A stretch of DNA of 64,000 bases from Candidatus Gottesmanbacteria bacterium (GTDB lineage: Bacteria > Patescibacteriota > Microgenomatia > 2-02-FULL-39-11). Every line of letters begins with the position of its first letter. Position 1 is the stretch's first letter. Below are positions 1 through 64,000 of the stretch, in pieces. The notes below the pieces were generated by a model. The model was not told where the DNA came from. It did no database searches and was given only the letters and a program-made list of their open reading frames with translations. Position numbers and translations under genes: made by a program. The DNA lies in assembly GCA_016186795.1 (NCBI GenBank), contig JACPKY010000002.1:925892-989891 (forward strand), written 5' to 3'.

Positions 1-207
1 GACACCGAAGGATACGAAGAATTCCCCGCGTGAATCCCCATATTGTACCATATCGGATTATTGCCTCATACATATATGAAGAACATGAGGGTTGGAACCT
101 ACACGGTGATGATACTCCCAAAATACGGAAAAGATGCTTTGATGATTTTTGATACGTCGTAACTAAAGAAAGCACACTTTTTTGGAAAATCGAAAGAGGT
201 TTTTTCC

Positions 208-555
208 TCATGCCTTTTGTATTGAAGTAAACGTATTTTCCATTAAATTTTTTAATTCGCTTTTCATCTGTGTAAACGATGTATCTTTTGAAAATTTGTG
301 CACTCTTATACAGATATCTTTGTGATTTTGTGCCTGAAGATACTCGGTTCGTATTTCTTCCTCAAGAAAACGACGTATCTTGTTTCTGAAACTCGCACGT
401 TTATCAACTGATTTGGGAATAAGGATAACGAACCGAGGGGTGTTTCGATGAGACTCTTTAGAAATAACAGTAAGGTGCATCGTAGTTTTCTTCCGAGAAT
501 ATTTCTTCGAGTGGAAAAACTCAGGAGCTTTAATACGAAACAATTTTGGAAGCAT
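208..555 (-). CDS. rnpA: Ribonuclease P protein component
   Basis: 115-aa basic protein directly downstream of rpmH on the same strand. KSV..R..RNKIRR-type basic stretch typical of RnpA. Classical rpmH-rnpA pair divergent from dnaA. Confidence 0.6.
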
Positions 556-559
556 GAGG

Positions 560-667
560 TTAAATACTTTGTCGCTTTCTTCCTCGTGCGATCCTTCGTT
601 TAATTACCTTTCGACCGTTATGTGTTCTCATTCTTTGCAAAAACCCATGAACTCTCTGGCGTTTCAT
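560..667 (-). CDS. rpmH: 50S ribosomal protein L34 (35 aa; missing from the ORF track because it is under 60 aa)
   Basis: Manual reverse-strand translation gives [35 protein letters not shown], a good match to the L34 consensus (MKRTFQPS..KR.R.HGFRARM.T..GR.VL..RR.KGRK.L). The stop lies 4 nt before the rnpA start. Confidence 0.8.
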
Positions 668-780
668 TTTTTTGGGCTGATACGCTCGTTTTGGCATGCG
701 GGTATCATAGCATATTTTCCTTTTTTAGAAAACTGATCCGGTGGGTATACAGAATGTATTACTTCTGTATCCTTGACAAT

Positions 781-809
781 TGTGGATAACTTTCTTAGCA
801 TGTGGATAA
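781..809. promoter_or_regulatory. Two perfect DnaA boxes (TGTGGATAA, the reverse complement of TTATCCACA) at 781-789 and 801-809, overlapping a putative dnaA promoter (TTGACA at 774-779)
   Basis: Exact 9-mers read from the sequence. Their position in the rnpA/dnaA divergent intergenic region is typical of dnaA autoregulation and oriC. Confidence 0.6.
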
Positions 810-863
810 TTCACCCCCTCCGTAGTCTCGATGCAATCGGGACAAAGGAGGATCTATTATCTT

Positions 864-2195
864 ATGGACACTCAAACGCTTTGGCAAATCGTCCTTGCTG
901 ACCTTGAGGTGCAAGTGGGGAAAGTTATGTTCCAGACGTTTCTTTCTCAGACCAAACTTCTGGAATTATCTGATCAAACCGCAACAATCGGTTGTACTCA
1001 GCCATTCCTTTTAAGCCTCATTGAAAAACGGTATTATCCTCTTATTAAAAAAACGCTCGACTCCTATACCAAATTAGATACAACGCTTTTGTTTAAACCC
1101 ATTTCAGGACCTCCAAAAACAACCATCGATGGGCCTCTATTTCATGTAAAACCGCAGCAAAACATGTCCACGTCTCGCGTTAGGCTTCACCCAGAATACA
1201 CCTTTGAAAATTTCGCGGTTTCTTCTTCAAATCAGATGGCATACGCAGCAGCAACCGCGGTATCACAAAAACCAGCCGTATCGTATAATCCGCTCTTTCT
1301 CTATGGTGGGGTGGGCGTTGGAAAAACTCATCTTATGCAGGCAATTGCTCATATTATGATCAAAAACCGCTCTCAAACGAAACTCACGTACTGCACAGGT
1401 GAAGAATTCACCAATGAAATTATTGAAGCGATTGGAAACAAATCAACGGTTTCGTTTAAGAAAAAGTATCGAAATCTCAACCTTCTCCTTATTGACGATA
1501 TCCAATTTATTGCTGGAAAAAATGCCGTGCAGGAAGAGTTTTTCCATACGTTTAATGCAATTCAACAATCTGGCGGTCAAATCATTCTCACATCAGATAA
1601 ACCCCCTGAGGAAATACCTAGACTTGAGGCCCGTTTACAATCCCGTTTCGAAGGTGGGCTTAGTATCGATATTGGGCCTCCGGATTTTGAGCTTCGGACA
1701 GCAATCCTTCTTATTAAAGCGAAACAGCGAGATGTTGCGCTTCCGATTAATCTTGCAAAACTCATTGCAACAAGCGTTGAAAATCCTCGAAAACTTGAAG
1801 GCGTACTCGTCCGAGCTCTTACTGAATCGCAAACACAAGGTGTTCCTTTGGATGAGGATTTAATCAGATCAATACTTGGTAAAACCGCAAAGAAGGTAGA
1901 AAAAACTGCCGTTTCTCCGCAGAAGGCACTCCAGGTTGTTGCTTCATATTACCACCTTACACTCACTCAGCTTAAAGGAGCAAAAAGAGATCGTGCGGTT
2001 AGTCTCCCTCGACAAGTTTTATACTACATTCTTAGGTCAGAACTGAACGTACCACTTGTCGATATTGGAAATATTGTCGGCGGACGAGATCATACAACAA
2101 TTCTTTACGGTGTTAGAAAAATCTCAGATCTTCTACAGGTAAATAAAACAATCAATGGGGATATTTTAGGGATAAAGCAACAACTTCTTGAATAA
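864..2195 (+). CDS. dnaA: Chromosomal replication initiator DnaA
   Basis: Walker A GGVGVGKTHLMQAIAH, LLIDDIQF box, DnaA C-terminal DNA-binding helix-turn-helix. The ORF-track start is 831, but AAGGAGG at about 849-855 precedes the ATG at 864 (MDTQTLWQIV), so 864 is the preferred start. Confidence 0.93.
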   Translation: MDTQTLWQIVLADLEVQVGKVMFQTFLSQTKLLELSDQTATIGCTQPFLLSLIEKRYYPLIKKTLDSYTKLDTTLLFKPISGPPKTTIDGPLFHVKPQQNMSTSRVRLHPEYTFENFAVSSSNQMAYAAATAVSQKPAVSYNPLFLYGGVGVGKTHLMQAIAHIMIKNRSQTKLTYCTGEEFTNEIIEAIGNKSTVSFKKKYRNLNLLLIDDIQFIAGKNAVQEEFFHTFNAIQQSGGQIILTSDKPPEEIPRLEARLQSRFEGGLSIDIGPPDFELRTAILLIKAKQRDVALPINLAKLIATSVENPRKLEGVLVRALTESQTQGVPLDEDLIRSILGKTAKKVEKTAVSPQKALQVVASYYHLTLTQLKGAKRDRAVSLPRQVLYYILRSELNVPLVDIGNIVGGRDHTTILYGVRKISDLLQVNKTINGDILGIKQQLLE

Positions 2196-2372
2196 GTATG
2201 AATAGTATCAACTTATCCACATTTTCGTGGTAAATATCCCCAGAACTATCCACATCTATTGGGGGTCTTTGTACACATGATAAACAGATGGTTTTTCTCA
2301 TCCTTGACTGCTTTTTTGAAATTGCGTACACTTATCAACACTCTCTATAACTAATAATACTATTTACATCTT
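2196..2372. promoter_or_regulatory. dnaA-dnaN intergenic oriC-like segment with DnaA boxes TTATCCACA (2213-2221) and cTATCCACA (2246-2254), followed by an AT-rich stretch
   Basis: Box 9-mers read directly. AT-rich run 2330-2372 is a candidate DNA-unwinding element. Confidence 0.5.
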
Positions 2373-3482
2373 ATGCATTTCTTAGTACTGAAAGAAAATA
2401 TCCAAAAGATATTGACAATTGCAGGTAGAAATATTTCGAATAGACCACAACTTCCTATTCTTTCAAATATTCTTCTTAAAACAGAAAACGGAAAACTTAC
2501 CCTTGCAGTAACAAATCTCGAAATAGGGGTGATTTTCACTATCCCAGCAAAAATTGAAAAAGAAGGAGAAACAACCATTCCAGGGAAACTTCTGACCGAA
2601 TTCGTTTCACTTCTTTCAGCTGAAAAAATAGAGTTTTTATTGGAGGGGACAAATCTTCGCGTACTAACAAATAAAACAAAAGCGTCATTTTCAACAACTC
2701 CCCCAGCAGATTTTCCGCCGTTTCCGAAACCCCCAGAGATAAAAAATATGTTTTCATTTACAAAAATAAAAGACGCACTCACACATACAGTATTTGCAGC
2801 ATCACTTGACGAAGGAAGACCTGTTTTAACCGGAGTGAAAACTGTTGTTTCTAATGGGAAACTTACTCTCTCGGCAACCGACGGATACCGGTTATCGATG
2901 GAAAACGTTGATATTCCCGATAAAAAAGAAGAATTTACCCTGATACTTCCCTCCCAAACATTAACAGAAGTTATGCGTATTGCAGCTGATTTGAAAGTTG
3001 AGGATGTCGGATTTTCAATTATTGAAAATAAAAATCAAGCAGTGTTTACTTTTCCACAGGTTCATGTTTTTACTCGCCTTATTGATGGAGAATTTCCAAA
3101 CGTTGAGAAAATTATTCCAACCATGTTTAAAACAAAAGTGACGGTTGGGAGAGAGGAGCTTTTGCAATCGGTAAAAACAGCATCACTTTTTGCGCGTAGT
3201 GCTGCCAATATTGTGAAGGTAAAAGTTGAAAAAGAAGGTTTACGATTAAGCGCCGTAACTCCGCAGATTGGTGAGGATGAAGATTTCATTGAAACAAAGG
3301 TTGAGGGAGAGGAGGGAGAAATAGCGTTTAACTACCGGTTCCTTATGGATCTTCTCAATAATTTCCCCGAAGAAGAAGTGGTGTTTGAGATGTCTGGACC
3401 ACTTAATCCTGGGGTATTTAAACCCGCATCCGGAAAATCACCATTTCTTCATATTATCATGCCTGTCCGGATACAATCGTAA
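2373..3482 (+). CDS. dnaN: DNA polymerase III beta sliding clamp
   Basis: 369 aa, three-domain clamp architecture, typical N-terminus LTIAGRNISNRPQLPILSNILL, directly downstream of dnaA. Confidence 0.9.
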   Translation: MHFLVLKENIQKILTIAGRNISNRPQLPILSNILLKTENGKLTLAVTNLEIGVIFTIPAKIEKEGETTIPGKLLTEFVSLLSAEKIEFLLEGTNLRVLTNKTKASFSTTPPADFPPFPKPPEIKNMFSFTKIKDALTHTVFAASLDEGRPVLTGVKTVVSNGKLTLSATDGYRLSMENVDIPDKKEEFTLILPSQTLTEVMRIAADLKVEDVGFSIIENKNQAVFTFPQVHVFTRLIDGEFPNVEKIIPTMFKTKVTVGREELLQSVKTASLFARSAANIVKVKVEKEGLRLSAVTPQIGEDEDFIETKVEGEEGEIAFNYRFLMDLLNNFPEEEVVFEMSGPLNPGVFKPASGKSPFLHIIMPVRIQS

Positions 3483-3491
3483 CAACATTTC

Positions 3492-4949
3492 TCAACGAAG
3501 CGTTACTTGTTGATTTGGCGAAAGATAGGTTTGGGTAAACACCGTCCACTCGGCCTCTTTTGGTGAAGTACGAAGTAAAAATGCGCTTTCAAACGTATTC
3601 CAGTTTGAGGATTGGACTGAGGAGATAATTTCTGGGTCAGAGTACGTGTTGCTACTAAAAAGAGACGTTCCTCCTATAACAAGGAGAAATGGGAGAAGAA
3701 CAGCTCCGCTAACAATTCCACCAATGACAAACTTTAACACTTGATCACTAAGACCTCCTGATAAGAAACTAAGAATATCTTTCGCAAGGAGTGCTTCTCC
3801 TAATCCAGGAATCGCTTTTCCAGCAAGATTTGCAAGCTTGCCTAATTTCCCACCAAGACGTCCAAGTTTTGACAACATTGAGCCTTCTTTTCCAAGCCCA
3901 AGGAAAGAGCCTACTCTCTGACCAGCCTCTCTGAAAGCACCGCCGAGGCCTGACTGCGAGATTCCAGATGAGATTGGGTTTATAAATGAGGATATTCGAG
4001 ATTGAATATTTGCTATGAAATCCGACCATCCTTTTTGTAGATTGGCGATAAAAGGGTTTTTTGTAGGTGCTGGACGTGCCACCGGAGGTGGATGAGCGGT
4101 TGGTGCTGGATGAGTAGTGGTTGTCGGTTGTCCGCCTTGGGGTTGTTGTGGTTGATTGGGGGGCGGAGGACCCTTTTTTGGTGATGGATATTCTCGCTTC
4201 AATGTTTCTTTCACCTTTAGTCTTGCCATGTCCATTTTCGCGTTTTCAACGTTTCTGACGTTTTGTGTTTTGGCAACAAACTGAGAACCTTTTTCTTCAT
4301 CCAATGTTTTTACTCGTTCAGCAACAAGCTTCTCTTTCTCTTTTTTGGGCAGATTTTTTGTCGTTGGGTCTTTTTCAATACCATCGACAACTTGTTTTTG
4401 GAGGAATTGTTTTCTTGCTTCAGTTCGCATCGCTTCTTGGAGAGAAATCCCTTCTTCTTTTGCGGTTTTTAGTGCACTTTCTGTTACTTTTTTCATTTGC
4501 TCATCTGAGAATCCATAGACTGACCTCATTCCTTCTGAATAGGATGGAGCAGATGTTTTTCGAATATTGTCTTTTTCGCTATCAAAAATAGTAATCGTTT
4601 TTAGTGCTCGTTTTGCTTTAGCAACTTCTTCCTTTTTATTTTTACCTCGCTGAAGGATTCGTCCGTATCGATCGTGAAGTTGGACGCCGCGAATGACTCG
4701 TTGTCGATATAGTGGATCTTTGAGAAGTTTTTCAGGGTCAATATTTTCAAGAAGTTTTCCTGCGTCGTGAATTTCTAGTCCATGGGTTGCAGCTCCAAAT
4801 GAGGTGGCTAGAAGAGCGAGACCTGAAATTTTGTTTTGCTCACCAAACCCCGATTGCATTGCCTCAATTTGTGCAATTTCCCAGTCAGTTAAGCCTTTAT
4901 ACTCTTCCTGTTCTTGTTCTGACTGTGCTTGTGGAGGTGTTGCAGACAT
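3492..4949 (-). CDS. Hypothetical C-terminally membrane-anchored protein (coiled-coil N-terminal domain, PPPP/QPQ linker, Gly-rich region, one TM helix); last gene of the T4SS-like operon
   Basis: Composition and hydrophobic C-terminal segment (VIGGIVSGAVLLPFLLVIGG). Co-directional and contiguous with the VirB4-like gene. No recognisable catalytic motif. Confidence 0.45.
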   Translation of the reverse strand: MSATPPQAQSEQEQEEYKGLTDWEIAQIEAMQSGFGEQNKISGLALLATSFGAATHGLEIHDAGKLLENIDPEKLLKDPLYRQRVIRGVQLHDRYGRILQRGKNKKEEVAKAKRALKTITIFDSEKDNIRKTSAPSYSEGMRSVYGFSDEQMKKVTESALKTAKEEGISLQEAMRTEARKQFLQKQVVDGIEKDPTTKNLPKKEKEKLVAERVKTLDEEKGSQFVAKTQNVRNVENAKMDMARLKVKETLKREYPSPKKGPPPPNQPQQPQGGQPTTTTHPAPTAHPPPVARPAPTKNPFIANLQKGWSDFIANIQSRISSFINPISSGISQSGLGGAFREAGQRVGSFLGLGKEGSMLSKLGRLGGKLGKLANLAGKAIPGLGEALLAKDILSFLSGGLSDQVLKFVIGGIVSGAVLLPFLLVIGGTSLFSSNTYSDPEIISSVQSSNWNTFESAFLLRTSPKEAEWTVFTQTYLSPNQQVTLR

Positions 4950-5003
4950 AAGGAATCTTTTTGTTTATTTTATTATACGCTGAAATACTAGAGATGCTCA
5001 AAC

Positions 5004-7070
5004 TTATGGAGTCGATGGTGTTGGAGAGGTTATAGGTGCAGGTGACGCTTGACTTGGTTCTGGTTTAGTTGGCGGTGGAGATTGTGGGAATTGGACGTTA
5101 CTTTCAAGCGTTACAGATGATTGTAACGATTGAGGTTCAGAAGTTTGTTGAGTTTCATAGGATGTTTCTTGAGTTTCCTGAGGTTTGGATGTAGCAAGAT
5201 GATGTTCCTCAGATGAAGCAATGACTTGTATAGCAGCATGGGCAGTTCCGGCAAAGAAGAGTCCTTCTCCGACGTTTGCAGAAAGCAAGAAATGCTTTTC
5301 ACCACTTGAGAGGTAGAATACCTCAGCAAGTTTATCTATCGCTGCAGACGATTGTTTAAGGAGGATTTGTAAACTGGAATTGGTGATGATTGCTTTCCCA
5401 TGATCGGTTGAGAGAAAATCTTCCACATCCTGAGTGATGGTTGTTACCCCCAAGAAATATTTTCTTGCCCGTTTGGCAATGCCATAGAGAAAGGTTGCAG
5501 AGTCTGGGTGTTTCATAAGATACCACGCCTCATCAACAACGAGGATACGCTTCTTAACCGACCGTTTTATCTTGGTCCAGATAGAGTCTAGAATAATATA
5601 CATTGCAATTGGACGAAGCTCTTCCTCAAGTTCACGGATGGAAAAAACAGTTAAACGATTTTTCAAGTTCAGATTGGACTGTTGGTTAAATATTCCCGCA
5701 AGGCTTCCTTTGACGAATTTTTCCAACCGTTCCGCTAAATGTTTTGCCGTTTCTTCCTCCATTCCAAGGAGTGTTTTATATAAATCTTCAATAAGGGGCG
5801 GTTCATTTTTTTGCGTTGCCGGATCTGGAGTAATACCTTTCTGTTTGTAGGTAAGGACGAGCGCTCGATCAAGGAGAGCATCTTCCGCAGGGGTCAGTTG
5901 CCCCATGACGACTCGCATCAGGCCGTGGAGGGAAAGAATTTTTAGTCCTAATTCATTTTCTCCCTCCTCAAAAATTCCCGAAAGGTCGAAAGGGTTAATT
6001 TTTACAGGAGAAGTAAAGGAAAATTCAATAAGTTCTCCACCAAGAGCGCGTGTTAGCTCCTTGTATTCACCTTCAGGATCGATAATAAACACCTCTGTTC
6101 CAAAAAGAAGATGCCGCATCGTTTCAAGTTTGACAAGAAAACTTTTTCCGCCACCAGATTTACCAAAGACTACTGAGTTTGAGTTTTCCAAACTAAAGCG
6201 GTCAAAAATAACCAAACTTCCATCATGTTCGTTAATACCGTATAAAATTCCTTCGTTGGCAGTAAGAGATGCTGTTGTAAAGGGAAACGTCGTTGCAAGA
6301 GATGTAGTATCCATGTTTCTGGAAATCCCAAGCTTGTCAACCCCCATGGGGAGTGTTGAGTGGAAACCATCTTCTTGGGAAAGTGTTGCGTGTTTTGGGA
6401 TAATGAGGAGCGCTCCAAGACTTGATTCAACTTCCTTTGAAATGCGGCTTAATTCCTCCATTGATTCTCCTGGAATAGTGACATAGAGACTAAATTGGAA
6501 AAAACGTTCAGCGCCTTTTGCAAGTTGCGCCTGAAGCGCAAGGGCATCATCAAGGGCTACTTGAACCGAAGGATCAACAACTTTCCCCCTCTTCATGTCG
6601 GTTTGGACCGTTGCCTCCATCTCGGCAATTTTCCGCTTCAGATCTTCAAGGATAACTTTTGACTCCGTCGGATAACAAAACATTGAGATAAAAAGGGAAT
6701 GGTCAAACGAGAGAATCGGATGGAGCCAATTTGCTGAAACAAACCGCGGATAGCCCGCGACAAAAAGAGTGCGGTAATAACTATTATTTATTCGAATATT
6801 GTCAAAATCTACCTCAACAAGAGATGGAGCAATGAGGTCTTTAATATTCACCATTCCTTTGGCGAGTGTTTTTGCTGCGTCACGGAGTTTCGTATTCTGC
6901 GCTTGTCCTACCGTTCCTACGACGTGACTTACAGCGTGAGGAGTAGTAGAGTGTGAAACAGGTGGGACATGTGAAGTAATAGGTTTTTGTACAGATCCAC
7001 TCTGAATTGGATGCGGCAGTTGTGTTGTTTGAGTCGGTTGTGGTTTTTTGGAGAAAAACGGCAAATTCAT
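5004..7070 (-). CDS. VirB4/TraE/PrgJ-like type IV secretion (conjugation) ATPase
   Basis: Walker A VVFGKSGGGKSFLVK, Walker B ILVVDEAW, length and domain order of VirB4/CagE/TrbE-family ATPases. About 110-aa Pro/His/Thr/Ser-rich N-terminal leader. Confidence 0.8.
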   Translation of the reverse strand: MNLPFFSKKPQPTQTTQLPHPIQSGSVQKPITSHVPPVSHSTTPHAVSHVVGTVGQAQNTKLRDAAKTLAKGMVNIKDLIAPSLVEVDFDNIRINNSYYRTLFVAGYPRFVSANWLHPILSFDHSLFISMFCYPTESKVILEDLKRKIAEMEATVQTDMKRGKVVDPSVQVALDDALALQAQLAKGAERFFQFSLYVTIPGESMEELSRISKEVESSLGALLIIPKHATLSQEDGFHSTLPMGVDKLGISRNMDTTSLATTFPFTTASLTANEGILYGINEHDGSLVIFDRFSLENSNSVVFGKSGGGKSFLVKLETMRHLLFGTEVFIIDPEGEYKELTRALGGELIEFSFTSPVKINPFDLSGIFEEGENELGLKILSLHGLMRVVMGQLTPAEDALLDRALVLTYKQKGITPDPATQKNEPPLIEDLYKTLLGMEEETAKHLAERLEKFVKGSLAGIFNQQSNLNLKNRLTVFSIRELEEELRPIAMYIILDSIWTKIKRSVKKRILVVDEAWYLMKHPDSATFLYGIAKRARKYFLGVTTITQDVEDFLSTDHGKAIITNSSLQILLKQSSAAIDKLAEVFYLSSGEKHFLLSANVGEGLFFAGTAHAAIQVIASSEEHHLATSKPQETQETSYETQQTSEPQSLQSSVTLESNVQFPQSPPPTKPEPSQASPAPITSPTPSTP

Positions 7071-7747
7071 TATGTAATCCTTCCTAATCCTTCAACGAGC
7101 GGTTTGCCGTATCCTGAAATTTCTCCCAATTTTTCACCTGTCATTGTTGGGTTGTAGAGGTTGTAGAAGATCTCGACAAGCTCTTGTGTCGTAAGTTGTC
7201 TTCCTCGTAGCCCAAACCGATTCAACTGTCGTAGTAAATGATCACGTTTCGGCAAAAGTGATGTTTTTGCACGAGAAAGGATATAGTCTTTGGAAAAAGG
7301 AAGTTTTTTCTTCTTTCCAAATGCCCCTTTTACTCCCAGTTCTAAACTTGAGAAGGAGATGACGATATAAAATCTTTTTTCCAATACTCGGTTTTCTTTG
7401 ACAATTGAGAGGATAAATTCCTTATACCGACGAAGCCTTTCTTTCAAAATAACGTCAACTTGAGTTTCTTCGACCTGAGTTATCAGCTCAATATACGAAG
7501 AAATATCCATCCGCTTGGAAAGAATGACAATTTGAAGAGGAAAAGAGAGAGAGTTCAAAAGCGATGCATAGGCGTAAATAAGCGCATCCTGCTCATCTTC
7601 AGAAAGAAGGCCAAAGTTTACCGCAGTTGTTTCGACAAGAAGCGCCGCGGATCCATCTTGAAGTATAAGAATATCATCGGCGATATCCTCTATTCCTAAA
7701 AAATCTTGTGTTGTTGCTCGAATTGGACTGGAGGTTGGTTGTGCCAT
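7070..7747 (-). CDS. VirB4 N-terminal-domain-like protein (possible split-off N-terminal module of the conjugative ATPase)
   Basis: DFLGIEDIADDILILQDGSAALLVETTAVNFGLLSEDEQDALIYAYASLLNSLSFPLQIVILSKR resembles the conserved N-terminal region of Gram-positive VirB4 homologues. Its stop overlaps the ATPase start (ATGA). Confidence 0.45.
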   Translation of the reverse strand: MAQPTSSPIRATTQDFLGIEDIADDILILQDGSAALLVETTAVNFGLLSEDEQDALIYAYASLLNSLSFPLQIVILSKRMDISSYIELITQVEETQVDVILKERLRRYKEFILSIVKENRVLEKRFYIVISFSSLELGVKGAFGKKKKLPFSKDYILSRAKTSLLPKRDHLLRQLNRFGLRGRQLTTQELVEIFYNLYNPTMTGEKLGEISGYGKPLVEGLGRIT

Positions 7748-7815
7748 ATATATATTATGAAAACTCGCTACACAAAACTCAAATGGCTGGTTATAAATTG
7801 CGGATTTGAGATTTC

Positions 7816-9123
7816 TTACGAATTTACGCTCCCAAATAGTTCTTTTGTGAGTTTTTCGCGCATGAGTTCACGTTCACCCTTTGCCAGGATTTCAATTGGA
7901 GGGAAAATGTTCCCCGAAAGAGTAATTTCAGCGATATCAAAAAAGTACCGCTTCAACGGATCTTCCATTTCCAAATGATATACGCCGTTTGACAATGGGG
8001 TTGCAGTAGAAAACTGGCCAAGCTTATTGGTTTTAAGTGCCCGAAGCGGTGTTCCGTTTTTGTCTTTAATGGTGACAATAATATTGGGAAGGAATTTTTT
8101 CTGCGGATCCTGAATGATCCCCACAATCATATTTGGGTATTGAGGGAAAGTCGCACCGATTTCTTTGGCTGTTGACGTTTGGGCGATCGTTTGGATTGTT
8201 GGTGGTTTTACCTCTTTCAACGCTGTTGGTGTCACAACTTCTGGCTGTTTGAGTTTTGCCAATTCTTCATGGAGACGTTTCAGTTCATTTTCTAGCGCCT
8301 CTTTCTCTTTTGCAATTTGATCCCACTTTTTTTGATAATTTTCCTTCCCCACCATAGGTGCAGTGTTTGTTAGAGGTGGTGAAACAGGATGTGTTTGGGC
8401 AATTGGTGTGGTACCGGCAGATGCAGGGACAGGAGGTTCTTGTGAAGGTTTTTGAGGTGTGGTATTTGGCGATGGCGCAATTGTGCTCTTTTGGGGTGAT
8501 GGACCGATAGGTACGTTTGATTGCAGTTTTTGACTAGGTGCTGAAAGAATTGTTTTGGGGACAGCATGTATTTGGTGAGGTACGGTGTGTGGTCGGCTAG
8601 CAATAACTGTATGAGTGCTGGAAGTGTTGGTATGAGGTTGTGGACCAAAAAGAGAAAGCGTATTTTCAAGATATTTTTTTTCAGCAAGGTTGAGATTTTC
8701 GTGTGGTTTTGAAGGGACAGTTGCCAGATACGCGGCTAGTTTTGATTTCGCTTCATTATGCTGAATGAGGTGTGTTGTGTTTGTGACCTGAATTCTGACA
8801 ACCGATGGTTGAGAAAACATATCGGCAATGATACTTTCCTTATGCCAGAGGTATTGTGTTGGAGAGAAGATGCTTCGTATGAAAGCCAAAAGCCATTTAT
8901 CAAGCGGTCGTTCCTGAATTGGGAGAAACGCAAATGCGACACCGCAAAACCCAAACAGGGCAGCGAGGGGAATATTTATAATCTGTGGAAGCGGTGAGAG
9001 ACGAAAGGTGACATACGCGATGAATGCGCCGCCGGCAAGATATCCGAATTGCCGAAGCGTCATGTCACCGATGAGGTGAAACTCAAAACTTGAAATGTTT
9101 CGAGGGACAGGATGTTGCTCCAT
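7816..9123 (-). CDS. PrgI-family (VirB3-like) membrane protein with a long C-terminal extension (Pro-rich linker, coiled coil, beta-sandwich-like domain)
   Basis: N-terminus FEFHLIGDMTLRQFGYLAGGAFIAYVTF...PLDKWLLAFIRSIF with two hydrophobic helices matches the PrgI-family pattern. First gene of the operon with VirB4. Confidence 0.5.
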   Translation of the reverse strand: MEQHPVPRNISSFEFHLIGDMTLRQFGYLAGGAFIAYVTFRLSPLPQIINIPLAALFGFCGVAFAFLPIQERPLDKWLLAFIRSIFSPTQYLWHKESIIADMFSQPSVVRIQVTNTTHLIQHNEAKSKLAAYLATVPSKPHENLNLAEKKYLENTLSLFGPQPHTNTSSTHTVIASRPHTVPHQIHAVPKTILSAPSQKLQSNVPIGPSPQKSTIAPSPNTTPQKPSQEPPVPASAGTTPIAQTHPVSPPLTNTAPMVGKENYQKKWDQIAKEKEALENELKRLHEELAKLKQPEVVTPTALKEVKPPTIQTIAQTSTAKEIGATFPQYPNMIVGIIQDPQKKFLPNIIVTIKDKNGTPLRALKTNKLGQFSTATPLSNGVYHLEMEDPLKRYFFDIAEITLSGNIFPPIEILAKGERELMREKLTKELFGSVNS

Positions 9124-9282
9124 AGATATTTTACTTATCCTATACTAGCGTAAAATGTGAAAAATAGCCTTGCAACTACCATGTAGTAGGTCAAAGTACA
9201 ACGCAACTAGATTAATATTGCGTGAAAAATTTCATTATCGAGTATTGACAGGTGGGATAGGCATTTGGTTAACTAGAACTAT

Positions 9283-12200
9283 ATGGCGGGAAGCCTTATT
9301 AATTTTACGCGCTATTTTAGAAGAGGGAGCAAGAATAATACTCCAAGCGATACTCCTGTTCAAGCAGATGCACATGCAAATGTTTCTCAAGAATTACCCA
9401 CAGAAACAAGCACTGTTCCTCAACCACATACGGCATCGTCAGTAGCCTATTCTGGAATTGGTAACCCGCCGGGTGGTATCTCCTACTCAGGTATTGGGAA
9501 TCCTCCAGCTCCTGCGTCGGCTGTAGGGAAAGGTCAGGTAACTTCTGCAATTGACAGTGGAAAACGTGTTGGTATGGATGTCCTGTCAAGACTTACCCAA
9601 CGGGCAAATCAATCACTCATGGCAAGTGTGACCAAAGCGAAAGAGTTAAAAATTCAGTACGTTGATACAGAGCACGTTCTCTGGGGGCTTCTCCACGATA
9701 GCAGTATTTACCAGCTTTTGTCTGAATGTAAAATTACTCCAAGTGAGCTGCAGGCTGAACTTGAGAAGGCATTTACATCAGGCAACTTTTCCGGACAACC
9801 TCATTTTTCCCCGAGAGTGAAACGAGTGTTGGAGCTTTCCCTATCTGCCGCGCGCTCGCTTGGGTACGAGTTTATTTCTCCGGAGCATATTCTCTTGGCT
9901 TTATCCCATGAGGGGGAAGGAGTGGCAGCGCGGATGCTTATTAAATACTCGCTCACGCAAGAGGTTCTAAATCAGAAGATAACAGGGAAGAAAGATCTGG
10001 AAAAGCAGGAAGAGCAGAAAAAAACTTCTGCCCTTGATGATTATACAGAAGATTTGACGGCAAAAGCCGTGCAAGGTCAGCTCGATCCTGTTGTCGGGCG
10101 AAGCGCCGAGATTGAAAGGATCGTTCATATTCTTTCAAGAAGAACCAAGAATAATCCGGTTCTTATTGGAGATGCCGGGGTAGGGAAAACAGCAATTGTA
10201 GAAGGTTTAGCACTTCGGATTGCCCACGGTGATGTCCCTGAGACGCTTCTTCATAAACGGATACTTCTCCTTGATCTCATGTCTTTGATTGCAGGGGCAA
10301 AACATAGAGGAGAGTTTGAGGAGCGGTTAAAAAATCTTATAAAAGAAGTAAAGGCGGCAACAGGCGCAATTATTCTTTTTGTCGATGAGATGCACAATAT
10401 GGTTGGTGCGGGAGGAAGCGGTGAGGGGACAATGGATGCGTCAAATATATTAAAACCATCTCTTGCTCGGGGTGAACTACAGGTTATTGGTACGACAACA
10501 ATAACAGAGTACCGTACGCATATCGAAAAGGATCCAGCTCTTGAAAGACGATTCCAGCCGGTGTATGTCGCAGAACCAACTGCTGAAGTAGCAATTGAGA
10601 TGCTTACTGCTCTTCGAGATAAGTACGAAGCGTTTCATAGGGTAAAAATATCTGATGAGGCAATTGAGGCAGCTGTCAGACTCTCGCAACGCTACATTGG
10701 TGACAGATTTCTTCCAGATAAAGCGGTCGACCTTATTGATGAGGGTGCTGCTGCCGTTCGCTTACCTTCAATTTCTCTTCCTGAAGAAATAAAATCGTTA
10801 GAAGATCGCCTTAAAAAACTTGAAAGTGAGAAAAGTGAAGCCGAAAAACTAGGCGATAGCGTCCATCTCGAGAGTCTTAAAAAAGAAGAGGAAGAACTTC
10901 GTGAACACGAAAAAAACCTTCAAGAGCAGTATCAACTGAAAAAATCAACCACAACGAATGCTGTTACCCCTGCAATTATTGCTGATATTATTTCCCGATG
11001 GACAGGTATTCCAGTTTCCCGGCTTACCGAGAGCGAGTCAACGAAACTGTTGGAATTAGAGGGGACTATTCATAAACGACTTATCAATCAGGAGGAGGCG
11101 GTCGTTGCTGTTTCTGAGGCAGTACGGCGTGGAAGGGCGGGACTGAAATCGAACAAGCGTCCAATCGGTAGTTTTGTCTTTCTGGGGCCAACTGGGGTTG
11201 GAAAAACTGAGCTCGCCAAAGCGTTGGCCGAAATTCTATTTGGAAGTGATGAAATGATTGTTCGGCTTGATATGACTGAGTATATGGAGAAGCACGAGGT
11301 GGCAAAACTCATTGGGGCTCCTCCAGGATATGTTGGGTATGAGGAAGGTGGGCAGCTGACTGAGGCAGTGAGACGGCATCCTTACTCTGTTGTCTTATTT
11401 GATGAAATCGAAAAAGCACACCCTGACGTATTCAATATTCTCATACAACTTCTCGATGACGGTCGTTTAACCGATAACAAAGGGCATACGATTTCATTTA
11501 AAAATACAATTGTCATTTGTACGTCAAATTTGGGAAGCGGCATCATTCAAGAGGAAATGTTGGGATGGAAGGAAAATGATCAGATAAAAGATAACGGTAA
11601 ACAGAAAACAGAAATATTTCAGACGTATGCGATTTCTCCAACCGGAAGGGAAATTGTAACTCTTGACGGGGATTATTGGGAGAAAGATGGGAAAGGCCAG
11701 TGGAAGAAAGGATCGCTTGTTGAGTATTTTGCTGGCTCAACGCTATCAAACGGCCAAGACACATTTCCTGTTGAAGGTTTTGACACACATACAATTTCTC
11801 AAGACGGTTCAGAAACGATTACAAGCGGTGACTCTCTTTGGTTTCGTACTTCAACAACGGTACGGGAATGGAGCATAGAAAAACTCGTGCCTTACTTCAA
11901 AAATCACATTGTTATAAACGCCAAACCCGATAAACCAGAGGAACAATTACCAACGGTGCGGATAGATTCCCATGCCCTCTCCCCTACCAACGAGGAAATT
12001 GTGACGTATGAGGGGCGGTTTTGGAAAAGGCAAAATCTTGCCTCAAAAGATTGGATGACCGGAGACATTTCTGAGTATTTTGCAAATTGCAAAGTGGAGA
12101 CCTCCACGGAAGAAAAACAAAAAGCAGCTGGAACTGGAAAAGGAGGGAATTTGATTACCAAAATGTCGCAAGAGAAACCTCAACAAGACGTATTCCCGAT

Positions 12201-13251
12201 AGACAAGTGGGATAGCCATCTCTTTACCCCGCTTGGAGAAGAAATCATTATTTCTAAGGGAAAGTACTGGAAGAGAAAATCGGCAGATGTTACGGTATGG
12301 AATATGGGCAACATTTCTGATCTTTTTTCTAAGGATAGAATGGTGGGAGATGTACCAATTGGGAGAGAGAAAGAAGAAGCAAAAGTTGGTAACAGTGCGT
12401 CTGATGACCAGTTTCAAAAACTTTCAAAGAGACTCATGGAGGAACTGCGGAAATTCTTCCGTCCTGAACTTCTGAACCGTTTTGATGAAGTCGTTGTTTT
12501 CCGTCCGCTAACCCGAGATCACATGCTGGAGATTGTCGGACTTCAGGTGAAGCTACTTTCAAAACTCCTTACCGAGCAAAATATTGCAATAGAAGTCAGC
12601 CACGACGCTTCGGTGTATCTATCCAAAGTAGGGTACGATCAAGTATTTGGCGCAAGACCTTTGAGAAGAATAATTCAACGCTTGGTTGAAAATCCTATTT
12701 CCTCGCTTCTTATTAAAGGCGAATTAGCAAGTGGGGGTCGCGTGCATGTGACATATGAAGGTGACCAACTTCAGTTTCAGATCCAAAAAATAGAAATGAA
12801 AAATGCTCAAACTCCTTCTCCGACAGTTGTCGATGAAAAGCGGCAACCTCTCCAAACCAGTCAACCGACACTTCAATCTCCGAAGCCGCTGGAGGAGAAA
12901 GTGTCCTACGGTTGCCAAAACTGCGGGCATACATGGGAAGAAGCAAAAAGTACGCATAGTTTGGTCTGCCCTGACTGCGGGAGTGAACTTATTTCACAAA
13001 AGGCCGAGTCTAGTACCTCTCAAGGGCCAGAACCATCAAAAGAAGAGAAACAAAATCCCCTTGAGATGTACTATCAACCGACAGATCAGGCAAAGAATGA
13101 CGTCTCACCTACACCCGTTTCCAAAGATTCCTCCTCAAGCGGCGTCTCAGGTTGCAGATACTCCCCCTTTTACGCGTTCCTTTCCCAAAGAGAGAAGAAA
13201 AAGGAGACTAAGGTATACAAGGCTGTTAAAACCGGTCATGAGAAAAAGTGA
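9283..13251 (+). CDS. ClpC/ClpB-like double-ring AAA+ unfoldase with an atypical roughly 300-aa insertion in D2 and a C-terminal C4 zinc ribbon
   Basis: Clp N-domain, D1 Walker [16 protein letters not shown] and Walker B LFVDEMH, short ClpC-like middle domain, D2 Walker [16 protein letters not shown], sensor region [15 protein letters not shown]. Alternative start at 9574 (M of MDVLSRL); the upstream 97 codons carry a GNPP tandem repeat. Confidence 0.85.
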
Positions 13252-13872
13252 AAGGGCAAAAAACTGGAATACTTCATCTGTCACAAGAAGAAACGTATTG
13301 GGGAAAACGACTCTTAATCCTGTTTGAGAAAGAAAAAGGAAGAGAATGATAATGATTGGTCCGGCAATAATAAGGCTCTCAACATCTTTTTTACTTGAAA
13401 ACATTGTCATCGATGTAACAAATAATAGATAACAAAGAATAGGTAACAGAACGAAAGAATACTGATTGGTTGTTATCCAGGAGAGGTTCACAAAAAATAT
13501 TTTTCCAAGAAAATAAATGAATGACAATCCCATAAGTATTGGTGCAAGACCAACAATTGCGTGTCTAAAAGGATCAACTTTTGCAATCATGAGCTTCCCA
13601 GCCCGAATCGTTCCATCTTTTTCGATTGTGGGAAAGATAGAAAGTTCGCCAGTTGGTACAAAAAGGATAAGAGCTACAAAAAAATGAGACAGCTCATGGA
13701 TGATGGTTCCCGGCAAAAGCACTATCGTGACAGCAAAAAGAGCCGCAGTTTTACTTCGTGTAGCAAGATATGCAAGAAGGTAGATAAAAGTAGATATTTT
13801 TTTAGAAAGGACAAAAAGGCAAAGTAGGAAGAGTATCGAAAGTATAATGTAGAAATAGAAAGGCAACGACAT
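13147..13872 (-). CDS. Polytopic membrane protein with HExxH motif (IIHELSHFF) in a TM helix; putative intramembrane zinc metalloprotease (site-2-protease-like)
   Basis: 6-7 hydrophobic segments with HELSH inside a helix. No clear second LDG motif, so family assignment is tentative. Confidence 0.4.
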
Positions 13873-15521
13873 TAACGTTCTCTTTCCTGAGTCTCCCGAG
13901 GTCCACCTGTGTCAAAGACGCTCAGTCCCATCGGGATCATCCCAATACCCATGAGAATTCCTAAGAAAGCCCCATCTGAGAGTCCCCGCTGCTTGGCCAT
14001 CTCTGCAATCTGAGCAGGAGTGACACTAAGGAGTCTTCTTAATGTGCCAATCTGCTTGTTATCAATATTAGCTCCCTGTGCAATTGTGGCTGTTCGATCG
14101 GTAACAAACTTAATGGGATTTTTCATAACATCTCTATCGAGACCTAGCTCAGTCTGGAAGAAAGAGGTTACTCCTGCGAGTTTATGACCGCGGAGAAGAG
14201 CTCGAACAAATCCCACTTCATGGGGATTTAATCCACCTTGATGAGATGCGCCAAGAAGGAGACCCTCGATACGTTCGGAAAGATTAGGATCTCGCGGATC
14301 TATCGAGTCAAGAGCGTGCTGGATACCATTCATGTACAAGAGGGTTGATTCCATCCGGATTTCACCGTTTTCGATCCGCTGGAGTGTTTGAGTGGCAAAC
14401 GCTTGCTCGGCAGGTGTATCGTCATAGAGGGCGCGAATGAGAATTTCCGTCTGTTGGTGGAGCGGGTCGTTTCCTTCGGTTTGGTAATAGAGAATATTTT
14501 CATTCATCTCGGCTCCGAGTTGGGTGATAGTTTCAACGGATAAATGCGCAGCGTGTCCTTGTGGAGAAAGTATAGCTTGCGTTGCACGAGTTACTCTGGC
14601 TGCAAAATTATCAATATTTCCGCTTCCGGATGTAAGGGCGTTTTCCAAGACGGAAGTCCAGAGCCCTACGACAAAAAGTTGCTGGTCTCCAGCTGGATCT
14701 TTCCCAAGTCCGGCGTAATATTCAGTAACAGCCTTGATTGCATGGTATGCTGTTGCCTTTACTTTTTCTCCCCGAGCTTTTACTGCTTCAGCCGATTGGG
14801 CTTCTGGAGTAGGTGGAGTAGCTGCCTTGTCTTCTCCTCCTTGGATCATAAATCGCATTTTCACTTTTGCGTTCGGATCCTCATCCGGTTTTAATCCACA
14901 GAGTTTCTGTTTTGCAGCAAGACGTCTGGCAAATCGTGTATGGGGGTCTACTTTTGCATCATCCCGGAATTGTTCCAAAGGAAACATCCCTTTGGCTTCA
15001 TTATCAACCATGTCATCCCATGCTCGGAGAGACATCGGTTTTGTAACCGTTCCATCGGCAAGAGTGACAACAACTTCTGTGCCGTCAAGGAGGCCACTGC
15101 GTGTTTCAACCGAAGAATCATGATGAGCTTTTTGCTCTGGAATTGCACTTCCGTGCGTTTGTGCTGCAATCCATTCGAGATTATCGATTGATGCAGGGTA
15201 GACGGATGATTGTAATAGTACACGATCATCATCAGTTGGTTTCTCCTTTTTCCTAAACGTGTTCATTGTGCTTTGGGCCTGTTCCATATTTTCCTCATGA
15301 AGCTCAAGAAGCTTTGCGAGGCCATCTCTTTCTGTATCTTGGGCTGTTGATAGTTTTTTTCCTAATTCAGCTGCACTTTCTGCTCGGTATGGTTCACCTT
15401 TAAAAAGAAGAAAACTTGCCTCTCTGGTAAGGTGCTGGCAATCTGTGGGTACAAGCGGTTTAACGGGAAAAGATTCTGGTTTTAATGTGACGATTTCTAG
15501 TGGAGCAGGAGCTGCTTGCAT
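13872..15521 (-). CDS. Hypothetical 549-aa protein with C-terminal TM anchor
   Basis: Long ORF with coding-like composition, GC-elevated, divergent from the giant repeat protein. No recognised domain. Confidence 0.45.
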   Translation of the reverse strand: MQAAPAPLEIVTLKPESFPVKPLVPTDCQHLTREASFLLFKGEPYRAESAAELGKKLSTAQDTERDGLAKLLELHEENMEQAQSTMNTFRKKEKPTDDDRVLLQSSVYPASIDNLEWIAAQTHGSAIPEQKAHHDSSVETRSGLLDGTEVVVTLADGTVTKPMSLRAWDDMVDNEAKGMFPLEQFRDDAKVDPHTRFARRLAAKQKLCGLKPDEDPNAKVKMRFMIQGGEDKAATPPTPEAQSAEAVKARGEKVKATAYHAIKAVTEYYAGLGKDPAGDQQLFVVGLWTSVLENALTSGSGNIDNFAARVTRATQAILSPQGHAAHLSVETITQLGAEMNENILYYQTEGNDPLHQQTEILIRALYDDTPAEQAFATQTLQRIENGEIRMESTLLYMNGIQHALDSIDPRDPNLSERIEGLLLGASHQGGLNPHEVGFVRALLRGHKLAGVTSFFQTELGLDRDVMKNPIKFVTDRTATIAQGANIDNKQIGTLRRLLSVTPAQIAEMAKQRGLSDGAFLGILMGIGMIPMGLSVFDTGGPRETQERER

Positions 15522-15611
15522 ATGTATTAAGTATAGTACAAAGTCTTACGTAATATGCAAGGACCGATGATTGATCCATCATTCTTCTTATGCTATGGTT
15601 GAATTAGCGCT

Positions 15612-18600
15612 ATGAGTTCTTCTTCTGCCGATGCTATTCATCACCAACCATTTCCTGCAACCGTTGCTGAATCGGTTCCTTCAACTCCTGTTAATCAGGT
15701 TAATCAGGCTGGTTGGCAAACTGCCGAACCTCAACGACCTCAATTTGGTGCATATGAGAGAGGACGTATTGTTCCAGGAGCCAATCGGGAAGCCGGAGTT
15801 ACTCCCCATACCGTTGTTGAGCTTGGTCTTGATACCGAACTTGAGCTTTTTGATTCTCTCGAGGAAATAGTAAGTTTCCTTGATAAGTCCGATAATAAAG
15901 ATGCTCTTTCTCTCCTCTCAGAGGTTATGAAGGAAAAAATGGTTGATTTAAGAGACAGGGCTGCCGCTCTTTCCTTGGAGAGGAAAGATATCGAGGAACG
16001 GAAAGCAATTGAGGAAGAGTATGAAGAGGCTGTTAGACAAACAGCAAGACAACGGTTAGGTTTTAACTATGAGGCGAGAAATCGGACAACACGAGATGAT
16101 AAGTTGAAAAAACTGAATAAAAAGATTGAGAGGCGAAGAAAGGCAATTGAGGAATACAACAAAACGAGACCTGGAGAGACTCCTACACCTGGTGAAAAAC
16201 CAAAAAAAGTACCAAGAGAGCTTGAAGAGCTTATCAGTGATCATAATCTTGGATTAAGCGATTTAACTCCTGAAGACCTCAAGACCCGATTAGAAGCATA
16301 CCTTAAAAAAGACAGAAAGCCTTTGCAGATATTTGATAACCTCACCGATGTCATGCAAGCGTATTCCTTCCTTGAGAGTGCGGAGAAGATTGTTGCACTT
16401 CAAGCAGGACAAGATATTACCGATGGTGGGAGAAGACCTGTTGAGTTTGATTTTTCGGATGCAACAATTAATCGGGTAGCTCAAGCCGGGGTTCCAAACA
16501 CAACGGTGCAAGCACTCCGCGACATTGGGAGAAGAATCCGGATTGGAGATGTATTCGGAGTACAAGAGCTAATTGCAGGATTGTCGGTTGGGACCGTTGA
16601 AGCTCTCATGAATGCGCATAATTTTTGGCCTGCTCCAGGTGATGCTGCCCAAGCCGGTGCAGCGTTTGCCTTGGGAGTTGGGAGTATGCTATTTGTACGA
16701 GCAGTAGGTCGAAGAATGAACCATTGGCGCCTATCTTTTCCTCCGGAACGAGCTGAACAGAGAACTCAATATACGCTACAGTTTCACTTCATTCAACCTC
16801 CGCCCGGGGATGGAGGGAATCCTTTGCGACGAATGTACGGTGGTGATGCACGCCGAGCCGAACAATTCCTACAAGCAATTGATAATGTTCGTGTCGACAT
16901 TGCTAATAAACTAAAAGTCCATCCAGGACAGCTGGAGGGGTGGCTAAATTTAAGTAGTGCTGCATTAGGTGAGAGCGTTGAGGGGATGGAATTTCCTCAT
17001 CGAGTTGTCCTTGCTAAGAATATCGAACAAATATTGGCTCAAGAACATCGGAATGCGACTGGTGGCCATATACCGCTTGAGGAGTTATCAGCTGAGGAGC
17101 AGATTGAGGTTATTGAACGGGCGTTTGATGGAGTTGCACTTGCCATTGGCGGGGAAGCTATGGATGATGTAACTAAAAATGCGGCGATACGAAGAATGAT
17201 GGGAGAAGTTAATTGGGCTCAGCGGAGAAACGTTCTTGCAACTCATGTTGCAGAAATCCGGGCAGGAACACGCGTCTACCATGCAAGCGTGACTCCTCAC
17301 GCTTTAGAAGAAGCAAGGACACAGTTTGAGGCAGCAGAAAAGCAGGAAGCGCGACAATCTCAGGGGAAAGACGCATACGGAGCAAAATATACTGAGCTTC
17401 AAAATCAGTTGAGAACCTTGGAAACAGCGCGAATTGAGCTTGAAAATATTTCGACAATCAACGGTCATATTACAAGAGACGTTACAGTGAAGGGGAGAAA
17501 AGTTCATGAAGATGCAAGCGGAGAGATAGGGGTACTTGAGGCTGAAAAAACAAGGATTGATGGAGAAATTACGAAGCTTAAGGGTGAAATTGATGCAACA
17601 AATGCAAATGGACTGGAGGGTCAGTATAAACAAGCAAAACGCCGCTATGAAACGCTCCATGGGAAAGTTGAGGCTCTAAAAAGTAAGAAGCAAGCGGCGC
17701 AAGCAGAGATTGATACCCTTCAACGGGGAAGAGATAGAGCGAAAGCTGCAAAAATTGCTCAGTGGGAATCTATTCGAGATCAGGCAGAGCAGAATTTAAC
17801 AACTGCGCCATCTGGGCAAAAGACTCTGGAGGAACAGGAAGATGATGCATATTTAGCCTTTGTGCCACTCAAAGATCAGTATGAGCCAAAAACGGCAGAA
17901 GTTGGACGATTACAACAAAGGCAGAATGCAATCCCTGGTGAGATTCAAGCATTTGAGAGGGCAATTGCAGAGAAAGAGAAACTCTATCGAGTAGCTCAAT
18001 TGAATTATACTCTTGCCCAAAAAGAAGTACTTACTATTCTTCAGGATTTTGGATACAAATACACACCTGCTCAGTTGAGGAGTAGCTCACTTCGACTCCC
18101 CACGTCGCAAATGATTACTGACAAGTATACAGAACTCCATGTCGAGTATCAGGTGAAACAGAATCGTCTTACGGAGTTGGTAAGGCTTGCTGAGGCGGGA
18201 GTTAGTGAAGAAGATCTTCGGATTGCAACGCTTATTGAAACACTCTCAGGTGTTGTTGGTTCAGATCGTCTTAATAGTTTTATGCAGCAGCTTCTTTCCC
18301 GAGGGATAAAGTTGGAGGATCTTGCCAACACACAAAACAACGAGGGATATCACCTCATGTTAAAGTTCTTTTTCGGTGAGGATGCACTCACTCAAGGGAA
18401 GGACGGGAAGTATGCTCGAGCAACGACACTTCTAAGTAAAGCTCGATTATGTGATGAAGCTTTCAAAATCTGGCGCATCGATGATCGGGCATCAGGCGAT
18501 GGGTTTTTTGCAGGAGATGATGAAGGTCTACAACTATATCAGAATGCTCGTTTTATTTTTGAAACCAATAGAAGACTCACTCAGGAAGTTTTTAACCTTG

Positions 18601-20831
18601 AAAATGCAGTTGGGCAAACCCCTGCAACAATTGCTCTTATTGAACGGCGCCGAAGAGAAATTGCTGCAAACGAGGTAAAACGAAATGAAACGCTAAGTCA
18701 ACTTTACGATTCTCGTATCGCTCCTCTACTTTCTCTAGATAGAGTAAGAACCGGAATGGTTGTCATGCAGACGTTCCAAAAGCTTTCTGATGATGCGCTC
18801 AATGGATTTGTTGAACTAACTCCATCACCATCTGGGGCTCATGAAGAACTGGTGACTACTTCAGCCGGCCGAATGGTGATTACCGAGGCAAGCCACGACA
18901 CACTTACGCGAACAGTGATCGAACGTGGGGCGCTTAAAACTGAAAACATCGAAGGCGTGCCAGGGGTATCTATTGAGATGCATGTGACATCACTTGGTAC
19001 TCCAGGAAGACTTGATACGACAGTTGTTCTTGATCGTGATCAAGGAGTGGGTGATCGGATTGCAAATAGAAATTCCGCAGATACACCGGATGAAATCAGA
19101 TATATTTTCCATGGTGAGCCAAATAGACGGAGAGAATTTGTTGATACTGCAGCATTTACCGATGACTTATGGAATCTTTTGCCTGACCAAAGAGGAGATG
19201 CGAGACGTTTAGGAGTACCAAACGAATTTCTTGATTGGGTATATGGGGTGAATAGTTCTGGGGGTACTCCGAAGCGGCCTGTTGCAGAACTTCGCACATC
19301 GGCAATCAATATGTCCAATATGCCCGATGTACGGGGAAACTTCCGAGGTGTACCTTTGGAAATGCAGGACTTTTTTTACTACTACGATGATGCACGGAGA
19401 AGAGCAACTGTTGACTTAAACACAGTGACGGATGATGTTATAGCCGATATTGGCCCAGCCGATCGTCGTGGGGCTCTTGCTTCTGGTTTGCCTCAAGAGT
19501 TTGTCGATTTATTCTATAACCTTGATACGCCGGGAACTGTCAGATCTCTTGCCGATGTTCAAACGGCACTTGGTACAGTTACCGATGCAATGCTACAAAA
19601 TCTTCCTGATAGTAGAGTTGATGCGCTTAGTGAGGGATATCCGCAGCAATTTGTTGATTTTTTCTACGGCTCGGATATTCCTGGCGGGAAAAGGACCGTT
19701 ACTGCTTTGGAAAACATGGCAGGGACTGCAACCCTTGATGCTACTCAGTTTCCATCAACAGCTCAAATGGCTCGGAATATGGGGTGGTCAAATGACGTTG
19801 TGAATTTACTGTATGATCAGGCAAGCGGAGATTTACTCGATGATGATGGACTTACTGATCTTCTAGAAAATCGTGCACAGGATTTACTTAATGTGATGGG
19901 TCCGGCTGATCGAAATGCAGCTGTCGGGATGCCACAAAGTCTTATTGATATCGTCTATGCAGAAAATCAGCCAGGTAGAAAAAGGGTGGCTGCAAACGTA
20001 CGAGCCGATGCAGGAACTATCACTCCTGCACTTCTTGGCGCACTTCCTGCCGATCGACAGGGTGCACGGACTGAAGATTATCCCGATGAGATTGTTAGAC
20101 TTTTTTACGAAGCAGACAGAGCAGGGACGAAAAGAAACTTAGCAGAAGTTCAAGCGGCTTTACCGGGAGCTGCATTTCGTATCGATCAACTTCCTGAACT
20201 TGGGAATGCTTTAATCAATGGAGGTATTTTAGGTACAGATGCCTGGAGGTTTTTTTACAACCAAGTGACCGATATTAGACGGACAAATAGAAGTATCGAC
20301 GTATTTATCGAAGGACTTCCGGATGACCGTGTCAATGCACCTCCAGGGTTTGGGACTGCTTTAGACGTTCTCTATGATGCGACATCAGGGAAGAAGAGAA
20401 GTCTCCAAGATCTCCGAAAAATTCCACTCCATCGACAAGGGACATTTGGACGTGTCGAGTCACTTCTTGATAATCTTGGGATGGGTCCCATCGTTTATGA
20501 CCAGTTTGCCCAAGAAATTACCATGGGTGTTGCACAGATGGATGCTGTATCTCAGTCGAGACTTCTTGGAGACAGATTCCAGGAAGTTGTTGCTGGGAAT
20601 TTTCGAGTATACCTCATGAATGGTCAGTTGGGGATATATTTCCGTGATCCTCCCGATCCTGCGCTTCCAGAAAGAGTATCACATCGAATGTCGCTTCATC
20701 AATTTATCCAGGCCGATACCTACCCTCCAGAAGTCGGTGCCTATCTTACTCAAAATCCCGGAATAAAACGCGGAATTCTCATTAATACCGCACCGGCAAT
20801 TATTGAAGCTGTTCGAAATATATCGGTATAA
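15612..20831 (+). CDS. Giant 1739-aa protein: coiled-coil-rich N-terminal two thirds, one probable TM segment (about aa 340-365), C-terminal array of about nine tandem repeats of roughly 46 aa (LPxxRxxA..G.PxEFVDxFY...PGxKR)
   Basis: Uninterrupted ORF. Repeat units read directly between about 19180 and 20430. Composition GC-elevated (about 50%) versus the flanks. Confidence 0.6.
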   Translation: MSSSSADAIHHQPFPATVAESVPSTPVNQVNQAGWQTAEPQRPQFGAYERGRIVPGANREAGVTPHTVVELGLDTELELFDSLEEIVSFLDKSDNKDALSLLSEVMKEKMVDLRDRAAALSLERKDIEERKAIEEEYEEAVRQTARQRLGFNYEARNRTTRDDKLKKLNKKIERRRKAIEEYNKTRPGETPTPGEKPKKVPRELEELISDHNLGLSDLTPEDLKTRLEAYLKKDRKPLQIFDNLTDVMQAYSFLESAEKIVALQAGQDITDGGRRPVEFDFSDATINRVAQAGVPNTTVQALRDIGRRIRIGDVFGVQELIAGLSVGTVEALMNAHNFWPAPGDAAQAGAAFALGVGSMLFVRAVGRRMNHWRLSFPPERAEQRTQYTLQFHFIQPPPGDGGNPLRRMYGGDARRAEQFLQAIDNVRVDIANKLKVHPGQLEGWLNLSSAALGESVEGMEFPHRVVLAKNIEQILAQEHRNATGGHIPLEELSAEEQIEVIERAFDGVALAIGGEAMDDVTKNAAIRRMMGEVNWAQRRNVLATHVAEIRAGTRVYHASVTPHALEEARTQFEAAEKQEARQSQGKDAYGAKYTELQNQLRTLETARIELENISTINGHITRDVTVKGRKVHEDASGEIGVLEAEKTRIDGEITKLKGEIDATNANGLEGQYKQAKRRYETLHGKVEALKSKKQAAQAEIDTLQRGRDRAKAAKIAQWESIRDQAEQNLTTAPSGQKTLEEQEDDAYLAFVPLKDQYEPKTAEVGRLQQRQNAIPGEIQAFERAIAEKEKLYRVAQLNYTLAQKEVLTILQDFGYKYTPAQLRSSSLRLPTSQMITDKYTELHVEYQVKQNRLTELVRLAEAGVSEEDLRIATLIETLSGVVGSDRLNSFMQQLLSRGIKLEDLANTQNNEGYHLMLKFFFGEDALTQGKDGKYARATTLLSKARLCDEAFKIWRIDDRASGDGFFAGDDEGLQLYQNARFIFETNRRLTQEVFNLENAVGQTPATIALIERRRREIAANEVKRNETLSQLYDSRIAPLLSLDRVRTGMVVMQTFQKLSDDALNGFVELTPSPSGAHEELVTTSAGRMVITEASHDTLTRTVIERGALKTENIEGVPGVSIEMHVTSLGTPGRLDTTVVLDRDQGVGDRIANRNSADTPDEIRYIFHGEPNRRREFVDTAAFTDDLWNLLPDQRGDARRLGVPNEFLDWVYGVNSSGGTPKRPVAELRTSAINMSNMPDVRGNFRGVPLEMQDFFYYYDDARRRATVDLNTVTDDVIADIGPADRRGALASGLPQEFVDLFYNLDTPGTVRSLADVQTALGTVTDAMLQNLPDSRVDALSEGYPQQFVDFFYGSDIPGGKRTVTALENMAGTATLDATQFPSTAQMARNMGWSNDVVNLLYDQASGDLLDDDGLTDLLENRAQDLLNVMGPADRNAAVGMPQSLIDIVYAENQPGRKRVAANVRADAGTITPALLGALPADRQGARTEDYPDEIVRLFYEADRAGTKRNLAEVQAALPGAAFRIDQLPELGNALINGGILGTDAWRFFYNQVTDIRRTNRSIDVFIEGLPDDRVNAPPGFGTALDVLYDATSGKKRSLQDLRKIPLHRQGTFGRVESLLDNLGMGPIVYDQFAQEITMGVAQMDAVSQSRLLGDRFQEVVAGNFRVYLMNGQLGIYFRDPPDPALPERVSHRMSLHQFIQADTYPPEVGAYLTQNPGIKRGILINTAPAIIEAVRNISV

Positions 20832-20839
20832 TATCTAGT

Positions 20840-21220
20840 ATGACTGTCAATTTCGTTGCCTTACTGAAACTTGCCAATTTTCCCAAAGAGAAAATTGAAG
20901 CGCTCATGAAAAATATTGACTATGTGACTGAAGATGAGAAGTTTCGCCTTTCTAATCTTGCGTGGTACTTTATATCCAATAAATATTTCCTTCGGCTTTC
21001 CCTGGAGGAAAGGAAAGTTTTACAAGAGGTCAAGGAAGGGAAACGGGTATACAACCCAAGCGATTTGGAAGAAATAAAAGCCCGACTTACTCATGAATTA
21101 GCACAGAGCCTTCAAGCAGCAGATACCCAGCAGTCAATGGAGGATATCCGAAAGCAGCTAGAGATGCACAAGACAAAACCTCTTCCGGTTGATTCCTCTC
21201 CTCTACCGCAGAAAAAGTAA
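20840..21220 (+). CDS. Hypothetical 126-aa protein
   Basis: ORF directly downstream of the giant gene. No recognisable domain. Confidence 0.35.
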   Translation: MTVNFVALLKLANFPKEKIEALMKNIDYVTEDEKFRLSNLAWYFISNKYFLRLSLEERKVLQEVKEGKRVYNPSDLEEIKARLTHELAQSLQAADTQQSMEDIRKQLEMHKTKPLPVDSSPLPQKK

Positions 21221-21311
21221 CTCACGATTTTTCTGGAGGGATTGTCCATTTCGGATTTTTTCAGAAACTATTCGCTTCCGATTTCTGCAAACATCTGCTA
21301 CTCTAAAAGGT

Positions 21312-21746
21312 ATGGCAAATCTTATTGTCCATACCGACGGTGGTGCCAGGGGTAATCCCGGATCTGCGGCAATTGGGGTGGTGATCCAAACTACTTCCGG
21401 AAATATTTTGCACCAAGTTTCCCGAACGATTGGCGAAACGACAAATAACATTGCAGAGTATCAGGCAGTCGTTGAAGCATTGACGTTTTTGCAGGAAAAT
21501 ATTCCGAACGCGACATTCAGTCACATTGATGCAATCAAATTTTTCCTCGACTCAACGCTTGTCGTAAATCAATTGAATGGACTTTTTAAAGTGAAGGAAC
21601 CAATGCTTCGGGAGTACCTTCTCAAAGTCCGTACACTTGAACAAGGTATCGGCAAACCTATCACCTATACATATGTTCCTCGGGAAAAAAATGCACATGC
21701 AGACAGACTTGTCAATAACGCATTGGACGGACAAAGATACTTCTGA
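21312..21746 (+). CDS. rnhA: Ribonuclease HI
   Basis: MANLIVHTDGGARGNPGSAAIGVV...NNIAEYQAVVEALTF...REKNAHADRLVNNALD, the RNase H DEDD fold motifs. The ORF-track start 21189 is an upstream extension; ATG at 21312 is preceded by AAAAGG. Confidence 0.8.
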   Translation: MANLIVHTDGGARGNPGSAAIGVVIQTTSGNILHQVSRTIGETTNNIAEYQAVVEALTFLQENIPNATFSHIDAIKFFLDSTLVVNQLNGLFKVKEPMLREYLLKVRTLEQGIGKPITYTYVPREKNAHADRLVNNALDGQRYF

Positions 21747-21803
21747 AATGGAAATATACCACTCACAATTGAAATTGTTACGGGTATAACTCCTTCTAGA
21801 CTG

Positions 21804-21822
21804 ATCCCGATTTAATCGGGAT
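21804..21822. repeat. 19-bp palindrome ATCCCGATTTAATCGGGAT (8-bp arms), 25 nt upstream of the DUF4012 gene start; copy 1 of 2
   Basis: Read directly. A near-identical inverted copy lies at 35455-35472. Confidence 0.5.
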
Positions 21823-21846
21823 ACAGAAAGAAGGGTATAACTGCCT

Positions 21847-24240
21847 ATGAGACGGAAAAAAATTATTGAATCACTTCCCGCATCTTATTCTCCTCATGTG
21901 CTAATTATTGGCGGAGAAAAAATTGCTCTCAAACTTGACACTCGCCTTACTGAAAACGGATGTGTTGTCAAGAAAGAATCACATTCATACGCACCGCTTG
22001 CCGGGAAATATGATTACATTTTCCAATTTGGAGATTTTGCAACATCTCTTACCCGGAAACAGAACAATCTTCTTCCCGGAGGGAAATTTCTTTTTATTGA
22101 CGTTGATAGTGAAGACATTGAGGAAGTGGAGGCGATGCGTATTCTTCGTACCGGACAACTGGACTTTTGGGATGAAGAAAAACTTCTCCAAACAGTGTTA
22201 CGACTTATGTTTTCACTATCCTCAGGTCCAATTGTTGATGTCCGCAAAGCAGTTCTGAAAAAAACAACTCCAAAATCTTCAGAAGCAACTTTGATCCATG
22301 AGTTGCCGCACGTTTCAAAATCTGATGTTGCGCTTCTCTCTCCTGCACATCCTTCATCTGCAAAGAAGCACATTCCAGATGTTGTAAGAAAAACGAGATT
22401 CCCATTCGGATGGAAGGGTGGTATCTTTGGTCTCTTCCTTCTCTTCCTCTTTGTACTTATCGGTCTAACGGGATGGTATGTGATGCAAGCTCATCGTATC
22501 TACCTTTCATTTCGAGATCATGTCGAGACATCGAAGTGGGAATTGGCGGTTGAAGATATTAGAAACGCGAGAAGTCTTTTGGCTGTTGGGAAACAAGTCT
22601 ATTCCCTGACATCTGGTCCTCTCTTTTTCCTTGAGAGTTGGGAACCGTATCAAAATGTGGGGACATTTTTTGAAACAGGAGATCTGCTCCTTTCGACTTC
22701 TCACGATATCATCACGACTTCTATAGCTATTTCGAATGAGGGAAAGTCCGGTTTTGGTGGAATTTCGCCGTCAAATTACAAAATGTTAAAGGACAAGATT
22801 CTAAAGCTTTCCAAAACACTTGTTGATGCTCATAAGCAAGTGGAGAGAGTATCATTTCCAGGTTTTCCCAAAGAGGATATGACAACGCTTCTTACCAGAT
22901 CTTCGGAAAAATTAACAGCAGCTCTTTCTATCATGCCTTTTTTGGAAGAAGTATTTTTCCGTCCTGAAGCTCGTACGTATCTTCTTCTTTTTCAAAACAA
23001 CATGGAACTTAGGCCAACCGGAGGATTTATTGGTTCCTATGCCCTTGTCATTGTGAAGGGAGGGGAAATATCAAGTTTTACTATCGAAGATGTCTATGCA
23101 GCTGATGGTCAGCTGAAAGGTCATGTTGATCCCCCAAATGCGATACGAAAGTATTTGAATCAGCCCCATTATTATTTACGCGACAGTAACTTCGATCCGG
23201 ATTTTGCAGTATCAGGGGCAAAAGCTGCATGGTTTCTCCAGCAGGAAATAGGCGTGAAGGTCGACGGAGTCATCGCTATCAATTCAACATTTCTTCAGAA
23301 ATTACTGACAGTTACCGGAGGACTTACACTTTCTGATTTCGCAGGGGAAGAAGTGACCAGTGAGAACTTTTTCCTCAAGTCATATAGTCTTGTCCAAGGG
23401 AATTTTTTTCCTGGATCAACGCAAAAAAAAGACTTTTTAACTGCAGTATCTCAGGGGCTTCGCTTCCGCATAGAGCATGATCCATCGCTCTGGTTAGATC
23501 TTCTCCCTGTTATCAAGGAGTCTTTGGAAGATAAACATATTCAGCTCTATTCCTTTGATGAGACTTTCCAGAAGTACATTGAAGAACAGGGCTACGGTGG
23601 ACGGATGTCCCAGATCCAGTGTTTGACCGTTCCGGTACAAGAAAATATTCCGGTAGAAAAATCATGTCTTGCTGATTACCTTGCAATTATTGAGGCAAAT
23701 TTGGGAGTGAATAAAGCAAATTATTTCATCAATAAATCAGTATCGATTGAAAAACGTATTAGCCCTTCTGGGGAAATTAAAACCGATCTGACACTTTCGT
23801 ACGAGAATGCCAACATTCCCGAGGTGTATTCATCGGGAACGTACGTGAATTATCTGCGGATTTTCTTACCCATCGGATCGACAGTTGATTCTGTCTCTGT
23901 CAATACGAGTTCTATTGCCAGAGAGAATCTTGATGTGGAAAACTATGGCACCGATAAGGTTTCTATCGGAACTCTTGTAAATATTGCCCCAACGAATAAA
24001 GCAATCTTGAAAATTTCCTACTCGCATCCTTCTCTTCTTGACGCAAAGCGAGATTCATATCAGTTCCTCTTTCAAAAGCAGTCAGGAGATAAACTCTCAC
24101 CTCTTGTGCTTTCTCTTCATTATCCCGATGGAAAAGCGGTAACTGCGCTTAACTTTACCTCATCGGGAGGGAGAAAAAACGAAATTTATTATACGACTGA
24201 TACATCGGTGGATCGAATTTTTGCTTTTGGGACGAAGTGA
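21847..24240 (+). CDS. DUF4012-like membrane-anchored extracytoplasmic protein
   Basis: Single TM (GIFGLFLLFLFVLIGLTGWYV) followed by a large domain containing NMELRPTGGFIGSYA, which I recall as characteristic of DUF4012. Confidence 0.5.
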   Translation: MRRKKIIESLPASYSPHVLIIGGEKIALKLDTRLTENGCVVKKESHSYAPLAGKYDYIFQFGDFATSLTRKQNNLLPGGKFLFIDVDSEDIEEVEAMRILRTGQLDFWDEEKLLQTVLRLMFSLSSGPIVDVRKAVLKKTTPKSSEATLIHELPHVSKSDVALLSPAHPSSAKKHIPDVVRKTRFPFGWKGGIFGLFLLFLFVLIGLTGWYVMQAHRIYLSFRDHVETSKWELAVEDIRNARSLLAVGKQVYSLTSGPLFFLESWEPYQNVGTFFETGDLLLSTSHDIITTSIAISNEGKSGFGGISPSNYKMLKDKILKLSKTLVDAHKQVERVSFPGFPKEDMTTLLTRSSEKLTAALSIMPFLEEVFFRPEARTYLLLFQNNMELRPTGGFIGSYALVIVKGGEISSFTIEDVYAADGQLKGHVDPPNAIRKYLNQPHYYLRDSNFDPDFAVSGAKAAWFLQQEIGVKVDGVIAINSTFLQKLLTVTGGLTLSDFAGEEVTSENFFLKSYSLVQGNFFPGSTQKKDFLTAVSQGLRFRIEHDPSLWLDLLPVIKESLEDKHIQLYSFDETFQKYIEEQGYGGRMSQIQCLTVPVQENIPVEKSCLADYLAIIEANLGVNKANYFINKSVSIEKRISPSGEIKTDLTLSYENANIPEVYSSGTYVNYLRIFLPIGSTVDSVSVNTSSIARENLDVENYGTDKVSIGTLVNIAPTNKAILKISYSHPSLLDAKRDSYQFLFQKQSGDKLSPLVLSLHYPDGKAVTALNFTSSGGRKNEIYYTTDTSVDRIFAFGTK

Positions 24241-24245
24241 TTCCC

Positions 24246-25121
24246 CTACTTTGGAGGTGGGAGTGGAATACCTGAAAACGGTTGCGATTTCTGGTTTTGA
24301 TTTCTGAGAGCCTGGATCATGACCGATGAGGTGAGAAGCTTGTGGGGTGTTTGAGTCGGAAATAGTTCTGAGAGAATATAGAGGAGTTCTGAGAAACCTT
24401 CTTCCGATGATGCTTTTTGGGAAACAGTTTTGAAAGATGAATCAATCGGTTCACGAAGAAGGATTAGACGAGAGAGCGCGAATTTCTCAAGAGCTACTCT
24501 GCGGTGTAAATATTCTTCCTGCTTTAAAAGTTTTTGCATTTCTTCCTCAATTGCTTTTAGAAATTTTGCAAAATTACTGGTTGCAAGGAAGGGATGGGAT
24601 TTTTCAAGCTCGGTTGACGGCCGATTTTTTTGTAATCTTTCTTGTGGAATAAAATCGTTTGAGATTTCTTCAAAGAGTACCTTTTCTCGGTTTGATACTC
24701 TACTTCCTATTTGTTTGATTCCGAGATTAACTCCCTTGAGACTTTCTCGTATCGCAATACTTATAAGATACAGGATAGAAGTGACTCGCTGAAGATTTTG
24801 TGTGGCGACACGAATTTGATCACGTTCGATACTTGTTGGAATTGATTCGATAGTGAAGCGTGTTTTGGCTGAAGGTGTATAGATTTCTTGGATTGCGTCG
24901 TCAGAGAATTGAACAAGAGATTGTGCATTTTGCCCAAAAAAAGGATCGTCTATATTTTTCTTCACCTGTTCCCAGATATAGCGAAGATAGACAGGAAATG
25001 GCGCAAGGTATTGGAAAATCAACGGCACCGTTTCCGTTTGAAGCGCCTTTTTAATGCCAGTATAAATCGGGGTAATCTCGGCAGACTCTTTTCCTTCAGG
25101 AATTGGTGTTACAGAAAGCAT
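24246..25121 (-). CDS. Hypothetical 291-aa protein
   Basis: ORF only. No recognisable motif. Confidence 0.4.
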   Translation of the reverse strand: MLSVTPIPEGKESAEITPIYTGIKKALQTETVPLIFQYLAPFPVYLRYIWEQVKKNIDDPFFGQNAQSLVQFSDDAIQEIYTPSAKTRFTIESIPTSIERDQIRVATQNLQRVTSILYLISIAIRESLKGVNLGIKQIGSRVSNREKVLFEEISNDFIPQERLQKNRPSTELEKSHPFLATSNFAKFLKAIEEEMQKLLKQEEYLHRRVALEKFALSRLILLREPIDSSFKTVSQKASSEEGFSELLYILSELFPTQTPHKLLTSSVMIQALRNQNQKSQPFSGIPLPPPK

Positions 25122-25133
25122 GGTTCTATTGTA

Positions 25134-26309
25134 TCAAAACGAGCCCTCTTTATTTTCTGAAATAGAGGTAAGGAGAGCTTCACCTTGTTTGCGAAGCTCA
25201 GTATTTCCAGATGCTTCCATCGCTGTAATAAAATCCAGTATGGCACTTGTTGAAATTTTCTTATCCTGATTGGAGGAAGCAAAAATCGAGAGAAAGTCGA
25301 AATAGAGTTGGTCTCGAAGTATCCCGTCTTCAATCTGAAGCCAGAGTTTTTGGTTATAGATTGTCGAAATAGTTTTATACGCCGCGCTATAGTTTTTCTT
25401 GTCAAGATAGTACTTCCCTTTGGATACAGTTGACCGAAGTGACGCGGAAAGACTCGCTTGGTAAGACAAGAAATCTTCATCGTTTTCCATATTTTCTGCG
25501 GTTTGATTTGTTTCGTAGTGAATATCTCGTGTTTTGGGAGTACCAGGAGGTTTTGTCACCAATTCTATTCCTCCAGGTTTTTTAAACTCACCTGATTTGA
25601 CGATTTCCTCAAGGTAGGCATGTGCTGTTTCGAAGTCTAAATCCGTATCGATTGTTTTGTAGAGAAGGTATTGGATGGGCTTTGGAAGAGACAGAATCTG
25701 TTCAAGTCGTGTTGTGATCATATCTTTTATAAACAATGCCTGGTTGTGACTTCGTTGGTAGTCCCCTATTGCATACCTTCTGCTTCGCAAAAATTGAAGT
25801 GTATCGTAGACTGGAAGCTTGAGCGTTCGAAAAACTCCAAGAGCCTGAGAGAAACCTATTTTTACCACAAAGTCTGGATGAATGCCGGTTATTTTTTCAA
25901 TATAGGGAATTGTTTGTGGGATTCCAATAAGATGGCAAGAAATACTAATATACGATGGTTGGTCAGGTGCTTCGGAGAGTATACGCGTGCCTCGAGGAAC
26001 TGATGTGATCCGAATTGTTCCGAGGGAGGGAGAAAGTGTTAGGATGTGGATTGCGTCACATCGAGGTCGAGCGTCTCCTTTCCGGGAATCAAGGCCCAGA
26101 AGGAGAATATGAATCGGAGGCAGAGTTTTTTTGATTTCTGGTGACTCCGTACTGGCAGAATTAGGTGATGAAGTAAGATGCGGAGTTTGCGAGTAACTTT
26201 CAGGTAAAGGGCTTACGGGCTGAGATTTTGGAAAAGGGGACTGAAGAGTATTCGTAAGTAATGAGAAGATGAGGAGAAGCCGCGTAAAAAAAAACTGCAA
26301 CTGCGACAT
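25134..26309 (-). CDS. LytR-CpsA-Psr (LCP) family cell-envelope phosphotransferase
   Basis: N-terminal TM anchor, then ILLLGLDSRKGDARPRCDAIHILTLSP...IRITSVPRGTRI, the LCP core. Start taken at the M of MSQLQFFF (26309); the ORF track extends to 26342. Confidence 0.75.
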   Translation of the reverse strand: MSQLQFFFTRLLLIFSLLTNTLQSPFPKSQPVSPLPESYSQTPHLTSSPNSASTESPEIKKTLPPIHILLLGLDSRKGDARPRCDAIHILTLSPSLGTIRITSVPRGTRILSEAPDQPSYISISCHLIGIPQTIPYIEKITGIHPDFVVKIGFSQALGVFRTLKLPVYDTLQFLRSRRYAIGDYQRSHNQALFIKDMITTRLEQILSLPKPIQYLLYKTIDTDLDFETAHAYLEEIVKSGEFKKPGGIELVTKPPGTPKTRDIHYETNQTAENMENDEDFLSYQASLSASLRSTVSKGKYYLDKKNYSAAYKTISTIYNQKLWLQIEDGILRDQLYFDFLSIFASSNQDKKISTSAILDFITAMEASGNTELRKQGEALLTSISENKEGSF

Positions 26310-26454
26310 AGAGAAATTTCCTCCATTGTAGCGCATTTCCATCCCAGCAAATATATACGGAAAAAAAGTTTCTTCTCTCGCAATTGAAGTTACCGAAAAG
26401 GATTTTTCCCGCGCTTTTGCAAAAGTTCACGAGACAGGACTTGTTGAACTTACT

Positions 26455-26976
26455 GTGGGAAGTGAGAAACGCCCAGTTCTTATTCATAATGTTCAATACA
26501 ATCCGGTCACCAACTCCCCTCTCCATGTTGATTTTTTCCAAGTTGATCTAAAAGAAAAAGTTGCGGCAAAAGTTCCAGTTGAGCTGCTAGGTTCATCACC
26601 GGCTGTCAAAGATAAAGTCGGAGTCCTTCTTACACTTCTTGGAGAAATTGAGGTTGAAGCACTCCCAGCTGATCTTCCAGAAAAAATCACTGTTGACGTA
26701 TCACGCCTTTCAAAAGTCGATGACGTTATCAAAGTCTCTGACCTTTCGATCCCTTCGAAAGTAAAAGTTTTGACAGATAGTGCAAGTGAAATTGTGAAAG
26801 TAGCTCCTCTTGTTTCGAAAGAAGCTGAAGCGTTGGCGAAAGAAGAGGCAGAAAAGGCAGCTGCAGCAGCAGCTGCCGCTGCCGCAGAAGCTCCGTCTGT
26901 CGAAGCTCCCCCCGCACCCGGAGAATCCCCTGCTCCAGCTGAAAAACCAGCAGGTGAAGCGCCTAAAAAGGAATAA
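26455..26976 (+). CDS. rplY: 50S ribosomal protein L25 / general stress protein Ctc, long form with Ala/Pro/Glu-rich C-terminal tail including a run of 9 Ala
   Basis: GLVELTVGSEKRPVLIHNVQYNPVTNSPLHVDFFQV plus the Ctc-type C-terminal domain. L25 homology (IPANIYGKKVSF) continues in frame upstream to 26332, but no ATG is available there and an in-frame TAG lies at 26329. The true start is uncertain. Confidence 0.7.
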   Translation: MGSEKRPVLIHNVQYNPVTNSPLHVDFFQVDLKEKVAAKVPVELLGSSPAVKDKVGVLLTLLGEIEVEALPADLPEKITVDVSRLSKVDDVIKVSDLSIPSKVKVLTDSASEIVKVAPLVSKEAEALAKEEAEKAAAAAAAAAAEAPSVEAPPAPGESPAPAEKPAGEAPKKE

Positions 26977-26978
26977 AA

Positions 26979-27533
26979 TCAAAGGAGTTTTTTTAAAATC
27001 TTCACCTCTTTGTTTGTTGGTGACGTATAGTGTGCCTGGTCAAGAAGTTTTTGTGCAATTTTCTTTTCTCCCAACTCAAGCTCAATTTCCGCACGTTTGA
27101 GGTACGAATACGTATAGTCGGGATAGGCTTTTGAAAGAGTTTCCCAGTATACTTCCTCTGCAATACGTTTTTCCCGCATTGTTGTTAGGCTATTCCATAC
27201 TTCGATTGGTTGAGACTCCTCACCAAGGACTGATGTTTGTGGATTTTTTTGAAAGGTATTCTTGTATAGCTCCTGTGCAAGAGTAAATTCTTCCTTCGCA
27301 AGATTCCCATTTATTGAGAGTGCGTAGATTCCTAATTCCTGGTGCGTGTTACTGTCAAAAGGATTTTTCAAGACATCAATGCGTAGTTGGTTTTCATACG
27401 AGGTATTGGTGGTAAGGCTGATATTTACAAGCATGAAAGCCACGAGACAGAAGAAGCCTGATTGCCAAAAGAAGGGTGCGAGAGAAGGTGCGGTAAAATT
27501 GCGGTAAAATTGCGGGAATTTTTGGGACAGCAC
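26979..27533 (-). CDS. Hypothetical N-terminally anchored protein
   Basis: ORF with N-terminal hydrophobic segment. Contains an 11-bp tandem DNA repeat near its 5' end. Confidence 0.4.
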   Translation of the reverse strand: MLSQKFPQFYRNFTAPSLAPFFWQSGFFCLVAFMLVNISLTTNTSYENQLRIDVLKNPFDSNTHQELGIYALSINGNLAKEEFTLAQELYKNTFQKNPQTSVLGEESQPIEVWNSLTTMREKRIAEEVYWETLSKAYPDYTYSYLKRAEIELELGEKKIAQKLLDQAHYTSPTNKEVKILKKLL

Positions 27534-27628
27534 ATTTTCTATTATAAAGAGAGAGAAGAGAGAATCGCAAGCCCACGGTTTACTATTGACTTCGATAGAT
27601 AAAATGGTTCAAAATACGGTTACTGCCC

Positions 27629-28126
27629 ATGGGATACGTACCTCTTTTTCTTTTCATTTTCTCTCTTTTTGCACCTGGTGCTAACGCACAAGCGGAGGAT
27701 GCACCGTTTGTTGAATCAGAGACGGGTGCAACGGGTCGCAATCAAGTTACGATTCAAAATGAAGGAAGCATTCCCACCAAGGTTGGGGAAGATGCTCTTT
27801 CAAATGTACTGGCGCAGTTTTCGAACGTCATCCTTCGGGAAGAGAAAATTGCGGCAAAATTAAAATCCCGGATGACAAAAATGGAGGGAGAAGGTGCCTT
27901 ACTCGGAGATGCTTTACCGAAATATGAGGGAATTCAGAACGATCTTCAGGCAGTACGTACTGATATGGAAGAACTTTCAACCGATCCTCAAAAAGACTAT
28001 GGGGACTATAAACTGAGGCTACAAGGCGTCTTTGAAAAAATTGCGACAATTTTAGAAAAAGAGAGACAATTAGTGAAGATACTTCGTGATATATCAGCTG
28101 GTACTATTCAGAAGGAGGGTATATAA
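27629..28126 (+). CDS. Hypothetical secreted coiled-coil protein (signal peptide MGYVPLFLFIFSLFAPGANA)
   Basis: Signal-peptide-like N-terminus followed by a helical, charged sequence. Confidence 0.4.
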   Translation: MGYVPLFLFIFSLFAPGANAQAEDAPFVESETGATGRNQVTIQNEGSIPTKVGEDALSNVLAQFSNVILREEKIAAKLKSRMTKMEGEGALLGDALPKYEGIQNDLQAVRTDMEELSTDPQKDYGDYKLRLQGVFEKIATILEKERQLVKILRDISAGTIQKEGI

Positions 28127-28130
28127 CCGT

Positions 28131-28610
28131 ATGTCTGATGAAACTTTTTCTGATAAACTGAGTTCATCCCAAGGAACGTCTCCGCCCGTTCAATCTCAGA
28201 CACCTTTGCCGGTCCAGTCGTCTTCTTTGGAAAACGACGTTCCCACTGCGCCTACGACTTCCACTCCACCGCCAACACCCCCTCCGACCGTTGTTGTTTC
28301 TTCTGGGAATGGTCCACCAGTATGGTTTTTACTTCTTTTTCTCCTCACCGTTATTGCTTTTCTTACAATGACCGTAATGCTTTACCAACGCATGTACCAT
28401 GGAAAATCTCTTCTTCCGGAAAGTATTTTCGCTACACCGACACTCACAGCTACTCCACTTCCGTCAGAGCCGCCAGTTTCTCAACAATGGGAATTCCCTG
28501 AAATTGGTGAGTCAGATGAACTTGCAACCATTGAGGCTGATATCAACGGTACGAATCTGAAATCCATGGATGATTCCATGGAGAGACTCGATAGAGAAGT
28601 TAGGAGGTAG
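28131..28610 (+). CDS. Hypothetical Pro/Thr-rich single-pass membrane protein
   Basis: Strong ribosome-binding site AGGAGG 13 nt upstream of ATG 28131. The ORF track begins at 28086 and overlaps the previous gene. Confidence 0.4.
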   Translation: MSDETFSDKLSSSQGTSPPVQSQTPLPVQSSSLENDVPTAPTTSTPPPTPPPTVVVSSGNGPPVWFLLLFLLTVIAFLTMTVMLYQRMYHGKSLLPESIFATPTLTATPLPSEPPVSQQWEFPEIGESDELATIEADINGTNLKSMDDSMERLDREVRR

Positions 28611-29007
28611 GAGTAGAGCTTTTCTTCTGAGAAAATCGCTTCAAAAGGGATCCGGTTAAAAAGCTTCCCCCTAAGAGCACAAATGCGATACTTTCCGGCC
28701 CTGTAGCAGGTGTTTCGTTTGTGGTGCTACTTTTCGCAGTTTGCGGTACCCCTCCCTTTGTGGTTGATTGGGTACCTATCGGGAAACGAGATGTGTATGG
28801 AGTTGGTGTGGAAGGAGGAGTCTGAGTGGGTATGACCTCTGCAAGGTTTGTAGGCGTTGGTGTTCCTGATGCAGTGATGGGGAAGATGGAAGGAATAAAC
28901 CGGCCGAATCGACTACGGAGAGCTCCGGCAATGCGGTTACTGGTGAGAAGAATAATAATGATAAAGATGAATCCTAAGAAAATAAGAATGAACCGACTTG
29001 ATGTCAT
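28600..29007 (-). CDS. Hypothetical N-terminally anchored Thr/Pro-rich protein
   Basis: ORF with TM helix then a low-complexity TPTP region. Confidence 0.3.
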   Translation of the reverse strand: MTSSRFILIFLGFIFIIIILLTSNRIAGALRSRFGRFIPSIFPITASGTPTPTNLAEVIPTQTPPSTPTPYTSRFPIGTQSTTKGGVPQTAKSSTTNETPATGPESIAFVLLGGSFLTGSLLKRFSQKKSSTPTS

Positions 29008-29102
29008 AATTTGGCTTCTCCTCTAAAATTCGGCCTATAATATACTATAAGGGGGATAATGTCAAGTAGAATGGGCTTTTATGGTACAATACAAAACATG
29101 TT

Positions 29103-29603
29103 TTGTCTCTTTCGAATATTTCCGCTATGAACACCTTCTATAGTCCTACATACGGTATGTTGACGCAAGAAACAATGAGGGAAAAGATGTTAGAATTTAT
29201 GTCAGCCTCAAAAAATCATCTCTACACCCTTATTATTGGAACAGATTCTCACTCTAACAATGGTTCAGGAGTATCTTTTGCTACAGCTGTGACCATCCAC
29301 CGAGTAGGGGAGGGCGGAATTTATTTTTTCCGAAGATTTATCCAAACGACATCACTTGTTTTACAAGCACGTATTTTTCAGGAGGTATCGTACTCTTTAG
29401 AAATTGCCGATGAAGTATTAACTCTTCTCCAGGGCGATGGAATCTCAAAGTTTAATTTGGAGATTCATGTCGACGTTGGAGAGAATGGAAAAACGAGAGA
29501 ATTTATGGCTGATGTGATAGGAATGGTTCACGGTTCGGGCTTTAAGGCGAAGGTTAAGCCGTACTCTTTCGGAGCCTCAAAAGTCGCGGATAGACATACA
29601 TAG
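29103..29603 (+). CDS. YkuK/DUF458-like RNase H-fold protein
   Basis: LIIGTDSHSNNGSGVSFATAVTIHRVGEGGIYF resembles the IGTDSQ...VFA.AVV core of the YkuK family. Confidence 0.4.
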   Translation: MSLSNISAMNTFYSPTYGMLTQETMREKMLEFMSASKNHLYTLIIGTDSHSNNGSGVSFATAVTIHRVGEGGIYFFRRFIQTTSLVLQARIFQEVSYSLEIADEVLTLLQGDGISKFNLEIHVDVGENGKTREFMADVIGMVHGSGFKAKVKPYSFGASKVADRHT

Positions 29604-29620
29604 AACTCGAAACTCCTCTT

Positions 29621-31564
29621 TTAAGAGGGACGAGGGGACGGTACATACGTAGGTATTGGGGCACATCCACCCTTTGGTTCTGTTCCTTTGACAAAAACCT
29701 CCTGTCTTCCATGGCACGGTATTGTAATAATTCCCGAAGGGATGGGAAATGGGTTATTCTTCATATCTTTCAGTAGGTTTTTCATAATTTCATTCCAGAT
29801 TGGCGCTGCTCCTGTGACTCCCGATGTAAGTTTCGGATCCATGGGGGAGTTGTCGTTATTTCCTACCCACGTCACTGTTACGAAATCTTGCGTATAGCCA
29901 ATTGTCCAGTTATCCCGTTTATTATCGCTAGTTCCTGTTTTGACCGCGACTGTTTTTCCGGGAATAACAAGCGATGAATTTGGTCCAAATGCCGGAGTTC
30001 GGGCGTAGTTATCGGAGAGGATATGGGTGAGGAGATACGCGGTCTGAGGAGAGAGTGCTTGGATTGGATTATTTTGATCAGGAAGATTTATTGGTTCCCC
30101 CTTCCAATTGGTAATTTTAAGAATAGGGCGGGGATCAAATCGGCTTCCCCCGGAAGCAAGTGTTCCGTAAACCTTTGCCATATCGAGCATGGTTACGTCT
30201 CCTCCTCCAAGCGTCAAGGAAAGGCCAAAGCGATTTTCATCGGCCCAACTTGTGACTCCCATTCGTTTCCCTTGCTCTATCATATTTTTTACTCCAATTT
30301 GGGCTAAAACTTTGACAGCGGGTACATTGTAGGATGATCCGAGTGCCACTCGAAGGGTAACTGGGCCATGGAATGCGCCATCATAGTTAAGAGGGGAATA
30401 CGCAGGAAGATCATCCACTTTATATATGACTGGAGTATCATAAAGAATTGTTGCGGGGGTGTATCCTCGGTTGAGTGCTTCAGCGTAGGTAATGACTTTG
30501 ATTGACGATCCTGGTTGTCGAAGAGCTGTTGTGAGGTTGACGTTGCCTTCTTTCTCGATATCAAAGTAATTTGCTGATCCAACCATAGCAAGGATTTCTC
30601 CATTCTGCGGATTGGTTATGAGAGCTGCCGCATTCCCTACACGCATGGGTCTCAGAGTATCGATTTGTTGAGAAATGACATTCTCTGCCATTTCTTGAAG
30701 TGAAAGGTCAAGAGATGTTGTTACCCGAAATCCTTCATGCGCGACAATTTCTGCCCCAAAGTAATTATTGAGGAGATTTCGAACATACATGACAAAATGC
30801 GGTGCAAGAATTGGTGTGACAGGGGTTCGAAACGTTAGTGTTTGTTGTTTTGCCGTTTCAGCTTCTTGCCGGGTGATAAATCCCGCCTCTACCATTTTAT
30901 TGAGGACTTCCTTTTGACGAGTGATGGCAAATTGAGGGTGATCTCCAAAAGGAGAGTAGAGAGTTGGTGCAGCAGGAAGACCAGCAAGAAGAGAAGCTTC
31001 GGAAAGAGTAAGACTTTTTGTGTCTTTACCGAAATAATATTGTGCTGCAGCCTCTATTCCCCAGGCGGTTCCTCCGTAGGGGACTTGGTTTAAGTACATC
31101 TCCAGAATTTGGTCTTTGGTATAGACTCTTTCTGCCCAGACGGCAAGGACGATTTCAACAATTTTTCTCTGGACTGTTTTTTCTGGAGTTAAAAGCGCAC
31201 TCCTGACTAGTTGCTGTGTAATTGTCGATCCTCCCTGGAGTGTGGGGGAATTCAGATTGTGAAGAAACGCCCGAAGGATTCCTCGTGAAGATATTCCTTG
31301 GTGGTTGAAAAAATCTTTGTCTTCAATTGCAAGCGTTGCGTCAATAACATATTTGGGAATTTGCGCAATGGCAATTGGTGTTCTATTTTCTTCTGCAAAG
31401 TATTCATAGAGCAGTTTTCCATTGCGATCGTAAATTTTTGTTGTGGTGGGAATATCTCGAAGCGATAAATAATTGGGGTTTGGAAGAGCCGTGACAATGC
31501 CGTGAAGTCTGAATGAGATAGCAATTATGATGACAACGAGGCTTCCAAAAAGAAAATACTTCAT
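29621..31564 (-). CDS. Class A penicillin-binding protein (glycosyltransferase GT51 + transpeptidase), paralog 2
   Basis: GT51 motifs (AIEDKDFFNHQG, GGSTITQQLVR), transpeptidase SxxK/KTGT motifs. Start chosen at ATG 31564 (MKYFLFGSLVVIII, TM anchor); the 168 upstream codons in the ORF track are low-complexity and AT-rich. Confidence 0.8.
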   Translation of the reverse strand: MKYFLFGSLVVIIIAISFRLHGIVTALPNPNYLSLRDIPTTTKIYDRNGKLLYEYFAEENRTPIAIAQIPKYVIDATLAIEDKDFFNHQGISSRGILRAFLHNLNSPTLQGGSTITQQLVRSALLTPEKTVQRKIVEIVLAVWAERVYTKDQILEMYLNQVPYGGTAWGIEAAAQYYFGKDTKSLTLSEASLLAGLPAAPTLYSPFGDHPQFAITRQKEVLNKMVEAGFITRQEAETAKQQTLTFRTPVTPILAPHFVMYVRNLLNNYFGAEIVAHEGFRVTTSLDLSLQEMAENVISQQIDTLRPMRVGNAAALITNPQNGEILAMVGSANYFDIEKEGNVNLTTALRQPGSSIKVITYAEALNRGYTPATILYDTPVIYKVDDLPAYSPLNYDGAFHGPVTLRVALGSSYNVPAVKVLAQIGVKNMIEQGKRMGVTSWADENRFGLSLTLGGGDVTMLDMAKVYGTLASGGSRFDPRPILKITNWKGEPINLPDQNNPIQALSPQTAYLLTHILSDNYARTPAFGPNSSLVIPGKTVAVKTGTSDNKRDNWTIGYTQDFVTVTWVGNNDNSPMDPKLTSGVTGAAPIWNEIMKNLLKDMKNNPFPIPSGIITIPCHGRQEVFVKGTEPKGGCAPIPTYVPSPRPS

Positions 31565-32000
31565 TTTTAAAAGGGAAAGATAGAACGAATAACTAGAGAA
31601 GTACCCTTTGATGCGGAAAAATGTCGATAGAAATGGATTTTTGGGAAGTATAAGTCGAAAGTGACGTGACGAATAAATTGTATGGAGGGAATGGGACGAT
31701 GCAGAAGAGCTAGCTATTCTTTTTTTCCTAAAAAGATTCTGAAACGTACGTTTTCCGTTCATAAGTAGATGAACAAATATCTTCTTCTGTATACGCAAAA
31801 CTGCCCTAAGGAATGTATATTCCAAAGTAAGGAGGGTAGTACTAAAAGAAAGGAGTAGATCCCCAATAATTTTTAGGAAATAGAGAATACTTATAGGGAT
31901 GGAAAAGAGAACCGATAGGAATAAATTGTTTGTCTTATAGGATTTTTTCTTCATCGGGGAAGAACTATAGCACAGGTGAAGGGCATTTGTGAAGGGGATA

Positions 32001-34289
32001 TTAGGGTGATCTGACTGTTGTGACGGGATCTCCTCCCTCATGGGAACAGTCAATACAGTAGGAACCAAATGGGTCAGAAACTACCTGGTGTTCCTTCATC
32101 TCAATATTCTCTTTTTGAGAACTTGGAGCCATTTTTTGCGTCGTTGTATCAACGGCGATTGTAAGTTTTAGCTCTTCTGGATCTTTGGGAACCGTGCCTT
32201 TGATGAAGTACTCAAAGCGTGTCGGACAGCCTCGGTCTGAGGCATTGGGGTCAGTATTCGGAGGAGCTTTTCCTGAGAGAGCACATATTTGCACACCCAC
32301 AATATCGGCAGGCTGTTTTGGCCATAAGTCAGTTTGTGATTGTAACACTTTTCTCGTGAGAGTATTCCAGATTGGCGCAGCTCCCGTGACACCTGAAGTT
32401 AAATACGGATGCATTGGAGTATTATCGTTATTTCCTACCCAGACAGCTATCAGAAAATTGGGAGTAAAACCAATTGTCCAGTTGTCTCTTTTGTCATCCG
32501 TTGTTCCGGTTTTGACAGAGACTGCCCGGTTGGGAATGACAAGATAGGAGGAAGAACTAAATGCTTGAGAACGGGCATTATTATCTAAAAGTATATGTGA
32601 GATAAGAAACGACGTTTCGGGAGATAAAACTCGTGGTCCTTCAATAAGAAGGGATGAAGGGTATGATAACGGCGCATGGATGTCGGCGACAAAATTCTGG
32701 TCTCGGTACTCCTCCAGAACTTTTCCTTCTTTATCAGTGACTTTAAGAATACTGACAAGATCTTTGACGATTCCAGTGTTGGCAAAGACACCGAAGGCTT
32801 TTGCCATATCGAGCATGGTTACCTCTCCTCCTCCAAGTGTCAAAGAGAGACCGTACCGTGATGGATCGGTAAATGTTGAAATTCCCATGGCTGATGCGGA
32901 GGCAATGACTGTCGAAACGCCATTTTGAGCCATCATTTTGACAGCCGGAATATTGAAGGAGTTTCCAAGTGCAAAGCGAAGTTGTACCGGCCCATGGAAT
33001 TTTCCATCGTAGTTTACCGGACAGTACAGTGGTTGTCCTGGTACGGAAAAACATGTCGGAGCATCGATAAAAAGTGATGCAAGAGTAACTTTCTTGGTTT
33101 CTATTCCCACAGCATAGTTGATCGGTTTAAAGGCACTTCCTGGTTGTCGGAAGGAAGTTGTGACGTTGAAATTTCCTGATCCAGTAGCAAAATAATCTTT
33201 GGATCCGACCATCGCCAGAATTTCACCTGTTGGTGGTCTGGTAACAATAGAGGCACCATTGCCGACACGGAGATCTTTGAGTTTGGCAACTTCGGTTGCG
33301 ACAGTATCTTGAGCAATGTCTTGCGTAGGCAGATCAAGAGTAGTTGTGACACGAAGTCCGCCTTGCTCAACAAGTTTTTCTCCATATTTTTCCACAAGTT
33401 GTTCCTTCACGTACATGACAAAATGCGGTGCCTGGATATTTTCTATTTGGGGACGGAATTGGAGCGTTTCATTCTCTGCCATCTCTTTTTCTTCCTTTCC
33501 GATGTACCCATCCTCTACCATTCGTGCAAGAACTTCTTTTTGGCGTCGAATTGCATACTCAGGGTGTGCACCAAATGGAGAGTAGAGAGTTGGTGCAGCA
33601 GGAAGGCCAGCAAGAAGGGAAGCTTCGGAAAGGGTTAAGTCTTTTACCGGTTTTCCAAAATATCGTTCTGCTGCAGCCTCTATCCCCCAGGCGGTTCCTC
33701 CATAGGGGACTTGGTTTAAGTACATCTCCAGGATTTGGTCTTTGGAATAAAGCTGCTCTGTCCAAAAGGCAAGAATGATCTCTTTTATTTTCCGACTCAC
33801 TGTTCTTTCGGGTGTGAGGAGGGCAGTTTTCACAAGTTGCTGTGTAATTGTCGATCCTCCCTGGAGTTGTTTTTGAAGAAGCGTATCTTTGATGGCTCTC
33901 GCAACTCCACCGATGGGGTTGACTCCTTGATGCTTATAGAAATCTTTATCCTCAATTGCAATTGTTGCCCGTCTTAAATGTTGGGGTATATCGGAAAGTT
34001 TTACAAGTGTTCTATTCTGATCAGTATAGATTTCATAAAGGAGCGTTCCTGAACGGTCATAGATTTTTGTCGTTTGGGGAATTTCATAGGAAGAAAGTTT
34101 CGATGGAGACGGTAAGTCTTTCAGGATAAAAAAGAAAAAAGAGAATCCCAGAAGAATAAGAATACCGGAGAAAAAAATGAGCTTCTTTTTTTTATTTGGA
34201 ATTTTTTTTCCAACCGCCAAAATGCCTGAGCTCAGGCTTTTCCAAACATTTCGGGAGTGTTTTTTTTCCTCTATTTGCATGAAGGTCAA
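32001..34289 (-). CDS. Class A penicillin-binding protein (PBP1A-like), paralog 1, with Cys-containing C-terminal tail
   Basis: Same motif set (IAIEDKDFYKHQG, GGSTITQQLVK, KTGTTDDKRDNW). Clear paralog of the downstream gene. Confidence 0.85.
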   Translation of the reverse strand: MTFMQIEEKKHSRNVWKSLSSGILAVGKKIPNKKKKLIFFSGILILLGFSFFFFILKDLPSPSKLSSYEIPQTTKIYDRSGTLLYEIYTDQNRTLVKLSDIPQHLRRATIAIEDKDFYKHQGVNPIGGVARAIKDTLLQKQLQGGSTITQQLVKTALLTPERTVSRKIKEIILAFWTEQLYSKDQILEMYLNQVPYGGTAWGIEAAAERYFGKPVKDLTLSEASLLAGLPAAPTLYSPFGAHPEYAIRRQKEVLARMVEDGYIGKEEKEMAENETLQFRPQIENIQAPHFVMYVKEQLVEKYGEKLVEQGGLRVTTTLDLPTQDIAQDTVATEVAKLKDLRVGNGASIVTRPPTGEILAMVGSKDYFATGSGNFNVTTSFRQPGSAFKPINYAVGIETKKVTLASLFIDAPTCFSVPGQPLYCPVNYDGKFHGPVQLRFALGNSFNIPAVKMMAQNGVSTVIASASAMGISTFTDPSRYGLSLTLGGGEVTMLDMAKAFGVFANTGIVKDLVSILKVTDKEGKVLEEYRDQNFVADIHAPLSYPSSLLIEGPRVLSPETSFLISHILLDNNARSQAFSSSSYLVIPNRAVSVKTGTTDDKRDNWTIGFTPNFLIAVWVGNNDNTPMHPYLTSGVTGAAPIWNTLTRKVLQSQTDLWPKQPADIVGVQICALSGKAPPNTDPNASDRGCPTRFEYFIKGTVPKDPEELKLTIAVDTTTQKMAPSSQKENIEMKEHQVVSDPFGSYCIDCSHEGGDPVTTVRSP

Positions 34290-34377
34290 TTATACCACCG
34301 GCATATATTTCAATTTTATCATGGGAATGGGGAGAGAGTAAAAAAGGGAGGGTAGGGGTATCTGGTAGATCAAACCA

Positions 34378-34399
34378 TGTGATACAATATCATATCACA
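34378..34399. promoter_or_regulatory. Inverted repeat TGTGATA-N8-TATCACA ending 2 nt before the CvpA-CAP start codon (also contains TGATACAAT, an extended -10-like motif)
   Basis: Read directly. Candidate operator or translation-occluding hairpin. Confidence 0.3.
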
Positions 34400-34401
34400 G
34401 T

Positions 34402-35412
34402 ATGTTTTCTCCACTTCACGGGAATTGGGTTGATCTTATCATCATCTTGGTTTTCCTCTCCTACCTTTGGGGAGGAGTTCGTCGGGGATTCCTTCTCGGG
34501 ATGTTTGATTTAAGTGGGTTTATTCTCTCGTTTTTTGTGTCCCTTAAATCGTACGCCATTGTCGGATCACTTCTCGTTGATAATTTTTCTCTCCCGACAG
34601 GTATTGCAAATGCTGTTGGATTTCTCCTTGCTGGATTTTTAGCACAGACACTTTTTTCGTACGGTGCATTTTTTATTTATAAGAAGTTTATTCTCCACAT
34701 TTTTAACCCCTTTGATCAAAAGAAGAAAAATATGCTCCGTTTTGTAAATAACGTCTTGGGAGCAATTACTGCTCTTGGAGAGGCAGCCATATTTATTGCG
34801 TTTATGCTTACTCTTTTGGTTGCGTTACCCGTTGCCGGAAGGATAAAAAAAGACATTGTTTCTTCTAAAATTGGCGGCGTCTTCGTTTCCAAAACTCAAG
34901 GAATTGAACATCAACTCAATGCGATTTTTGGTACAGCTGTCAATGAAACCCTCACGTTTATTACGATTAATCCAAACCCTTCCTCAAACGAACGGGTGAA
35001 TCTCCATTTTACCCAGAGTGAAATTAGAATTGATGAAAATGCAGAGCGCACCATGCTTGAGCTTATGAATGAGGAACGGGGGAAGGAGGGATTGGGGAAA
35101 TTGACACTTTCTGTTTCTCTTCGAACTCTTTCTCGTGCATACGCAACTGATATGTTCGCCAGAGGATATTTTTCCCACTTCAATCCCGAGGGTGAATCTC
35201 CATTTGATAGAATGGATAAAGCAAAGATATCGTATACAGCCGCGGGGGAAAATCTTGCTCTTGCCCCAAACGTGACACTTGCCCATCAAGGCCTTATGAA
35301 TTCTCCAGGACACCGGGCAAATATTCTTTCTCCTGATTATGGAAAGGTGGGGATTGGTGTCATCGACGGTGGAATTTATGGAGAGATGTTTGTGCAAGAG
35401 TTTACTGATTAA
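34402..35412 (+). CDS. CvpA-family membrane domain fused to C-terminal CAP/SCP (PR-1-like, YkwD-type) domain
   Basis: Four N-terminal hydrophobic helices of CvpA type. C-terminal YTAAGENLA...GHRANILSPDYGKVGIGV CAP signature. Confidence 0.6.
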   Translation: MFSPLHGNWVDLIIILVFLSYLWGGVRRGFLLGMFDLSGFILSFFVSLKSYAIVGSLLVDNFSLPTGIANAVGFLLAGFLAQTLFSYGAFFIYKKFILHIFNPFDQKKKNMLRFVNNVLGAITALGEAAIFIAFMLTLLVALPVAGRIKKDIVSSKIGGVFVSKTQGIEHQLNAIFGTAVNETLTFITINPNPSSNERVNLHFTQSEIRIDENAERTMLELMNEERGKEGLGKLTLSVSLRTLSRAYATDMFARGYFSHFNPEGESPFDRMDKAKISYTAAGENLALAPNVTLAHQGLMNSPGHRANILSPDYGKVGIGVIDGGIYGEMFVQEFTD

Positions 35413-35436
35413 ACAGATTCATCTGTCGTTCCTTCA

Positions 35437-36378
35437 TTGAAAATATCAAATTCCATCCCGATTAAATCGGGACAAATTTTGCATGATGTTTCTCTCGCTT
35501 CCCTGAGTACATTTGGTATTGGTGGTTTGGCAAGCATGTATGTTGCGGTACGAAATCCGAAAGAGTTGGAAGATGTTGTTCTTTGGGCAAAGAGTGAAAA
35601 ATTACCGTTTCAACTCGTTGCCGGTGGAAGTAATATCGTTTTTCCCGATGAAGGTCTACAGTGTCTTGTTATTCACAATCACGGAGAGAGTTTAAGCCAA
35701 CATGACAATGTACTTATTGTTGATAGCGGTGTTGAATTATCAAACGTTATTTCCTTTTGTATAACACGCGGGTTTTCGGGAGTTGAATATTTATCTGGCA
35801 TTCCAGGAACCATAGGAGGTGCAGTTGTGGGGAATGCCGGAGCATATGGACATGCAATATCAGAAGTTGTTGAGTACGTAGAGGTTTTGAATGGAAAAAA
35901 GATAGAGAAAATTAATAACCAACTCTGTGGATTTCGTTATCGGGAAAGTATTTTTAAAAGGAAATCATTCGTGTTACTTCGAATTTGTATACGACTCACT
36001 CAGGGGGTTAAAAAAGATTTGCGAAAAGTATCTTCAGATGTTATTAAGCAACGGGAAACTAAATATCACCCGGGCATCCGTTGCCCAGGAAGTTTTTTTA
36101 AAAATGTATTAGAAATCGACATAAGTAAGAACTCTCTCTCTCGTATCGATCAGAATGTTATCATCGCTGGGAAAATTCCTGCTGGATTTCTTCTCGGTGA
36201 AGTGGGAGCAAGAGGGATGAAAATCGGGGGAATAAAAATTGCAGATTATCACGGGAATCTTTTTGTAAACACAGGAAGCGGTACAGCCAAAGATGTAAAG
36301 AAACTTGCGCAAATTTTGAAAAAGAGAGTTTTGGAAAAATTCCATATTCAATTGGAAGAAGAAATTCGATATTTTTAA
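35437..36378 (+). CDS. murB: UDP-N-acetylenolpyruvoylglucosamine reductase
   Basis: LSTFGIGGLASMYV...VAGGSNIVFPDEG FAD-binding N-terminus and MurB C-terminal domain. Alternative TTG start at 35479 would place the 19-bp palindrome (35455-35472) just upstream. Confidence 0.8.
   Translation: MKISNSIPIKSGQILHDVSLASLSTFGIGGLASMYVAVRNPKELEDVVLWAKSEKLPFQLVAGGSNIVFPDEGLQCLVIHNHGESLSQHDNVLIVDSGVELSNVISFCITRGFSGVEYLSGIPGTIGGAVVGNAGAYGHAISEVVEYVEVLNGKKIEKINNQLCGFRYRESIFKRKSFVLLRICIRLTQGVKKDLRKVSSDVIKQRETKYHPGIRCPGSFFKNVLEIDISKNSLSRIDQNVIIAGKIPAGFLLGEVGARGMKIGGIKIADYHGNLFVNTGSGTAKDVKKLAQILKKRVLEKFHIQLEEEIRYF
35455..35472. repeat. Second copy (inverted orientation) of the ATCCCGAT-TAA-ATCGGGA palindrome, within the first 36 nt of the annotated murB ORF
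   Basis: Read directly. 17 of 18 identity to the copy at 21804-21822. Confidence 0.5.
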
Positions 36379-36380
36379 AG

Positions 36381-36824
36381 ATGAAAGCTCTTATCCAACG
36401 CGTTAAATCAGGCAAAGTATCAGTAGCAGGGAAAACGATTGGAGAAATCGGGAAAGGATATGTCATTTTGTTGGGAGTGAAAGATGGAGATAGCGAAAAA
36501 GAAGTGTTTCAACTATCCCAAAAAGTAGTAACGCTTCGCATCATGTCTGATGAGGCGGGAAAAATGAATAAATCCATTCTTGATGTGGGAGGAGAAATAC
36601 TTATTATTTCTCAATTTACTCTTTACGCAGATACATCTGGAGGAAGAAGACCATCTTTTATTGCAGCCGCAAAACCAGAGGTTGCTCATACGCTGTACGT
36701 CCAATTTATAGACGAATTAAAGCGATTAGGAGTAAGAAATGTTCAAACAGGATCATTTGGTGCATATATGAATGTTTCAATAGAAAACGATGGACCCGTC
36801 ACAATTCTTGTTGAGAGCAATTGA
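36381..36824 (+). CDS. dtd: D-aminoacyl-tRNA deacylase
   Basis: MKALIQRV..., SQFTLYADTSGGRRPSF, GAYMNVSIENDGPVT are classic Dtd motifs. 147 aa. Confidence 0.85.
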   Translation: MKALIQRVKSGKVSVAGKTIGEIGKGYVILLGVKDGDSEKEVFQLSQKVVTLRIMSDEAGKMNKSILDVGGEILIISQFTLYADTSGGRRPSFIAAAKPEVAHTLYVQFIDELKRLGVRNVQTGSFGAYMNVSIENDGPVTILVESN

Positions 36825-36857
36825 GCGTATCTATTCGGACGTGGTACGATACGTATA

Positions 36858-38339
36858 ATGCCCAAGGAATTTTTTAAAGAACTTTCTGATCATAAAACCC
36901 CTCCAACGTATAAATACTTTGACGGTGAAGCTTGGAAAGTTTCTTTAAGCGGTAAAACTAGCGATATTATTTCTCCCATTGATGGGAAAGTTTTAGGTAA
37001 AGTTCAACAAGTAACGTTTGTAGAGATTGATCGGGCAATTGAAAGAGCAAAAAAAGCTCAGGAAGAGTGGGCGAGAGTTCCCATGATAAAGCGGACAAAA
37101 CCTCTTCATCTTGCTGCCGACTGGATACGTGAACATGAAAAATTCTTAACCCGTCTTCTGATCCAAGAAATCGGCAAAACGTACGAAGAGGCGAAGGACG
37201 AAATTCTAAGAAGTGCAGATATGATTGACCATTTTTGCCATGAAGCACTTCATCTTGCGGGAGAGGAACTATCAGGTGATGCATTTCCGGGATACGACCA
37301 AACGAAGATGGCAATTGTTGAACGAGTGCCACTCGGGGTAGTTGTTGCCATTTCGCCTTTTAATTATCCGGTCAATCTTTCGGTATCGAAAATAGTACCA
37401 GCCCTTTTGACAGGTAATACCTGTGTATTTAAACCACCGACATACGGCTCAATTTCTGCTGTCCACCTGACAGAAATTTTCCGTATCGCTGGTGTTCCGG
37501 ATGGAGTACTTGTAACTATTACAGGGGAAGGGAGCACAATTGGAGATTATCTTGTTACACATAAAGAGATTGCAATGGTGACATATACTGGCTCTTCAGA
37601 GGTTGGTAGATCTATTGCCACAAAAATTGGCATGATTCCTTTACTTTTTGAGTGCGGGGGGAATAATCCAGCTCTCGTTCTTCCGGATACAGATTTGGAT
37701 GCAACTTCAACAGAAATCGTCAAAGGAGCATTTTCTTATTCCGGGCAACGGTGCACTGCGATAAAGTATGTTTTGGGTTTGAAACCAACAATTCAGGAAC
37801 TAGTGCCCTTGGTTATCAAAAAAACAAAAACTATGATGAGAATTGGTAATCCGAAGGACGAGAGAAATAATTTCGGTCCTGTAATAACTGAGAATGCAGC
37901 ACATGAGATTGAGAAACGAATATTAGAAGCAAAAGCGCATGGAGCAAAAATCGTTCTTGGTGGTAAAAGAGACGGTTTATTCGTTGAACCGACAATTCTG
38001 ACAGATGTTAAACCAACGATGGAGATTGTTCAGAGAGAAACATTCGGTCCGGTTGTATCATTTCTTGAAGTAAAGTCTATCGATGAAGCCCTTTCCATTA
38101 TCAATGCTTCAGAGTATGGACTTCAGGCGTCGATATTTACTAAAGATGAAGGGACTGGGATTCGTCTTGCACAAAAAATAGGTGTGGGGACAGTACAGGT
38201 GAATAGTAAGCCTCAACGTGGCCCTGATCATTTTCCTTTTCTTGGTGTAAAAGGAAGTGGAATCGGAGTCCAGGGTATCCGTTATTCTCTGGAGGCAATG
38301 ACTCGATTTCGCTCAATCGTTCTTAACTCTCCGAAGTAG
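36858..38339 (+). CDS. NAD(P)-dependent aldehyde dehydrogenase, GapN-like (non-phosphorylating glyceraldehyde-3-phosphate dehydrogenase)
   Basis: ALDH catalytic Cys region FSYSGQRCTAIKY and Glu region FECGGNNPALV, 493 aa. SGQRCTA is the GapN-type signature. Confidence 0.65.
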   Translation: MPKEFFKELSDHKTPPTYKYFDGEAWKVSLSGKTSDIISPIDGKVLGKVQQVTFVEIDRAIERAKKAQEEWARVPMIKRTKPLHLAADWIREHEKFLTRLLIQEIGKTYEEAKDEILRSADMIDHFCHEALHLAGEELSGDAFPGYDQTKMAIVERVPLGVVVAISPFNYPVNLSVSKIVPALLTGNTCVFKPPTYGSISAVHLTEIFRIAGVPDGVLVTITGEGSTIGDYLVTHKEIAMVTYTGSSEVGRSIATKIGMIPLLFECGGNNPALVLPDTDLDATSTEIVKGAFSYSGQRCTAIKYVLGLKPTIQELVPLVIKKTKTMMRIGNPKDERNNFGPVITENAAHEIEKRILEAKAHGAKIVLGGKRDGLFVEPTILTDVKPTMEIVQRETFGPVVSFLEVKSIDEALSIINASEYGLQASIFTKDEGTGIRLAQKIGVGTVQVNSKPQRGPDHFPFLGVKGSGIGVQGIRYSLEAMTRFRSIVLNSPK

Positions 38340-39503
38340 AAAGAGGCCACTTGAGGCAACTATTGCTAAACTTCCTCCGAAAAGAAATGCTGCCGAAGGA
38401 GAAATCGTTTGCCACAAAAATCCGGCAACAAAAGATGCTGGCAGCAGAGTCAAACCGGTAACCATATTATAAAGACCAAACGCATAACCTTTCTTTTCCA
38501 AAGGGACAATATCGGCAACATACGCTTTGGCCACTCCTTCAGTAAGACCGTAGTAAACTCCATAGAGAAGAAAAAGAAAAATTATAGGCATTGCACTCTC
38601 AAATTTAGCAAATCCCAGATAGACCCCTGCATAAAGAAGCCATCCTAAAAGGATTGTTTTTTTCCGGCCGAATTTATCCGAGACAATTCCGGCAGGAATG
38701 TTAAGAAGTGAGGCAATTAGGCTAAATGCAGCTAAAAGGAAAAATATCGATGAAATCGAAAGTCCTGCCTTTTGCGCTTTTAAAATGAGGAATGCATCGG
38801 ATGAATTTCCTAAAGTAAAGAGAAATATAATAAACAAGAATTGGTAGAAAGCAGTATCTAACTTTTCAATTTTTACTTCCCTTTTTTTTGTTTCTTTGGT
38901 GGAAACATCACGGACAAAAAGGAAAAGTAAAATAACGGCAATTGCCATAGGAATGGTAGCAAAAAGGACAATTGAATGAAATAGTTCAATCGTGAGTCCT
39001 AAGCTTGCCTTTCCAATTAAAAGTGTCAGAATTCCGGCCAAGATTAGCCCAACAACTGCACCTGCATTATCAAGAGCGCGGGAAAGTCCAAATGCTTTTC
39101 CTTGTTTTCCACTCTCAGCTGATTGGGATATAAGTGCATCCCGGGGAGCTCCTTGGATTCCTTTTCCGCTTCTGTCAAGAAAGCGTGCTAAAAGAACTAT
39201 TAGCCATGAGGAAGCAAAGAAAAGAAGAAGAATTGATGATCGCAAAATTTGTCCTCCTATTATCAGCGGTTTTCTACTTTTAGCTTTATCTGAAATCCAT
39301 CCAGAGAGAGGTTGGAAAAGTTGAGGAGTTGCCTCACCAATTCCTTCGACGATTCCCACAATTGATGTTTTTACTCCCAGGGCATTGGTTAAAAATAGTG
39401 GGATGGCATACTTAATTGTTTGTCCGCCGACATCATTTAAGAAAGAAACAAAAGAGAGAATTAAGACGTTTTGGGGAAATCCTAGTATTGATATCTGTTT
39501 CAT
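38313..39503 (-). CDS. Major facilitator superfamily transporter
   Basis: 12 predicted hydrophobic helices, 396 aa, MFS-like loop motifs. Confidence 0.6.
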   Translation of the reverse strand: MKQISILGFPQNVLILSFVSFLNDVGGQTIKYAIPLFLTNALGVKTSIVGIVEGIGEATPQLFQPLSGWISDKAKSRKPLIIGGQILRSSILLLFFASSWLIVLLARFLDRSGKGIQGAPRDALISQSAESGKQGKAFGLSRALDNAGAVVGLILAGILTLLIGKASLGLTIELFHSIVLFATIPMAIAVILLFLFVRDVSTKETKKREVKIEKLDTAFYQFLFIIFLFTLGNSSDAFLILKAQKAGLSISSIFFLLAAFSLIASLLNIPAGIVSDKFGRKKTILLGWLLYAGVYLGFAKFESAMPIIFLFLLYGVYYGLTEGVAKAYVADIVPLEKKGYAFGLYNMVTGLTLLPASFVAGFLWQTISPSAAFLFGGSLAIVASSGLFLLRRVKND

Positions 39504-39838
39504 TAGAGCATCCGAATAAGTCTTCCCTGCTGGTCAAACTCGATGAAGTGATGCGTTTTTCCTTCCCGGAAGTATTGACATTGATTTTCAGGCTGATTGT
39601 CAATATCCTGCCTTGGATTATGAACAATATCAAATGACCAATCGGGGATGAGTTCTTCAGAAAGGCACGGGCCGTCCCCTAAAAGAACGCCAGACTTTTT
39701 CTTCTCTTCAAAAATTTCTTGAGCTTTTTTGATGATTGGTTGTTGTGTATCAGTGGATTTCTGTTTAGCTTGAATAAACAGGAGGGCCGCTATACCTATT
39801 ACAATAATGCAAGCAAGAAAAATAACAATAATTTTCAT
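39503..39838 (-). CDS. Hypothetical small N-terminally anchored protein
   Basis: ORF with TM (IIVIFLACIIVIGIAALLF). Start overlaps the upstream gene stop. Confidence 0.35.
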   Translation of the reverse strand: MKIIVIFLACIIVIGIAALLFIQAKQKSTDTQQPIIKKAQEIFEEKKKSGVLLGDGPCLSEELIPDWSFDIVHNPRQDIDNQPENQCQYFREGKTHHFIEFDQQGRLIRML

Positions 39839-40392
39839 GAGTGGTATCCAAGCGCTTGGAGGGCAACTTTAAGAGTTTCCGCAGGACCGCTGGTATATGT
39901 ATTTATGATAAGGTCATAAAGATTCGGGTTCCAGAAATCCCTTGTATGGTAAAGTTTTTCCCACTTGATGATATTTTCTTCTTCCCGCTGTTTAAGGTGT
40001 TGTTTTGCCTCTTCGATCGTCATATTGTCGCGGTTCACAATCCGGTCGACTCGAATATTATCGTCACTGCAGGTGACAAATATTTTGAAAATCCCTGGTA
40101 TATTTTGAGCATCAAATCCTGAAAGCCAAGATTCGATGATGATATGTTTTTCGCTTCTTAGCTTTTCTTTGATGAAATTATCAAGCTCAAGATGATAACT
40201 ATCTTCACTTTGCGTTGTGGCAGCAAGCGGAATACCATTTTTCTTGGCATACTCACGGTACAGTTCTCCACCGTTTATGAGTTTCCATCCAAGTTTTTCA
40301 GAAAGTTTTTTGGAAAGAGTTGTGGCACCAGAGGCAGCCCGGCCTGAGACGGTAATATTTTTCCATTTGGGAAGAATAATTGGAGATTCCAT
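39835..40392 (-). CDS. Cytidylate-kinase-like P-loop NTPase (archaeal-type CMP kinase family)
   Basis: ITVSGRAASGATTLSKKLSEKLGWKLINGGELYREYA matches the cytidylate kinase-like family N-terminus. Confidence 0.5.
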   Translation of the reverse strand: MESPIILPKWKNITVSGRAASGATTLSKKLSEKLGWKLINGGELYREYAKKNGIPLAATTQSEDSYHLELDNFIKEKLRSEKHIIIESWLSGFDAQNIPGIFKIFVTCSDDNIRVDRIVNRDNMTIEEAKQHLKQREEENIIKWEKLYHTRDFWNPNLYDLIINTYTSGPAETLKVALQALGYHS

Positions 40393-40440
40393 AGACTAAT
40401 TATACGGATAGGGGATTAAGTATCAAGTGCAAAGAAAAAT

Positions 40441-41595
40441 CTATGAGAGATTGGTGTGTTTGCGGTGAAGAGTTTCAATTGTTTGAAGTGTAACATTTTT
40501 TTCTTTTAAAAAGAGATTACTTTTCCGTACTGCATTTTCAAGTACGGTGAGGGTTTTGTCATACGTTTCTCGGTCAACAGGGTATGGTGTTCCGTCTTTT
40601 CCGCCATAGGCAAAAGAGTAGCGGGCGGGATCTTCATAGGACGGTTTTGCACCGTAGATAACTTCTGCAACGAGAGAGAGTGCTCGAATTGTTTTTCCAC
40701 CCACACCAGGAGTCATTAGTAGTTTTTCAAATGATGTTGGTTTGGTTGTAATTACCGTATTTATTGTTTTTTGCAGTTGCGGATGCAGAAACTCTTTCTC
40801 AACCGGATGGTTTGTAAATTCAATGCCTGGCAGTTCCAAGATTTTGAAATGTTGAGCTGATTTTGGTTTTGCCAAAACCTGGAGATTTCTATAGAGGCTG
40901 CGTTCTTCTTTAATTAGTTCAAGTGTTGTTGCCTTATTATCTTTGCTTGCTTTATTCGTAAGATCAAGAACCCGCGAAAGGCGTGTTTGCGTCGCAATAC
41001 CCATATGAGGTTCTTCAATGAAATCTTCAACGTGGCTCCCTAACCAATGATAGCGTCTTGCTCTCCCAATTGCAGTATTCATTCCTTGCTGGACAACAGC
41101 CCATTGCCCCTTTTTATTGAATATAAAACTATGATGGTACAGGGTAAATCCATCTTGAATAAGGGCTGAATCTACTTTTGCAGCAGCTCGACTTGAGTAA
41201 ATTAAACGATCTGAATCTATTTGGGAAAATCCTAAATCCCACGACCAGATTTTAATCTGGTCAGGAGTCTTTCTACTTGTTTTTCCTTTCCCTCCACAAA
41301 TAAATACATCGACATCTTTTTCAAGTCCTCGAAGGGCCTCTTTGAGAGCTGCGGTTGTGGTGATGGTAAGGCCTGAAGCATTCCAGTCAAATGCCATAAG
41401 CGTTCCAAGGGATTGAAACCAGACAGGGTCTGCCAGGCGCTTTAAAAATTCCTCACTTCCAAACTCAGAAATAATTGCCAAAGCAATCACTCTTCCAAGT
41501 CGTGTCATCCTTTGAAAAAGCCAGGCAGGGCACTGACCGTAGTCAAGAGTCATTGTCGTTATGCCAGTTCTCATAGGAGATTCATTATAATACAA
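40441..41595 (-). CDS. Conserved hypothetical protein (possibly DUF763 family)
   Basis: 384-aa ORF. Family assignment from memory only. Confidence 0.35.
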   Translation of the reverse strand: MYYNESPMRTGITTMTLDYGQCPAWLFQRMTRLGRVIALAIISEFGSEEFLKRLADPVWFQSLGTLMAFDWNASGLTITTTAALKEALRGLEKDVDVFICGGKGKTSRKTPDQIKIWSWDLGFSQIDSDRLIYSSRAAAKVDSALIQDGFTLYHHSFIFNKKGQWAVVQQGMNTAIGRARRYHWLGSHVEDFIEEPHMGIATQTRLSRVLDLTNKASKDNKATTLELIKEERSLYRNLQVLAKPKSAQHFKILELPGIEFTNHPVEKEFLHPQLQKTINTVITTKPTSFEKLLMTPGVGGKTIRALSLVAEVIYGAKPSYEDPARYSFAYGGKDGTPYPVDRETYDKTLTVLENAVRKSNLFLKEKNVTLQTIETLHRKHTNLS

Positions 41596-41633
41596 GACAT
41601 GAAGGGTTTAGAGATACCGTTGAGGTTAGTACA

Positions 41634-42428
41634 CTAATGAATACAAAGAACGCTGCCTACAGATTTCAATTCCGGAAAGACAAACGGGTTTAGGTCTTGT
41701 TTAAGATAAAAAAATGATGCGGAACCTCCGTCAAGATTTATTCCCTTTTCAAATACAACATGGTTTTTTACTTCTTTGGAAGAGAGAATAACAGGAAGAT
41801 CTGAGAGGAACGGACCACTGAGAATATTATCTTTTTCTGTAATAGAGATAAGAAAAAACTTTCCATCATCTGTTTGGGCGATGACCGATCTTCTGGCGTA
41901 TTCATCATCCACCAGTTGTAATCTCTTTTTTCCAATGGGAAAGAGCGGTCCAGTTTGGAGGATAAAATCAAGATTTTCAAAGGACTGTGGTTTCTGGTAC
42001 TCGATATATCGTTTCCCACTTTTCTCCTGCCAAAAAAAACCGGTGGCAAGATTGCTTTGAATTTCTGGCGAATAGGTTTTTCCTCCTGTCATAAAAAGTC
42101 CCAGTGGTTTTTCCTCTTCAAGGTAGAACCCTCCATTGATAGATGCTTCACATGAGTTTGCTTTTGCAAGTGCCTCGCCGTCTTCTTTTTGAGAAAAATT
42201 GGGAAGAAGTGTTACTGTTTTGGACTTAGGGACTTCCCAGATCCAGGCAGTGAACGTGTGAGTATCATAGGGAATATTTATTGATATCCCTGGGAATTGA
42301 ACTTCTTGTTTGAAAGAAGGGATAGGGGAGGAAGTGGGAGTTTGCGGAATTTTTAGAAGTCCCTGGCTTGTCCAACTACCGAGGGTAAGAAAAAATCCAA
42401 AAAGAATTGAGAAGAGCTTCTCAAGCAT
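41634..42428 (-). CDS. Phosphodiester glycosidase family protein (NAGPA-like, DUF2233)
   Basis: INGGFY...GLF and INLDGGSAS motifs. Start placed at ATG 42428 (MLEKLFSILFGFFL signal/TM) rather than the ORF-track 42566. Confidence 0.5.
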   Translation of the reverse strand: MLEKLFSILFGFFLTLGSWTSQGLLKIPQTPTSSPIPSFKQEVQFPGISINIPYDTHTFTAWIWEVPKSKTVTLLPNFSQKEDGEALAKANSCEASINGGFYLEEEKPLGLFMTGGKTYSPEIQSNLATGFFWQEKSGKRYIEYQKPQSFENLDFILQTGPLFPIGKKRLQLVDDEYARRSVIAQTDDGKFFLISITEKDNILSGPFLSDLPVILSSKEVKNHVVFEKGINLDGGSASFFYLKQDLNPFVFPELKSVGSVLCIH

Positions 42429-42452
42429 TTCCCCATTATATACAAAAAGAGC

Positions 42453-43163
42453 TTGGTTGTAGAAAGAATCATTTATCTTTACAATGAATATATGCTCGAT
42501 CGGAAAAAGAGGTATTTGCAAGTTGCTCTCAATAGTACTCTTGACGAAGCGTACAACATCATACAAAACCTTCCGCCGAGCGATCGGATATTAATTGAAG
42601 CTGGGACACCACTTATCAAGCAGTACGGCGCTCGGGTGATTGCCAATCTAAAGAACTGGTGGGAAGAGAGATTAGATATGGCGAGCTTTCCCTATATTGT
42701 TGCTGATCTTAAGACTATGGATCGAGGAGCAACAGAAGTTGCAATTGCAAGAACTGCCGGTGCATCTGGCATAGTTGCTTTAGGGCAAGGGCCAATTGAA
42801 ATGCTTGATGTGTTTATTGATGAGGCGGGAAAGCAAGGACTTGATAGTATGGTTGATATGATGAATGTTGAGCAACCGATAAAAATACTGCGGAAACTTA
42901 AAAAACTTCCCGATGTAGTTCTTCTTCATAGGGGAGTGGATGAAGAGACATTTAATAAAGATAAACCGATACCCTATATCCAAATAAACAAAGTCCGGGC
43001 AAGTTATAACGTTTTGATATCAATTGCCGGAGGAGATACAATCCGGGAAGTCCAGCGGGCAATTTTCAACGATGCCAATATTGTCGTTGTCTGGAAAGAG
43101 TTTTACCGACCAACAGAAGAAACAGCAAATCTGGCGGAAGAGTTTTTGAGAGTGATAAAATAG
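42453..43163 (+). CDS. 3-hexulose-6-phosphate synthase-like protein (OMP decarboxylase superfamily)
   Basis: LQVALN...ILIEAGTPLIKQYG...IVADLKTMDRGATEV...IVALG aligns by eye along its length with HxlA/RmpA. Confidence 0.55.
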   Translation: MVVERIIYLYNEYMLDRKKRYLQVALNSTLDEAYNIIQNLPPSDRILIEAGTPLIKQYGARVIANLKNWWEERLDMASFPYIVADLKTMDRGATEVAIARTAGASGIVALGQGPIEMLDVFIDEAGKQGLDSMVDMMNVEQPIKILRKLKKLPDVVLLHRGVDEETFNKDKPIPYIQINKVRASYNVLISIAGGDTIREVQRAIFNDANIVVVWKEFYRPTEETANLAEEFLRVIK

Positions 43164-43916
43164 TTACAGATACGTATTCACAAAGACCCCTTCCCCTTTG
43201 TACGGAACAAAAAGTCCATTGTCTGCAAAAGGGTTTTTATTTGCCCGAAGGTCCGGCTCAATGCGATCAAGAGTGCACTTGGTACAAAGAAATTCTCCCG
43301 GGATATTGACGCTTCTCATAACTGGGCCACTGCTGTCCCACTGCAATACTCCTTTGCGATAATAAGAAACAGACGCACTGTTTTTGCACTTCGAACATTT
43401 CCCTTGTATTTCTCGTAGTCGTTCTTCCATTATTTGTCTATCTTCTTTTCGAAAATAGAACGCCTCAAATTCGCTTATAGGATAGTAAGGATACATTGTC
43501 CCGCAGTATTTTCGATCCTGCTCTGGATGAAAGACGACCATCTTATGAGGAAATTGGAGAAATGATTTTGAGAATTCATGAAGAAGATGATTTCGGCAGT
43601 ATGGCGTGTGTTTGTCGCCTTCACGGATAAGAATATCCTCTGTTTTCTTCTGACATGTAAAACACTTTTTCTTACCAAAATTGCTTTGAAGTGAGAGAAA
43701 GAAGTTATTAAGAAGATGGATACCTCCTATGAAAATAAGAGAAAGACCCAAAAAAGAATTTTCAATCAAATCAACGATGATCTTTGCTGGTTGAGTTTGA
43801 TTAAAATGTAGGTTTGGTTCAATAAGGACTGCTCCAACGATAATAAGGATCAGTGCAATGATTTTTCCCACACGAGAATTTCTCATAGGATTTGGAATAG
43901 TAAGAGAGGCGCTCAC
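43164..43916 (-). CDS. Hypothetical membrane protein with Cys-rich zinc-ribbon-like cytoplasmic domain
   Basis: Two N-terminal TM helices, then multiple CxxC pairs (CFTCQKK, CSKCKNS, CTKCT). Confidence 0.4.
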   Translation of the reverse strand: MSASLTIPNPMRNSRVGKIIALILIIVGAVLIEPNLHFNQTQPAKIIVDLIENSFLGLSLIFIGGIHLLNNFFLSLQSNFGKKKCFTCQKKTEDILIREGDKHTPYCRNHLLHEFSKSFLQFPHKMVVFHPEQDRKYCGTMYPYYPISEFEAFYFRKEDRQIMEERLREIQGKCSKCKNSASVSYYRKGVLQWDSSGPVMRSVNIPGEFLCTKCTLDRIEPDLRANKNPFADNGLFVPYKGEGVFVNTYL

Positions 43917-43928
43917 ACTCGGAATGAA

Positions 43929-44684
43929 TCACTTGCTGGTAAGTTTTTTCAATCCTTCAATGATTTGGATGGGGAGAGCAAAAACAACGGTGTTTGCTGG
44001 ATTTGCAGTTGTTGCCTCAATTGTCTGAAGGGTACGCAGAGATATTGCCCCACTTCGAGCCATGTGTTCCATTGCTTTTTTGAGATTTTCTGATGCTGAT
44101 AACTCTCCTTGAGATCTGATAATCGTTGCCCGTCTTTCTCTTTCTGCTTCTGCCTGTTTGGCCATAGCCCGTTTCATATCCGCAGGAAGCTCAATATCCT
44201 GGATTTTAATAGCTGTTACATCCACACCCCATTCAGTTGTTTCACTATCGACAAGTTTTTTTATCTCATCGGCAATTTTTTGCCGATCAACTAGTAAACT
44301 ATCAAGCTCCACTCCGCCGATGACATCGCGAAGTGCAGTCTGCGCATATTGAGTGACTGCATAGGTAAAATCCTGGATCTTCAAAACTGCATCTTCAGGT
44401 TTGGTTACCTGGAAATACACAACAGCATTAATACCAACAGGGACATTATCTTTAGTAATAACTTCTTGCTGGGGGATATCTGAGGTGGTGATCCGGATAT
44501 CGACTTTTATAAGCCTCTGTAATATGGGGATGACAACTTTCAGACCTGGTTCAAGCGTATAGGAATATGATCCAAGAGTAAGGACAATTCCACGTTCGTA
44601 CTGGTCGATAATCTTAAGCCCAAGAAGGGCAAGGACAACACCTATTACTAAAGCAACGAGGAAAAACCCTCCAAAAATTTCCAT
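43929..44684 (-). CDS. SPFH/band-7 (stomatin/prohibitin-like) membrane protein
   Basis: N-terminal TM, SPFH core (GIVLTLGSYSYTLEPGLKVVIP...), C-terminal coiled coil AKQAEAERERRA. Confidence 0.8.
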   Translation of the reverse strand: MEIFGGFFLVALVIGVVLALLGLKIIDQYERGIVLTLGSYSYTLEPGLKVVIPILQRLIKVDIRITTSDIPQQEVITKDNVPVGINAVVYFQVTKPEDAVLKIQDFTYAVTQYAQTALRDVIGGVELDSLLVDRQKIADEIKKLVDSETTEWGVDVTAIKIQDIELPADMKRAMAKQAEAERERRATIIRSQGELSASENLKKAMEHMARSGAISLRTLQTIEATTANPANTVVFALPIQIIEGLKKLTSK

Positions 44685-44729
44685 ACTTTTTTATAGTAAC
44701 AGGTTTAGCGATTTGTTAAAAGAGTCTTT

Positions 44730-46913
44730 TTATCCCTTTACAGCGCCCAATTCCAAAATCATAAACTGAGAGCGATTAATAGGAGCAAGTGTAGGATTTT
44801 CTGGATTTGGAGAAATTTCTGAACTAACAAAAAAGTGTAAACGGTAAAGATTGTCTGGTCTGGGAGTGATTTTTAAGGGCAACTTATTATTTACTTCATC
44901 TTCTGATATTAAACCAATAAACAAATAATCTGAATCTATATCGAAGCTGGCATGGCGCAGTTCAAATAAGAGGCGTTCTTCTTCAAGAGGAAGAAGAGCG
45001 AGTTTTTGGGAGATATCTTGTACAAATTTGGCTAACTGACTTTTGGGGATGATCCAACTCGTATCCGGTTTAGTAAATTCTTTTGATTCGTATTCATAAT
45101 AGAGAAAATCTCGTATAAATTCCCCCACTTTCAAACTTTTATTTTCTTGTATCGCTACATTCCAGATATTTTCTTTTGATATAGGAGGGTCGGAATAGAT
45201 AGGCAAAAGACCTGGTTCTATAGCTACATTAGTATACGCTTGGGCATAGATGAAAAGCGTGGGTGAAGTGACACTAAGCCTGATGGGACAATGGGGTTCA
45301 TCGCTCATCATCTTTGCAACTGTTTCGGCAGAAACCAATGGTTGGGTATAATCAGGTACTGTTTTATGCACCTGATCAAGAAGTTCATCTACAGTTGGTA
45401 ACTGATATTCCGGCGGCCATGGTAGGTACCAGAGAGCTTTGTGAGTAGTAGTTACTACGTGCAGACCGACCCGACCCATCCCAAAACCTAGATCCCAAAT
45501 GGGGTTTAAATATTTTTCTATACTTGCGTATGTGCACTTTTTAGGAGTGGGGGTGGGTGTCGGTTGTCCTGGATATAGAGTATTGGTCGGATGAGGAGTG
45601 GTTTCAGGTGTTGATGTTACTGTTGGACTAGGGGTAATTCCAGCTGGAAGAGTGGGTTGAGGAGTGGCTGTTGGAGTAACTGGAACAAAGGAGCCCAACT
45701 CTATTGAATCTCCAGCAACTTCTCCAACTCTTGTGAGAGAAAGAAGAGACGTTGTTCCATCTGCAAGAGCTGGGATGGTTTCGGTAAATCGGACTGTGTA
45801 TCCTGAGTTAAGCAGGGCAGTTCCTCGAATAAGATACATCGGGACAAGATTTGTTTGCACAACTGTTGGGTGATTTTCCAGATATGTCAGTACGTAGTCT
45901 GTAATTGTCGCTTTTTTGGCATGGGCTAGATTTCCGGGATAGACTTTCCCGATATCTACTGCTCCACTCCCAGCAGGGAGAGTAAGTGAGAGAGATGATT
46001 TATGAGCAATAAACTGTTGTAGAGCTTGTTGGGGTGAAAGTAGTTCTTCTTGTTGAATGATCCGTCGTGAGGCGATCCATCGTATGTTGGAAGCGATAGA
46101 CAATAGTTTACCTTCCTTATCTATAGCAACAGTCATTGTGTTAAAGTCATTGGGACGGGCAAAACCGTCCTGATTAGTAGAGGTATTGATGATATTTTCA
46201 TCTTCTATAGTTGAAAGAGACGTTACACCCACGGCCAAAGAAGATAGTGGTTGATCTTCGGGGGCGTTGACTACCCCCAGTGCGCTTAATATCGGAAGAC
46301 CGGCAAGATCCCAGTCTCGGTGACACTCGACGAAAGTGAATCCTGGTGAATCTTTCTTTTTATACGTGATGGGACAGCTGACTGTATCATCAGTGATACC
46401 GAGAGAAAAAAGAAGCGCTTGAATTGGTTGTTCAAGAGGAATCCCAACAAATGACTGATAGGAAAAACCTCCGGTCTGTGGATAGAACGTAAGCATACCA
46501 AGACTGTCTGGGTTTTTGACATTTTTAAGAACAACAAGAGCGTTCGTTGAACTTTGTATCTCACTTAAACTTAATCTTTGTCCAAAAGAGACAATTTCTT
46601 CTTGTGAGTAGTTTTTTTTAAGAGTATAGGCATACATCGTATCAGGAATAACCGGTAGAGAAGCAGTATTTTCGTACGTTTCAAAATAGACTTGCGGTGG
46701 AGGACCGATGGTGGGGGAAATTTCTGAAGGGATAGGAATAGAATCAGGAGAAGGTTTTTGAGGTAAAGATTGCTTGGAAAGTAGAAGAAAAACCATTGTG
46801 ACAAAGAAGAAACATCCCACAGCAAGAAAAAGCAAACGGTGACGGGAAAGGAGATTTTTTAGACGTTGCCAGTGAGAGAATGATATTGTATCAACATCCT
46901 GAGTTTCCATCAT
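44730..46913 (-). CDS. Hypothetical large (727 aa) N-terminally anchored extracytoplasmic protein with Thr/Pro linker
   Basis: ORF with TM near the N-terminus and PTPTPTP linker. No recognised domain. Confidence 0.45.
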   Translation of the reverse strand: MMETQDVDTISFSHWQRLKNLLSRHRLLFLAVGCFFFVTMVFLLLSKQSLPQKPSPDSIPIPSEISPTIGPPPQVYFETYENTASLPVIPDTMYAYTLKKNYSQEEIVSFGQRLSLSEIQSSTNALVVLKNVKNPDSLGMLTFYPQTGGFSYQSFVGIPLEQPIQALLFSLGITDDTVSCPITYKKKDSPGFTFVECHRDWDLAGLPILSALGVVNAPEDQPLSSLAVGVTSLSTIEDENIINTSTNQDGFARPNDFNTMTVAIDKEGKLLSIASNIRWIASRRIIQQEELLSPQQALQQFIAHKSSLSLTLPAGSGAVDIGKVYPGNLAHAKKATITDYVLTYLENHPTVVQTNLVPMYLIRGTALLNSGYTVRFTETIPALADGTTSLLSLTRVGEVAGDSIELGSFVPVTPTATPQPTLPAGITPSPTVTSTPETTPHPTNTLYPGQPTPTPTPKKCTYASIEKYLNPIWDLGFGMGRVGLHVVTTTHKALWYLPWPPEYQLPTVDELLDQVHKTVPDYTQPLVSAETVAKMMSDEPHCPIRLSVTSPTLFIYAQAYTNVAIEPGLLPIYSDPPISKENIWNVAIQENKSLKVGEFIRDFLYYEYESKEFTKPDTSWIIPKSQLAKFVQDISQKLALLPLEEERLLFELRHASFDIDSDYLFIGLISEDEVNNKLPLKITPRPDNLYRLHFFVSSEISPNPENPTLAPINRSQFMILELGAVKG

Positions 46914-46972
46914 AGATTTATAGTAACACCCCTTTATTTGACAGGGAAGAGGTGTATATAGTAATATAGAAT

Positions 46973-47455
46973 ATGGTTGCGCAAAACAGCCAACTTAGGA
47001 AAAAATTGGAAAATTCCGCTTTTACTCGGCCAAAAAAGGGCCGAGTTATTTGTTTCTGCGGCTCATTTAAGTTTTATAAGGATATGGAACGTGCCGCAAA
47101 AACACTTCGCAAATATGGGTATAAAGTTATTGTTCCTCAGCCCTCTCATATCCGCCACGGTCATAAGCCTGAAGAACTCAAAACGAAAAAATACGACAAA
47201 AAAACGCTCACCAAATGGGAAGGAGAGGGAGCATTTGCCCATCTTGAGAATATCAGAAAAAGTGATGCAGTCTACATTTTTAACAAAGGCTCCTATCTGG
47301 GACCTGCTGTGACTGTCGAAATTGGGTATTCTCTGGCATTAAAAAAGCCAATTTTTTCGAAATCAAAAATACGAGATATTACCATAACCAACTTTATTTC
47401 GAAAGTTGTCTCCCCTCAAAAATTGAGAAAGTATTTGATCAAAGAGGAGGTATAA
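46973..47455 (+). CDS. Nucleoside 2-deoxyribosyltransferase-like protein (tentative)
   Basis: SDAVYIFNKGSYLGPAVTVEIGYSLALKKPIF resembles the C-terminal signature of the NDT family. Sits in a purine-salvage context. Confidence 0.35.
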   Translation: MVAQNSQLRKKLENSAFTRPKKGRVICFCGSFKFYKDMERAAKTLRKYGYKVIVPQPSHIRHGHKPEELKTKKYDKKTLTKWEGEGAFAHLENIRKSDAVYIFNKGSYLGPAVTVEIGYSLALKKPIFSKSKIRDITITNFISKVVSPQKLRKYLIKEEV

Positions 47456-47462
47456 TAAAAGT

Positions 47463-48449
47463 ATGAATAGTGTTATTCATCCATTCGGAGAGCTTACAGA
47501 ACTCCACGTCCATGTAGGATCAGCAGTTGATCCTCCTATGATGTGGGAGATAGCCCATGATCAGGGGATTAAACTACCCACCAAAAATTACTGGGATTTT
47601 CGAAGTCTCATTACTGTTTCGGATGTTACAACCTACCAAAAATACCTTGATCTTTTCCACTGGACAGAGCTCATTCAATCCTCTCCAGAGGCAATGGAAA
47701 AGAGTATTTACTCGATCGCCTCAGGGGCATATCGAAAAAATAACATCACAACGTTGGAAATCCGTTTCAATCCCATGAAGAGGAATCGGGGTGGAGAACG
47801 AGATCTTGATCACATTATTCTTGCCGCAGTACACGGAATGGAGAAGGCGATGCTCGCTTTTCCCATTCGGGTTGGACTTATTTTTTGCTTCGATCGGACA
47901 TTTTCTCCAAAACTCAACGCGATTTTAGCCCAAAAAGCAATCAAATACGCTAAACGTGGTGTTGTTGGAATTGATTTGGCAGGACCAATTGATGAAAAAT
48001 TTTCTCTTGAGTCGCTCGTTCCATTGGTTTCCGATTGTAAAAACGCAGGACTTGGCGTAACAATTCATACGGGGGAGGCAACTGGAGCAGGAGAGGTAAA
48101 AAGGGTTATTGAACTTCTACAACCCTCTCGTATCGGTCATGGTGTACGATCAATTGAGGATGAAGATGTACTTAGACTTCTTTCTTCGCGTGGAATTACT
48201 CTAGAAGTGTGTCCGACATCCAATATCCATACGGCAGTTGTCAAAGATTTATTTTCCTTCAAAGAAATATTTAGGAAACTTAAGACGTTCAATGTTCCTT
48301 TTACGGTGAATACTGACGGACCTGAGATGCTTGGGACGAACCTTGTTTCTGAATACAATTTGTTACTGAAAGAAGGAATTCTGACAAAGGAGGACTTGCA
48401 TCTCGCATCGAAACAAGCAAAAAAAGCAAGTTTTATTCCCCATGAATGA
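47463..48449 (+). CDS. add: Adenosine deaminase family protein
   Basis: ELHVHVGSAV metal-binding start, HTGEATGAGEV, SRIGHGV, LEVCPTSNIHT. Confidence 0.8.
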   Translation: MNSVIHPFGELTELHVHVGSAVDPPMMWEIAHDQGIKLPTKNYWDFRSLITVSDVTTYQKYLDLFHWTELIQSSPEAMEKSIYSIASGAYRKNNITTLEIRFNPMKRNRGGERDLDHIILAAVHGMEKAMLAFPIRVGLIFCFDRTFSPKLNAILAQKAIKYAKRGVVGIDLAGPIDEKFSLESLVPLVSDCKNAGLGVTIHTGEATGAGEVKRVIELLQPSRIGHGVRSIEDEDVLRLLSSRGITLEVCPTSNIHTAVVKDLFSFKEIFRKLKTFNVPFTVNTDGPEMLGTNLVSEYNLLLKEGILTKEDLHLASKQAKKASFIPHE

Positions 48450-49515
48450 AAATAAAATTGTGCAAAAACCGGGACTCACATTTGACGACGTACTCGTTTT
48501 ACCGAATTTTGCCCAAGTGAAGCGCCAAGATATTGATGTAAAGACACATCTCACCCAAAAGATTTCCCTTTCTATTCCTATTGTTTCTTCTCCGATGGAT
48601 ACCGTAACAACAGCCCTTCTTGCGATTTCTTTGGCAAAACTCGGAGGGATTGGTTTTTTGCATCGAAACTTAACGATTGAGCAGCAAGTCGAAGAAATAA
48701 AAATAGTAAAAGAAGGAAATCATCTGGTCGGTGCAGCTGTGGGCGTTGGGAAAGACCTCGAGGAACGAGTATCAAAACTTGCGGGAGTAAATGTCGACGC
48801 ACTCATTGTCGATAGCGCTCATGGATTTTCAAAATGGGTGATTGATGCTGTTACGTTTATTGCCCAAAAATATCCTCAGATTGAGCTTATTGGAGGCAAC
48901 ATTGCAACGAAGGAAGGAGCAGAAGCACTCATTAAAGCTGGGGCAAACGCATTACGAGTTGGTATGGGGCCTGGATCAATCTGCACAACAAGAGTTATCT
49001 CCGGTATGGGAGTACCCCAAATTACAGCAATTATGGAGGTTTACTCTGTTGCCAAAGAACATAACATCCCAATTATTGCAGATGGTGGTATTCGTTCTTC
49101 CGGGGATATTGTTAAAGCGCTTGCAGCGGGGGCTGACTGCGTCATGCTTGGTTCTCTTCTGGCAGGATCGAATGAAGCACCTGGTGAAAAAGTAACAATT
49201 GAAGGAAAAGAGTATAAACGCTATCGCGGGATGGGCTCAGTTGCGGCGATGGTAGAAGGGGGAGCAGCCCGTTACGGTCAAGAATATATAAAAGGGAAAG
49301 AGAAAAAATTAGTAGCTGAGGGTATTGAAGGTCTTGTCCCGTATAAAGGGAGTCTTGAAGATGTTATTGGTCAACTTGTCGGTGGGCTTCGAACAGGCAT
49401 GTACTATGCGGGAGTAAAAAATATTAAAGAGCTAAAAGAGAAAACACGGTTTCTCAAAATTACCCAGGCATCACTTATAGAAAGTTATCCTCATACTATA
49501 ACTATTAGAAAATAA
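48442..49515 (+). CDS. guaB: IMP dehydrogenase, short CBS-less form
   Basis: Catalytic loop [11 protein letters not shown], long flap YKRYRGMGS...GLVPYKG, C-terminal ESYPH. 357 aa with no CBS pair. Confidence 0.7.
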
Positions 49516-49521
49516 ATAGCT

Positions 49522-50163
49522 ATGGTTACTACTGAGATAAGCCCGGGTGAACCTATAAATCTTTCCAAAGATTTCACAACATCCGGATATTGGGACATTT
49601 TAGAAATTGAAGAATTTATGTTCCGAGGGAAATATGAAAGAATTGGTGCAGATTGTTGGGGAGTGGGAGGTCCATGTGCGCATAGTAAGGGTGGTAAATG
49701 TGGCGAATTTGTGAGTTGTCAAGCGGCAAATAGGGCTATGATAGTAGATGATGCAGACGAAATTATTGCATGCCCATTATTTGTTGATCTGGATGAGTCA
49801 TGGAGAGGAGCGTCTTTGTTTTACGAAAAAGTAAAAAATCTAGATAGATTCCGGAATATAGACGATAAAGATAGCCGACTAAAGCATAGATTGATTGATC
49901 TTGATGGGGAGCCTCTTGAACCTGATGAAGTACTTGAAGCTGAGGATGAAAGATCGACACAGAGATTAGAATGGTATCAACCTTCTAGATTGCAAGATGC
50001 TTTACTCCTAATTGATAGACGAAGGAGAGTCAATATGAGTCGGGTAGGTGATGAGTGGGAAGATCAATCAGAATTTGAATTACCTTCTTCAAAAACAATC
50101 GAAGATCTATCATCTAGGCAGAGAGAGATTTTAATAGACTTTCGTAGAGAACATAACTTATGA
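49522..50163 (+). CDS. Hypothetical Cys-rich acidic protein inserted between guaB and guaA
   Basis: CWGVGGPCAHSKGGKCGEFVSC cluster. Stop overlaps the guaA start (ATGA). Confidence 0.45.
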   Translation: MVTTEISPGEPINLSKDFTTSGYWDILEIEEFMFRGKYERIGADCWGVGGPCAHSKGGKCGEFVSCQAANRAMIVDDADEIIACPLFVDLDESWRGASLFYEKVKNLDRFRNIDDKDSRLKHRLIDLDGEPLEPDEVLEAEDERSTQRLEWYQPSRLQDALLLIDRRRRVNMSRVGDEWEDQSEFELPSSKTIEDLSSRQREILIDFRREHNL

Positions 50164-51677
50164 TTCTAATTATTGATTTTGGTTCACAAACTACTCATCT
50201 TATTAGCCGGCGGATAAAAGATTTAGGGGTAAAAACTCACATCGTCTTACCAAATCAAGCGGTTTCTGCTATAAAGCAATACCAACCTAAAGGCATCATA
50301 CTTTCCGGAGGCCCTTCCTCTGTCTATGGGAAAGATGCCCTCCTCGTCGACAAAAAAATTTTTGATGAAAATATCCCCATTTTAGGTATTTGCTATGGTC
50401 ATGAAGTACTTGCTCATCTTTTAGGCGGAAAGGTTGAAACAGGAGTTAGAAAAGAATATGGTCCGGAAACACTCACGATCACCAAAGATACGAGTTTATT
50501 CAAAGGGCTCAATAGGCAAGAGCTTGTCTGGAATAGTCATTTCGACCGAGTCGTAGCTCCTCCAAGTGGAGCTCAAATAACTGGTTTTACTCCATCAGTT
50601 TCTGTTGCTGCATTTGCCGATGAGGAAAAGAGACTATATGGGACGATGTTTCATCCAGAATCCCACCACACTACATCCGGCAATAAAATTCTTTCTAACT
50701 TTCTTATTGATATATGTGGTGAAATACCAACAGATCAGAAAATTAATAGAGAAGAGATTGTAGGTAGTATTAAAGAAACAATTAGAGACGATTTGGCAGT
50801 TTGTGCGCTATCGGGAGGAATAGATTCGGCTGTTGCGGCAGTTCTTACCTACAAAGCTATTGGGGATAAACTTACTTGTCTTTACGTTGATACGGGTATG
50901 ATGAGACTGGATGAAACAGAGCAAATTATTGGAATGTTTAAGAAAAATTTCCAATTAAACCTGGAAGTATTGCGGGCCGAAAAAGAATTCCTGGAAGCTC
51001 TAAAAGGAATAATTGATCCTGAGGAAAAAAGGAAAACGGTCGGGCGTGTTTTTATAGAGGTTTTTGAAAGAGAAGCCAAAAAACTCGGGGCCACATTTCT
51101 CATTCAGGGAACTATTTATCCTGACGTTATTGAAAGCAAAGGTAGCCAGCATGCACAAAATATCAAATCACACCACAATGTCGGAGGGCTGCCGAAGAAA
51201 CACGGGTTCAAAATTGTTGAACCATTGAGAAATTTATATAAAGATGAGGTTCGAGAGCTGGCAAAAGAGCTTGGATTTCCTCATGAGCTTATCTGGCGTC
51301 ATGTTTTCCCAGGACCAGGTCTTGCGGTGAGGATCATCGGCGAAGTTACCAAAGAAAAATTAGATATTTTACGCAAAGCCGACGCTATCATTGTTGAAGA
51401 ACTCAAAAAGGCTGGACTCTATGAAAAAATCTGGATGGGGTTTGCTATCTTTGCGGGAATTAAAACGACCGGAGTTGCGGGAGATGAGAGAAAGTATGGG
51501 GAGACTATTGCACTTCGAGTCATCGAATCCAAAGATACCATGTCGGCAGATTGGGTCCGACTTCCATATGATCTACTCGATAAAATCTCTCATCGAATTG
51601 TGACAGAGGTGTATGAAGTTGTCCGAGTAGTGTATGACATCACCACCAAACCTCCTGCAACCATGGAGTGGGAATAA
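50160..51677 (+). CDS. guaA: GMP synthase (glutamine-hydrolysing)
   Basis: Glutamine amidotransferase GICYGHE, ATP-pyrophosphatase SGGIDSAV, dimerisation domain. 505 aa. Confidence 0.9.
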   Translation: MILIIDFGSQTTHLISRRIKDLGVKTHIVLPNQAVSAIKQYQPKGIILSGGPSSVYGKDALLVDKKIFDENIPILGICYGHEVLAHLLGGKVETGVRKEYGPETLTITKDTSLFKGLNRQELVWNSHFDRVVAPPSGAQITGFTPSVSVAAFADEEKRLYGTMFHPESHHTTSGNKILSNFLIDICGEIPTDQKINREEIVGSIKETIRDDLAVCALSGGIDSAVAAVLTYKAIGDKLTCLYVDTGMMRLDETEQIIGMFKKNFQLNLEVLRAEKEFLEALKGIIDPEEKRKTVGRVFIEVFEREAKKLGATFLIQGTIYPDVIESKGSQHAQNIKSHHNVGGLPKKHGFKIVEPLRNLYKDEVRELAKELGFPHELIWRHVFPGPGLAVRIIGEVTKEKLDILRKADAIIVEELKKAGLYEKIWMGFAIFAGIKTTGVAGDERKYGETIALRVIESKDTMSADWVRLPYDLLDKISHRIVTEVYEVVRVVYDITTKPPATMEWE

Positions 51678-51725
51678 TTTGACAAAGAGGTAGTCCACTG
51701 GCAGAATAAGAAGTCCTTTCACTTT

Positions 51726-53789
51726 ATGGGAAAATTAAAGCCTACTTTGGGAAAGGAATCGCTCCACCTTCTCCGGACATTCTTTTCTATCCTTGGTTTT
51801 GTCCTTTTTTTCAATCTCTTTCTCTTTCATGCCTTTGCGGGAGTTTCATTCTCTTTTTTCTTCTTGGGATTTTTCCTATTTAGTTCCGTTGTTTTTCTTG
51901 ATGCAGTAAAGAAAGAGTTTCCCAGCAAGATAGTTGCAGGGGTACTCCTTCCCCTTGTTGTATTTTCCGTTTTGATGAATCTTCGAGCAAATGAATTTGT
52001 AAAGTTCCTACTTGGAGTGGGCATTGTGGGGATAAACGGAATGTATCTATATGGGATAAGTAGAAGTTTATCCTTTTTCCGAAGTCTTTCTGAAGCTCTT
52101 TTTTCACCAATTATACTTGCGAAAGATTATGCTATTGCGGTAGTGAAGTTGGTAATCGATGTATTAACCCCCAACTCAATGCTGTGGAGCATTTTTGCTC
52201 TTGGGAAAAAGAAAAATTTTTCGCGTTTGATTCCTTGGGGAATGGGAATTATCATTGCTGTTCCCATTTTTTTCATCCTCGTTTCCATGTTTTCATCAGC
52301 AGATCCTATTTTTTCCTCTTATGTTACCAATCTTGAAAAGTTTTTGGGAAAGTTTTTCCAAGGTGCATTCTGGCAGCGTCTATTTGCTCGTCTTATTCTT
52401 TCCGCAATTTTTGCTGCCTTTATACTTCCCTTTCTATATTTAACAGGGAGGAAAACATTTTCACCACCAGTGTCGTTTCTCTCAAGATTTTCTCTTGTAC
52501 CGCAGGCAACGGTTGTGATGGCGTTTGTATCGGTAGCCCTTGGAGTATTTCTCCTTATCCAGTGGCCGTATGTATTTATCTCTGTTCCTTTTGAGACGGA
52601 TCTTTCTCGATTTGGTGTGGCAACATATTCAGAGTACGTCAAAAAAGGATTTGGTGAGCTATTAAACGTCTCTATACTTATCTATATTTTGATTTGGATT
52701 GGGCTCATTATACGGCGCCAAACACAGAATACCGGAAGATCACTTCTTGCAATCTTGCAGCTTTTCCTCTTGGGTGAATATCTGCTATTTCTTTTTTCGA
52801 TTGCGCGCAGGATTTTTCTTTATCAAGAGTATCACGGTTGGAGTTTGGGGAGAGTCTACGGAGGATTTCTCCTTTTATGGATAATGCTTATGGCGGTCAC
52901 ACTTGCTCTTCGGCATATGTGGGTGAAAAGATGGGTGATAGTTGAAGTTACTGGATCAATTCTTATTATCATTGTCCTTGGCCTTTTTAATGCAGAACAG
53001 TTTCTTGCAACCGTACACCCTCCAACAGTCAATAAACGTGTTGATTACGTTTACCTCTCTCGACTTTCTGCCGATGGGGTAGAAGGGTGGAAGAAGGCAT
53101 TCGATCATGCAAGAGAGGTTCTCCAAAATTCATCGTATGATAATACAATTCTAATTGACAAAGAGAATAGAAGACAGATCGTCTACGCTGGTATTATTCT
53201 TCATGCCATTTCTCGGAATTACTCACTACTTATTGAAAAATTTGGTTCAGAGAATGACAAGCAGGCGTATTATAGATCACTTCTGAAGATGCTTGAAGAG
53301 CAAAATTCACTAGCAAGAGCAAGCGTTACCCCAATACGTAATCCTGTATCGATGTATCGGAACAATCGACCCCGAGATGAACTTATACGAGTACAACAAC
53401 GTATCGAAGAAGAAAAAGAGAGGGTTAGTAAAAATGATTTCTCCGGAGAATTCCTCTCCACGATTTATATTCCATCGTGGCCCCCCTATATTACATTTGA
53501 TTCACCGAATGAACAGATTATATTTTATGATTATTTTCTTCCTGATCCTTCATATACTCAATCTCTTCACGAAAGTCGAAAGCGAGATATCGTTGATCAA
53601 CTTTTTACATGGAATTATTCAGAGGTACGTGCATTCGGTGAACTGAAGGATCAATTTAGCCCGCAAGAACTTATTGACGTGCAGAAACTATTTCTAACAC
53701 TCTATCAAAAAATATATTGGCAAACGAGTGAAGAAAAGGCTTATGATAACGATATTTCATTCGACACACCGTTTCTTGAGTCACTTTAA
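51726..53789 (+). CDS. Polytopic membrane protein with large cytoplasmic C-terminal domain, hypothetical
   Basis: More than 10 hydrophobic helices in the first 400 aa. Confidence 0.45.
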   Translation: MGKLKPTLGKESLHLLRTFFSILGFVLFFNLFLFHAFAGVSFSFFFLGFFLFSSVVFLDAVKKEFPSKIVAGVLLPLVVFSVLMNLRANEFVKFLLGVGIVGINGMYLYGISRSLSFFRSLSEALFSPIILAKDYAIAVVKLVIDVLTPNSMLWSIFALGKKKNFSRLIPWGMGIIIAVPIFFILVSMFSSADPIFSSYVTNLEKFLGKFFQGAFWQRLFARLILSAIFAAFILPFLYLTGRKTFSPPVSFLSRFSLVPQATVVMAFVSVALGVFLLIQWPYVFISVPFETDLSRFGVATYSEYVKKGFGELLNVSILIYILIWIGLIIRRQTQNTGRSLLAILQLFLLGEYLLFLFSIARRIFLYQEYHGWSLGRVYGGFLLLWIMLMAVTLALRHMWVKRWVIVEVTGSILIIIVLGLFNAEQFLATVHPPTVNKRVDYVYLSRLSADGVEGWKKAFDHAREVLQNSSYDNTILIDKENRRQIVYAGIILHAISRNYSLLIEKFGSENDKQAYYRSLLKMLEEQNSLARASVTPIRNPVSMYRNNRPRDELIRVQQRIEEEKERVSKNDFSGEFLSTIYIPSWPPYITFDSPNEQIIFYDYFLPDPSYTQSLHESRKRDIVDQLFTWNYSEVRAFGELKDQFSPQELIDVQKLFLTLYQKIYWQTSEEKAYDNDISFDTPFLESL

Positions 53790-53849
53790 AAATCCTTCTT
53801 GACAGACTATTTTTAAACTTATACTATTTGGGTATCAGTTTGGTTTTTT

Positions 53850-54677
53850 ATGCTCCCTTCATTTCTTATTACATTTCGAGAAGTAATCGAAGCATCACTC
53901 ATCGTTGCAACGATTTTAGGTATTCTCGTCCGGCTCAATCAAAAAAAGGAAATAAAAACGGTGTGGTGGGCAACAGCCACTGCAGCACTCGTGAGCGTTT
54001 TCTTTTTGGGGATTGGTAGTCTTTTGGGACTTAAAATTCAAGAAATATATTCAGGAAAAACAGAAGAGTTCGTAGAGGGGATTCTTATGGTGACTTCAGC
54101 TGTATTTATAACCTGGGCTGTATTTTTCCTCCACAACTATTTTGGACGGTATAAAACAAAACTTCTCCAAAAAATTAAATCGACCGTCGAGAAAGAAGAA
54201 CAAAAAGGGCTTTTTGTACTCGTCTTTACAGCGGTTTTTCGAGAAGGTTTTGAGATAGTGCTATTTCTTTCAACGATTTTTCTCTCGACAGATCCGCAGC
54301 ATATTTTTACAGGTTTTGTGGGTGGTGTTTTCGGAGCACTTCTTATTTCCCTGGGTCTTTTTACCGCAACTCTTCGATTACCCGTCTTTTACGCATTCCG
54401 AATAACAAGTATTCTCCTCATCCTTTTTGCCGCAGGACTTCTTGCTCGAGGTATCCATGAATTTGCAGAGGTGGGGTTACTTCCTGAGATTGGCAAAATG
54501 ACGTTTGCGTTTATGCCTCCCAAGGAGACATTTGTCGGAGATATGATAAAGGCAGTATTTGGCATTACTCAGAAAATGGATGTACTGCAACTGTCAATCT
54601 ATACGACATACGTTTCATTCATGAGTTGGTACGTGTTTCTCCGAAAATCACCGCAAACCCATAATGCTACATCTTGA
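53850..54677 (+). CDS. FTR1-family high-affinity iron permease
   Basis: Two REXXE motifs (REVIE, REGFE) in TM helices, seven-helix layout. Confidence 0.7.
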   Translation: MLPSFLITFREVIEASLIVATILGILVRLNQKKEIKTVWWATATAALVSVFFLGIGSLLGLKIQEIYSGKTEEFVEGILMVTSAVFITWAVFFLHNYFGRYKTKLLQKIKSTVEKEEQKGLFVLVFTAVFREGFEIVLFLSTIFLSTDPQHIFTGFVGGVFGALLISLGLFTATLRLPVFYAFRITSILLILFAAGLLARGIHEFAEVGLLPEIGKMTFAFMPPKETFVGDMIKAVFGITQKMDVLQLSIYTTYVSFMSWYVFLRKSPQTHNATS

Positions 54678-54686
54678 CAATCTTCG

Positions 54687-55247
54687 ATGAGACTTTTTGT
54701 CGCATTGGATATTCCGGAAGATATTAAAGAAGCACTCTTTGCCTTCACCATCAAGACTTTTTCCCATGTATCCTCGTTTGTACCAACCAGGAGAGAAAAT
54801 CTCCACATAACACTTAAATTTATAGGAGATCTTGATGTTCCAAAGCGAAAGGAAAAAGAGATACTTTCCGATATTTCCAAAAGGATTGTACGGGGATGTA
54901 AAGATATTGGACCATTTCCAGTAATACTTGGACACATTGAATATTTTAAGCAACGAAAGTTTACAGTGTATTCTCGGGTTGATTCCCCACTTGTTTTACC
55001 TCGGCTTATTCGACAGTTGCGGCGGCAATTTCTTGGGGTAGGGAAAAAAGACTCACAGAGAATTTTTCCGCATGTAACAATAGGGAGATGTAGTGAACGT
55101 GGAGAGATTGGTATTGAAGAAAAAATTCGTACGGTGAAGATAGAGAGAATCGGTTTTCTTGCTAGCACAATTGTGTTGTACGAAAGCGTACTTGCGTCCT
55201 CAGGGCCTTCGTATTTTCCCAAGATAACATTTGCGTTGCCTTTTTGA
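54687..55247 (+). CDS. thpR: RNA 2',3'-cyclic phosphodiesterase (2H phosphoesterase, ThpR/LigT)
   Basis: Two HxTx motifs, HITLKF and HVTIGR, at the expected spacing. Confidence 0.7.
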   Translation: MRLFVALDIPEDIKEALFAFTIKTFSHVSSFVPTRRENLHITLKFIGDLDVPKRKEKEILSDISKRIVRGCKDIGPFPVILGHIEYFKQRKFTVYSRVDSPLVLPRLIRQLRRQFLGVGKKDSQRIFPHVTIGRCSERGEIGIEEKIRTVKIERIGFLASTIVLYESVLASSGPSYFPKITFALPF

Positions 55248-55271
55248 TGGGTATAGAATAGACAGACCGAA

Positions 55272-55835
55272 ATGAGACGTATTGTTGCAATGGTCGTTAT
55301 TCCTCCTCTTCTGTTTCTTATCGGCGTGAAATCTCTCTCTGCCCAAGAACTACACGGACAAGCAGCAATTCCCACACCAACGCCGCAACGGGAAGAAATC
55401 CATTATATACTTCCATATCCTGGTATGCTTCCAGACAATCCACTCTATCCAATCAAAATTGTTCGCGATAGGTTATTGCTTTTTTTTACCAGAGATCCAC
55501 TTCGACGCATTGCGCTTGAAATTCACTTGAGTGATAAGTATCTTGTGATGGGAAAATCACTGGGAGATCGCCAGATGTATGATTTTGCGATTTCGACATT
55601 TTTCAAAGGGGAAATGTATCTTTCCAGTGCTGTAAAATCGTATGAAAAACTAAAACAGAATAATAATGCTCCTCCAGGACTTATTGAAAATTTGGAAACT
55701 GCGACAAAAAAACATGAGCAGGTGTTAGAAGATTTTATGTTCTCCATAACGAACCAGACGAAGAAAGATAGCCTTGAAGGTATTCTCAATAGTACCCGTG
55801 AGACAAAAGAGAAAATTATATCTTTGAAGGAATAA
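55272..55835 (+). CDS. Secreted DUF5667-like protein
   Basis: Signal peptide, then LPYPGMLPDNPLYPIKIVRD resembling the DUF5667 N-terminal motif. Confidence 0.4.
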   Translation: MRRIVAMVVIPPLLFLIGVKSLSAQELHGQAAIPTPTPQREEIHYILPYPGMLPDNPLYPIKIVRDRLLLFFTRDPLRRIALEIHLSDKYLVMGKSLGDRQMYDFAISTFFKGEMYLSSAVKSYEKLKQNNNAPPGLIENLETATKKHEQVLEDFMFSITNQTKKDSLEGILNSTRETKEKIISLKE

Positions 55836-56020
55836 TATCCAAAACTGGATACAATTAGTTCCCATCTGTTTTCACACGTACTCAAGTGTTTCCTCTTACT
55901 ATAATTATCTTGAAAAAAGTTATATCTTTTTTTGCATTTGAGGCTAGTTGCAAAAGTGCTATGAAGTGATATACTTTGTTCTCTTGACAGGGTGTATGTA
56001 GGGTCTTACTATGATTGAGG

Positions 56021-56036
56021 ACACTATAGATAGAGT
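56021..56036. promoter_or_regulatory. Candidate NrdR box ACACTATAGATAGAGT, 60 bp upstream of nrdR
   Basis: 14 of 16 match to the approximate consensus ACACwAwATwTwGTGT. A weaker ACAC...GTGT 16-mer at 55874-55889. Confidence 0.3.
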
Positions 56037-56096
56037 AACAAGAGTTTCACGCTAAGGCGTGTTTTTTATGGCCAAATTACTTTCCTAAATGACGGT

Positions 56097-56543
56097 ATGA
56101 AGTGTCCTTACTGTACAGGAGCTGAGACAGAGGTTATTGAAACCCGAGATAGTGATGATCTGGGTACAACAAGGCGGAGACGTGAGTGTGCCAGTTGTTC
56201 GAAGCGATTTACAACATACGAAAGGGTTGAGACGGTGCCAATCATCGTCATGAAGAAGGATGGGAGGAAAGAGCAGTTTGATCGTGACAAGTTAAAACAT
56301 GGGGTTTTGAAAGCGTGTGAAAAAACAGTTGTTGGCATTGAAGATATCGATCGAATTGTGGATGAGGTAGAGCGGGAACTTCGAGGTTTTGACAGTGTTG
56401 AAGTGGATAGTAAAAAAATCGGACAGATGGTTGCAATGCGACTTAAGAAAATTGACAAGATTGCCTATATCCGTTTTGCGTCAGTTTTCCGGCGTTTCGT
56501 CGACCTTGAAGATTTTGAGAAGGAGTTACAGAAATTGTTATAA
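56097..56543 (+). CDS. nrdR: Transcriptional repressor NrdR
   Basis: MKCPYCTGAETEVIETRDS...RRRECASCSKRFTTYE zinc ribbon plus ATP-cone. 148 aa. Confidence 0.9.
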   Translation: MKCPYCTGAETEVIETRDSDDLGTTRRRRECASCSKRFTTYERVETVPIIVMKKDGRKEQFDRDKLKHGVLKACEKTVVGIEDIDRIVDEVERELRGFDSVEVDSKKIGQMVAMRLKKIDKIAYIRFASVFRRFVDLEDFEKELQKLL

Positions 56544-56584
56544 CAATTATAAACGTTAAAATTTTTATAAAATAAAAAAATAGT

Positions 56585-59500
56585 ATGAAACTTTCAGGAA
56601 TCCGCCAAACCGTTTTCCTTGACCGATATTCACTCAAAGATGAGAAAGGAAATCCAGTTGAGAAAACTCCAGAACAGATGTGGAAAAGGGTCGCTCACGG
56701 AATTAGTCAGGTGGAAAAATCGAGCGTACAGAAGTATTGGGCGGAGAAATTTGAGAGTATCATGCAGGATTTTAAATTCGTTCCTGGAGGGCGGATCCTT
56801 TCGGGAGCAGGGACTGGGTACAACGTAACATTCTATAACTGCTTTGTTATTCCTTCTCCAAAAGATTCTCGCGAGGGCATTTTAGATACCCTAAAACAAA
56901 TGGTTGAGATTATGGCACGAGGAGGAGGGGTAGGAATTAATCTTTCATCACTGCGTCCCCGAGGGGCACGTGTCAAAAAGGTAAATGGGTTTTCCTCAGG
57001 CCCTTGTAACTGGGCAGAACTTTTTTCTGTTGCGACCAAAGATATCATTCAACAGGGTGGAACACGAAGAGGAGCTCTCATGCTCATGCTCTGGGATTGG
57101 CATCCGGATGTTGAGGAGTTTATTACAGTGAAACGCGACCTTTCCCGGATAAACGGTGCCAATCTTTCAGTATGTGTTTCTGACAAATTCATGGAGGCAG
57201 TGAAAAAAGATGACGACTGGCAGCTTTATTTCCCCGATACAAATGATCGTGAGTATGATACCAAGTGGGAAGGGTATATGGATGAGTGGCTCAAGATGGG
57301 GAAGAAAGTAAAAGTTTTCAAAACAATTAAAGCCCGGAAGCTGTGGGATCTTATTTGTGAAGCAGCGTGGGCTTCTGCAGAACCTGGTGTTGTTTTCATG
57401 GAGCGGTACAACAAATGGTCGAACAATTGGTATTTCAACAAAATAAACTGTGTCAATCCGTGTGTCACTGGAGATACGTTGGTCTCCACAACGAATGGAT
57501 TACAATCTATGCGGAAATTGTACGAGATTGGAAAGCCATTTAGAGTTGTTGTCGATGGGAAGAATTATCTATCTACCCATGTAAAACATACAGGAGTAAA
57601 ACCTGTATATCGATTGAGAACCCGTGAGGGTTATGAAATGAAATTAACAAATGACCATAAAGTCATTACGGTAAATGGTAAAAAAGAAGCAGATGAACTT
57701 GTTTCCGGTGATAAAATTTTACTCTCACATGGAGGATCATTTGGAGTAACAGGGAATATAGAAGAAGGGAACGTATTAGGATGGCTTGTTGGCGATGGAA
57801 CAATGAAAAAGGATGTGGCGACTCTTTTCTTTTATCATAATGAGAAACAGGAATTAGCACCTCAATTTGCCTCTATGGTGGGAAAAATGGTTGAAGGAGA
57901 GGGTGTCACGCAGAGGATGTATCCAATTTTCCCTCAATATATTGAGAAAGAAAATAAGGCAGTTGTTGAATCAGTTAGACTTTGGAGGATAGCATATCGA
58001 TATGGAATAACACATGAAAATAAGTATATCGTGCCAGAACAAGTATTTGGAGGATCGGAAGAATTTCAACGAGGATTTTTGCAAGGTCTATTTTCAAGTG
58101 ATGGTACGGTAATAGGTACACCAAATAAAGGCGTGAGTGTTCGTCTTACCTCTGTGAGTTATTCTCTTCTTATCGGAGTACAGCGGTTACTTCTCAATTT
58201 GGGAATTCTAAGTAAAATCTATAAAAAAAGAAGGACAGAATCAAATCGTTTATTGCCGGATGGGCGAGGTGGGAAGAAATCATACTATTGTCAGGCATAT
58301 CATGAACTTGTTATCTCAAAAGTAAGCTTAATACGGTTCGCAGCTCTAATAAATTTTCTTCAGGACAATAAGAAGAATAAACTTGCTTCATTACTCTCAC
58401 TTTATGGACGGGGACCCTACAAAGAATCTTTCATGGCAACATTCTCTGCGTTGGAGAAGGATGGAGTTGAAGAAGTATTCGATATAACTGTTGCTGATAT
58501 TCATCGGTTTTCCGCAAATGGACTTATCGTATCTAACTGTGGTGAAGAGGGTCTCCCTGCATGGGGTGTATGTAACCTTTGTTCAATAAATCTTGCAGCG
58601 CTGGTGAAGGATGGGAAGATTGACTACAAGGAACTATCTGATATTGCAAAGGTTGGCGTTCGATTTCAGGATGACATTATCGATGCCGATTCCTACGTTT
58701 TCCCCCAAATTCGGCAAGTTCAGCAAAACGGAGAAAGGCGTATTGGTCTTGGAACAATGGGTCTTGGCGATGCGCTTATTAAAATGAAGTTGCGCTATGG
58801 TTCACCTGAGTCACTTCGAGAAATTGACAAGATTTATAAAACAATTCGAGACGCAGCATACGAATCATCGGTTGAAATCGCAAAAGAAAAAAGTCCGTTT
58901 CGAGAATTTGACGCTAAAAAACACCTCAAAGGGCATTTTATAAAGCGGCTTCCCAAAAAGACCCTTACAGCCATAAAAAAGTGGGGAGTGAGAAACTCTG
59001 TTCTTCTTCAACAAGCCCCAACCGGTTCAACGTCGCTTCTTGCTGGAGTTTCCTCAGGAATCGAACCAGTCTATGAGTTTTCGTTCGTCCGCCGTGACCG
59101 CTTGGGTGAACACACGCTGTATCATCCACTCTATGAAGAGTGGAAAAAATCTCATCCGAATGATCCCGTTCCTCCCTACTTTGTTTCAGCCAACGATTTG
59201 ATACCCGAAGATCATGTACGGGTACAGGGTGCAATACAAAAGTACGTTGATGCATCGATTTCTAAAACCGTGAACGCTCCCAACAATCATACTATTGAGG
59301 ATGTGCGGAAACTCTACACTCTCGCATATGAGTTAGGATGCAAAGGGGTGACATATATGCGAGAAGGAAGTAGGCCTGGAGTACTTGAGCGAATTCCTGA
59401 AAAGAAAGATGAGAAAGAAAGTGTCCAAAAAGAGAAAGCAACACCAAACGGAAACGGTCATTTGCCGGTTCGTGAAGAGATTATGCCAAGGCCAATGATG

Positions 59501-60016
59501 GTAGCTGGTGCAACATATCAGATTGATACACCTGTTGGGACTGCGTTTGTGACAATTAATACTGATGCCAACAATCAACCACTTGAAGTGTTTATAAATG
59601 TCGGTAAAGCAGGTTCTGATGTAACAGCGATGGCAGAGGCTTTGGGTAGAATTGTTTCACTTATGCTTCGCATGCAGTCAAGCGTTCCCGCATCAGAAAG
59701 AGCACGGCAAGTATTCAATCAGCTGATTGGTATTGGAGGATCAAAAGCGCTCGGATTCGGAGATAAGAGGGTGCGGTCACTTCCCGATGCTGTTGCGAAA
59801 GTTTTGGCAATGCACTATGGTTTTAAATTTAAAAATGGCAACGGAAATGGTCATCAACAAGCTGAGGGAAATCCACAAAGCGTACCAGTCTTAACACAGC
59901 AGTCACTTCCCGTAACGAAGATTGATTACGATCTTTGTCCATCATGCGGAGAGGCAGCTTTAGCCTACGAGGAAGGCTGCAAAAAGTGCTACAGTTGCGG
60001 ATACTCTGAGTGTTAA
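56585..60016 (+). CDS. nrdJ: Class II (adenosylcobalamin-dependent) ribonucleotide reductase NrdJ, monomeric type, interrupted by an intein
   Basis: RNR barrel motifs. NPC|GE active-site motif split by the intein. C-terminal CxxC...CxxC tail. Extein about 784 aa. Confidence 0.85.
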   Translation: MKLSGIRQTVFLDRYSLKDEKGNPVEKTPEQMWKRVAHGISQVEKSSVQKYWAEKFESIMQDFKFVPGGRILSGAGTGYNVTFYNCFVIPSPKDSREGILDTLKQMVEIMARGGGVGINLSSLRPRGARVKKVNGFSSGPCNWAELFSVATKDIIQQGGTRRGALMLMLWDWHPDVEEFITVKRDLSRINGANLSVCVSDKFMEAVKKDDDWQLYFPDTNDREYDTKWEGYMDEWLKMGKKVKVFKTIKARKLWDLICEAAWASAEPGVVFMERYNKWSNNWYFNKINCVNPCVTGDTLVSTTNGLQSMRKLYEIGKPFRVVVDGKNYLSTHVKHTGVKPVYRLRTREGYEMKLTNDHKVITVNGKKEADELVSGDKILLSHGGSFGVTGNIEEGNVLGWLVGDGTMKKDVATLFFYHNEKQELAPQFASMVGKMVEGEGVTQRMYPIFPQYIEKENKAVVESVRLWRIAYRYGITHENKYIVPEQVFGGSEEFQRGFLQGLFSSDGTVIGTPNKGVSVRLTSVSYSLLIGVQRLLLNLGILSKIYKKRRTESNRLLPDGRGGKKSYYCQAYHELVISKVSLIRFAALINFLQDNKKNKLASLLSLYGRGPYKESFMATFSALEKDGVEEVFDITVADIHRFSANGLIVSNCGEEGLPAWGVCNLCSINLAALVKDGKIDYKELSDIAKVGVRFQDDIIDADSYVFPQIRQVQQNGERRIGLGTMGLGDALIKMKLRYGSPESLREIDKIYKTIRDAAYESSVEIAKEKSPFREFDAKKHLKGHFIKRLPKKTLTAIKKWGVRNSVLLQQAPTGSTSLLAGVSSGIEPVYEFSFVRRDRLGEHTLYHPLYEEWKKSHPNDPVPPYFVSANDLIPEDHVRVQGAIQKYVDASISKTVNAPNNHTIEDVRKLYTLAYELGCKGVTYMREGSRPGVLERIPEKKDEKESVQKEKATPNGNGHLPVREEIMPRPMMVAGATYQIDTPVGTAFVTINTDANNQPLEVFINVGKAGSDVTAMAEALGRIVSLMLRMQSSVPASERARQVFNQLIGIGGSKALGFGDKRVRSLPDAVAKVLAMHYGFKFKNGNGNGHQQAEGNPQSVPVLTQQSLPVTKIDYDLCPSCGEAALAYEEGCKKCYSCGYSEC
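57461..58537 (+). mobile_element. Intein (359 aa) with LAGLIDADG homing-endonuclease domain inserted at the NrdJ catalytic cysteine motif
   Basis: Starts with Cys (CVTGDTLV), block B TNDH, LAGLIDADG motifs LGWLVGDGT and FLQGLFSSDG, ends ...LIVSN followed by extein +1 Cys (CGEEGL). Confidence 0.8.
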
Positions 60017-60020
60017 CCTC

Positions 60021-60566
60021 ATGGCAAGGCTAAAAATCTATACACGCACTGGAGATCGCGGACAAACATCTCTCTATGGTGGTAAGCGTGTCCCAAAAAG
60101 TCATTACCGTGTCAATGCGTATGGAACGATTGACGAGCTAAATAGTCTTTTGGGTATTGTGCTTTCCAAAATAGATGATGATCGTGTTCGGAAGTTTATT
60201 CATGGTATCCAACATGATCTATTTGTGATAGGTGGTCACCTTGCAGGAGCCAAAGTAGAGCTTGGAGTACTCAAAACACGAGTTGATGAGATGGAGAAAC
60301 TTATCGACTGGATGGATAGTAATCTTTCTTCTCTAAAATCATTTATTCTTCCTGATGGAACCGAGGCATCAACATTTCTTTTCTTTACGAGAGCCGTTGC
60401 CAGAAGAAGTGAGCGTGAGCTTGTTGCCCTTTCACTTGAAGAAAAAGTCGATGAGCGCGTTCTTATATATCTTAATAGATTATCCGATTTACTGTTTATG
60501 ATGGGAAGATATTTAAACTACAAAGCAAGTGTTGCAGAAACACCATGGAAGAGTAAAATAGAGTGA
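60021..60566 (+). CDS. PduO-type ATP:cob(I)alamin adenosyltransferase
   Basis: IYTRTGDRGQTSL N-terminus and the helical bundle pattern of MMAB/PduO adenosyltransferases. Confidence 0.8.
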   Translation: MARLKIYTRTGDRGQTSLYGGKRVPKSHYRVNAYGTIDELNSLLGIVLSKIDDDRVRKFIHGIQHDLFVIGGHLAGAKVELGVLKTRVDEMEKLIDWMDSNLSSLKSFILPDGTEASTFLFFTRAVARRSERELVALSLEEKVDERVLIYLNRLSDLLFMMGRYLNYKASVAETPWKSKIE

Positions 60567-60725
60567 TAGAAATTCTTGATGGTAGAAGGAATTCTGTGTA
60601 ACTCAGAAACTGTGCCGCAACGGTAAAGTCCGGAACTTCCCCTCAAGCTGAAGGCCGGATGGCCTAAGATCCCGAGCAGGAAATATTTTCTTAAGACATT
60701 TTGGCGGCTTAAGATAGTTATAAGA

Positions 60726-63149
60726 ATGCCTTCTCGGGATGAGAGGGCTTTTTTTATGGTCGAAGCAATTGCACCAGGAGGTATTGGACCGGGAGGCGGA
60801 TACTCATGTGATTTTCAAGCTTCACTTGGAAGTGATGTTCTCATGCGTATGGGGAAGGAGCAGGCAATCCGTGGACAGGCATTGGATCTTGCAACGCTCC
60901 AAAGTGAGCATTTTGATGTTGATCCAATTGGATTGTACACCTTGAAAGTTGCTCAGGCGCAGTTTATGGACAAGGTAACAGGACAGGTGCGAAATGAGTT
61001 GACACTCATTTCTGATGATTTCGGCGGTGAGCCGTTGGGTGTTTGGACAGATGCTGGAGAGCATGGGACTGGGACGAAAGAGGAGTATACGCGACTTATT
61101 ACATGGGCAAATGAACTAGCCACAACTAACGGTGAGGCAACTCTTACATGGGTAAATCCTGGCGAAAAAAGACCGGATGGGAAACCAGAACATCGGGTGT
61201 TTGTTTTACGGAAGGAAGAAAGTGGCAAAGTGAACGGAGCAATGTATTCACTCAGTGGTTCAAGCGAGACTCTTACCTCATTTGCAAAAACGCTTGGATT
61301 TTCTGCAAACGAGTCACTTGTAAAACAACGGTTGTTACAAAAAGAAGATACCGGTAGTATCACCCACCAGGATGTGTATCGGGCTTACCAGTTAGTTTTA
61401 ACGCCTCAGGAGAGACAAGAACAGTCACAGTTTCTTGAGCGTTTTCGGAAAGAAGCAGAAGATGTTCCCGATGATATTCGTTGGGCGAAAATACGGCATC
61501 GGCAGGAGATTTACGAACATCAGCTCTCACAATATGAGGGAGAGATATCAGAAGCATTGGGAATTATCGCGCAAGGATTTAGTGCATTGCCGCAATATTT
61601 AGATAAGAACCTAGATAATCATCAGGAATCTGCGGAAATACTTCCCTACGATCTAGTAAGAGAATTGCCTCAGTCGCAAAAACTTCCCTCACGAGAAAAT
61701 ACGAACCTTTCAATTGAGTTTAACGATCAAAAAGTCCCTGAGTTTCCCTTAGAGCAAAAAGATAAAGGTGAATTAGTTGTGGTACAAAGTAAACAGGAAG
61801 AAAGTGTGGTTCCGGAAGAAACCCGCAGCATTTTTCCTCAAGAATTAAATACTTCTAAAACGGAAGACCTTCAGGATGATGCCGCTTCAGAGATTACCGC
61901 AATCTTTGTGTATTCACTACTTTTACTTGCGAGGGATACGGGGAGAGAAGATGAATCATCTAAAGTCATATATTTACCTCTTTTCGCTCCTACCGATACG
62001 TTGATGGAAGAATATTCTCTTAAAAGTGATTCATTAGCCGATAGGACATCTTTTGAACAAAGGGAAGAAAATACCCATGAGAGTAAGCTATCTCACAGTG
62101 ATGTTTTCGTGATTTTTGAAGATCTTCTTCTTTCCCCACAAGAGGATGAGGGAGTTGAAATTTCTGCCTCCGTCCTTTCTATTTTCGATGAGGTTTTTAC
62201 CGATGAGATTTCTGAAGAAGAAAAAAAAGGAGCGCAAATTATTTTGACAGATGAGAATATCCAGAAGTTTCAGATTATGTATGAGAAACTGCAAGAGAAA
62301 AGTTTCGTGCTACCAGAAGAAAATGGTAGAGAGGACACTGATGCGAAGGGTACGATTCTTCATACCTCTCATGATGAGATCAGCAAGCTTTTCGATATTG
62401 CAAAATCAACTGATATCCCAGAGCCGGAACGGTTACTCGCGCTTGTTTTACTCTACGAGAAAATGCAAGCAACTATTCCCGACGTAGACAGTAAAGACAA
62501 GGAAGATGAGAAAACTGTCTTCCCCCCTCAAAAAAAACTACTCGATCAACTTGATACGATGTACACGTTTTTCCGTACTGAAATGAATGCGTATTTGGAA
62601 AAGGCAGACCAGGCGATCACAGCAGATCTTGATATAACACTCTCTGATTTTTTGAAGGGCGTAACATTGGCTTTTGAGCTGTCAGAAGGAGAAAAACTAG
62701 ATGAGCCTCGCTTTCCTGAAGAGAAAGTTCTTCTCAAATACGTAGTTGCGATCTCTCTTCTTCGAATTCTTTCCGAGACCTCTGGGAAAAATTTCGGAAT
62801 GATCGATGGAAAAAGGGCAAAGTCTGATCCTCATTATATTGACCATGTCCTTTCCTATCTTCTCATTCTCGTTGAAATGCCCAAGGATTCCCGTGAAAGA
62901 ATTCTCAATCTTTTGGAACTTAATCCTTTGCACCATGCTTCGATTGGCAATTTTCCTCTTTTTTGGAAGCAGTCGGAAGAAACATTCTCAGGTATCGTTT
63001 TTGAGAATTCAATCTGGCTTTTACGCCAGCGCCTTCTCCATGGCTATTCACCAACAGCATACAGTTTCCCATCACATATGATTCTTTTTGACTACTTCCG
63101 GGATGTTTATCAACGTTTTCATGGAAGGAGTGTAAATTTGTATGAATAG
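60726..63149 (+). CDS. Hypothetical 807-aa acidic protein
   Basis: Long ORF. No recognised motifs. Confidence 0.4.
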   Translation: MPSRDERAFFMVEAIAPGGIGPGGGYSCDFQASLGSDVLMRMGKEQAIRGQALDLATLQSEHFDVDPIGLYTLKVAQAQFMDKVTGQVRNELTLISDDFGGEPLGVWTDAGEHGTGTKEEYTRLITWANELATTNGEATLTWVNPGEKRPDGKPEHRVFVLRKEESGKVNGAMYSLSGSSETLTSFAKTLGFSANESLVKQRLLQKEDTGSITHQDVYRAYQLVLTPQERQEQSQFLERFRKEAEDVPDDIRWAKIRHRQEIYEHQLSQYEGEISEALGIIAQGFSALPQYLDKNLDNHQESAEILPYDLVRELPQSQKLPSRENTNLSIEFNDQKVPEFPLEQKDKGELVVVQSKQEESVVPEETRSIFPQELNTSKTEDLQDDAASEITAIFVYSLLLLARDTGREDESSKVIYLPLFAPTDTLMEEYSLKSDSLADRTSFEQREENTHESKLSHSDVFVIFEDLLLSPQEDEGVEISASVLSIFDEVFTDEISEEEKKGAQIILTDENIQKFQIMYEKLQEKSFVLPEENGREDTDAKGTILHTSHDEISKLFDIAKSTDIPEPERLLALVLLYEKMQATIPDVDSKDKEDEKTVFPPQKKLLDQLDTMYTFFRTEMNAYLEKADQAITADLDITLSDFLKGVTLAFELSEGEKLDEPRFPEEKVLLKYVVAISLLRILSETSGKNFGMIDGKRAKSDPHYIDHVLSYLLILVEMPKDSRERILNLLELNPLHHASIGNFPLFWKQSEETFSGIVFENSIWLLRQRLLHGYSPTAYSFPSHMILFDYFRDVYQRFHGRSVNLYE

Positions 63150-63555
63150 ATTCATGAAAGGTTTTATTCTCATATTGGTTGGGACTATCATTCTTGCAGT
63201 TTTCGTTCTTCCCAAGAATGGTTGGTTCGATGTGGAAAAAGAGAATACGGGCAAAGCTGTACAAGTTGAAAAAAAGCATATTACGATGGTAATTGATTTT
63301 GGTGATAGAGTACGTTCATATACCGGTGTGGAAGCCTCGACTGTCTTTGAGGGATTGAAAAATATCTATCCGGAAGTTGAAGTAAAAACGTATGATTTTG
63401 GAATGCTTGTAACTAAAATTGAGGGAAAACAAAATTCGCCGACTCATGCATGGTTGTATTGGGTGAATGGAAAGGAAGCGACACTTTCTGCAGATATGTA
63501 CATTACAGAGGATGGAGATATGGTAGAATGGAAATACGTTTCACTGACTCAGTAA
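63142..63555 (+). CDS. DUF4430 domain protein (transcobalamin-like beta domain, putative cobalamin-binding)
   Basis: N-terminal TM, then FG...WLYWVNGKEATLSADMYITEDGDMVEWKY, the DUF4430 signature. Confidence 0.6.
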   Translation: MNRFMKGFILILVGTIILAVFVLPKNGWFDVEKENTGKAVQVEKKHITMVIDFGDRVRSYTGVEASTVFEGLKNIYPEVEVKTYDFGMLVTKIEGKQNSPTHAWLYWVNGKEATLSADMYITEDGDMVEWKYVSLTQ

Positions 63556-63556
63556 T

Positions 63557-64000
63557 ATGAAAAGAAAAGAAGTAGGTCTTGCATTATTTTTGATTCTTAC
63601 AGGAATTTTTTTCCGGACAATTTGGCATATCGGGCCAAATGTGGAATTTTTGACAACAGCATCATTTCTTTCTTCATATTACCTTTCCAAAAAATGGGCA
63701 ATTATTGTTCCACTTGCAACGATTGTCGCATCAGATATAGTTTTGGGTAACACGCTAATATTTTTATTTACCTGGAGTGGATATGTTGGTATTGGTCTTC
63801 TTGCTAGTTTGGTAAAAAATATTCGCAGGGTAGTACCCATCGTTTCCGGACTAGGATTTGTTATTGTTTCAGCACTTTGGTTTTACCTCTGGACGAATTT
63901 CGGGGTATGGCTCCTTGATAGTTTCGGTATGTATGATAATACTCTCAGCGGTCTTATCAATTCCTACATTGCTGGATTTCCTTTCTTGAGAGCTCACATT
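63557..64000 (+). CDS. Polytopic membrane protein, partial (runs off window end); possible ECF-type S-component or BtuM-like vitamin transporter
   Basis: ATG at 63557, at least 4 hydrophobic helices. Not in the ORF track because it has no stop in the window. Functional guess from adjacency to DUF4430. Confidence 0.35.
   Translation, partial: MKRKEVGLALFLILTGIFFRTIWHIGPNVEFLTTASFLSSYYLSKKWAIIVPLATIVASDIVLGNTLIFLFTWSGYVGIGLLASLVKNIRRVVPIVSGLGFVIVSALWFYLWTNFGVWLLDSFGMYDNTLSGLINSYIAGFPFLRAHI

Follow-up and report, generated by a model that had tools for sequence, protein, structure and literature searches.

We analyzed a 64,000-nt stretch of DNA (hereafter the window) from a Candidatus Gottesmanbacteria (CPR) bacterium, and found that positions 55836-64000 hold a cluster of genes for the use, activation and probable import of cobalamin (vitamin B12). 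The initial annotation had placed NrdR, NrdJ, PduO, a DUF4430 protein and a membrane protein here; all five are encoded on the + strand, and each assignment holds with a score above the curated cut-off. Three features had been missed: a riboswitch, an intein within NrdJ, and the likely true start of a large open reading frame, which we call X. The features are as follows.

55984..56012, + strand: promoter-like site TTGACA-17-TACTAT upstream of nrdR (consensus scan, 10/12 matches)
56021..56036, + strand: NrdR-box-like palindrome ACACTATAGATAGAGT, just 3' of the -10 element (2 mismatches to ACACWATATATWGTGT)
56097..56543, + strand: nrdR, transcriptional repressor of ribonucleotide reductase (RNR) genes, 148 aa (TIGR00244, 182.4 bits; cut-off 124.65)
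56585..60016, + strand: nrdJ, precursor of a class II, AdoCbl-dependent RNR, 1143 aa (TIGR02504 NrdJ_Z, 543.6 bits; cut-off 399.95)
57461..58537, + strand: intein with LAGLIDADG homing endonuclease, 359 aa, CVTGDTL...GLIVSN (Pfam and orthologue comparison)
60021..60566, + strand: pduO-type cob(I)alamin adenosyltransferase, 181 aa (TIGR00636, 185 bits; cut-off 108.45)
60576..60646, + strand: cobalamin riboswitch aptamer RF01689 (AdoCbl-II), short form without the P6 extension (Rfam, 37.6 bits)
60670..60681, + strand: conserved expression-platform element TCCCGAGCAGGA, which may serve as kissing-loop partner and as anti-terminator strand (conservation and pairing)
60728..60755, + strand: intrinsic terminator, GCCTTCTCGGGATGAGAGGGC and then T7 (terminator scan, 60728-60748; stem of 9 pairs including 5 G-C, with a T-run behind it)
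60756..63149, + strand: X, soluble acidic protein of an uncharacterised family, most likely 797 aa, pI 4.67 (independent gene calls)
63142..63555, + strand: CbrS-like DUF4430 protein, 137 aa (PF14478, 38.7 bits; cut-off 23.8)
63557..64000, + strand, running off the window: DUF6580 polytopic membrane protein, candidate B12 transporter subunit (PF20221)

The first part of the cluster, nrdR-nrdJ-pduO, encodes a repressor of RNR genes, the AdoCbl-dependent reductase and the adenosyltransferase by which its cofactor is formed. NrdR carries both a Zn_ribbon_NrdR domain (PF22811) and an ATP-cone (PF03477). The site upstream of its gene is a single, weakly significant box relative to ACACWATATATWGTGT, which we take to be the NrdR-box consensus (0.62 matches expected at ≤3 mismatches), and the neighboring promoter-like site is a pattern match only, such sites being no commoner in the region than in shuffled sequence. 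NrdJ matches PF02867 (E 3.8e-119), also contains the TSCPD domain (PF12637), and ends in a CxxC...CxxC...C tail. Whereas it passes the class II model TIGR02504, it scores 334.1 bits against the class I model TIGR02506, under that model's own cut-off of 341.05, and it is thus class II, as first described, rather than class I or III. The PduO assignment is likewise confirmed by a second model (PF01923, E 7.9e-54).

NrdJ shares 80-83% identity with orthologues of 772-780 aa that lack the intein, and would itself measure about 784 aa after splicing. The intein, which matches PF14890 Intein_splicing (47.1 bits; cut-off 35.8) and PF14528 LAGLIDADG_3 (76.8 bits), splits the active-site motif NPCGE between NP and CGE, and the segment is precisely missing from three orthologues, which read an unbroken NP-CGEEGLP. 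To become active, NrdJ would first have to splice out this interruption of its catalytic motif.

The second part of the cluster begins with the riboswitch, ten bases 3' of pduO. The match spans the full RF01689 consensus and exceeds the gathering score (36.5) by 1.1 bits, and RF01689 passes the same threshold at the same position in three orthologous loci (38.2-44.1 bits). Weaker scores were obtained at other orthologous sites (RF00174 in L011, 30.6 bits, and in L017, 32.8 bits; RF01689 in L014, 24.7 bits), and L012 and L013 have the same core with hairpin insertions. The window's core is also found in RF00174 matches of 71-74 bits in related loci, with those directly upstream of DUF4430-DUF6580 in loci lacking X scoring 73.9 (L045), 71.7 (L030) and 71.1 bits (L057); L043 and L024 have matches of 40 bits. 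No riboswitch reached the gathering threshold at any of the seven actinobacterial DUF6580 loci, and the same holds for most of the Woesebacteria loci scanned.

Downstream of the aptamer, the 12-mer TCCCGAGCAGGA recurs in 30 of the 96 fetched loci (chance expectation about 0.3 by our own estimate), on the + strand every time and adjoining the module, either just 5' of X or DUF4430 or, in four loci, just 3' of DUF6580. It is complementary to the terminator 5' arm at 10 of 11 positions and is paired there in the minimum-free-energy fold. The terminator 3' arm, GAGAGGG, also contains the likely Shine-Dalgarno for ATG 60756; the hairpin followed by an ATG is kept in L007, L009, L010 and L012, and in L014 the TCCCGAGCAGGA element itself bears a Shine-Dalgarno 6 nt ahead of the ATG. 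The large open reading frame was at first listed as 60726-63149 (807 aa), but because 60728-60755 is an intrinsic terminator and independent gene calls agree, X most likely starts at ATG 60756. Since the riboswitch and terminator lie between pduO and X, the genes for X, DUF4430 and DUF6580 appear to form a B12-repressed operon, with an 8-nt overlap between the X stop and the DUF4430 start. Regulation would run from the riboswitch through the anti-terminator element to a terminator covering the ribosome-binding site of X: when cobalamin is plentiful, the aptamer would capture the anti-terminator element, allowing the terminator to form and transcription to stop, and when cobalamin is scarce, transcription would read through into all three genes.

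X comprises an N-terminal domain of about 285 aa, an acidic variable region that includes a long disordered stretch, and a helical C-terminal region, with no TM-like segments. The family is small (1.84 billion proteins yielded 57 cluster representatives) and diverse, ranging from 650 to 1440 aa with an acidic, repeat-rich middle, only two invariant residues and few invariant polar ones. Its C-terminal consensus is a Lys-rich FPxxGIIYxY tail; the window's protein ends ...SFPSHMILFDYFRDVYQRFHGRSVNLYE, a degenerate form of the motif without the Lys-rich run, and the motif WTDAGEHGTG characterizes the window's X subgroup and is not conserved family-wide. X matched nothing in Pfam, NCBIfam or PDB sequences, and an AF2 model of the N-domain (pLDDT 86.3, pTM 0.84) had no significant Foldseek match in the PDB. 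A flexible N-terminal arm, modelled with low confidence (pLDDT < 50 for residues 1-18), bears a Cys or His in 51 of 51 aligned representatives (39 with Cys, 11 with His and 1 with a His displaced by one residue; Cys18 in the window). Homology, fold and motif searches of X gave no hint of corrinoid binding.

Ten Xn-positive loci include upstream sequence (L008-L014, L020, L023 and L026), and in each of them, with identity as low as 21-25%, the first gene after the riboswitch is X; this is also true of the divergent X in L029. L017 and L018 either duplicate the L013 locus or are closely related to it. Because the loci with X all belong to a single lineage, where unrelated neighbor genes are syntenic too, synteny alone proves little. 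The large acidic protein had been suggested to be RNR- or B12-related; it is the place directly behind the riboswitch that carries the B12 half of this suggestion, and nothing links X to RNR. Our proposal for X is a cytoplasmic role in corrinoid handling, in which it would receive or process imported corrinoid and pass it toward PduO and NrdJ, with the arm Cys/His serving as a possible cobalt ligand.

It is conceivable, though on balance unlikely, that X is unrelated to B12 chemistry, a fast-evolving lineage-specific protein (structural, scaffold or selfish insertion) that came to lie behind the riboswitch and ahead of the uptake genes within a single Gottesmanbacteria sub-clade, its B12 regulation being a positional accident. 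X is dispensable for the core system, because the X-less relatives L022 and L027 keep NrdJ-PduO-DUF4430-DUF6580 contiguous, and riboswitches sit directly 5' of DUF4430 in X-less lineages; the length variation, the near-absence of invariant residues and the lack of a fold or family match would suit such a protein as well. However, X keeps its place as first gene behind the switch in homologues of only 21-25% identity as well as in the divergent form of L029, the overlap of the X stop with the DUF4430 start suggests co-translation, the N-domain is conserved and well folded, and an arm position restricted to Cys and His indicates a ligand-type constraint.

We regard as doubtful the idea that X provides a B12-independent back-up function, switched on at B12 scarcity, rather than handling B12. 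In other bacteria, B12 riboswitches keep metE or class I/III RNR genes repressed, and they often control B12-independent isozymes, and the architecture here would turn the operon on only under B12 limitation. In L075, moreover, a riboswitch lies ahead of another unknown protein, one with a C-terminal CxxC...C.C tail similar to that of NrdJ. Against this, X has no similarity to RNR, methionine synthase or any other known enzyme, its few invariant polar residues and long disordered acidic region are atypical for an enzyme, and it is co-transcribed with the uptake genes.

The remaining two genes form a recurrent pair. Across 80 genomes, which span several classes of Patescibacteria as well as Actinobacteria, DUF4430 lies immediately 5' of DUF6580 in about 70, and NrdJ and/or PduO adjoin the pair in 24 of those. 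The DUF4430 protein, whose assignment stands on PF14478, has one TM-like segment (residues 1-29, an N-terminal membrane anchor); a profile of nine orthologues matches PDB 3U7Z (E 9e-4), the closest solved relative, labelled 'putative metal binding protein'. The full DUF6580 protein (185 aa), recovered from the identical contig L001 (6464-7021), has about 5-6 TM-like segments and a pI of 10.1, and scores 96.8 bits against PF20221 (cut-off 27; 87.9 bits for the partial protein in the window). Described earlier as a candidate vitamin transporter, this protein matched neither BtuM nor the canonical ECF S-component Pfam models, and is instead a DUF6580 protein with weak, remote similarity to CbrT. 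The DUF6580 profile had a single PDB match, CbrT (6FNP_A, E 1.2), with no BtuM chains among its matches, and a similarity that is statistically weak and confined to TM1-3 was also found with CbrT-like sequences (hhalign, probability 70%, E 4e-5) and with the CbrT ORF (hmmsearch, E 9e-4). We propose that the membrane-anchored extracytoplasmic DUF4430 domain captures B12 in a CbrS-like manner, and that DUF6580 takes the role of the ECF S-component CbrT in moving it across the membrane.

It seems improbable that the pair instead imports cobinamide, another corrinoid precursor or cobalt, or is no transporter at all. ECF-CbrT carries cobinamide too (PMC5997447), the label of 3U7Z would fit a metal, and an ECF or ABC energising module was found neither in the 64-kb window nor in the surroundings of 75 of the 80 DUF6580 loci. 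However, genes for cobalamin synthesis or nucleotide-loop assembly are absent from the window, tight linkage of the pair with NrdJ, PduO and cobalamin riboswitches is seen across lineages, and DUF4430 belongs to the same Pfam family as the transcobalamin C-terminal domain (PMC4350170), all of which favor B12 itself as the substrate. Finally, although the riboswitch barely exceeds its gathering score, it is very unlikely to be a chance match ahead of a reading frame that truly starts at 60726, given orthologous matches of up to 44.1 bits at the same position, a core common to the 71-74-bit matches, the conserved 12-mer beside it, a conserved terminator immediately 5' of the ATG at which independent gene calls begin, and over-extended N-termini of distant homologues that read '...GFFM', a translated U-tract.

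We are largely confident that the cluster is a two-part unit for the use, activation and import of vitamin B12, with X as a proposed corrinoid handler. The 'scavenge-activate-use' circuit initially described is supported, and is strengthened by the riboswitch at homologous loci and by the match to a cluster of Lactobacillus delbrueckii. Within a tiny CPR genome, a B12-dependent RNR, a B12-activating enzyme and a putative B12 uptake pair are kept side by side.

The intein shares with LAGLIDADG-bearing inteins of class II RNRs its N-terminal Cys, C-terminal Asn and following +1 Cys, its splicing and LAGLIDADG domains, its insertion at a highly conserved catalytic site and its sporadic presence among close relatives. 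The penultimate residue of inteins is usually His, whereas here it is Ser (...VSN). The riboswitch matches the full aptamer consensus of the RF01689 (AdoCbl-II, formerly AdoCbl-variant)/RF00174 class, shows the OFF-switch layout in which a downstream element could dock to the aptamer or act as an anti-terminator, and controls uptake genes, as is typical. Within this lineage, however, orthologous sites alternate between the short RF01689-like form and hairpin-inserted forms that score as RF00174 or escape both models, and two expression platforms occur: in the window a terminator combined with masking of the Shine-Dalgarno, in L014 masking of the Shine-Dalgarno directly.

BtuM (PMC6072759) is a solitary S-component-like B12 binder and decyanase that uses a Cys as cobalt ligand. 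BtuM and DUF6580 are both small polytopic membrane proteins, and both are proposed to import B12 with no ATPase module of their own; the BtuM Cys offers a precedent for the Cys/His arm of X, although the conserved residue here sits in a soluble protein rather than in the membrane protein.

The closest counterpart is the nrdJ-cbrS-cbrT-pduO cluster of L. delbrueckii (Rodionov 2009, cited in Santos et al. 2018, eLife, PMC5997447), whose ECF-CbrT is a proven importer of cobalamin and cobinamide (PMC5997447; PDB 6FNP), and of which the window layout is a variant. The window differs in that pduO precedes the uptake genes, which are gated by a riboswitch and terminator, NrdR and the extra 797-aa X are included, and no ECF module was found near the cluster. 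Its NrdJ belongs to the NrdJ_Z/TSCPD type, in contrast to that of the Lactobacillales-like loci L015 and L016, which combines RNR_Alpha and RNR-II_ins_dom, and the window's membrane protein falls in PF20221, whereas the CbrT families PF07155/PF12822 are unmatched by DUF6580. The cbrS-position gene of L015 and L016 nevertheless encodes a PF14478 protein, as in the window, and DUF6580 and CbrT have in common the pattern PNV(E/Q)xVT ... S(D/N)xxxG across TM1-3. Both clusters join a class II RNR and PduO to a small DUF4430 protein immediately followed by a membrane protein of about 185 aa, in a B12 auxotroph whose RNR needs AdoCbl.

The initial annotation read this gene cluster as a scavenge-activate-use cobalamin circuit, and our analysis supports that interpretation: every gene it named, including NrdR, a PduO-type adenosyltransferase after nrdJ and a DUF4430 protein, was found on the + strand with scores past curated thresholds, and to these we add the linkage of the uptake genes to a riboswitch. 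It had recorded neither this riboswitch nor an intein that divides nrdJ. The features of the cluster are as follows.

55984-56012: promoter-like site TTGACA-17-TACTAT, 5' of nrdR, by consensus match
56021-56036: NrdR-box-like palindrome ACACTATAGATAGAGT, single copy, just 3' of the promoter-like site, with 2 mismatches to what we take to be the NrdR-box consensus
56097-56543, + strand: nrdR (TIGR00244, 182.4 against a cut-off of 124.65), with Zn-ribbon (PF22811) and ATP-cone (PF03477) domains
56585-60016, + strand: nrdJ (TIGR02504, 543.6 against a cut-off of 399.95)
57461-58537, + strand: intein of 359 aa in NrdJ (residues 293-651), with splicing and LAGLIDADG domains, an alignment gap in orthologues
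60021-60566, + strand: pduO (TIGR00636, 185 bits against a cut-off of 108.45; PF01923, 182.7 bits)
60576-60646, + strand: cobalamin riboswitch aptamer RF01689 (AdoCbl-II; Rfam clan CL00101), 37.6 bits (gathering score 36.5)
60670-60681, + strand: 12-nt element TCCCGAGCAGGA, 3' of the aptamer and conserved across loci
60728-60748, + strand: intrinsic terminator of nine pairs, followed by T7, from a terminator scan
63142-63555, + strand: DUF4430 protein gene (PF14478, 38.7 bits against a cut-off of 23.8)
from 63557, + strand: DUF6580 membrane protein gene (PF20221), its full 185 aa taken from L001, an identical metagenomic contig

By curated models NrdJ is classified as a class II, adenosylcobalamin-dependent ribonucleotide reductase, as first proposed, exceeding the class II cut-off while falling under that of the class I model TIGR02506 (NrdE/NrdA, 334.1 against 341.05). 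It comprises 1143 aa, versus 772-780 aa for the orthologues that were aligned or seen called, and every NrdJ orthologue examined is without the intein. The insert matches PF14890 (Intein_splicing, 47.1 against a cut-off of 35.8) and PF14528 (LAGLIDADG_3, 76.8 against 22.5), and alignment with orthologues places it as one clean insertion that cuts the active-site motif between NP and CGE. It begins with C293, ends with N651 and is followed by C652 at the +1 position, and excision of residues 293-651 gives back NPCGEEGLP, exactly the sequence of the intein-free orthologues. The penultimate residue of an intein is usually His; here it is Ser. Because the intein interrupts the catalytic motif, splicing is needed to rebuild the catalytic site. 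Upstream, the candidate NrdR box before nrdR would make nrdR-nrdJ autoregulated.

Patescibacteria (CPR) have tiny genomes and obtain cofactors from other organisms. The one ribonucleotide reductase found in the window is B12-dependent, so that if the genome holds no second enzyme, B12 supply would gate DNA synthesis. Just 5' of the cluster lies a nucleotide-salvage block (46973-51677) that encodes a nucleoside 2-deoxyribosyltransferase-like protein, adenosine deaminase, a member of the IMPDH/GMP-reductase family and GMP synthase, and that is syntenic in two relatives (L012, L013).

An Rfam scan of the entire window returned a single match, the RF01689 aptamer, which covers the full model and starts ten bases past the pduO stop codon, between pduO and the large ORF that follows. 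We consider the call secure despite its small score margin because the aptamer is conserved across orthologous loci. RF01689 occurs at the equivalent position in three of them (38.2, 41.4 and 44.1 bits) and, at 24.7 bits, in locus L014; locus L011 carries RF00174 there (30.6 bits), and in L012 and L013 the common core sequence is broken up by inserted hairpins. In every orthologous locus reaching far enough upstream, the position of the aptamer is constant. Hairpins inserted at the P6-extension position and elsewhere distinguish the riboswitch regions of L011, L012, L013, L014, L017, L020, L023, L026 and L029; neighbouring species therefore alternate between short RF01689-like and long RF00174-like forms, which might reflect differing preference for the upper ligand of cobalamin.

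The 12-nt element was found in 30 of 96 fetched loci, always on the + strand and adjoining the module; by our own estimate, chance would account for about 0.3 occurrences. In the window, 10 of 11 positions are complementary between the element and the 5' arm of the terminator, and the minimum-free-energy fold pairs them with each other. By analogy with characterised cobalamin riboswitches, bound cobalamin would keep the 12-mer on the aptamer, allowing the terminator to form and switching the operon off, and without B12 the 12-mer would serve as an anti-terminator. L014 has no terminator, and its conserved element instead holds AGGAG six bases 5' of the ATG; set against the terminator in the window, this indicates one sensor coupled to two kinds of expression platform.

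The architecture of the terminator also bears on the start of the large ORF, whose product we call X. For the ATG at 60756, no Shine-Dalgarno sequence is plausible other than GAGAGGG, which is also the 3' arm of the terminator; translation therefore most likely starts at this ATG, giving a protein of 797 aa. Gene callers also chose this start, and the product is identical to the NCBI hypothetical protein HYW55_06220 of a Candidatus Gottesmanbacteria bacterium, which places the window in a CPR/Patescibacteria genome. The acidic ORF of the initial annotation matches no family, and its length is probably 797 rather than 807 aa: the ten additional codons are, with this start, the terminator read as protein, and over-extended X homologues, reading '...GFFM', show the same artefact. 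A consensus scan found no promoter-like site on the + strand between 58218 and 63502, and from this we weakly infer that the riboswitch may attenuate, from within, a long transcript that starts with nrdR-nrdJ-pduO. Placed inside an apparent single long transcription unit, it would separate constitutive 'use' genes from conditional 'import' genes.

We then investigated how widely the DUF4430 and DUF6580 genes occur together. Scanning the DUF6580 alignment against 185,579 species genomes confirmed 133 loci. The 80 retained have hosts among Gottesman-, Woese-, Dojka- and Saccharibacteria, other Patescibacteria and cultivated Actinobacteria (Cellulosimicrobium, Oerskovia, Promicromonospora, Isoptericola, Myceligenerans and Luteimicrobium). 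According to local HMM annotation, about 70 of the 80 loci have DUF4430 directly upstream of DUF6580, 24 have an adjacent NrdJ and/or PduO, and X is restricted to a Gottesmanbacteria-related subset. Rfam scans covered 40 of the 80 loci, with the others screened by the 12-mer and core pattern alone. Among loci lacking X, RF00174 stands directly before the pair with 73.9 bits (L045), 71.7 bits (L030) and 71.1 bits (L057), and with about 40 bits in two more (L043, L024); membership of the pair in the B12 regulon thus does not depend on X. No riboswitch reached the gathering threshold in the seven actinobacterial loci or in most of the Woesebacteria loci scanned. Insertion-rich riboswitch variants of Patescibacteria clearly evade the Rfam models, however: L031, L046 and L063, for instance, contain the core and the 12-mer yet give no Rfam match. 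The pair is conserved across several classes of Patescibacteria, and experiments are possible with Actinobacteria that carry it and can be cultured, Cellulosimicrobium and Oerskovia among them.

Several observations concern the surroundings of DUF6580 in relatives. Directly past the end of the window (L001, 7027-9171), and likewise in L009-L013, two genes come after DUF6580: the first, only 5 nt on, encodes a conserved protein of about 150 aa that matches no family, and the second a membrane ATPase of about 780 aa with DUF8128 and DUF87/TrwB-like regions, similar to a type IV coupling protein. All X-containing loci of sufficient length keep this order. Some Patescibacteria have a cobalamin riboswitch 3' of DUF6580, before other unknown proteins (L075, 4168-5006; L028, 4012-5437; L066, about 4148; L088, about 4218). 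In two Woesebacteria loci (L039, 5834-6054; L041, 5018-5252), group I introns scoring 57-64 bits against RF00028 lie 1-2 kb 3' of DUF6580.

Searches against Pfam, NCBIfam and PDB sequences gave no match for X itself, which has a pI of 4.67 and lacks TM-like segments. A word-indexed search gave 7 relatives, and an exhaustive HMMER search with a profile of its N-domain gave 57 cluster representatives in 1.84 billion proteins, 650-1440 aa long apart from fragments; repeating the search with a 51-sequence N-domain alignment found one protein only and added nothing. Every fetched X locus, down to 21-25% identity, shows the order NrdJ-PduO-[riboswitch]-X-DUF4430-DUF6580 where the contig reaches upstream, and L029 has a still more divergent X 3' of its riboswitch. 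In two Gottesmanbacteria loci without X (L022, L027), NrdJ-PduO-DUF4430-DUF6580 is contiguous, indicating that X joined, as an accessory, an uptake operon that was already gated by a riboswitch.

Members of the X family consist of a conserved N-domain of about 285 aa, a highly variable acidic middle of 160-950 aa in which short hydrophobic motifs recur, and a helical C-terminal region that in most members finishes in a Lys-rich stretch and FPxxG(I/V)IYxY; the X of the window ends in a degenerate form of this motif (...SFPSHMILFDY...) and lacks the Lys-rich run. Across the family just two residues, E51 and R147, never vary. Two possible signatures were set aside: a CbiG_mid match in the homologue of L012 (E 0.03, below the cut-off) is missing from other members, and the motif WTDAGEHGTG does not fit the Walker A pattern of a P-loop and is not conserved in distant members. 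Of the other unknown proteins preceded by riboswitches, compared with the X N-domain as candidate remote relatives, that of L075 aligned weakly (hhalign probability 44%) and those of L028 and L021 at 0.1% probability. At its C-terminus the 274-aa protein of L075 reads CGNCG...CSCGGVYEGC, like the Cys-rich tail of NrdJ, and in L021, from one Gottesmanbacteria genome, a 457-aa ORF with a Cys-rich C-terminus and no relation to X (1369-2742, - strand) fills the gap between pduO and DUF4430.

The position aligned to Cys18, in a flexible Gly-rich N-terminal arm of X, is Cys in 39 of 51 representatives and His in 11, with His one residue off in the last. Such exclusive alternation of Cys and His within a variable arm looks like what would be expected of an axial ligand to a metal or cofactor. 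In BtuM, a Cys is the ligand of the B12 cobalt (PMC6072759). From genomic context and the Cys/His pattern, X could tentatively be a cytoplasmic receiver or processor of corrinoids, a role to which we give rather less than even chances. A fuller scheme seems to us on the whole unlikely: X would found a new class of cytoplasmic corrinoid-trafficking proteins, with an N-domain of unseen fold and a flexible-arm Cys/His that binds imported cobalamin, and, made only in B12 starvation, it would pass to PduO and NrdJ the cofactor brought in by DUF4430/DUF6580 independently of ECF; this importer would itself be a B12 uptake family, not yet characterised, that is widespread among Patescibacteria and occurs in some Actinobacteria. 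The X family is riboswitch-regulated and has a confident predicted structure with no known fold relative. It is a concrete candidate for a chaperone of B12 inside bacterial cells. To our knowledge, the role of such chaperones is poorly understood outside eukaryotes.

The window begins with the chromosomal origin region.

831-2195: dnaA
2373-3482: dnaN

Type-IV-secretion-like genes lie near the origin (TraG/VirB4-type ATPase, 5004-7070; PrgI-family protein, 7816-9123), followed by a ClpB/ClpC-like ATPase of 1322 aa (9283-13251) with about 270 extra residues between its AAA_2 and D2-small domains (roughly 11650-12460) and a zinc-ribbon-like CxxC...CxxC in its C-terminal tail. We rejected a second intein as an account of the extra segment, which consists of four repeats of about 45 aa with the pattern ...SP.G.E.....G.YW.......W..G...EYF.... 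Four large ORFs, at 3492-4949 (485 aa), 13872-15521 (549 aa), 15612-20831 (1739 aa) and 44730-46913 (727 aa), matched nothing in Pfam with E up to 1e-4.

DUF4430 is the C-terminal domain of transcobalamins (PMC4350170), and through this shared Pfam family the DUF4430 protein is a putative CbrS-like B12 capture protein; a profile of nine orthologues also matches the DUF4430 structure 3U7Z (E 9e-4). The full-length DUF6580 protein scores 96.8 bits against PF20221 (cut-off 27). The initial annotation had proposed testing it against BtuM and ECF S-component models, and neither gave a match: a Pfam scan at E up to 1 returned DUF6580, DPM2 and PIG-P only, with no S-component family (PF07155 and PF12822 included), and BtuM was not among the PDB matches of the single sequence or its profile at E up to 10. 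No ECF or ABC energising module was found in the 64-kb window, and just 5 of the 80 loci have ABC-ATPase-like ORFs beside DUF6580, in each case on the opposite strand. Transport could be energised by a common ECF module encoded elsewhere, or the protein could operate alone, as proposed for BtuM. Our literature search found no paper mentioning DUF6580, and queries on DUF6580, PF14478, CbrS and Patescibacteria with nrdJ returned nothing on this system. We regard the pair, so far uncharacterised, as a strong candidate family of B12 importers; the function of X and the energy supply for DUF6580 transport are the interesting questions in this cluster.

The closest comparison is with ECF-CbrT, which imports cobalamin and cobinamide (Santos et al., PMC5997447). 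CbrT-like proteins fall in PF07155 and PF12822, whereas the DUF6580 protein matches neither. Even so, the only match of a nine-orthologue DUF6580 profile among 177,635 PDB sequences was CbrT (6FNP_A; weak, E 1.2), hhalign aligned DUF6580 with CbrT-like sequences over 72 columns spanning TM1-3 (probability 70%, E 4e-5), and the DUF6580 HMM finds the CbrT ORF by hmmsearch (E 9e-4). A distant relationship between the two is plausible, and, as a question apart from family membership, DUF6580 likely works like CbrT. In two CbrT-like loci (L015, L016) the gene between nrdJ and cbrT encodes a 132-aa PF14478 (DUF4430) protein. The placement of DUF4430 directly 5' of the membrane component is thus cbrS-like in these loci, in about 70 of the 80 DUF6580 loci and in the window, where nrdJ and pduO are also nearby. 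With four parts alike and DUF6580 replacing CbrT, the cluster is a variant, gated by a riboswitch, of the nrdJ-cbrS-cbrT-pduO module already known for B12, and it carries the uncharacterised DUF6580 membrane component, an intein-split NrdJ and the additional family X of unknown fold.

Follow-up and report, generated by a model that had tools for sequence, protein, structure and literature searches.

Ribonucleotide reductases rank second among the intein-rich protein families of bacteria (PMC4760082), and among the insertion points in these enzymes, the one before the thiyl-radical cysteine is used most often (Dassa et al. 2009, PMC2677866). Because of these two studies, the first-pass annotation of the DNA analysed here was right to call the catalytic loop of NrdJ, a reductase of this kind, a classic homing hotspot. 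RIR1 inteins located N-terminal to the thiyl-radical cysteine are found in class I and class II reductases (haloarchaeal and bacterial alleles; Soucy et al. 2014). The alleles are named rir1-b, -g, -k, -l and -m, in descriptions that come without flanking residues. The intein described here, which lies in a 64,000-nucleotide stretch of Candidatus Gottesmanbacteria bacterium DNA (GCA_016186795.1, JACPKY010000002.1:925892-989891; hereafter the window), has the same insertion point and the same bipartite architecture as these RIR1 alleles and is homologous to them in sequence. It differs from them in its host, the NrdJ protein of Candidatus Gottesmanbacteria, and in the penultimate residue (position G:6), which is Ser or Leu rather than His throughout its clade. 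It is a genuine intein that had not been annotated before; its family is well known, and among reductase insertion sites its own is the best known.

The host gene and its neighbours are listed in Table 1 together with the parts of the intein. The precursor is identical to a protein (P0074) found in a search with the spliced sequence and deposited at NCBI as 'hypothetical protein HYW55_06210 [Candidatus Gottesmanbacteria bacterium]' on a 1.118-Mb contig. In Pfam it matches Ribonuc_red_lgN, Ribonuc_red_lgC, TSCPD, Intein_splicing and LAGLIDADG_3, and the Ribonuc_red_lgC match (E=3.8e-119 on the whole precursor, residues 85-925) bridges the insert. The best PDB match of the spliced product is the B12-dependent ribonucleotide reductase of Thermotoga maritima (PDB id: 1xjk, E=1e-69). 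Host cysteines pair with Cys134, Cys322 and Cys333 of this protein in the alignment, and the NPCGE loop is kept. We take Cys322 of the T. maritima enzyme to be the thiyl-radical cysteine and Cys134 and Cys333 to be its redox pair. The orthologs of the host are named adenosylcobalamin-dependent ribonucleoside-diphosphate reductase, and judged by these matches the host is a class II (adenosylcobalamin-dependent) ribonucleotide reductase, NrdJ. Both flanking genes are consistent with a B12-dependent reductase operon. The upstream gene encodes the repressor NrdR (Zn_ribbon_NrdR, E=2.2e-17; ATP-cone, E=2.9e-19), and the order NrdR-NrdJ recurs in the related loci L001 and L162. The gene for the cobalamin adenosyltransferase adjoins nrdJ in L001 too. 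A search for NrdR boxes found one well-placed site with two mismatches, and the number of sites does not exceed the chance expectation. A proper annotation of the 'hypothetical protein' is intein-containing adenosylcobalamin-dependent ribonucleotide reductase.

Table 1. Coordinates of the nrdJ precursor gene, its neighbours and the elements of the intein, counted from the first nucleotide of the window.
Feature	Coordinates	Strand	Remarks
nrdR, repressor of nrd gene transcription	56097..56543	+	directly upstream of nrdJ; Pfam
nrdJ precursor ORF	56585..60016	+	1143 aa with intein; stop codon inside end coordinate
N-extein, 292 aa	56585..57460	+	end ...NKINCVNP (Pro at -1)
Intein, 359 aa	57461..58537	+	HINT splicing domain split by LAGLIDADG endonuclease domain
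Block A Cys1	57461..57463	+	putative step 1 nucleophile; 73/73 aligned family members
Block B TNDH, intein residues 63-66	57647..57658	+	Thr63 = B:7, His66 = B:10
First LAGLIDADG motif LGWLVGDGT, residues 106-114	57776..57802	+	Asp112; Asp in 71/73
Second LAGLIDADG motif FLQGLFSSDG, residues 206-215	58076..58105	+	Asp214; Asp in 73/73
Block F VFDITVADIHRF	58475..58510	+	Asp341 = F:4, His348 = F:13; F:4 Asp 73/73
Block G NGLIVSN	58517..58537	+	Ser358 = G:6, replaces His; Asn359 = G:7
+1 Cys (tgt)	58538..58540	+	putative step 2 nucleophile; would be the NrdJ active-site cysteine after splicing
C-extein, 492 aa + stop	58538..60016	+	start CGEEGLPAWGVCNL; TSCPD domain, C-terminal Cys-rich tail
PduO-type cob(I)alamin adenosyltransferase	60021..60566	+	directly downstream of nrdJ; Pfam Cob_adeno_trans, E=7.9e-54

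The insert is a stop-free run of 359 codons on the plus strand (CVTGDTLV...ANGLIVSN in translation), in frame within the precursor ORF. The continuity of the exteins had been set beforehand as the point on which the intein claim would stand or fall. Removal of 57461-58537 restores a continuous conserved reductase motif (...NCVNP-CGEEGLPAWGV...), and the spliced product of 784 residues gives an unbroken alignment to T. maritima NrdJ, in which KINCVNPCGEEGLPAWGVCNL lies opposite KINSTNPCGEIGLSDYEACNL. The +1 cysteine pairs with Cys322 in this alignment, which places the intein in the catalytic cysteine loop as had been proposed. The title of the earlier description, which put the junction at NPC/GE (the slash marks the insertion point), was wrong: the intein sits between the proline and the catalytic cysteine, at NP/CGE. 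The alternative NPC/.../GE boundary was considered and rejected, all relatives sharing the NP/C...N/CGE register. The latter boundary is also the one that follows from intein chemistry, which calls for an initial Cys and a terminal Asn.

Within these boundaries, every element named in the first-pass annotation is found: the initial Cys, TNDH, LGWLVGDGT, FLQGLFSSDG, the IVSN end with its C-terminal Ser-Asn dipeptide, which the translation confirms, and the +1 Cys. The insert alone matches, well beyond chance, Intein_splicing in Pfam (E=2.8e-13, with a score of 50.4 bits where the cut-off is 35.8) and, at intein residues 201-297, LAGLIDADG_3 (E=9e-23). The block B Thr and His are each present in 73/73 aligned family members, as is the +1 Cys among the aligned genome-derived members, and the terminal Asn is present in 71/73 of the latter. 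The features of a class 1 intein found here are Cys1, the block B Thr-x-x-His, the terminal Asn followed by the +1 Cys and the HINT fold; the penultimate His, strongly conserved in this class but no defining trait of it, given the documented cases of splicing in its absence, is replaced by Ser358. These motifs mark the insert as a class 1 intein with a predicted two-motif LAGLIDADG homing endonuclease.

The AlphaFold2 model of the intein, computed with an alignment of nine sequences, has a mean pLDDT of 91.1 and a pTM of 0.90. Its top Foldseek matches in the PDB are the endonuclease-bearing inteins TliVMA (E=8e-21), PI-PfuI and PI-SceI. The outer domain of the model matches the Ssp and Npu DnaB and Mxe GyrA mini-inteins and has the HINT fold. 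For the inner domain, which has the LAGLIDADG alpha-beta fold, Foldseek gives I-DmoI (E about 3e-9, target TM 0.64-0.70) as well as the endonuclease domains of PI-SceI and PI-PfuI. The claim of a LAGLIDADG endonuclease is thereby borne out by Pfam, by the AlphaFold2 model and by Foldseek. The two-domain HINT and LAGLIDADG layout is shared with PI-PfuI (1dq3), TliVMA/PhoVMA (7qsu, 7qst) and PI-SceI (1vde), with Foldseek E-values of 8e-21 to 2e-13 and TM scores of 0.55-0.64, but the sequence identity to these proteins is merely 12-19%, and PI-PfuI and PI-SceI are longer (405-454 residues in the PDB chains). PI-PfuI (1dq3) is an intein of the Pyrococcus furiosus ribonucleotide reductase. When the PDB was searched by sequence, no solved structure of the present allele turned up, the best matches being DnaB mini-inteins (E=3e-11).

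Relatives of the intein were collected in a family scan, which used an alignment of nine full inteins and one genome per species. They occupy at least 559 genome loci and at least 347 loci in viral contigs, and the family counts rest on the best 80 of the at least 559 genome loci and the best 80 of the 347 viral loci. The best 80 genome loci belong to Chloroflexota, Rokubacteria/Methylomirabilota, Acidobacteriota, Actinobacteria, Armatimonadota, many Halobacteria, Levyibacteriota and Gottesmanbacteria. The insertion is at NP/CGE, with Asn-Pro at -2/-1, in all 72 parsed genome loci, and identity to the window's intein over residues 1-359 is 42-74%. For family members in Halorubrum, Haloferax, Halococcus, Chloroflexota, Rokubacteria and others, which share the NP/CGE site, it is 42-53% over all 359 residues. 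The parsed viral loci lie mostly at NP/C-x-E in a local tblastn parse. The family occupies the NP/CGE site in bacterial, archaeal and viral contigs, and its distribution is patchy. The site is probably that of InBase rir1-b, the allele of broadest distribution.

Among the closest orthologs of the host, the intein is rare. The ortholog set consists of the 120 closest proteins from the search with the spliced sequence (P0074 and 119 others). An uninterrupted, intein-free NCVNPCGEEG is present in 116 of the 120, this intein in three (the window's own protein included), and a different intein at the same site in one. The nearest empty allele is that of locus L162, which encodes an intein-free ortholog of 781 residues (P0075) and shares the gene order FTR1-DUF5667-NrdR-NrdJ with the window. 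Its extein is 88% identical to the spliced product in protein, across 100% of the latter, and 76% identical in DNA. The empty site (…AACTGCGTCAATCCT/TGCGGGGAAGAGGGG…) matches the flanks of the insertion in the window at 47 of 60 nucleotides.

We consider it highly probable that the insert is a canonical class 1 LAGLIDADG intein between the proline and the catalytic cysteine of class II NrdJ, and that it acts in the following steps. Cys1, aided by Thr63 and His66 of block B, would convert the Pro(-1)-Cys1 bond into a thioester. The N-extein would then be moved by transthioesterification to the +1 Cys, the later active-site cysteine of the enzyme. Cyclisation of Asn359 would release the intein even though the usual penultimate His is absent. 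Help in this third step most likely comes from the retained block F His348 (F:13) and Asp341 (F:4), as has been proposed for other inteins lacking the penultimate His. An S-to-N shift would finally restore the NPCGE loop, and the enzyme would be able to work.

The missing penultimate His had been pointed out in the first-pass annotation. Ser358 is confirmed, but the interest attached to it was overstated, as the relatives, the intein of Npu DnaE and the literature show. Of 73 aligned genome-derived members of the family, 60 have His at G:6, 10 have Ser, two have Leu and one has Ala. In the wider set of 135 unique sequences, the penultimate His is absent from 20, and 19 of these 20 retain the block F His. 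Both F:13 and G:6 are His in 78 of the 135, only G:6 is His in 37, and neither is His in one (L148). The association of the two histidines has a Fisher p of 0.0135, uncorrected for shared ancestry. A rule that both histidines are never lost together was tried; it held in the 73 genome-derived members and was broken by L148 in the wider set, so the relation is a tendency only. It fits the view that loss of the penultimate His may be tolerated when the F:13 His is retained, in agreement with the published idea of compensation.

Splicing and catalysis in the absence of the penultimate His were reportedly described by Chen, Benner and Perler in 2000. The Ssp DnaE intein (Sun et al., 2005) and reductase inteins of Pyrococcus abyssi (Kerrigan et al., 2009) are likewise said to lack this residue. 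Among mycobacteriophage inteins, the penultimate residue may be Gly, Lys or Ser, and a His farther upstream, in block F, is proposed to be able to substitute for the missing one (Kelley et al. 2016, PMC5050341). All of these inteins resemble the window's intein in having a residue other than His at G:6, and differ from it in host and site. The junction itself has a parallel in the well-studied Npu DnaE (PDB ids: 4lx3, 4kl5, 2keq), the IntC of which ends in ...GFIASN (4lx3_B) followed by a +1 Cys, the same Ser-Asn-Cys junction. It, too, belongs to class 1 and has a His in block F (…ERDHNF…). Unlike the window's intein, it is naturally split, carries no endonuclease, is hosted by DNA polymerase III alpha and is distant in sequence. 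Few natural inteins splice as fast as Npu DnaE, which shows that a Ser at G:6 need not impair efficient splicing. A G:6 residue other than His is known natural variation and poses no mechanistic puzzle.

The substitution is a property of the whole clade. All 11 clade relatives with a readable C-terminus end in Ser-Asn or Leu-Asn (L001-L004, L006-L009, P0002, P0125, P0193). Clade relatives lacking the G:6 His are 65-76% identical to the window's intein. They are labelled Levyibacteriota or Gottesmanbacteria, with several MAGs of 'uncultured Gammaproteobacteria' whose exteins resemble the same group, and the closest relatives of the intein all come from Microgenomates-type candidate phyla. The clade is a natural example of an intein that persists over deep divergence without the penultimate His and with the block F His kept, which supports the existing idea of compensation. 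The fixation of Ser or Leu across the clade, over a divergence that saturates synonymous sites, would also suit a different reading, in which the residue is an adaptive tuning of the splicing rate and the intein a post-translational gate on the reductase, for instance a redox gate that involves Cys1 and the +1 Cys. The enzyme's active-site cysteine itself serves as the +1 nucleophile, and replacing a native non-His penultimate residue by His was shown to alter precursor accumulation, which led to a suggestion of tuning (Kelley et al. 2016, PMC5050341). However, no feature of the sequence demands regulation, and most close orthologs are free of the intein. Moreover, a non-His G:6 has arisen separately in unrelated lineages, namely Ktedonobacteraceae (L019), Pyrinomonadaceae (L038), Actinobacteria (L050) and several viral loci, Ser being found at the position in all of these. 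Such repeated origin fits near-neutral drift given the F:13 His, and adaptive tuning appears improbable. A version in which the intein of Microgenomates-type NrdJ is a regulator and not a pure parasite, with Ser or Leu setting the rate of the last step and maturation conditional, for example on redox state, is to be regarded as quite improbable. If it were true, conditional maturation would apply to a ribonucleotide reductase that may be the sole one of the cell.

The canonical intein outlined above is probably functional. Comparison of the window with seven clade members shows that synonymous sites are saturated and dS is not estimable, so purifying selection is argued from the equal protein divergence of intein and extein and not from dN/dS. 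Non-synonymous divergence is 0.21-0.29 for the intein and 0.25-0.32 for the extein, and amino-acid identity to the window in the closest clade is 65-74% and 65-72%, respectively. That the intein is conserved to the same degree as its host argues for splicing competence: an element that lies in the active-site loop of an essential enzyme, and that is under no less constraint than this enzyme, very likely splices. Anatomy, boundaries, membership of the family, conservation and patchy occurrence are observed features of the intein; splicing, a part played by His348 and cutting by the endonuclease are inferred. A dead intein or pseudogene, or a Ser-Asn end that is a sequencing or assembly error, would account for the missing penultimate His, and the related locus L001 is indeed broken by frameshifts. 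These frameshifts, however, belong to another assembly, whereas the ORF in the window is intact across 1143 codons, retains all remaining catalytic residues and matches the essential host enzyme in conservation. The Ser-Asn end occurs in at least nine independent assemblies, and a dead or misread intein is extremely improbable.

The endonuclease domain is as well kept as the rest of the intein, its identity to the window within the clade being 68-74%, compared to 62-78% for the splicing part. The distribution described above is that of an element with a homing endonuclease, with patchy occupancy and empty target sites in close relatives. The nearest extein, at 88% identity, is empty, and the nearest inteins reside in exteins that are merely 65-72% identical. 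The third-position GC content (GC3) of the intein is 27.9%, compared to 38.8% in the extein, which ranks the intein among the lowest 2% of in-frame windows of equal size from the long ORFs in the window; the gap between intein and extein is larger in several relatives. Low occupancy, empty nearest exteins and atypical GC3 favour horizontal homing by an active endonuclease, and the domain has probably kept its ability to cleave nrdJ alleles that lack the intein and to pass the element on horizontally. The intein could instead splice with an inactive endonuclease, having been domesticated or tolerated, vertically inherited and deprived of its mobility. The similar divergences of intein and extein in the clade fit long co-inheritance as well as homing, and the first LAGLIDADG Asp is gone in one or two family members, so decay happens. 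Both LAGLIDADG Asp residues are intact in the window's intein, though, and the endonuclease domain is conserved to the same degree as the splicing domain. Together with the intein's occurrence in just three of the 120 closest orthologs, with inteins nearest to it in more distant exteins and with a third-position GC content atypical for the host, this makes loss of mobility unlikely.

The significance of the finding lies mostly in annotation, and it contains nothing that would surprise a specialist. One further comparison concerns the junction. In the open literature, the Mth RIR1 mini-intein appears merely as a tool. A sequence taken to be its own aligns better with the window's intein than that of any intein in the PDB, the identities being 39% across the N-terminal 93 residues and 46% across the C-terminal 35. 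The Mth RIR1 intein, used in the commercial pTWIN vectors, shares Pro at -1 and Cys at +1 with the window's intein. It differs in its length of 134 residues, in having no endonuclease domain and in its His-Asn end. Pro at -1 is unfavourable for the first splicing step, a point against the proposed mechanism that comes from studies of Mth RIR1. The compact intein of 359 residues described here, flanked by Pro(-1) and Cys(+1), is a possible test case for splicing beside proline.

The N-extein of the NrdJ precursor carries a cysteine at position -4, which forms a C-x-x-x-C spacing with Cys1 of the intein and, once the protein is spliced, with the active-site cysteine. Intein-free orthologs have the same residue (INCVNPCGEEG), so Cys(-4) is a feature of the host and not of the intein.

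The NP/CGE site, which lies between the proline and the active-site cysteine, holds other inteins in related proteins. In the NrdJ ortholog P0152 (Candidatus Gottesmanbacteria HY407_01405, 1164 aa) it is occupied by a different LAGLIDADG intein of 383 aa (residues about 292-674), which is only 33% identical to the window's intein and ends in ...NGYVSLD/CGEE, with Asp in place of Asn as the last residue and Leu as the penultimate one. A His-Gln end in place of His-Asn is found at the same site in three family members, namely the Chloroflexi / Aggregatilineales genome loci L062 and L073 and the protein P0008. The contiguous inteins of the viral loci L127, L140 and L142 are inserted one residue downstream (…NPC/C…HN/SE…), the position described for the NrdJ-1 split intein (Dassa et al. 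2009, PMC2677866).

The Ktedonobacteraceae locus L019 has a 545-aa open frame 5' of its intein, which reaches the contig end. Because this frame opens with intein-like text (…GGCFGPDERIATDRG…), it suggests a second intein in the L019 NrdJ.

Other features of the window are listed below. The number of NrdR-box-like matches is not above chance; the placement of the palindrome relative to nrdR is plausible for a putative NrdR box. A Pfam search with the 807-aa acidic ORF gave no match.

Features near nrdR, nrdJ and the adenosyltransferase gene in the window
Feature	Position	Strand	Remarks
Promoter-like pair TTGACA-17 bp-TACTAT, then NrdR-box-like palindrome	55985-56036		60 bp upstream of nrdR
NrdR-box-like palindrome ACACTATAGATAGAGT	56021-56036		two mismatches
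Cys at N-extein position -4	57449-57451		C-V-N-P precedes Cys1
807-aa acidic ORF	60726-63149	+	just 3' of adenosyltransferase gene

Two peculiarities concern the records of the relatives. In L001 (ENA ERZ1286166 contig_758, 5600-8948), a related nrdJ with its intein is split among three called genes, which looks like the result of indel errors of that assembly rather than biology. The loci L003-L006, L008 and L009 come from MAGs titled 'uncultured Gammaproteobacteria bacterium', a label that looks unreliable; their nrdJ exteins and inteins group with those of Gottesmanbacteria and Levyibacteriota.
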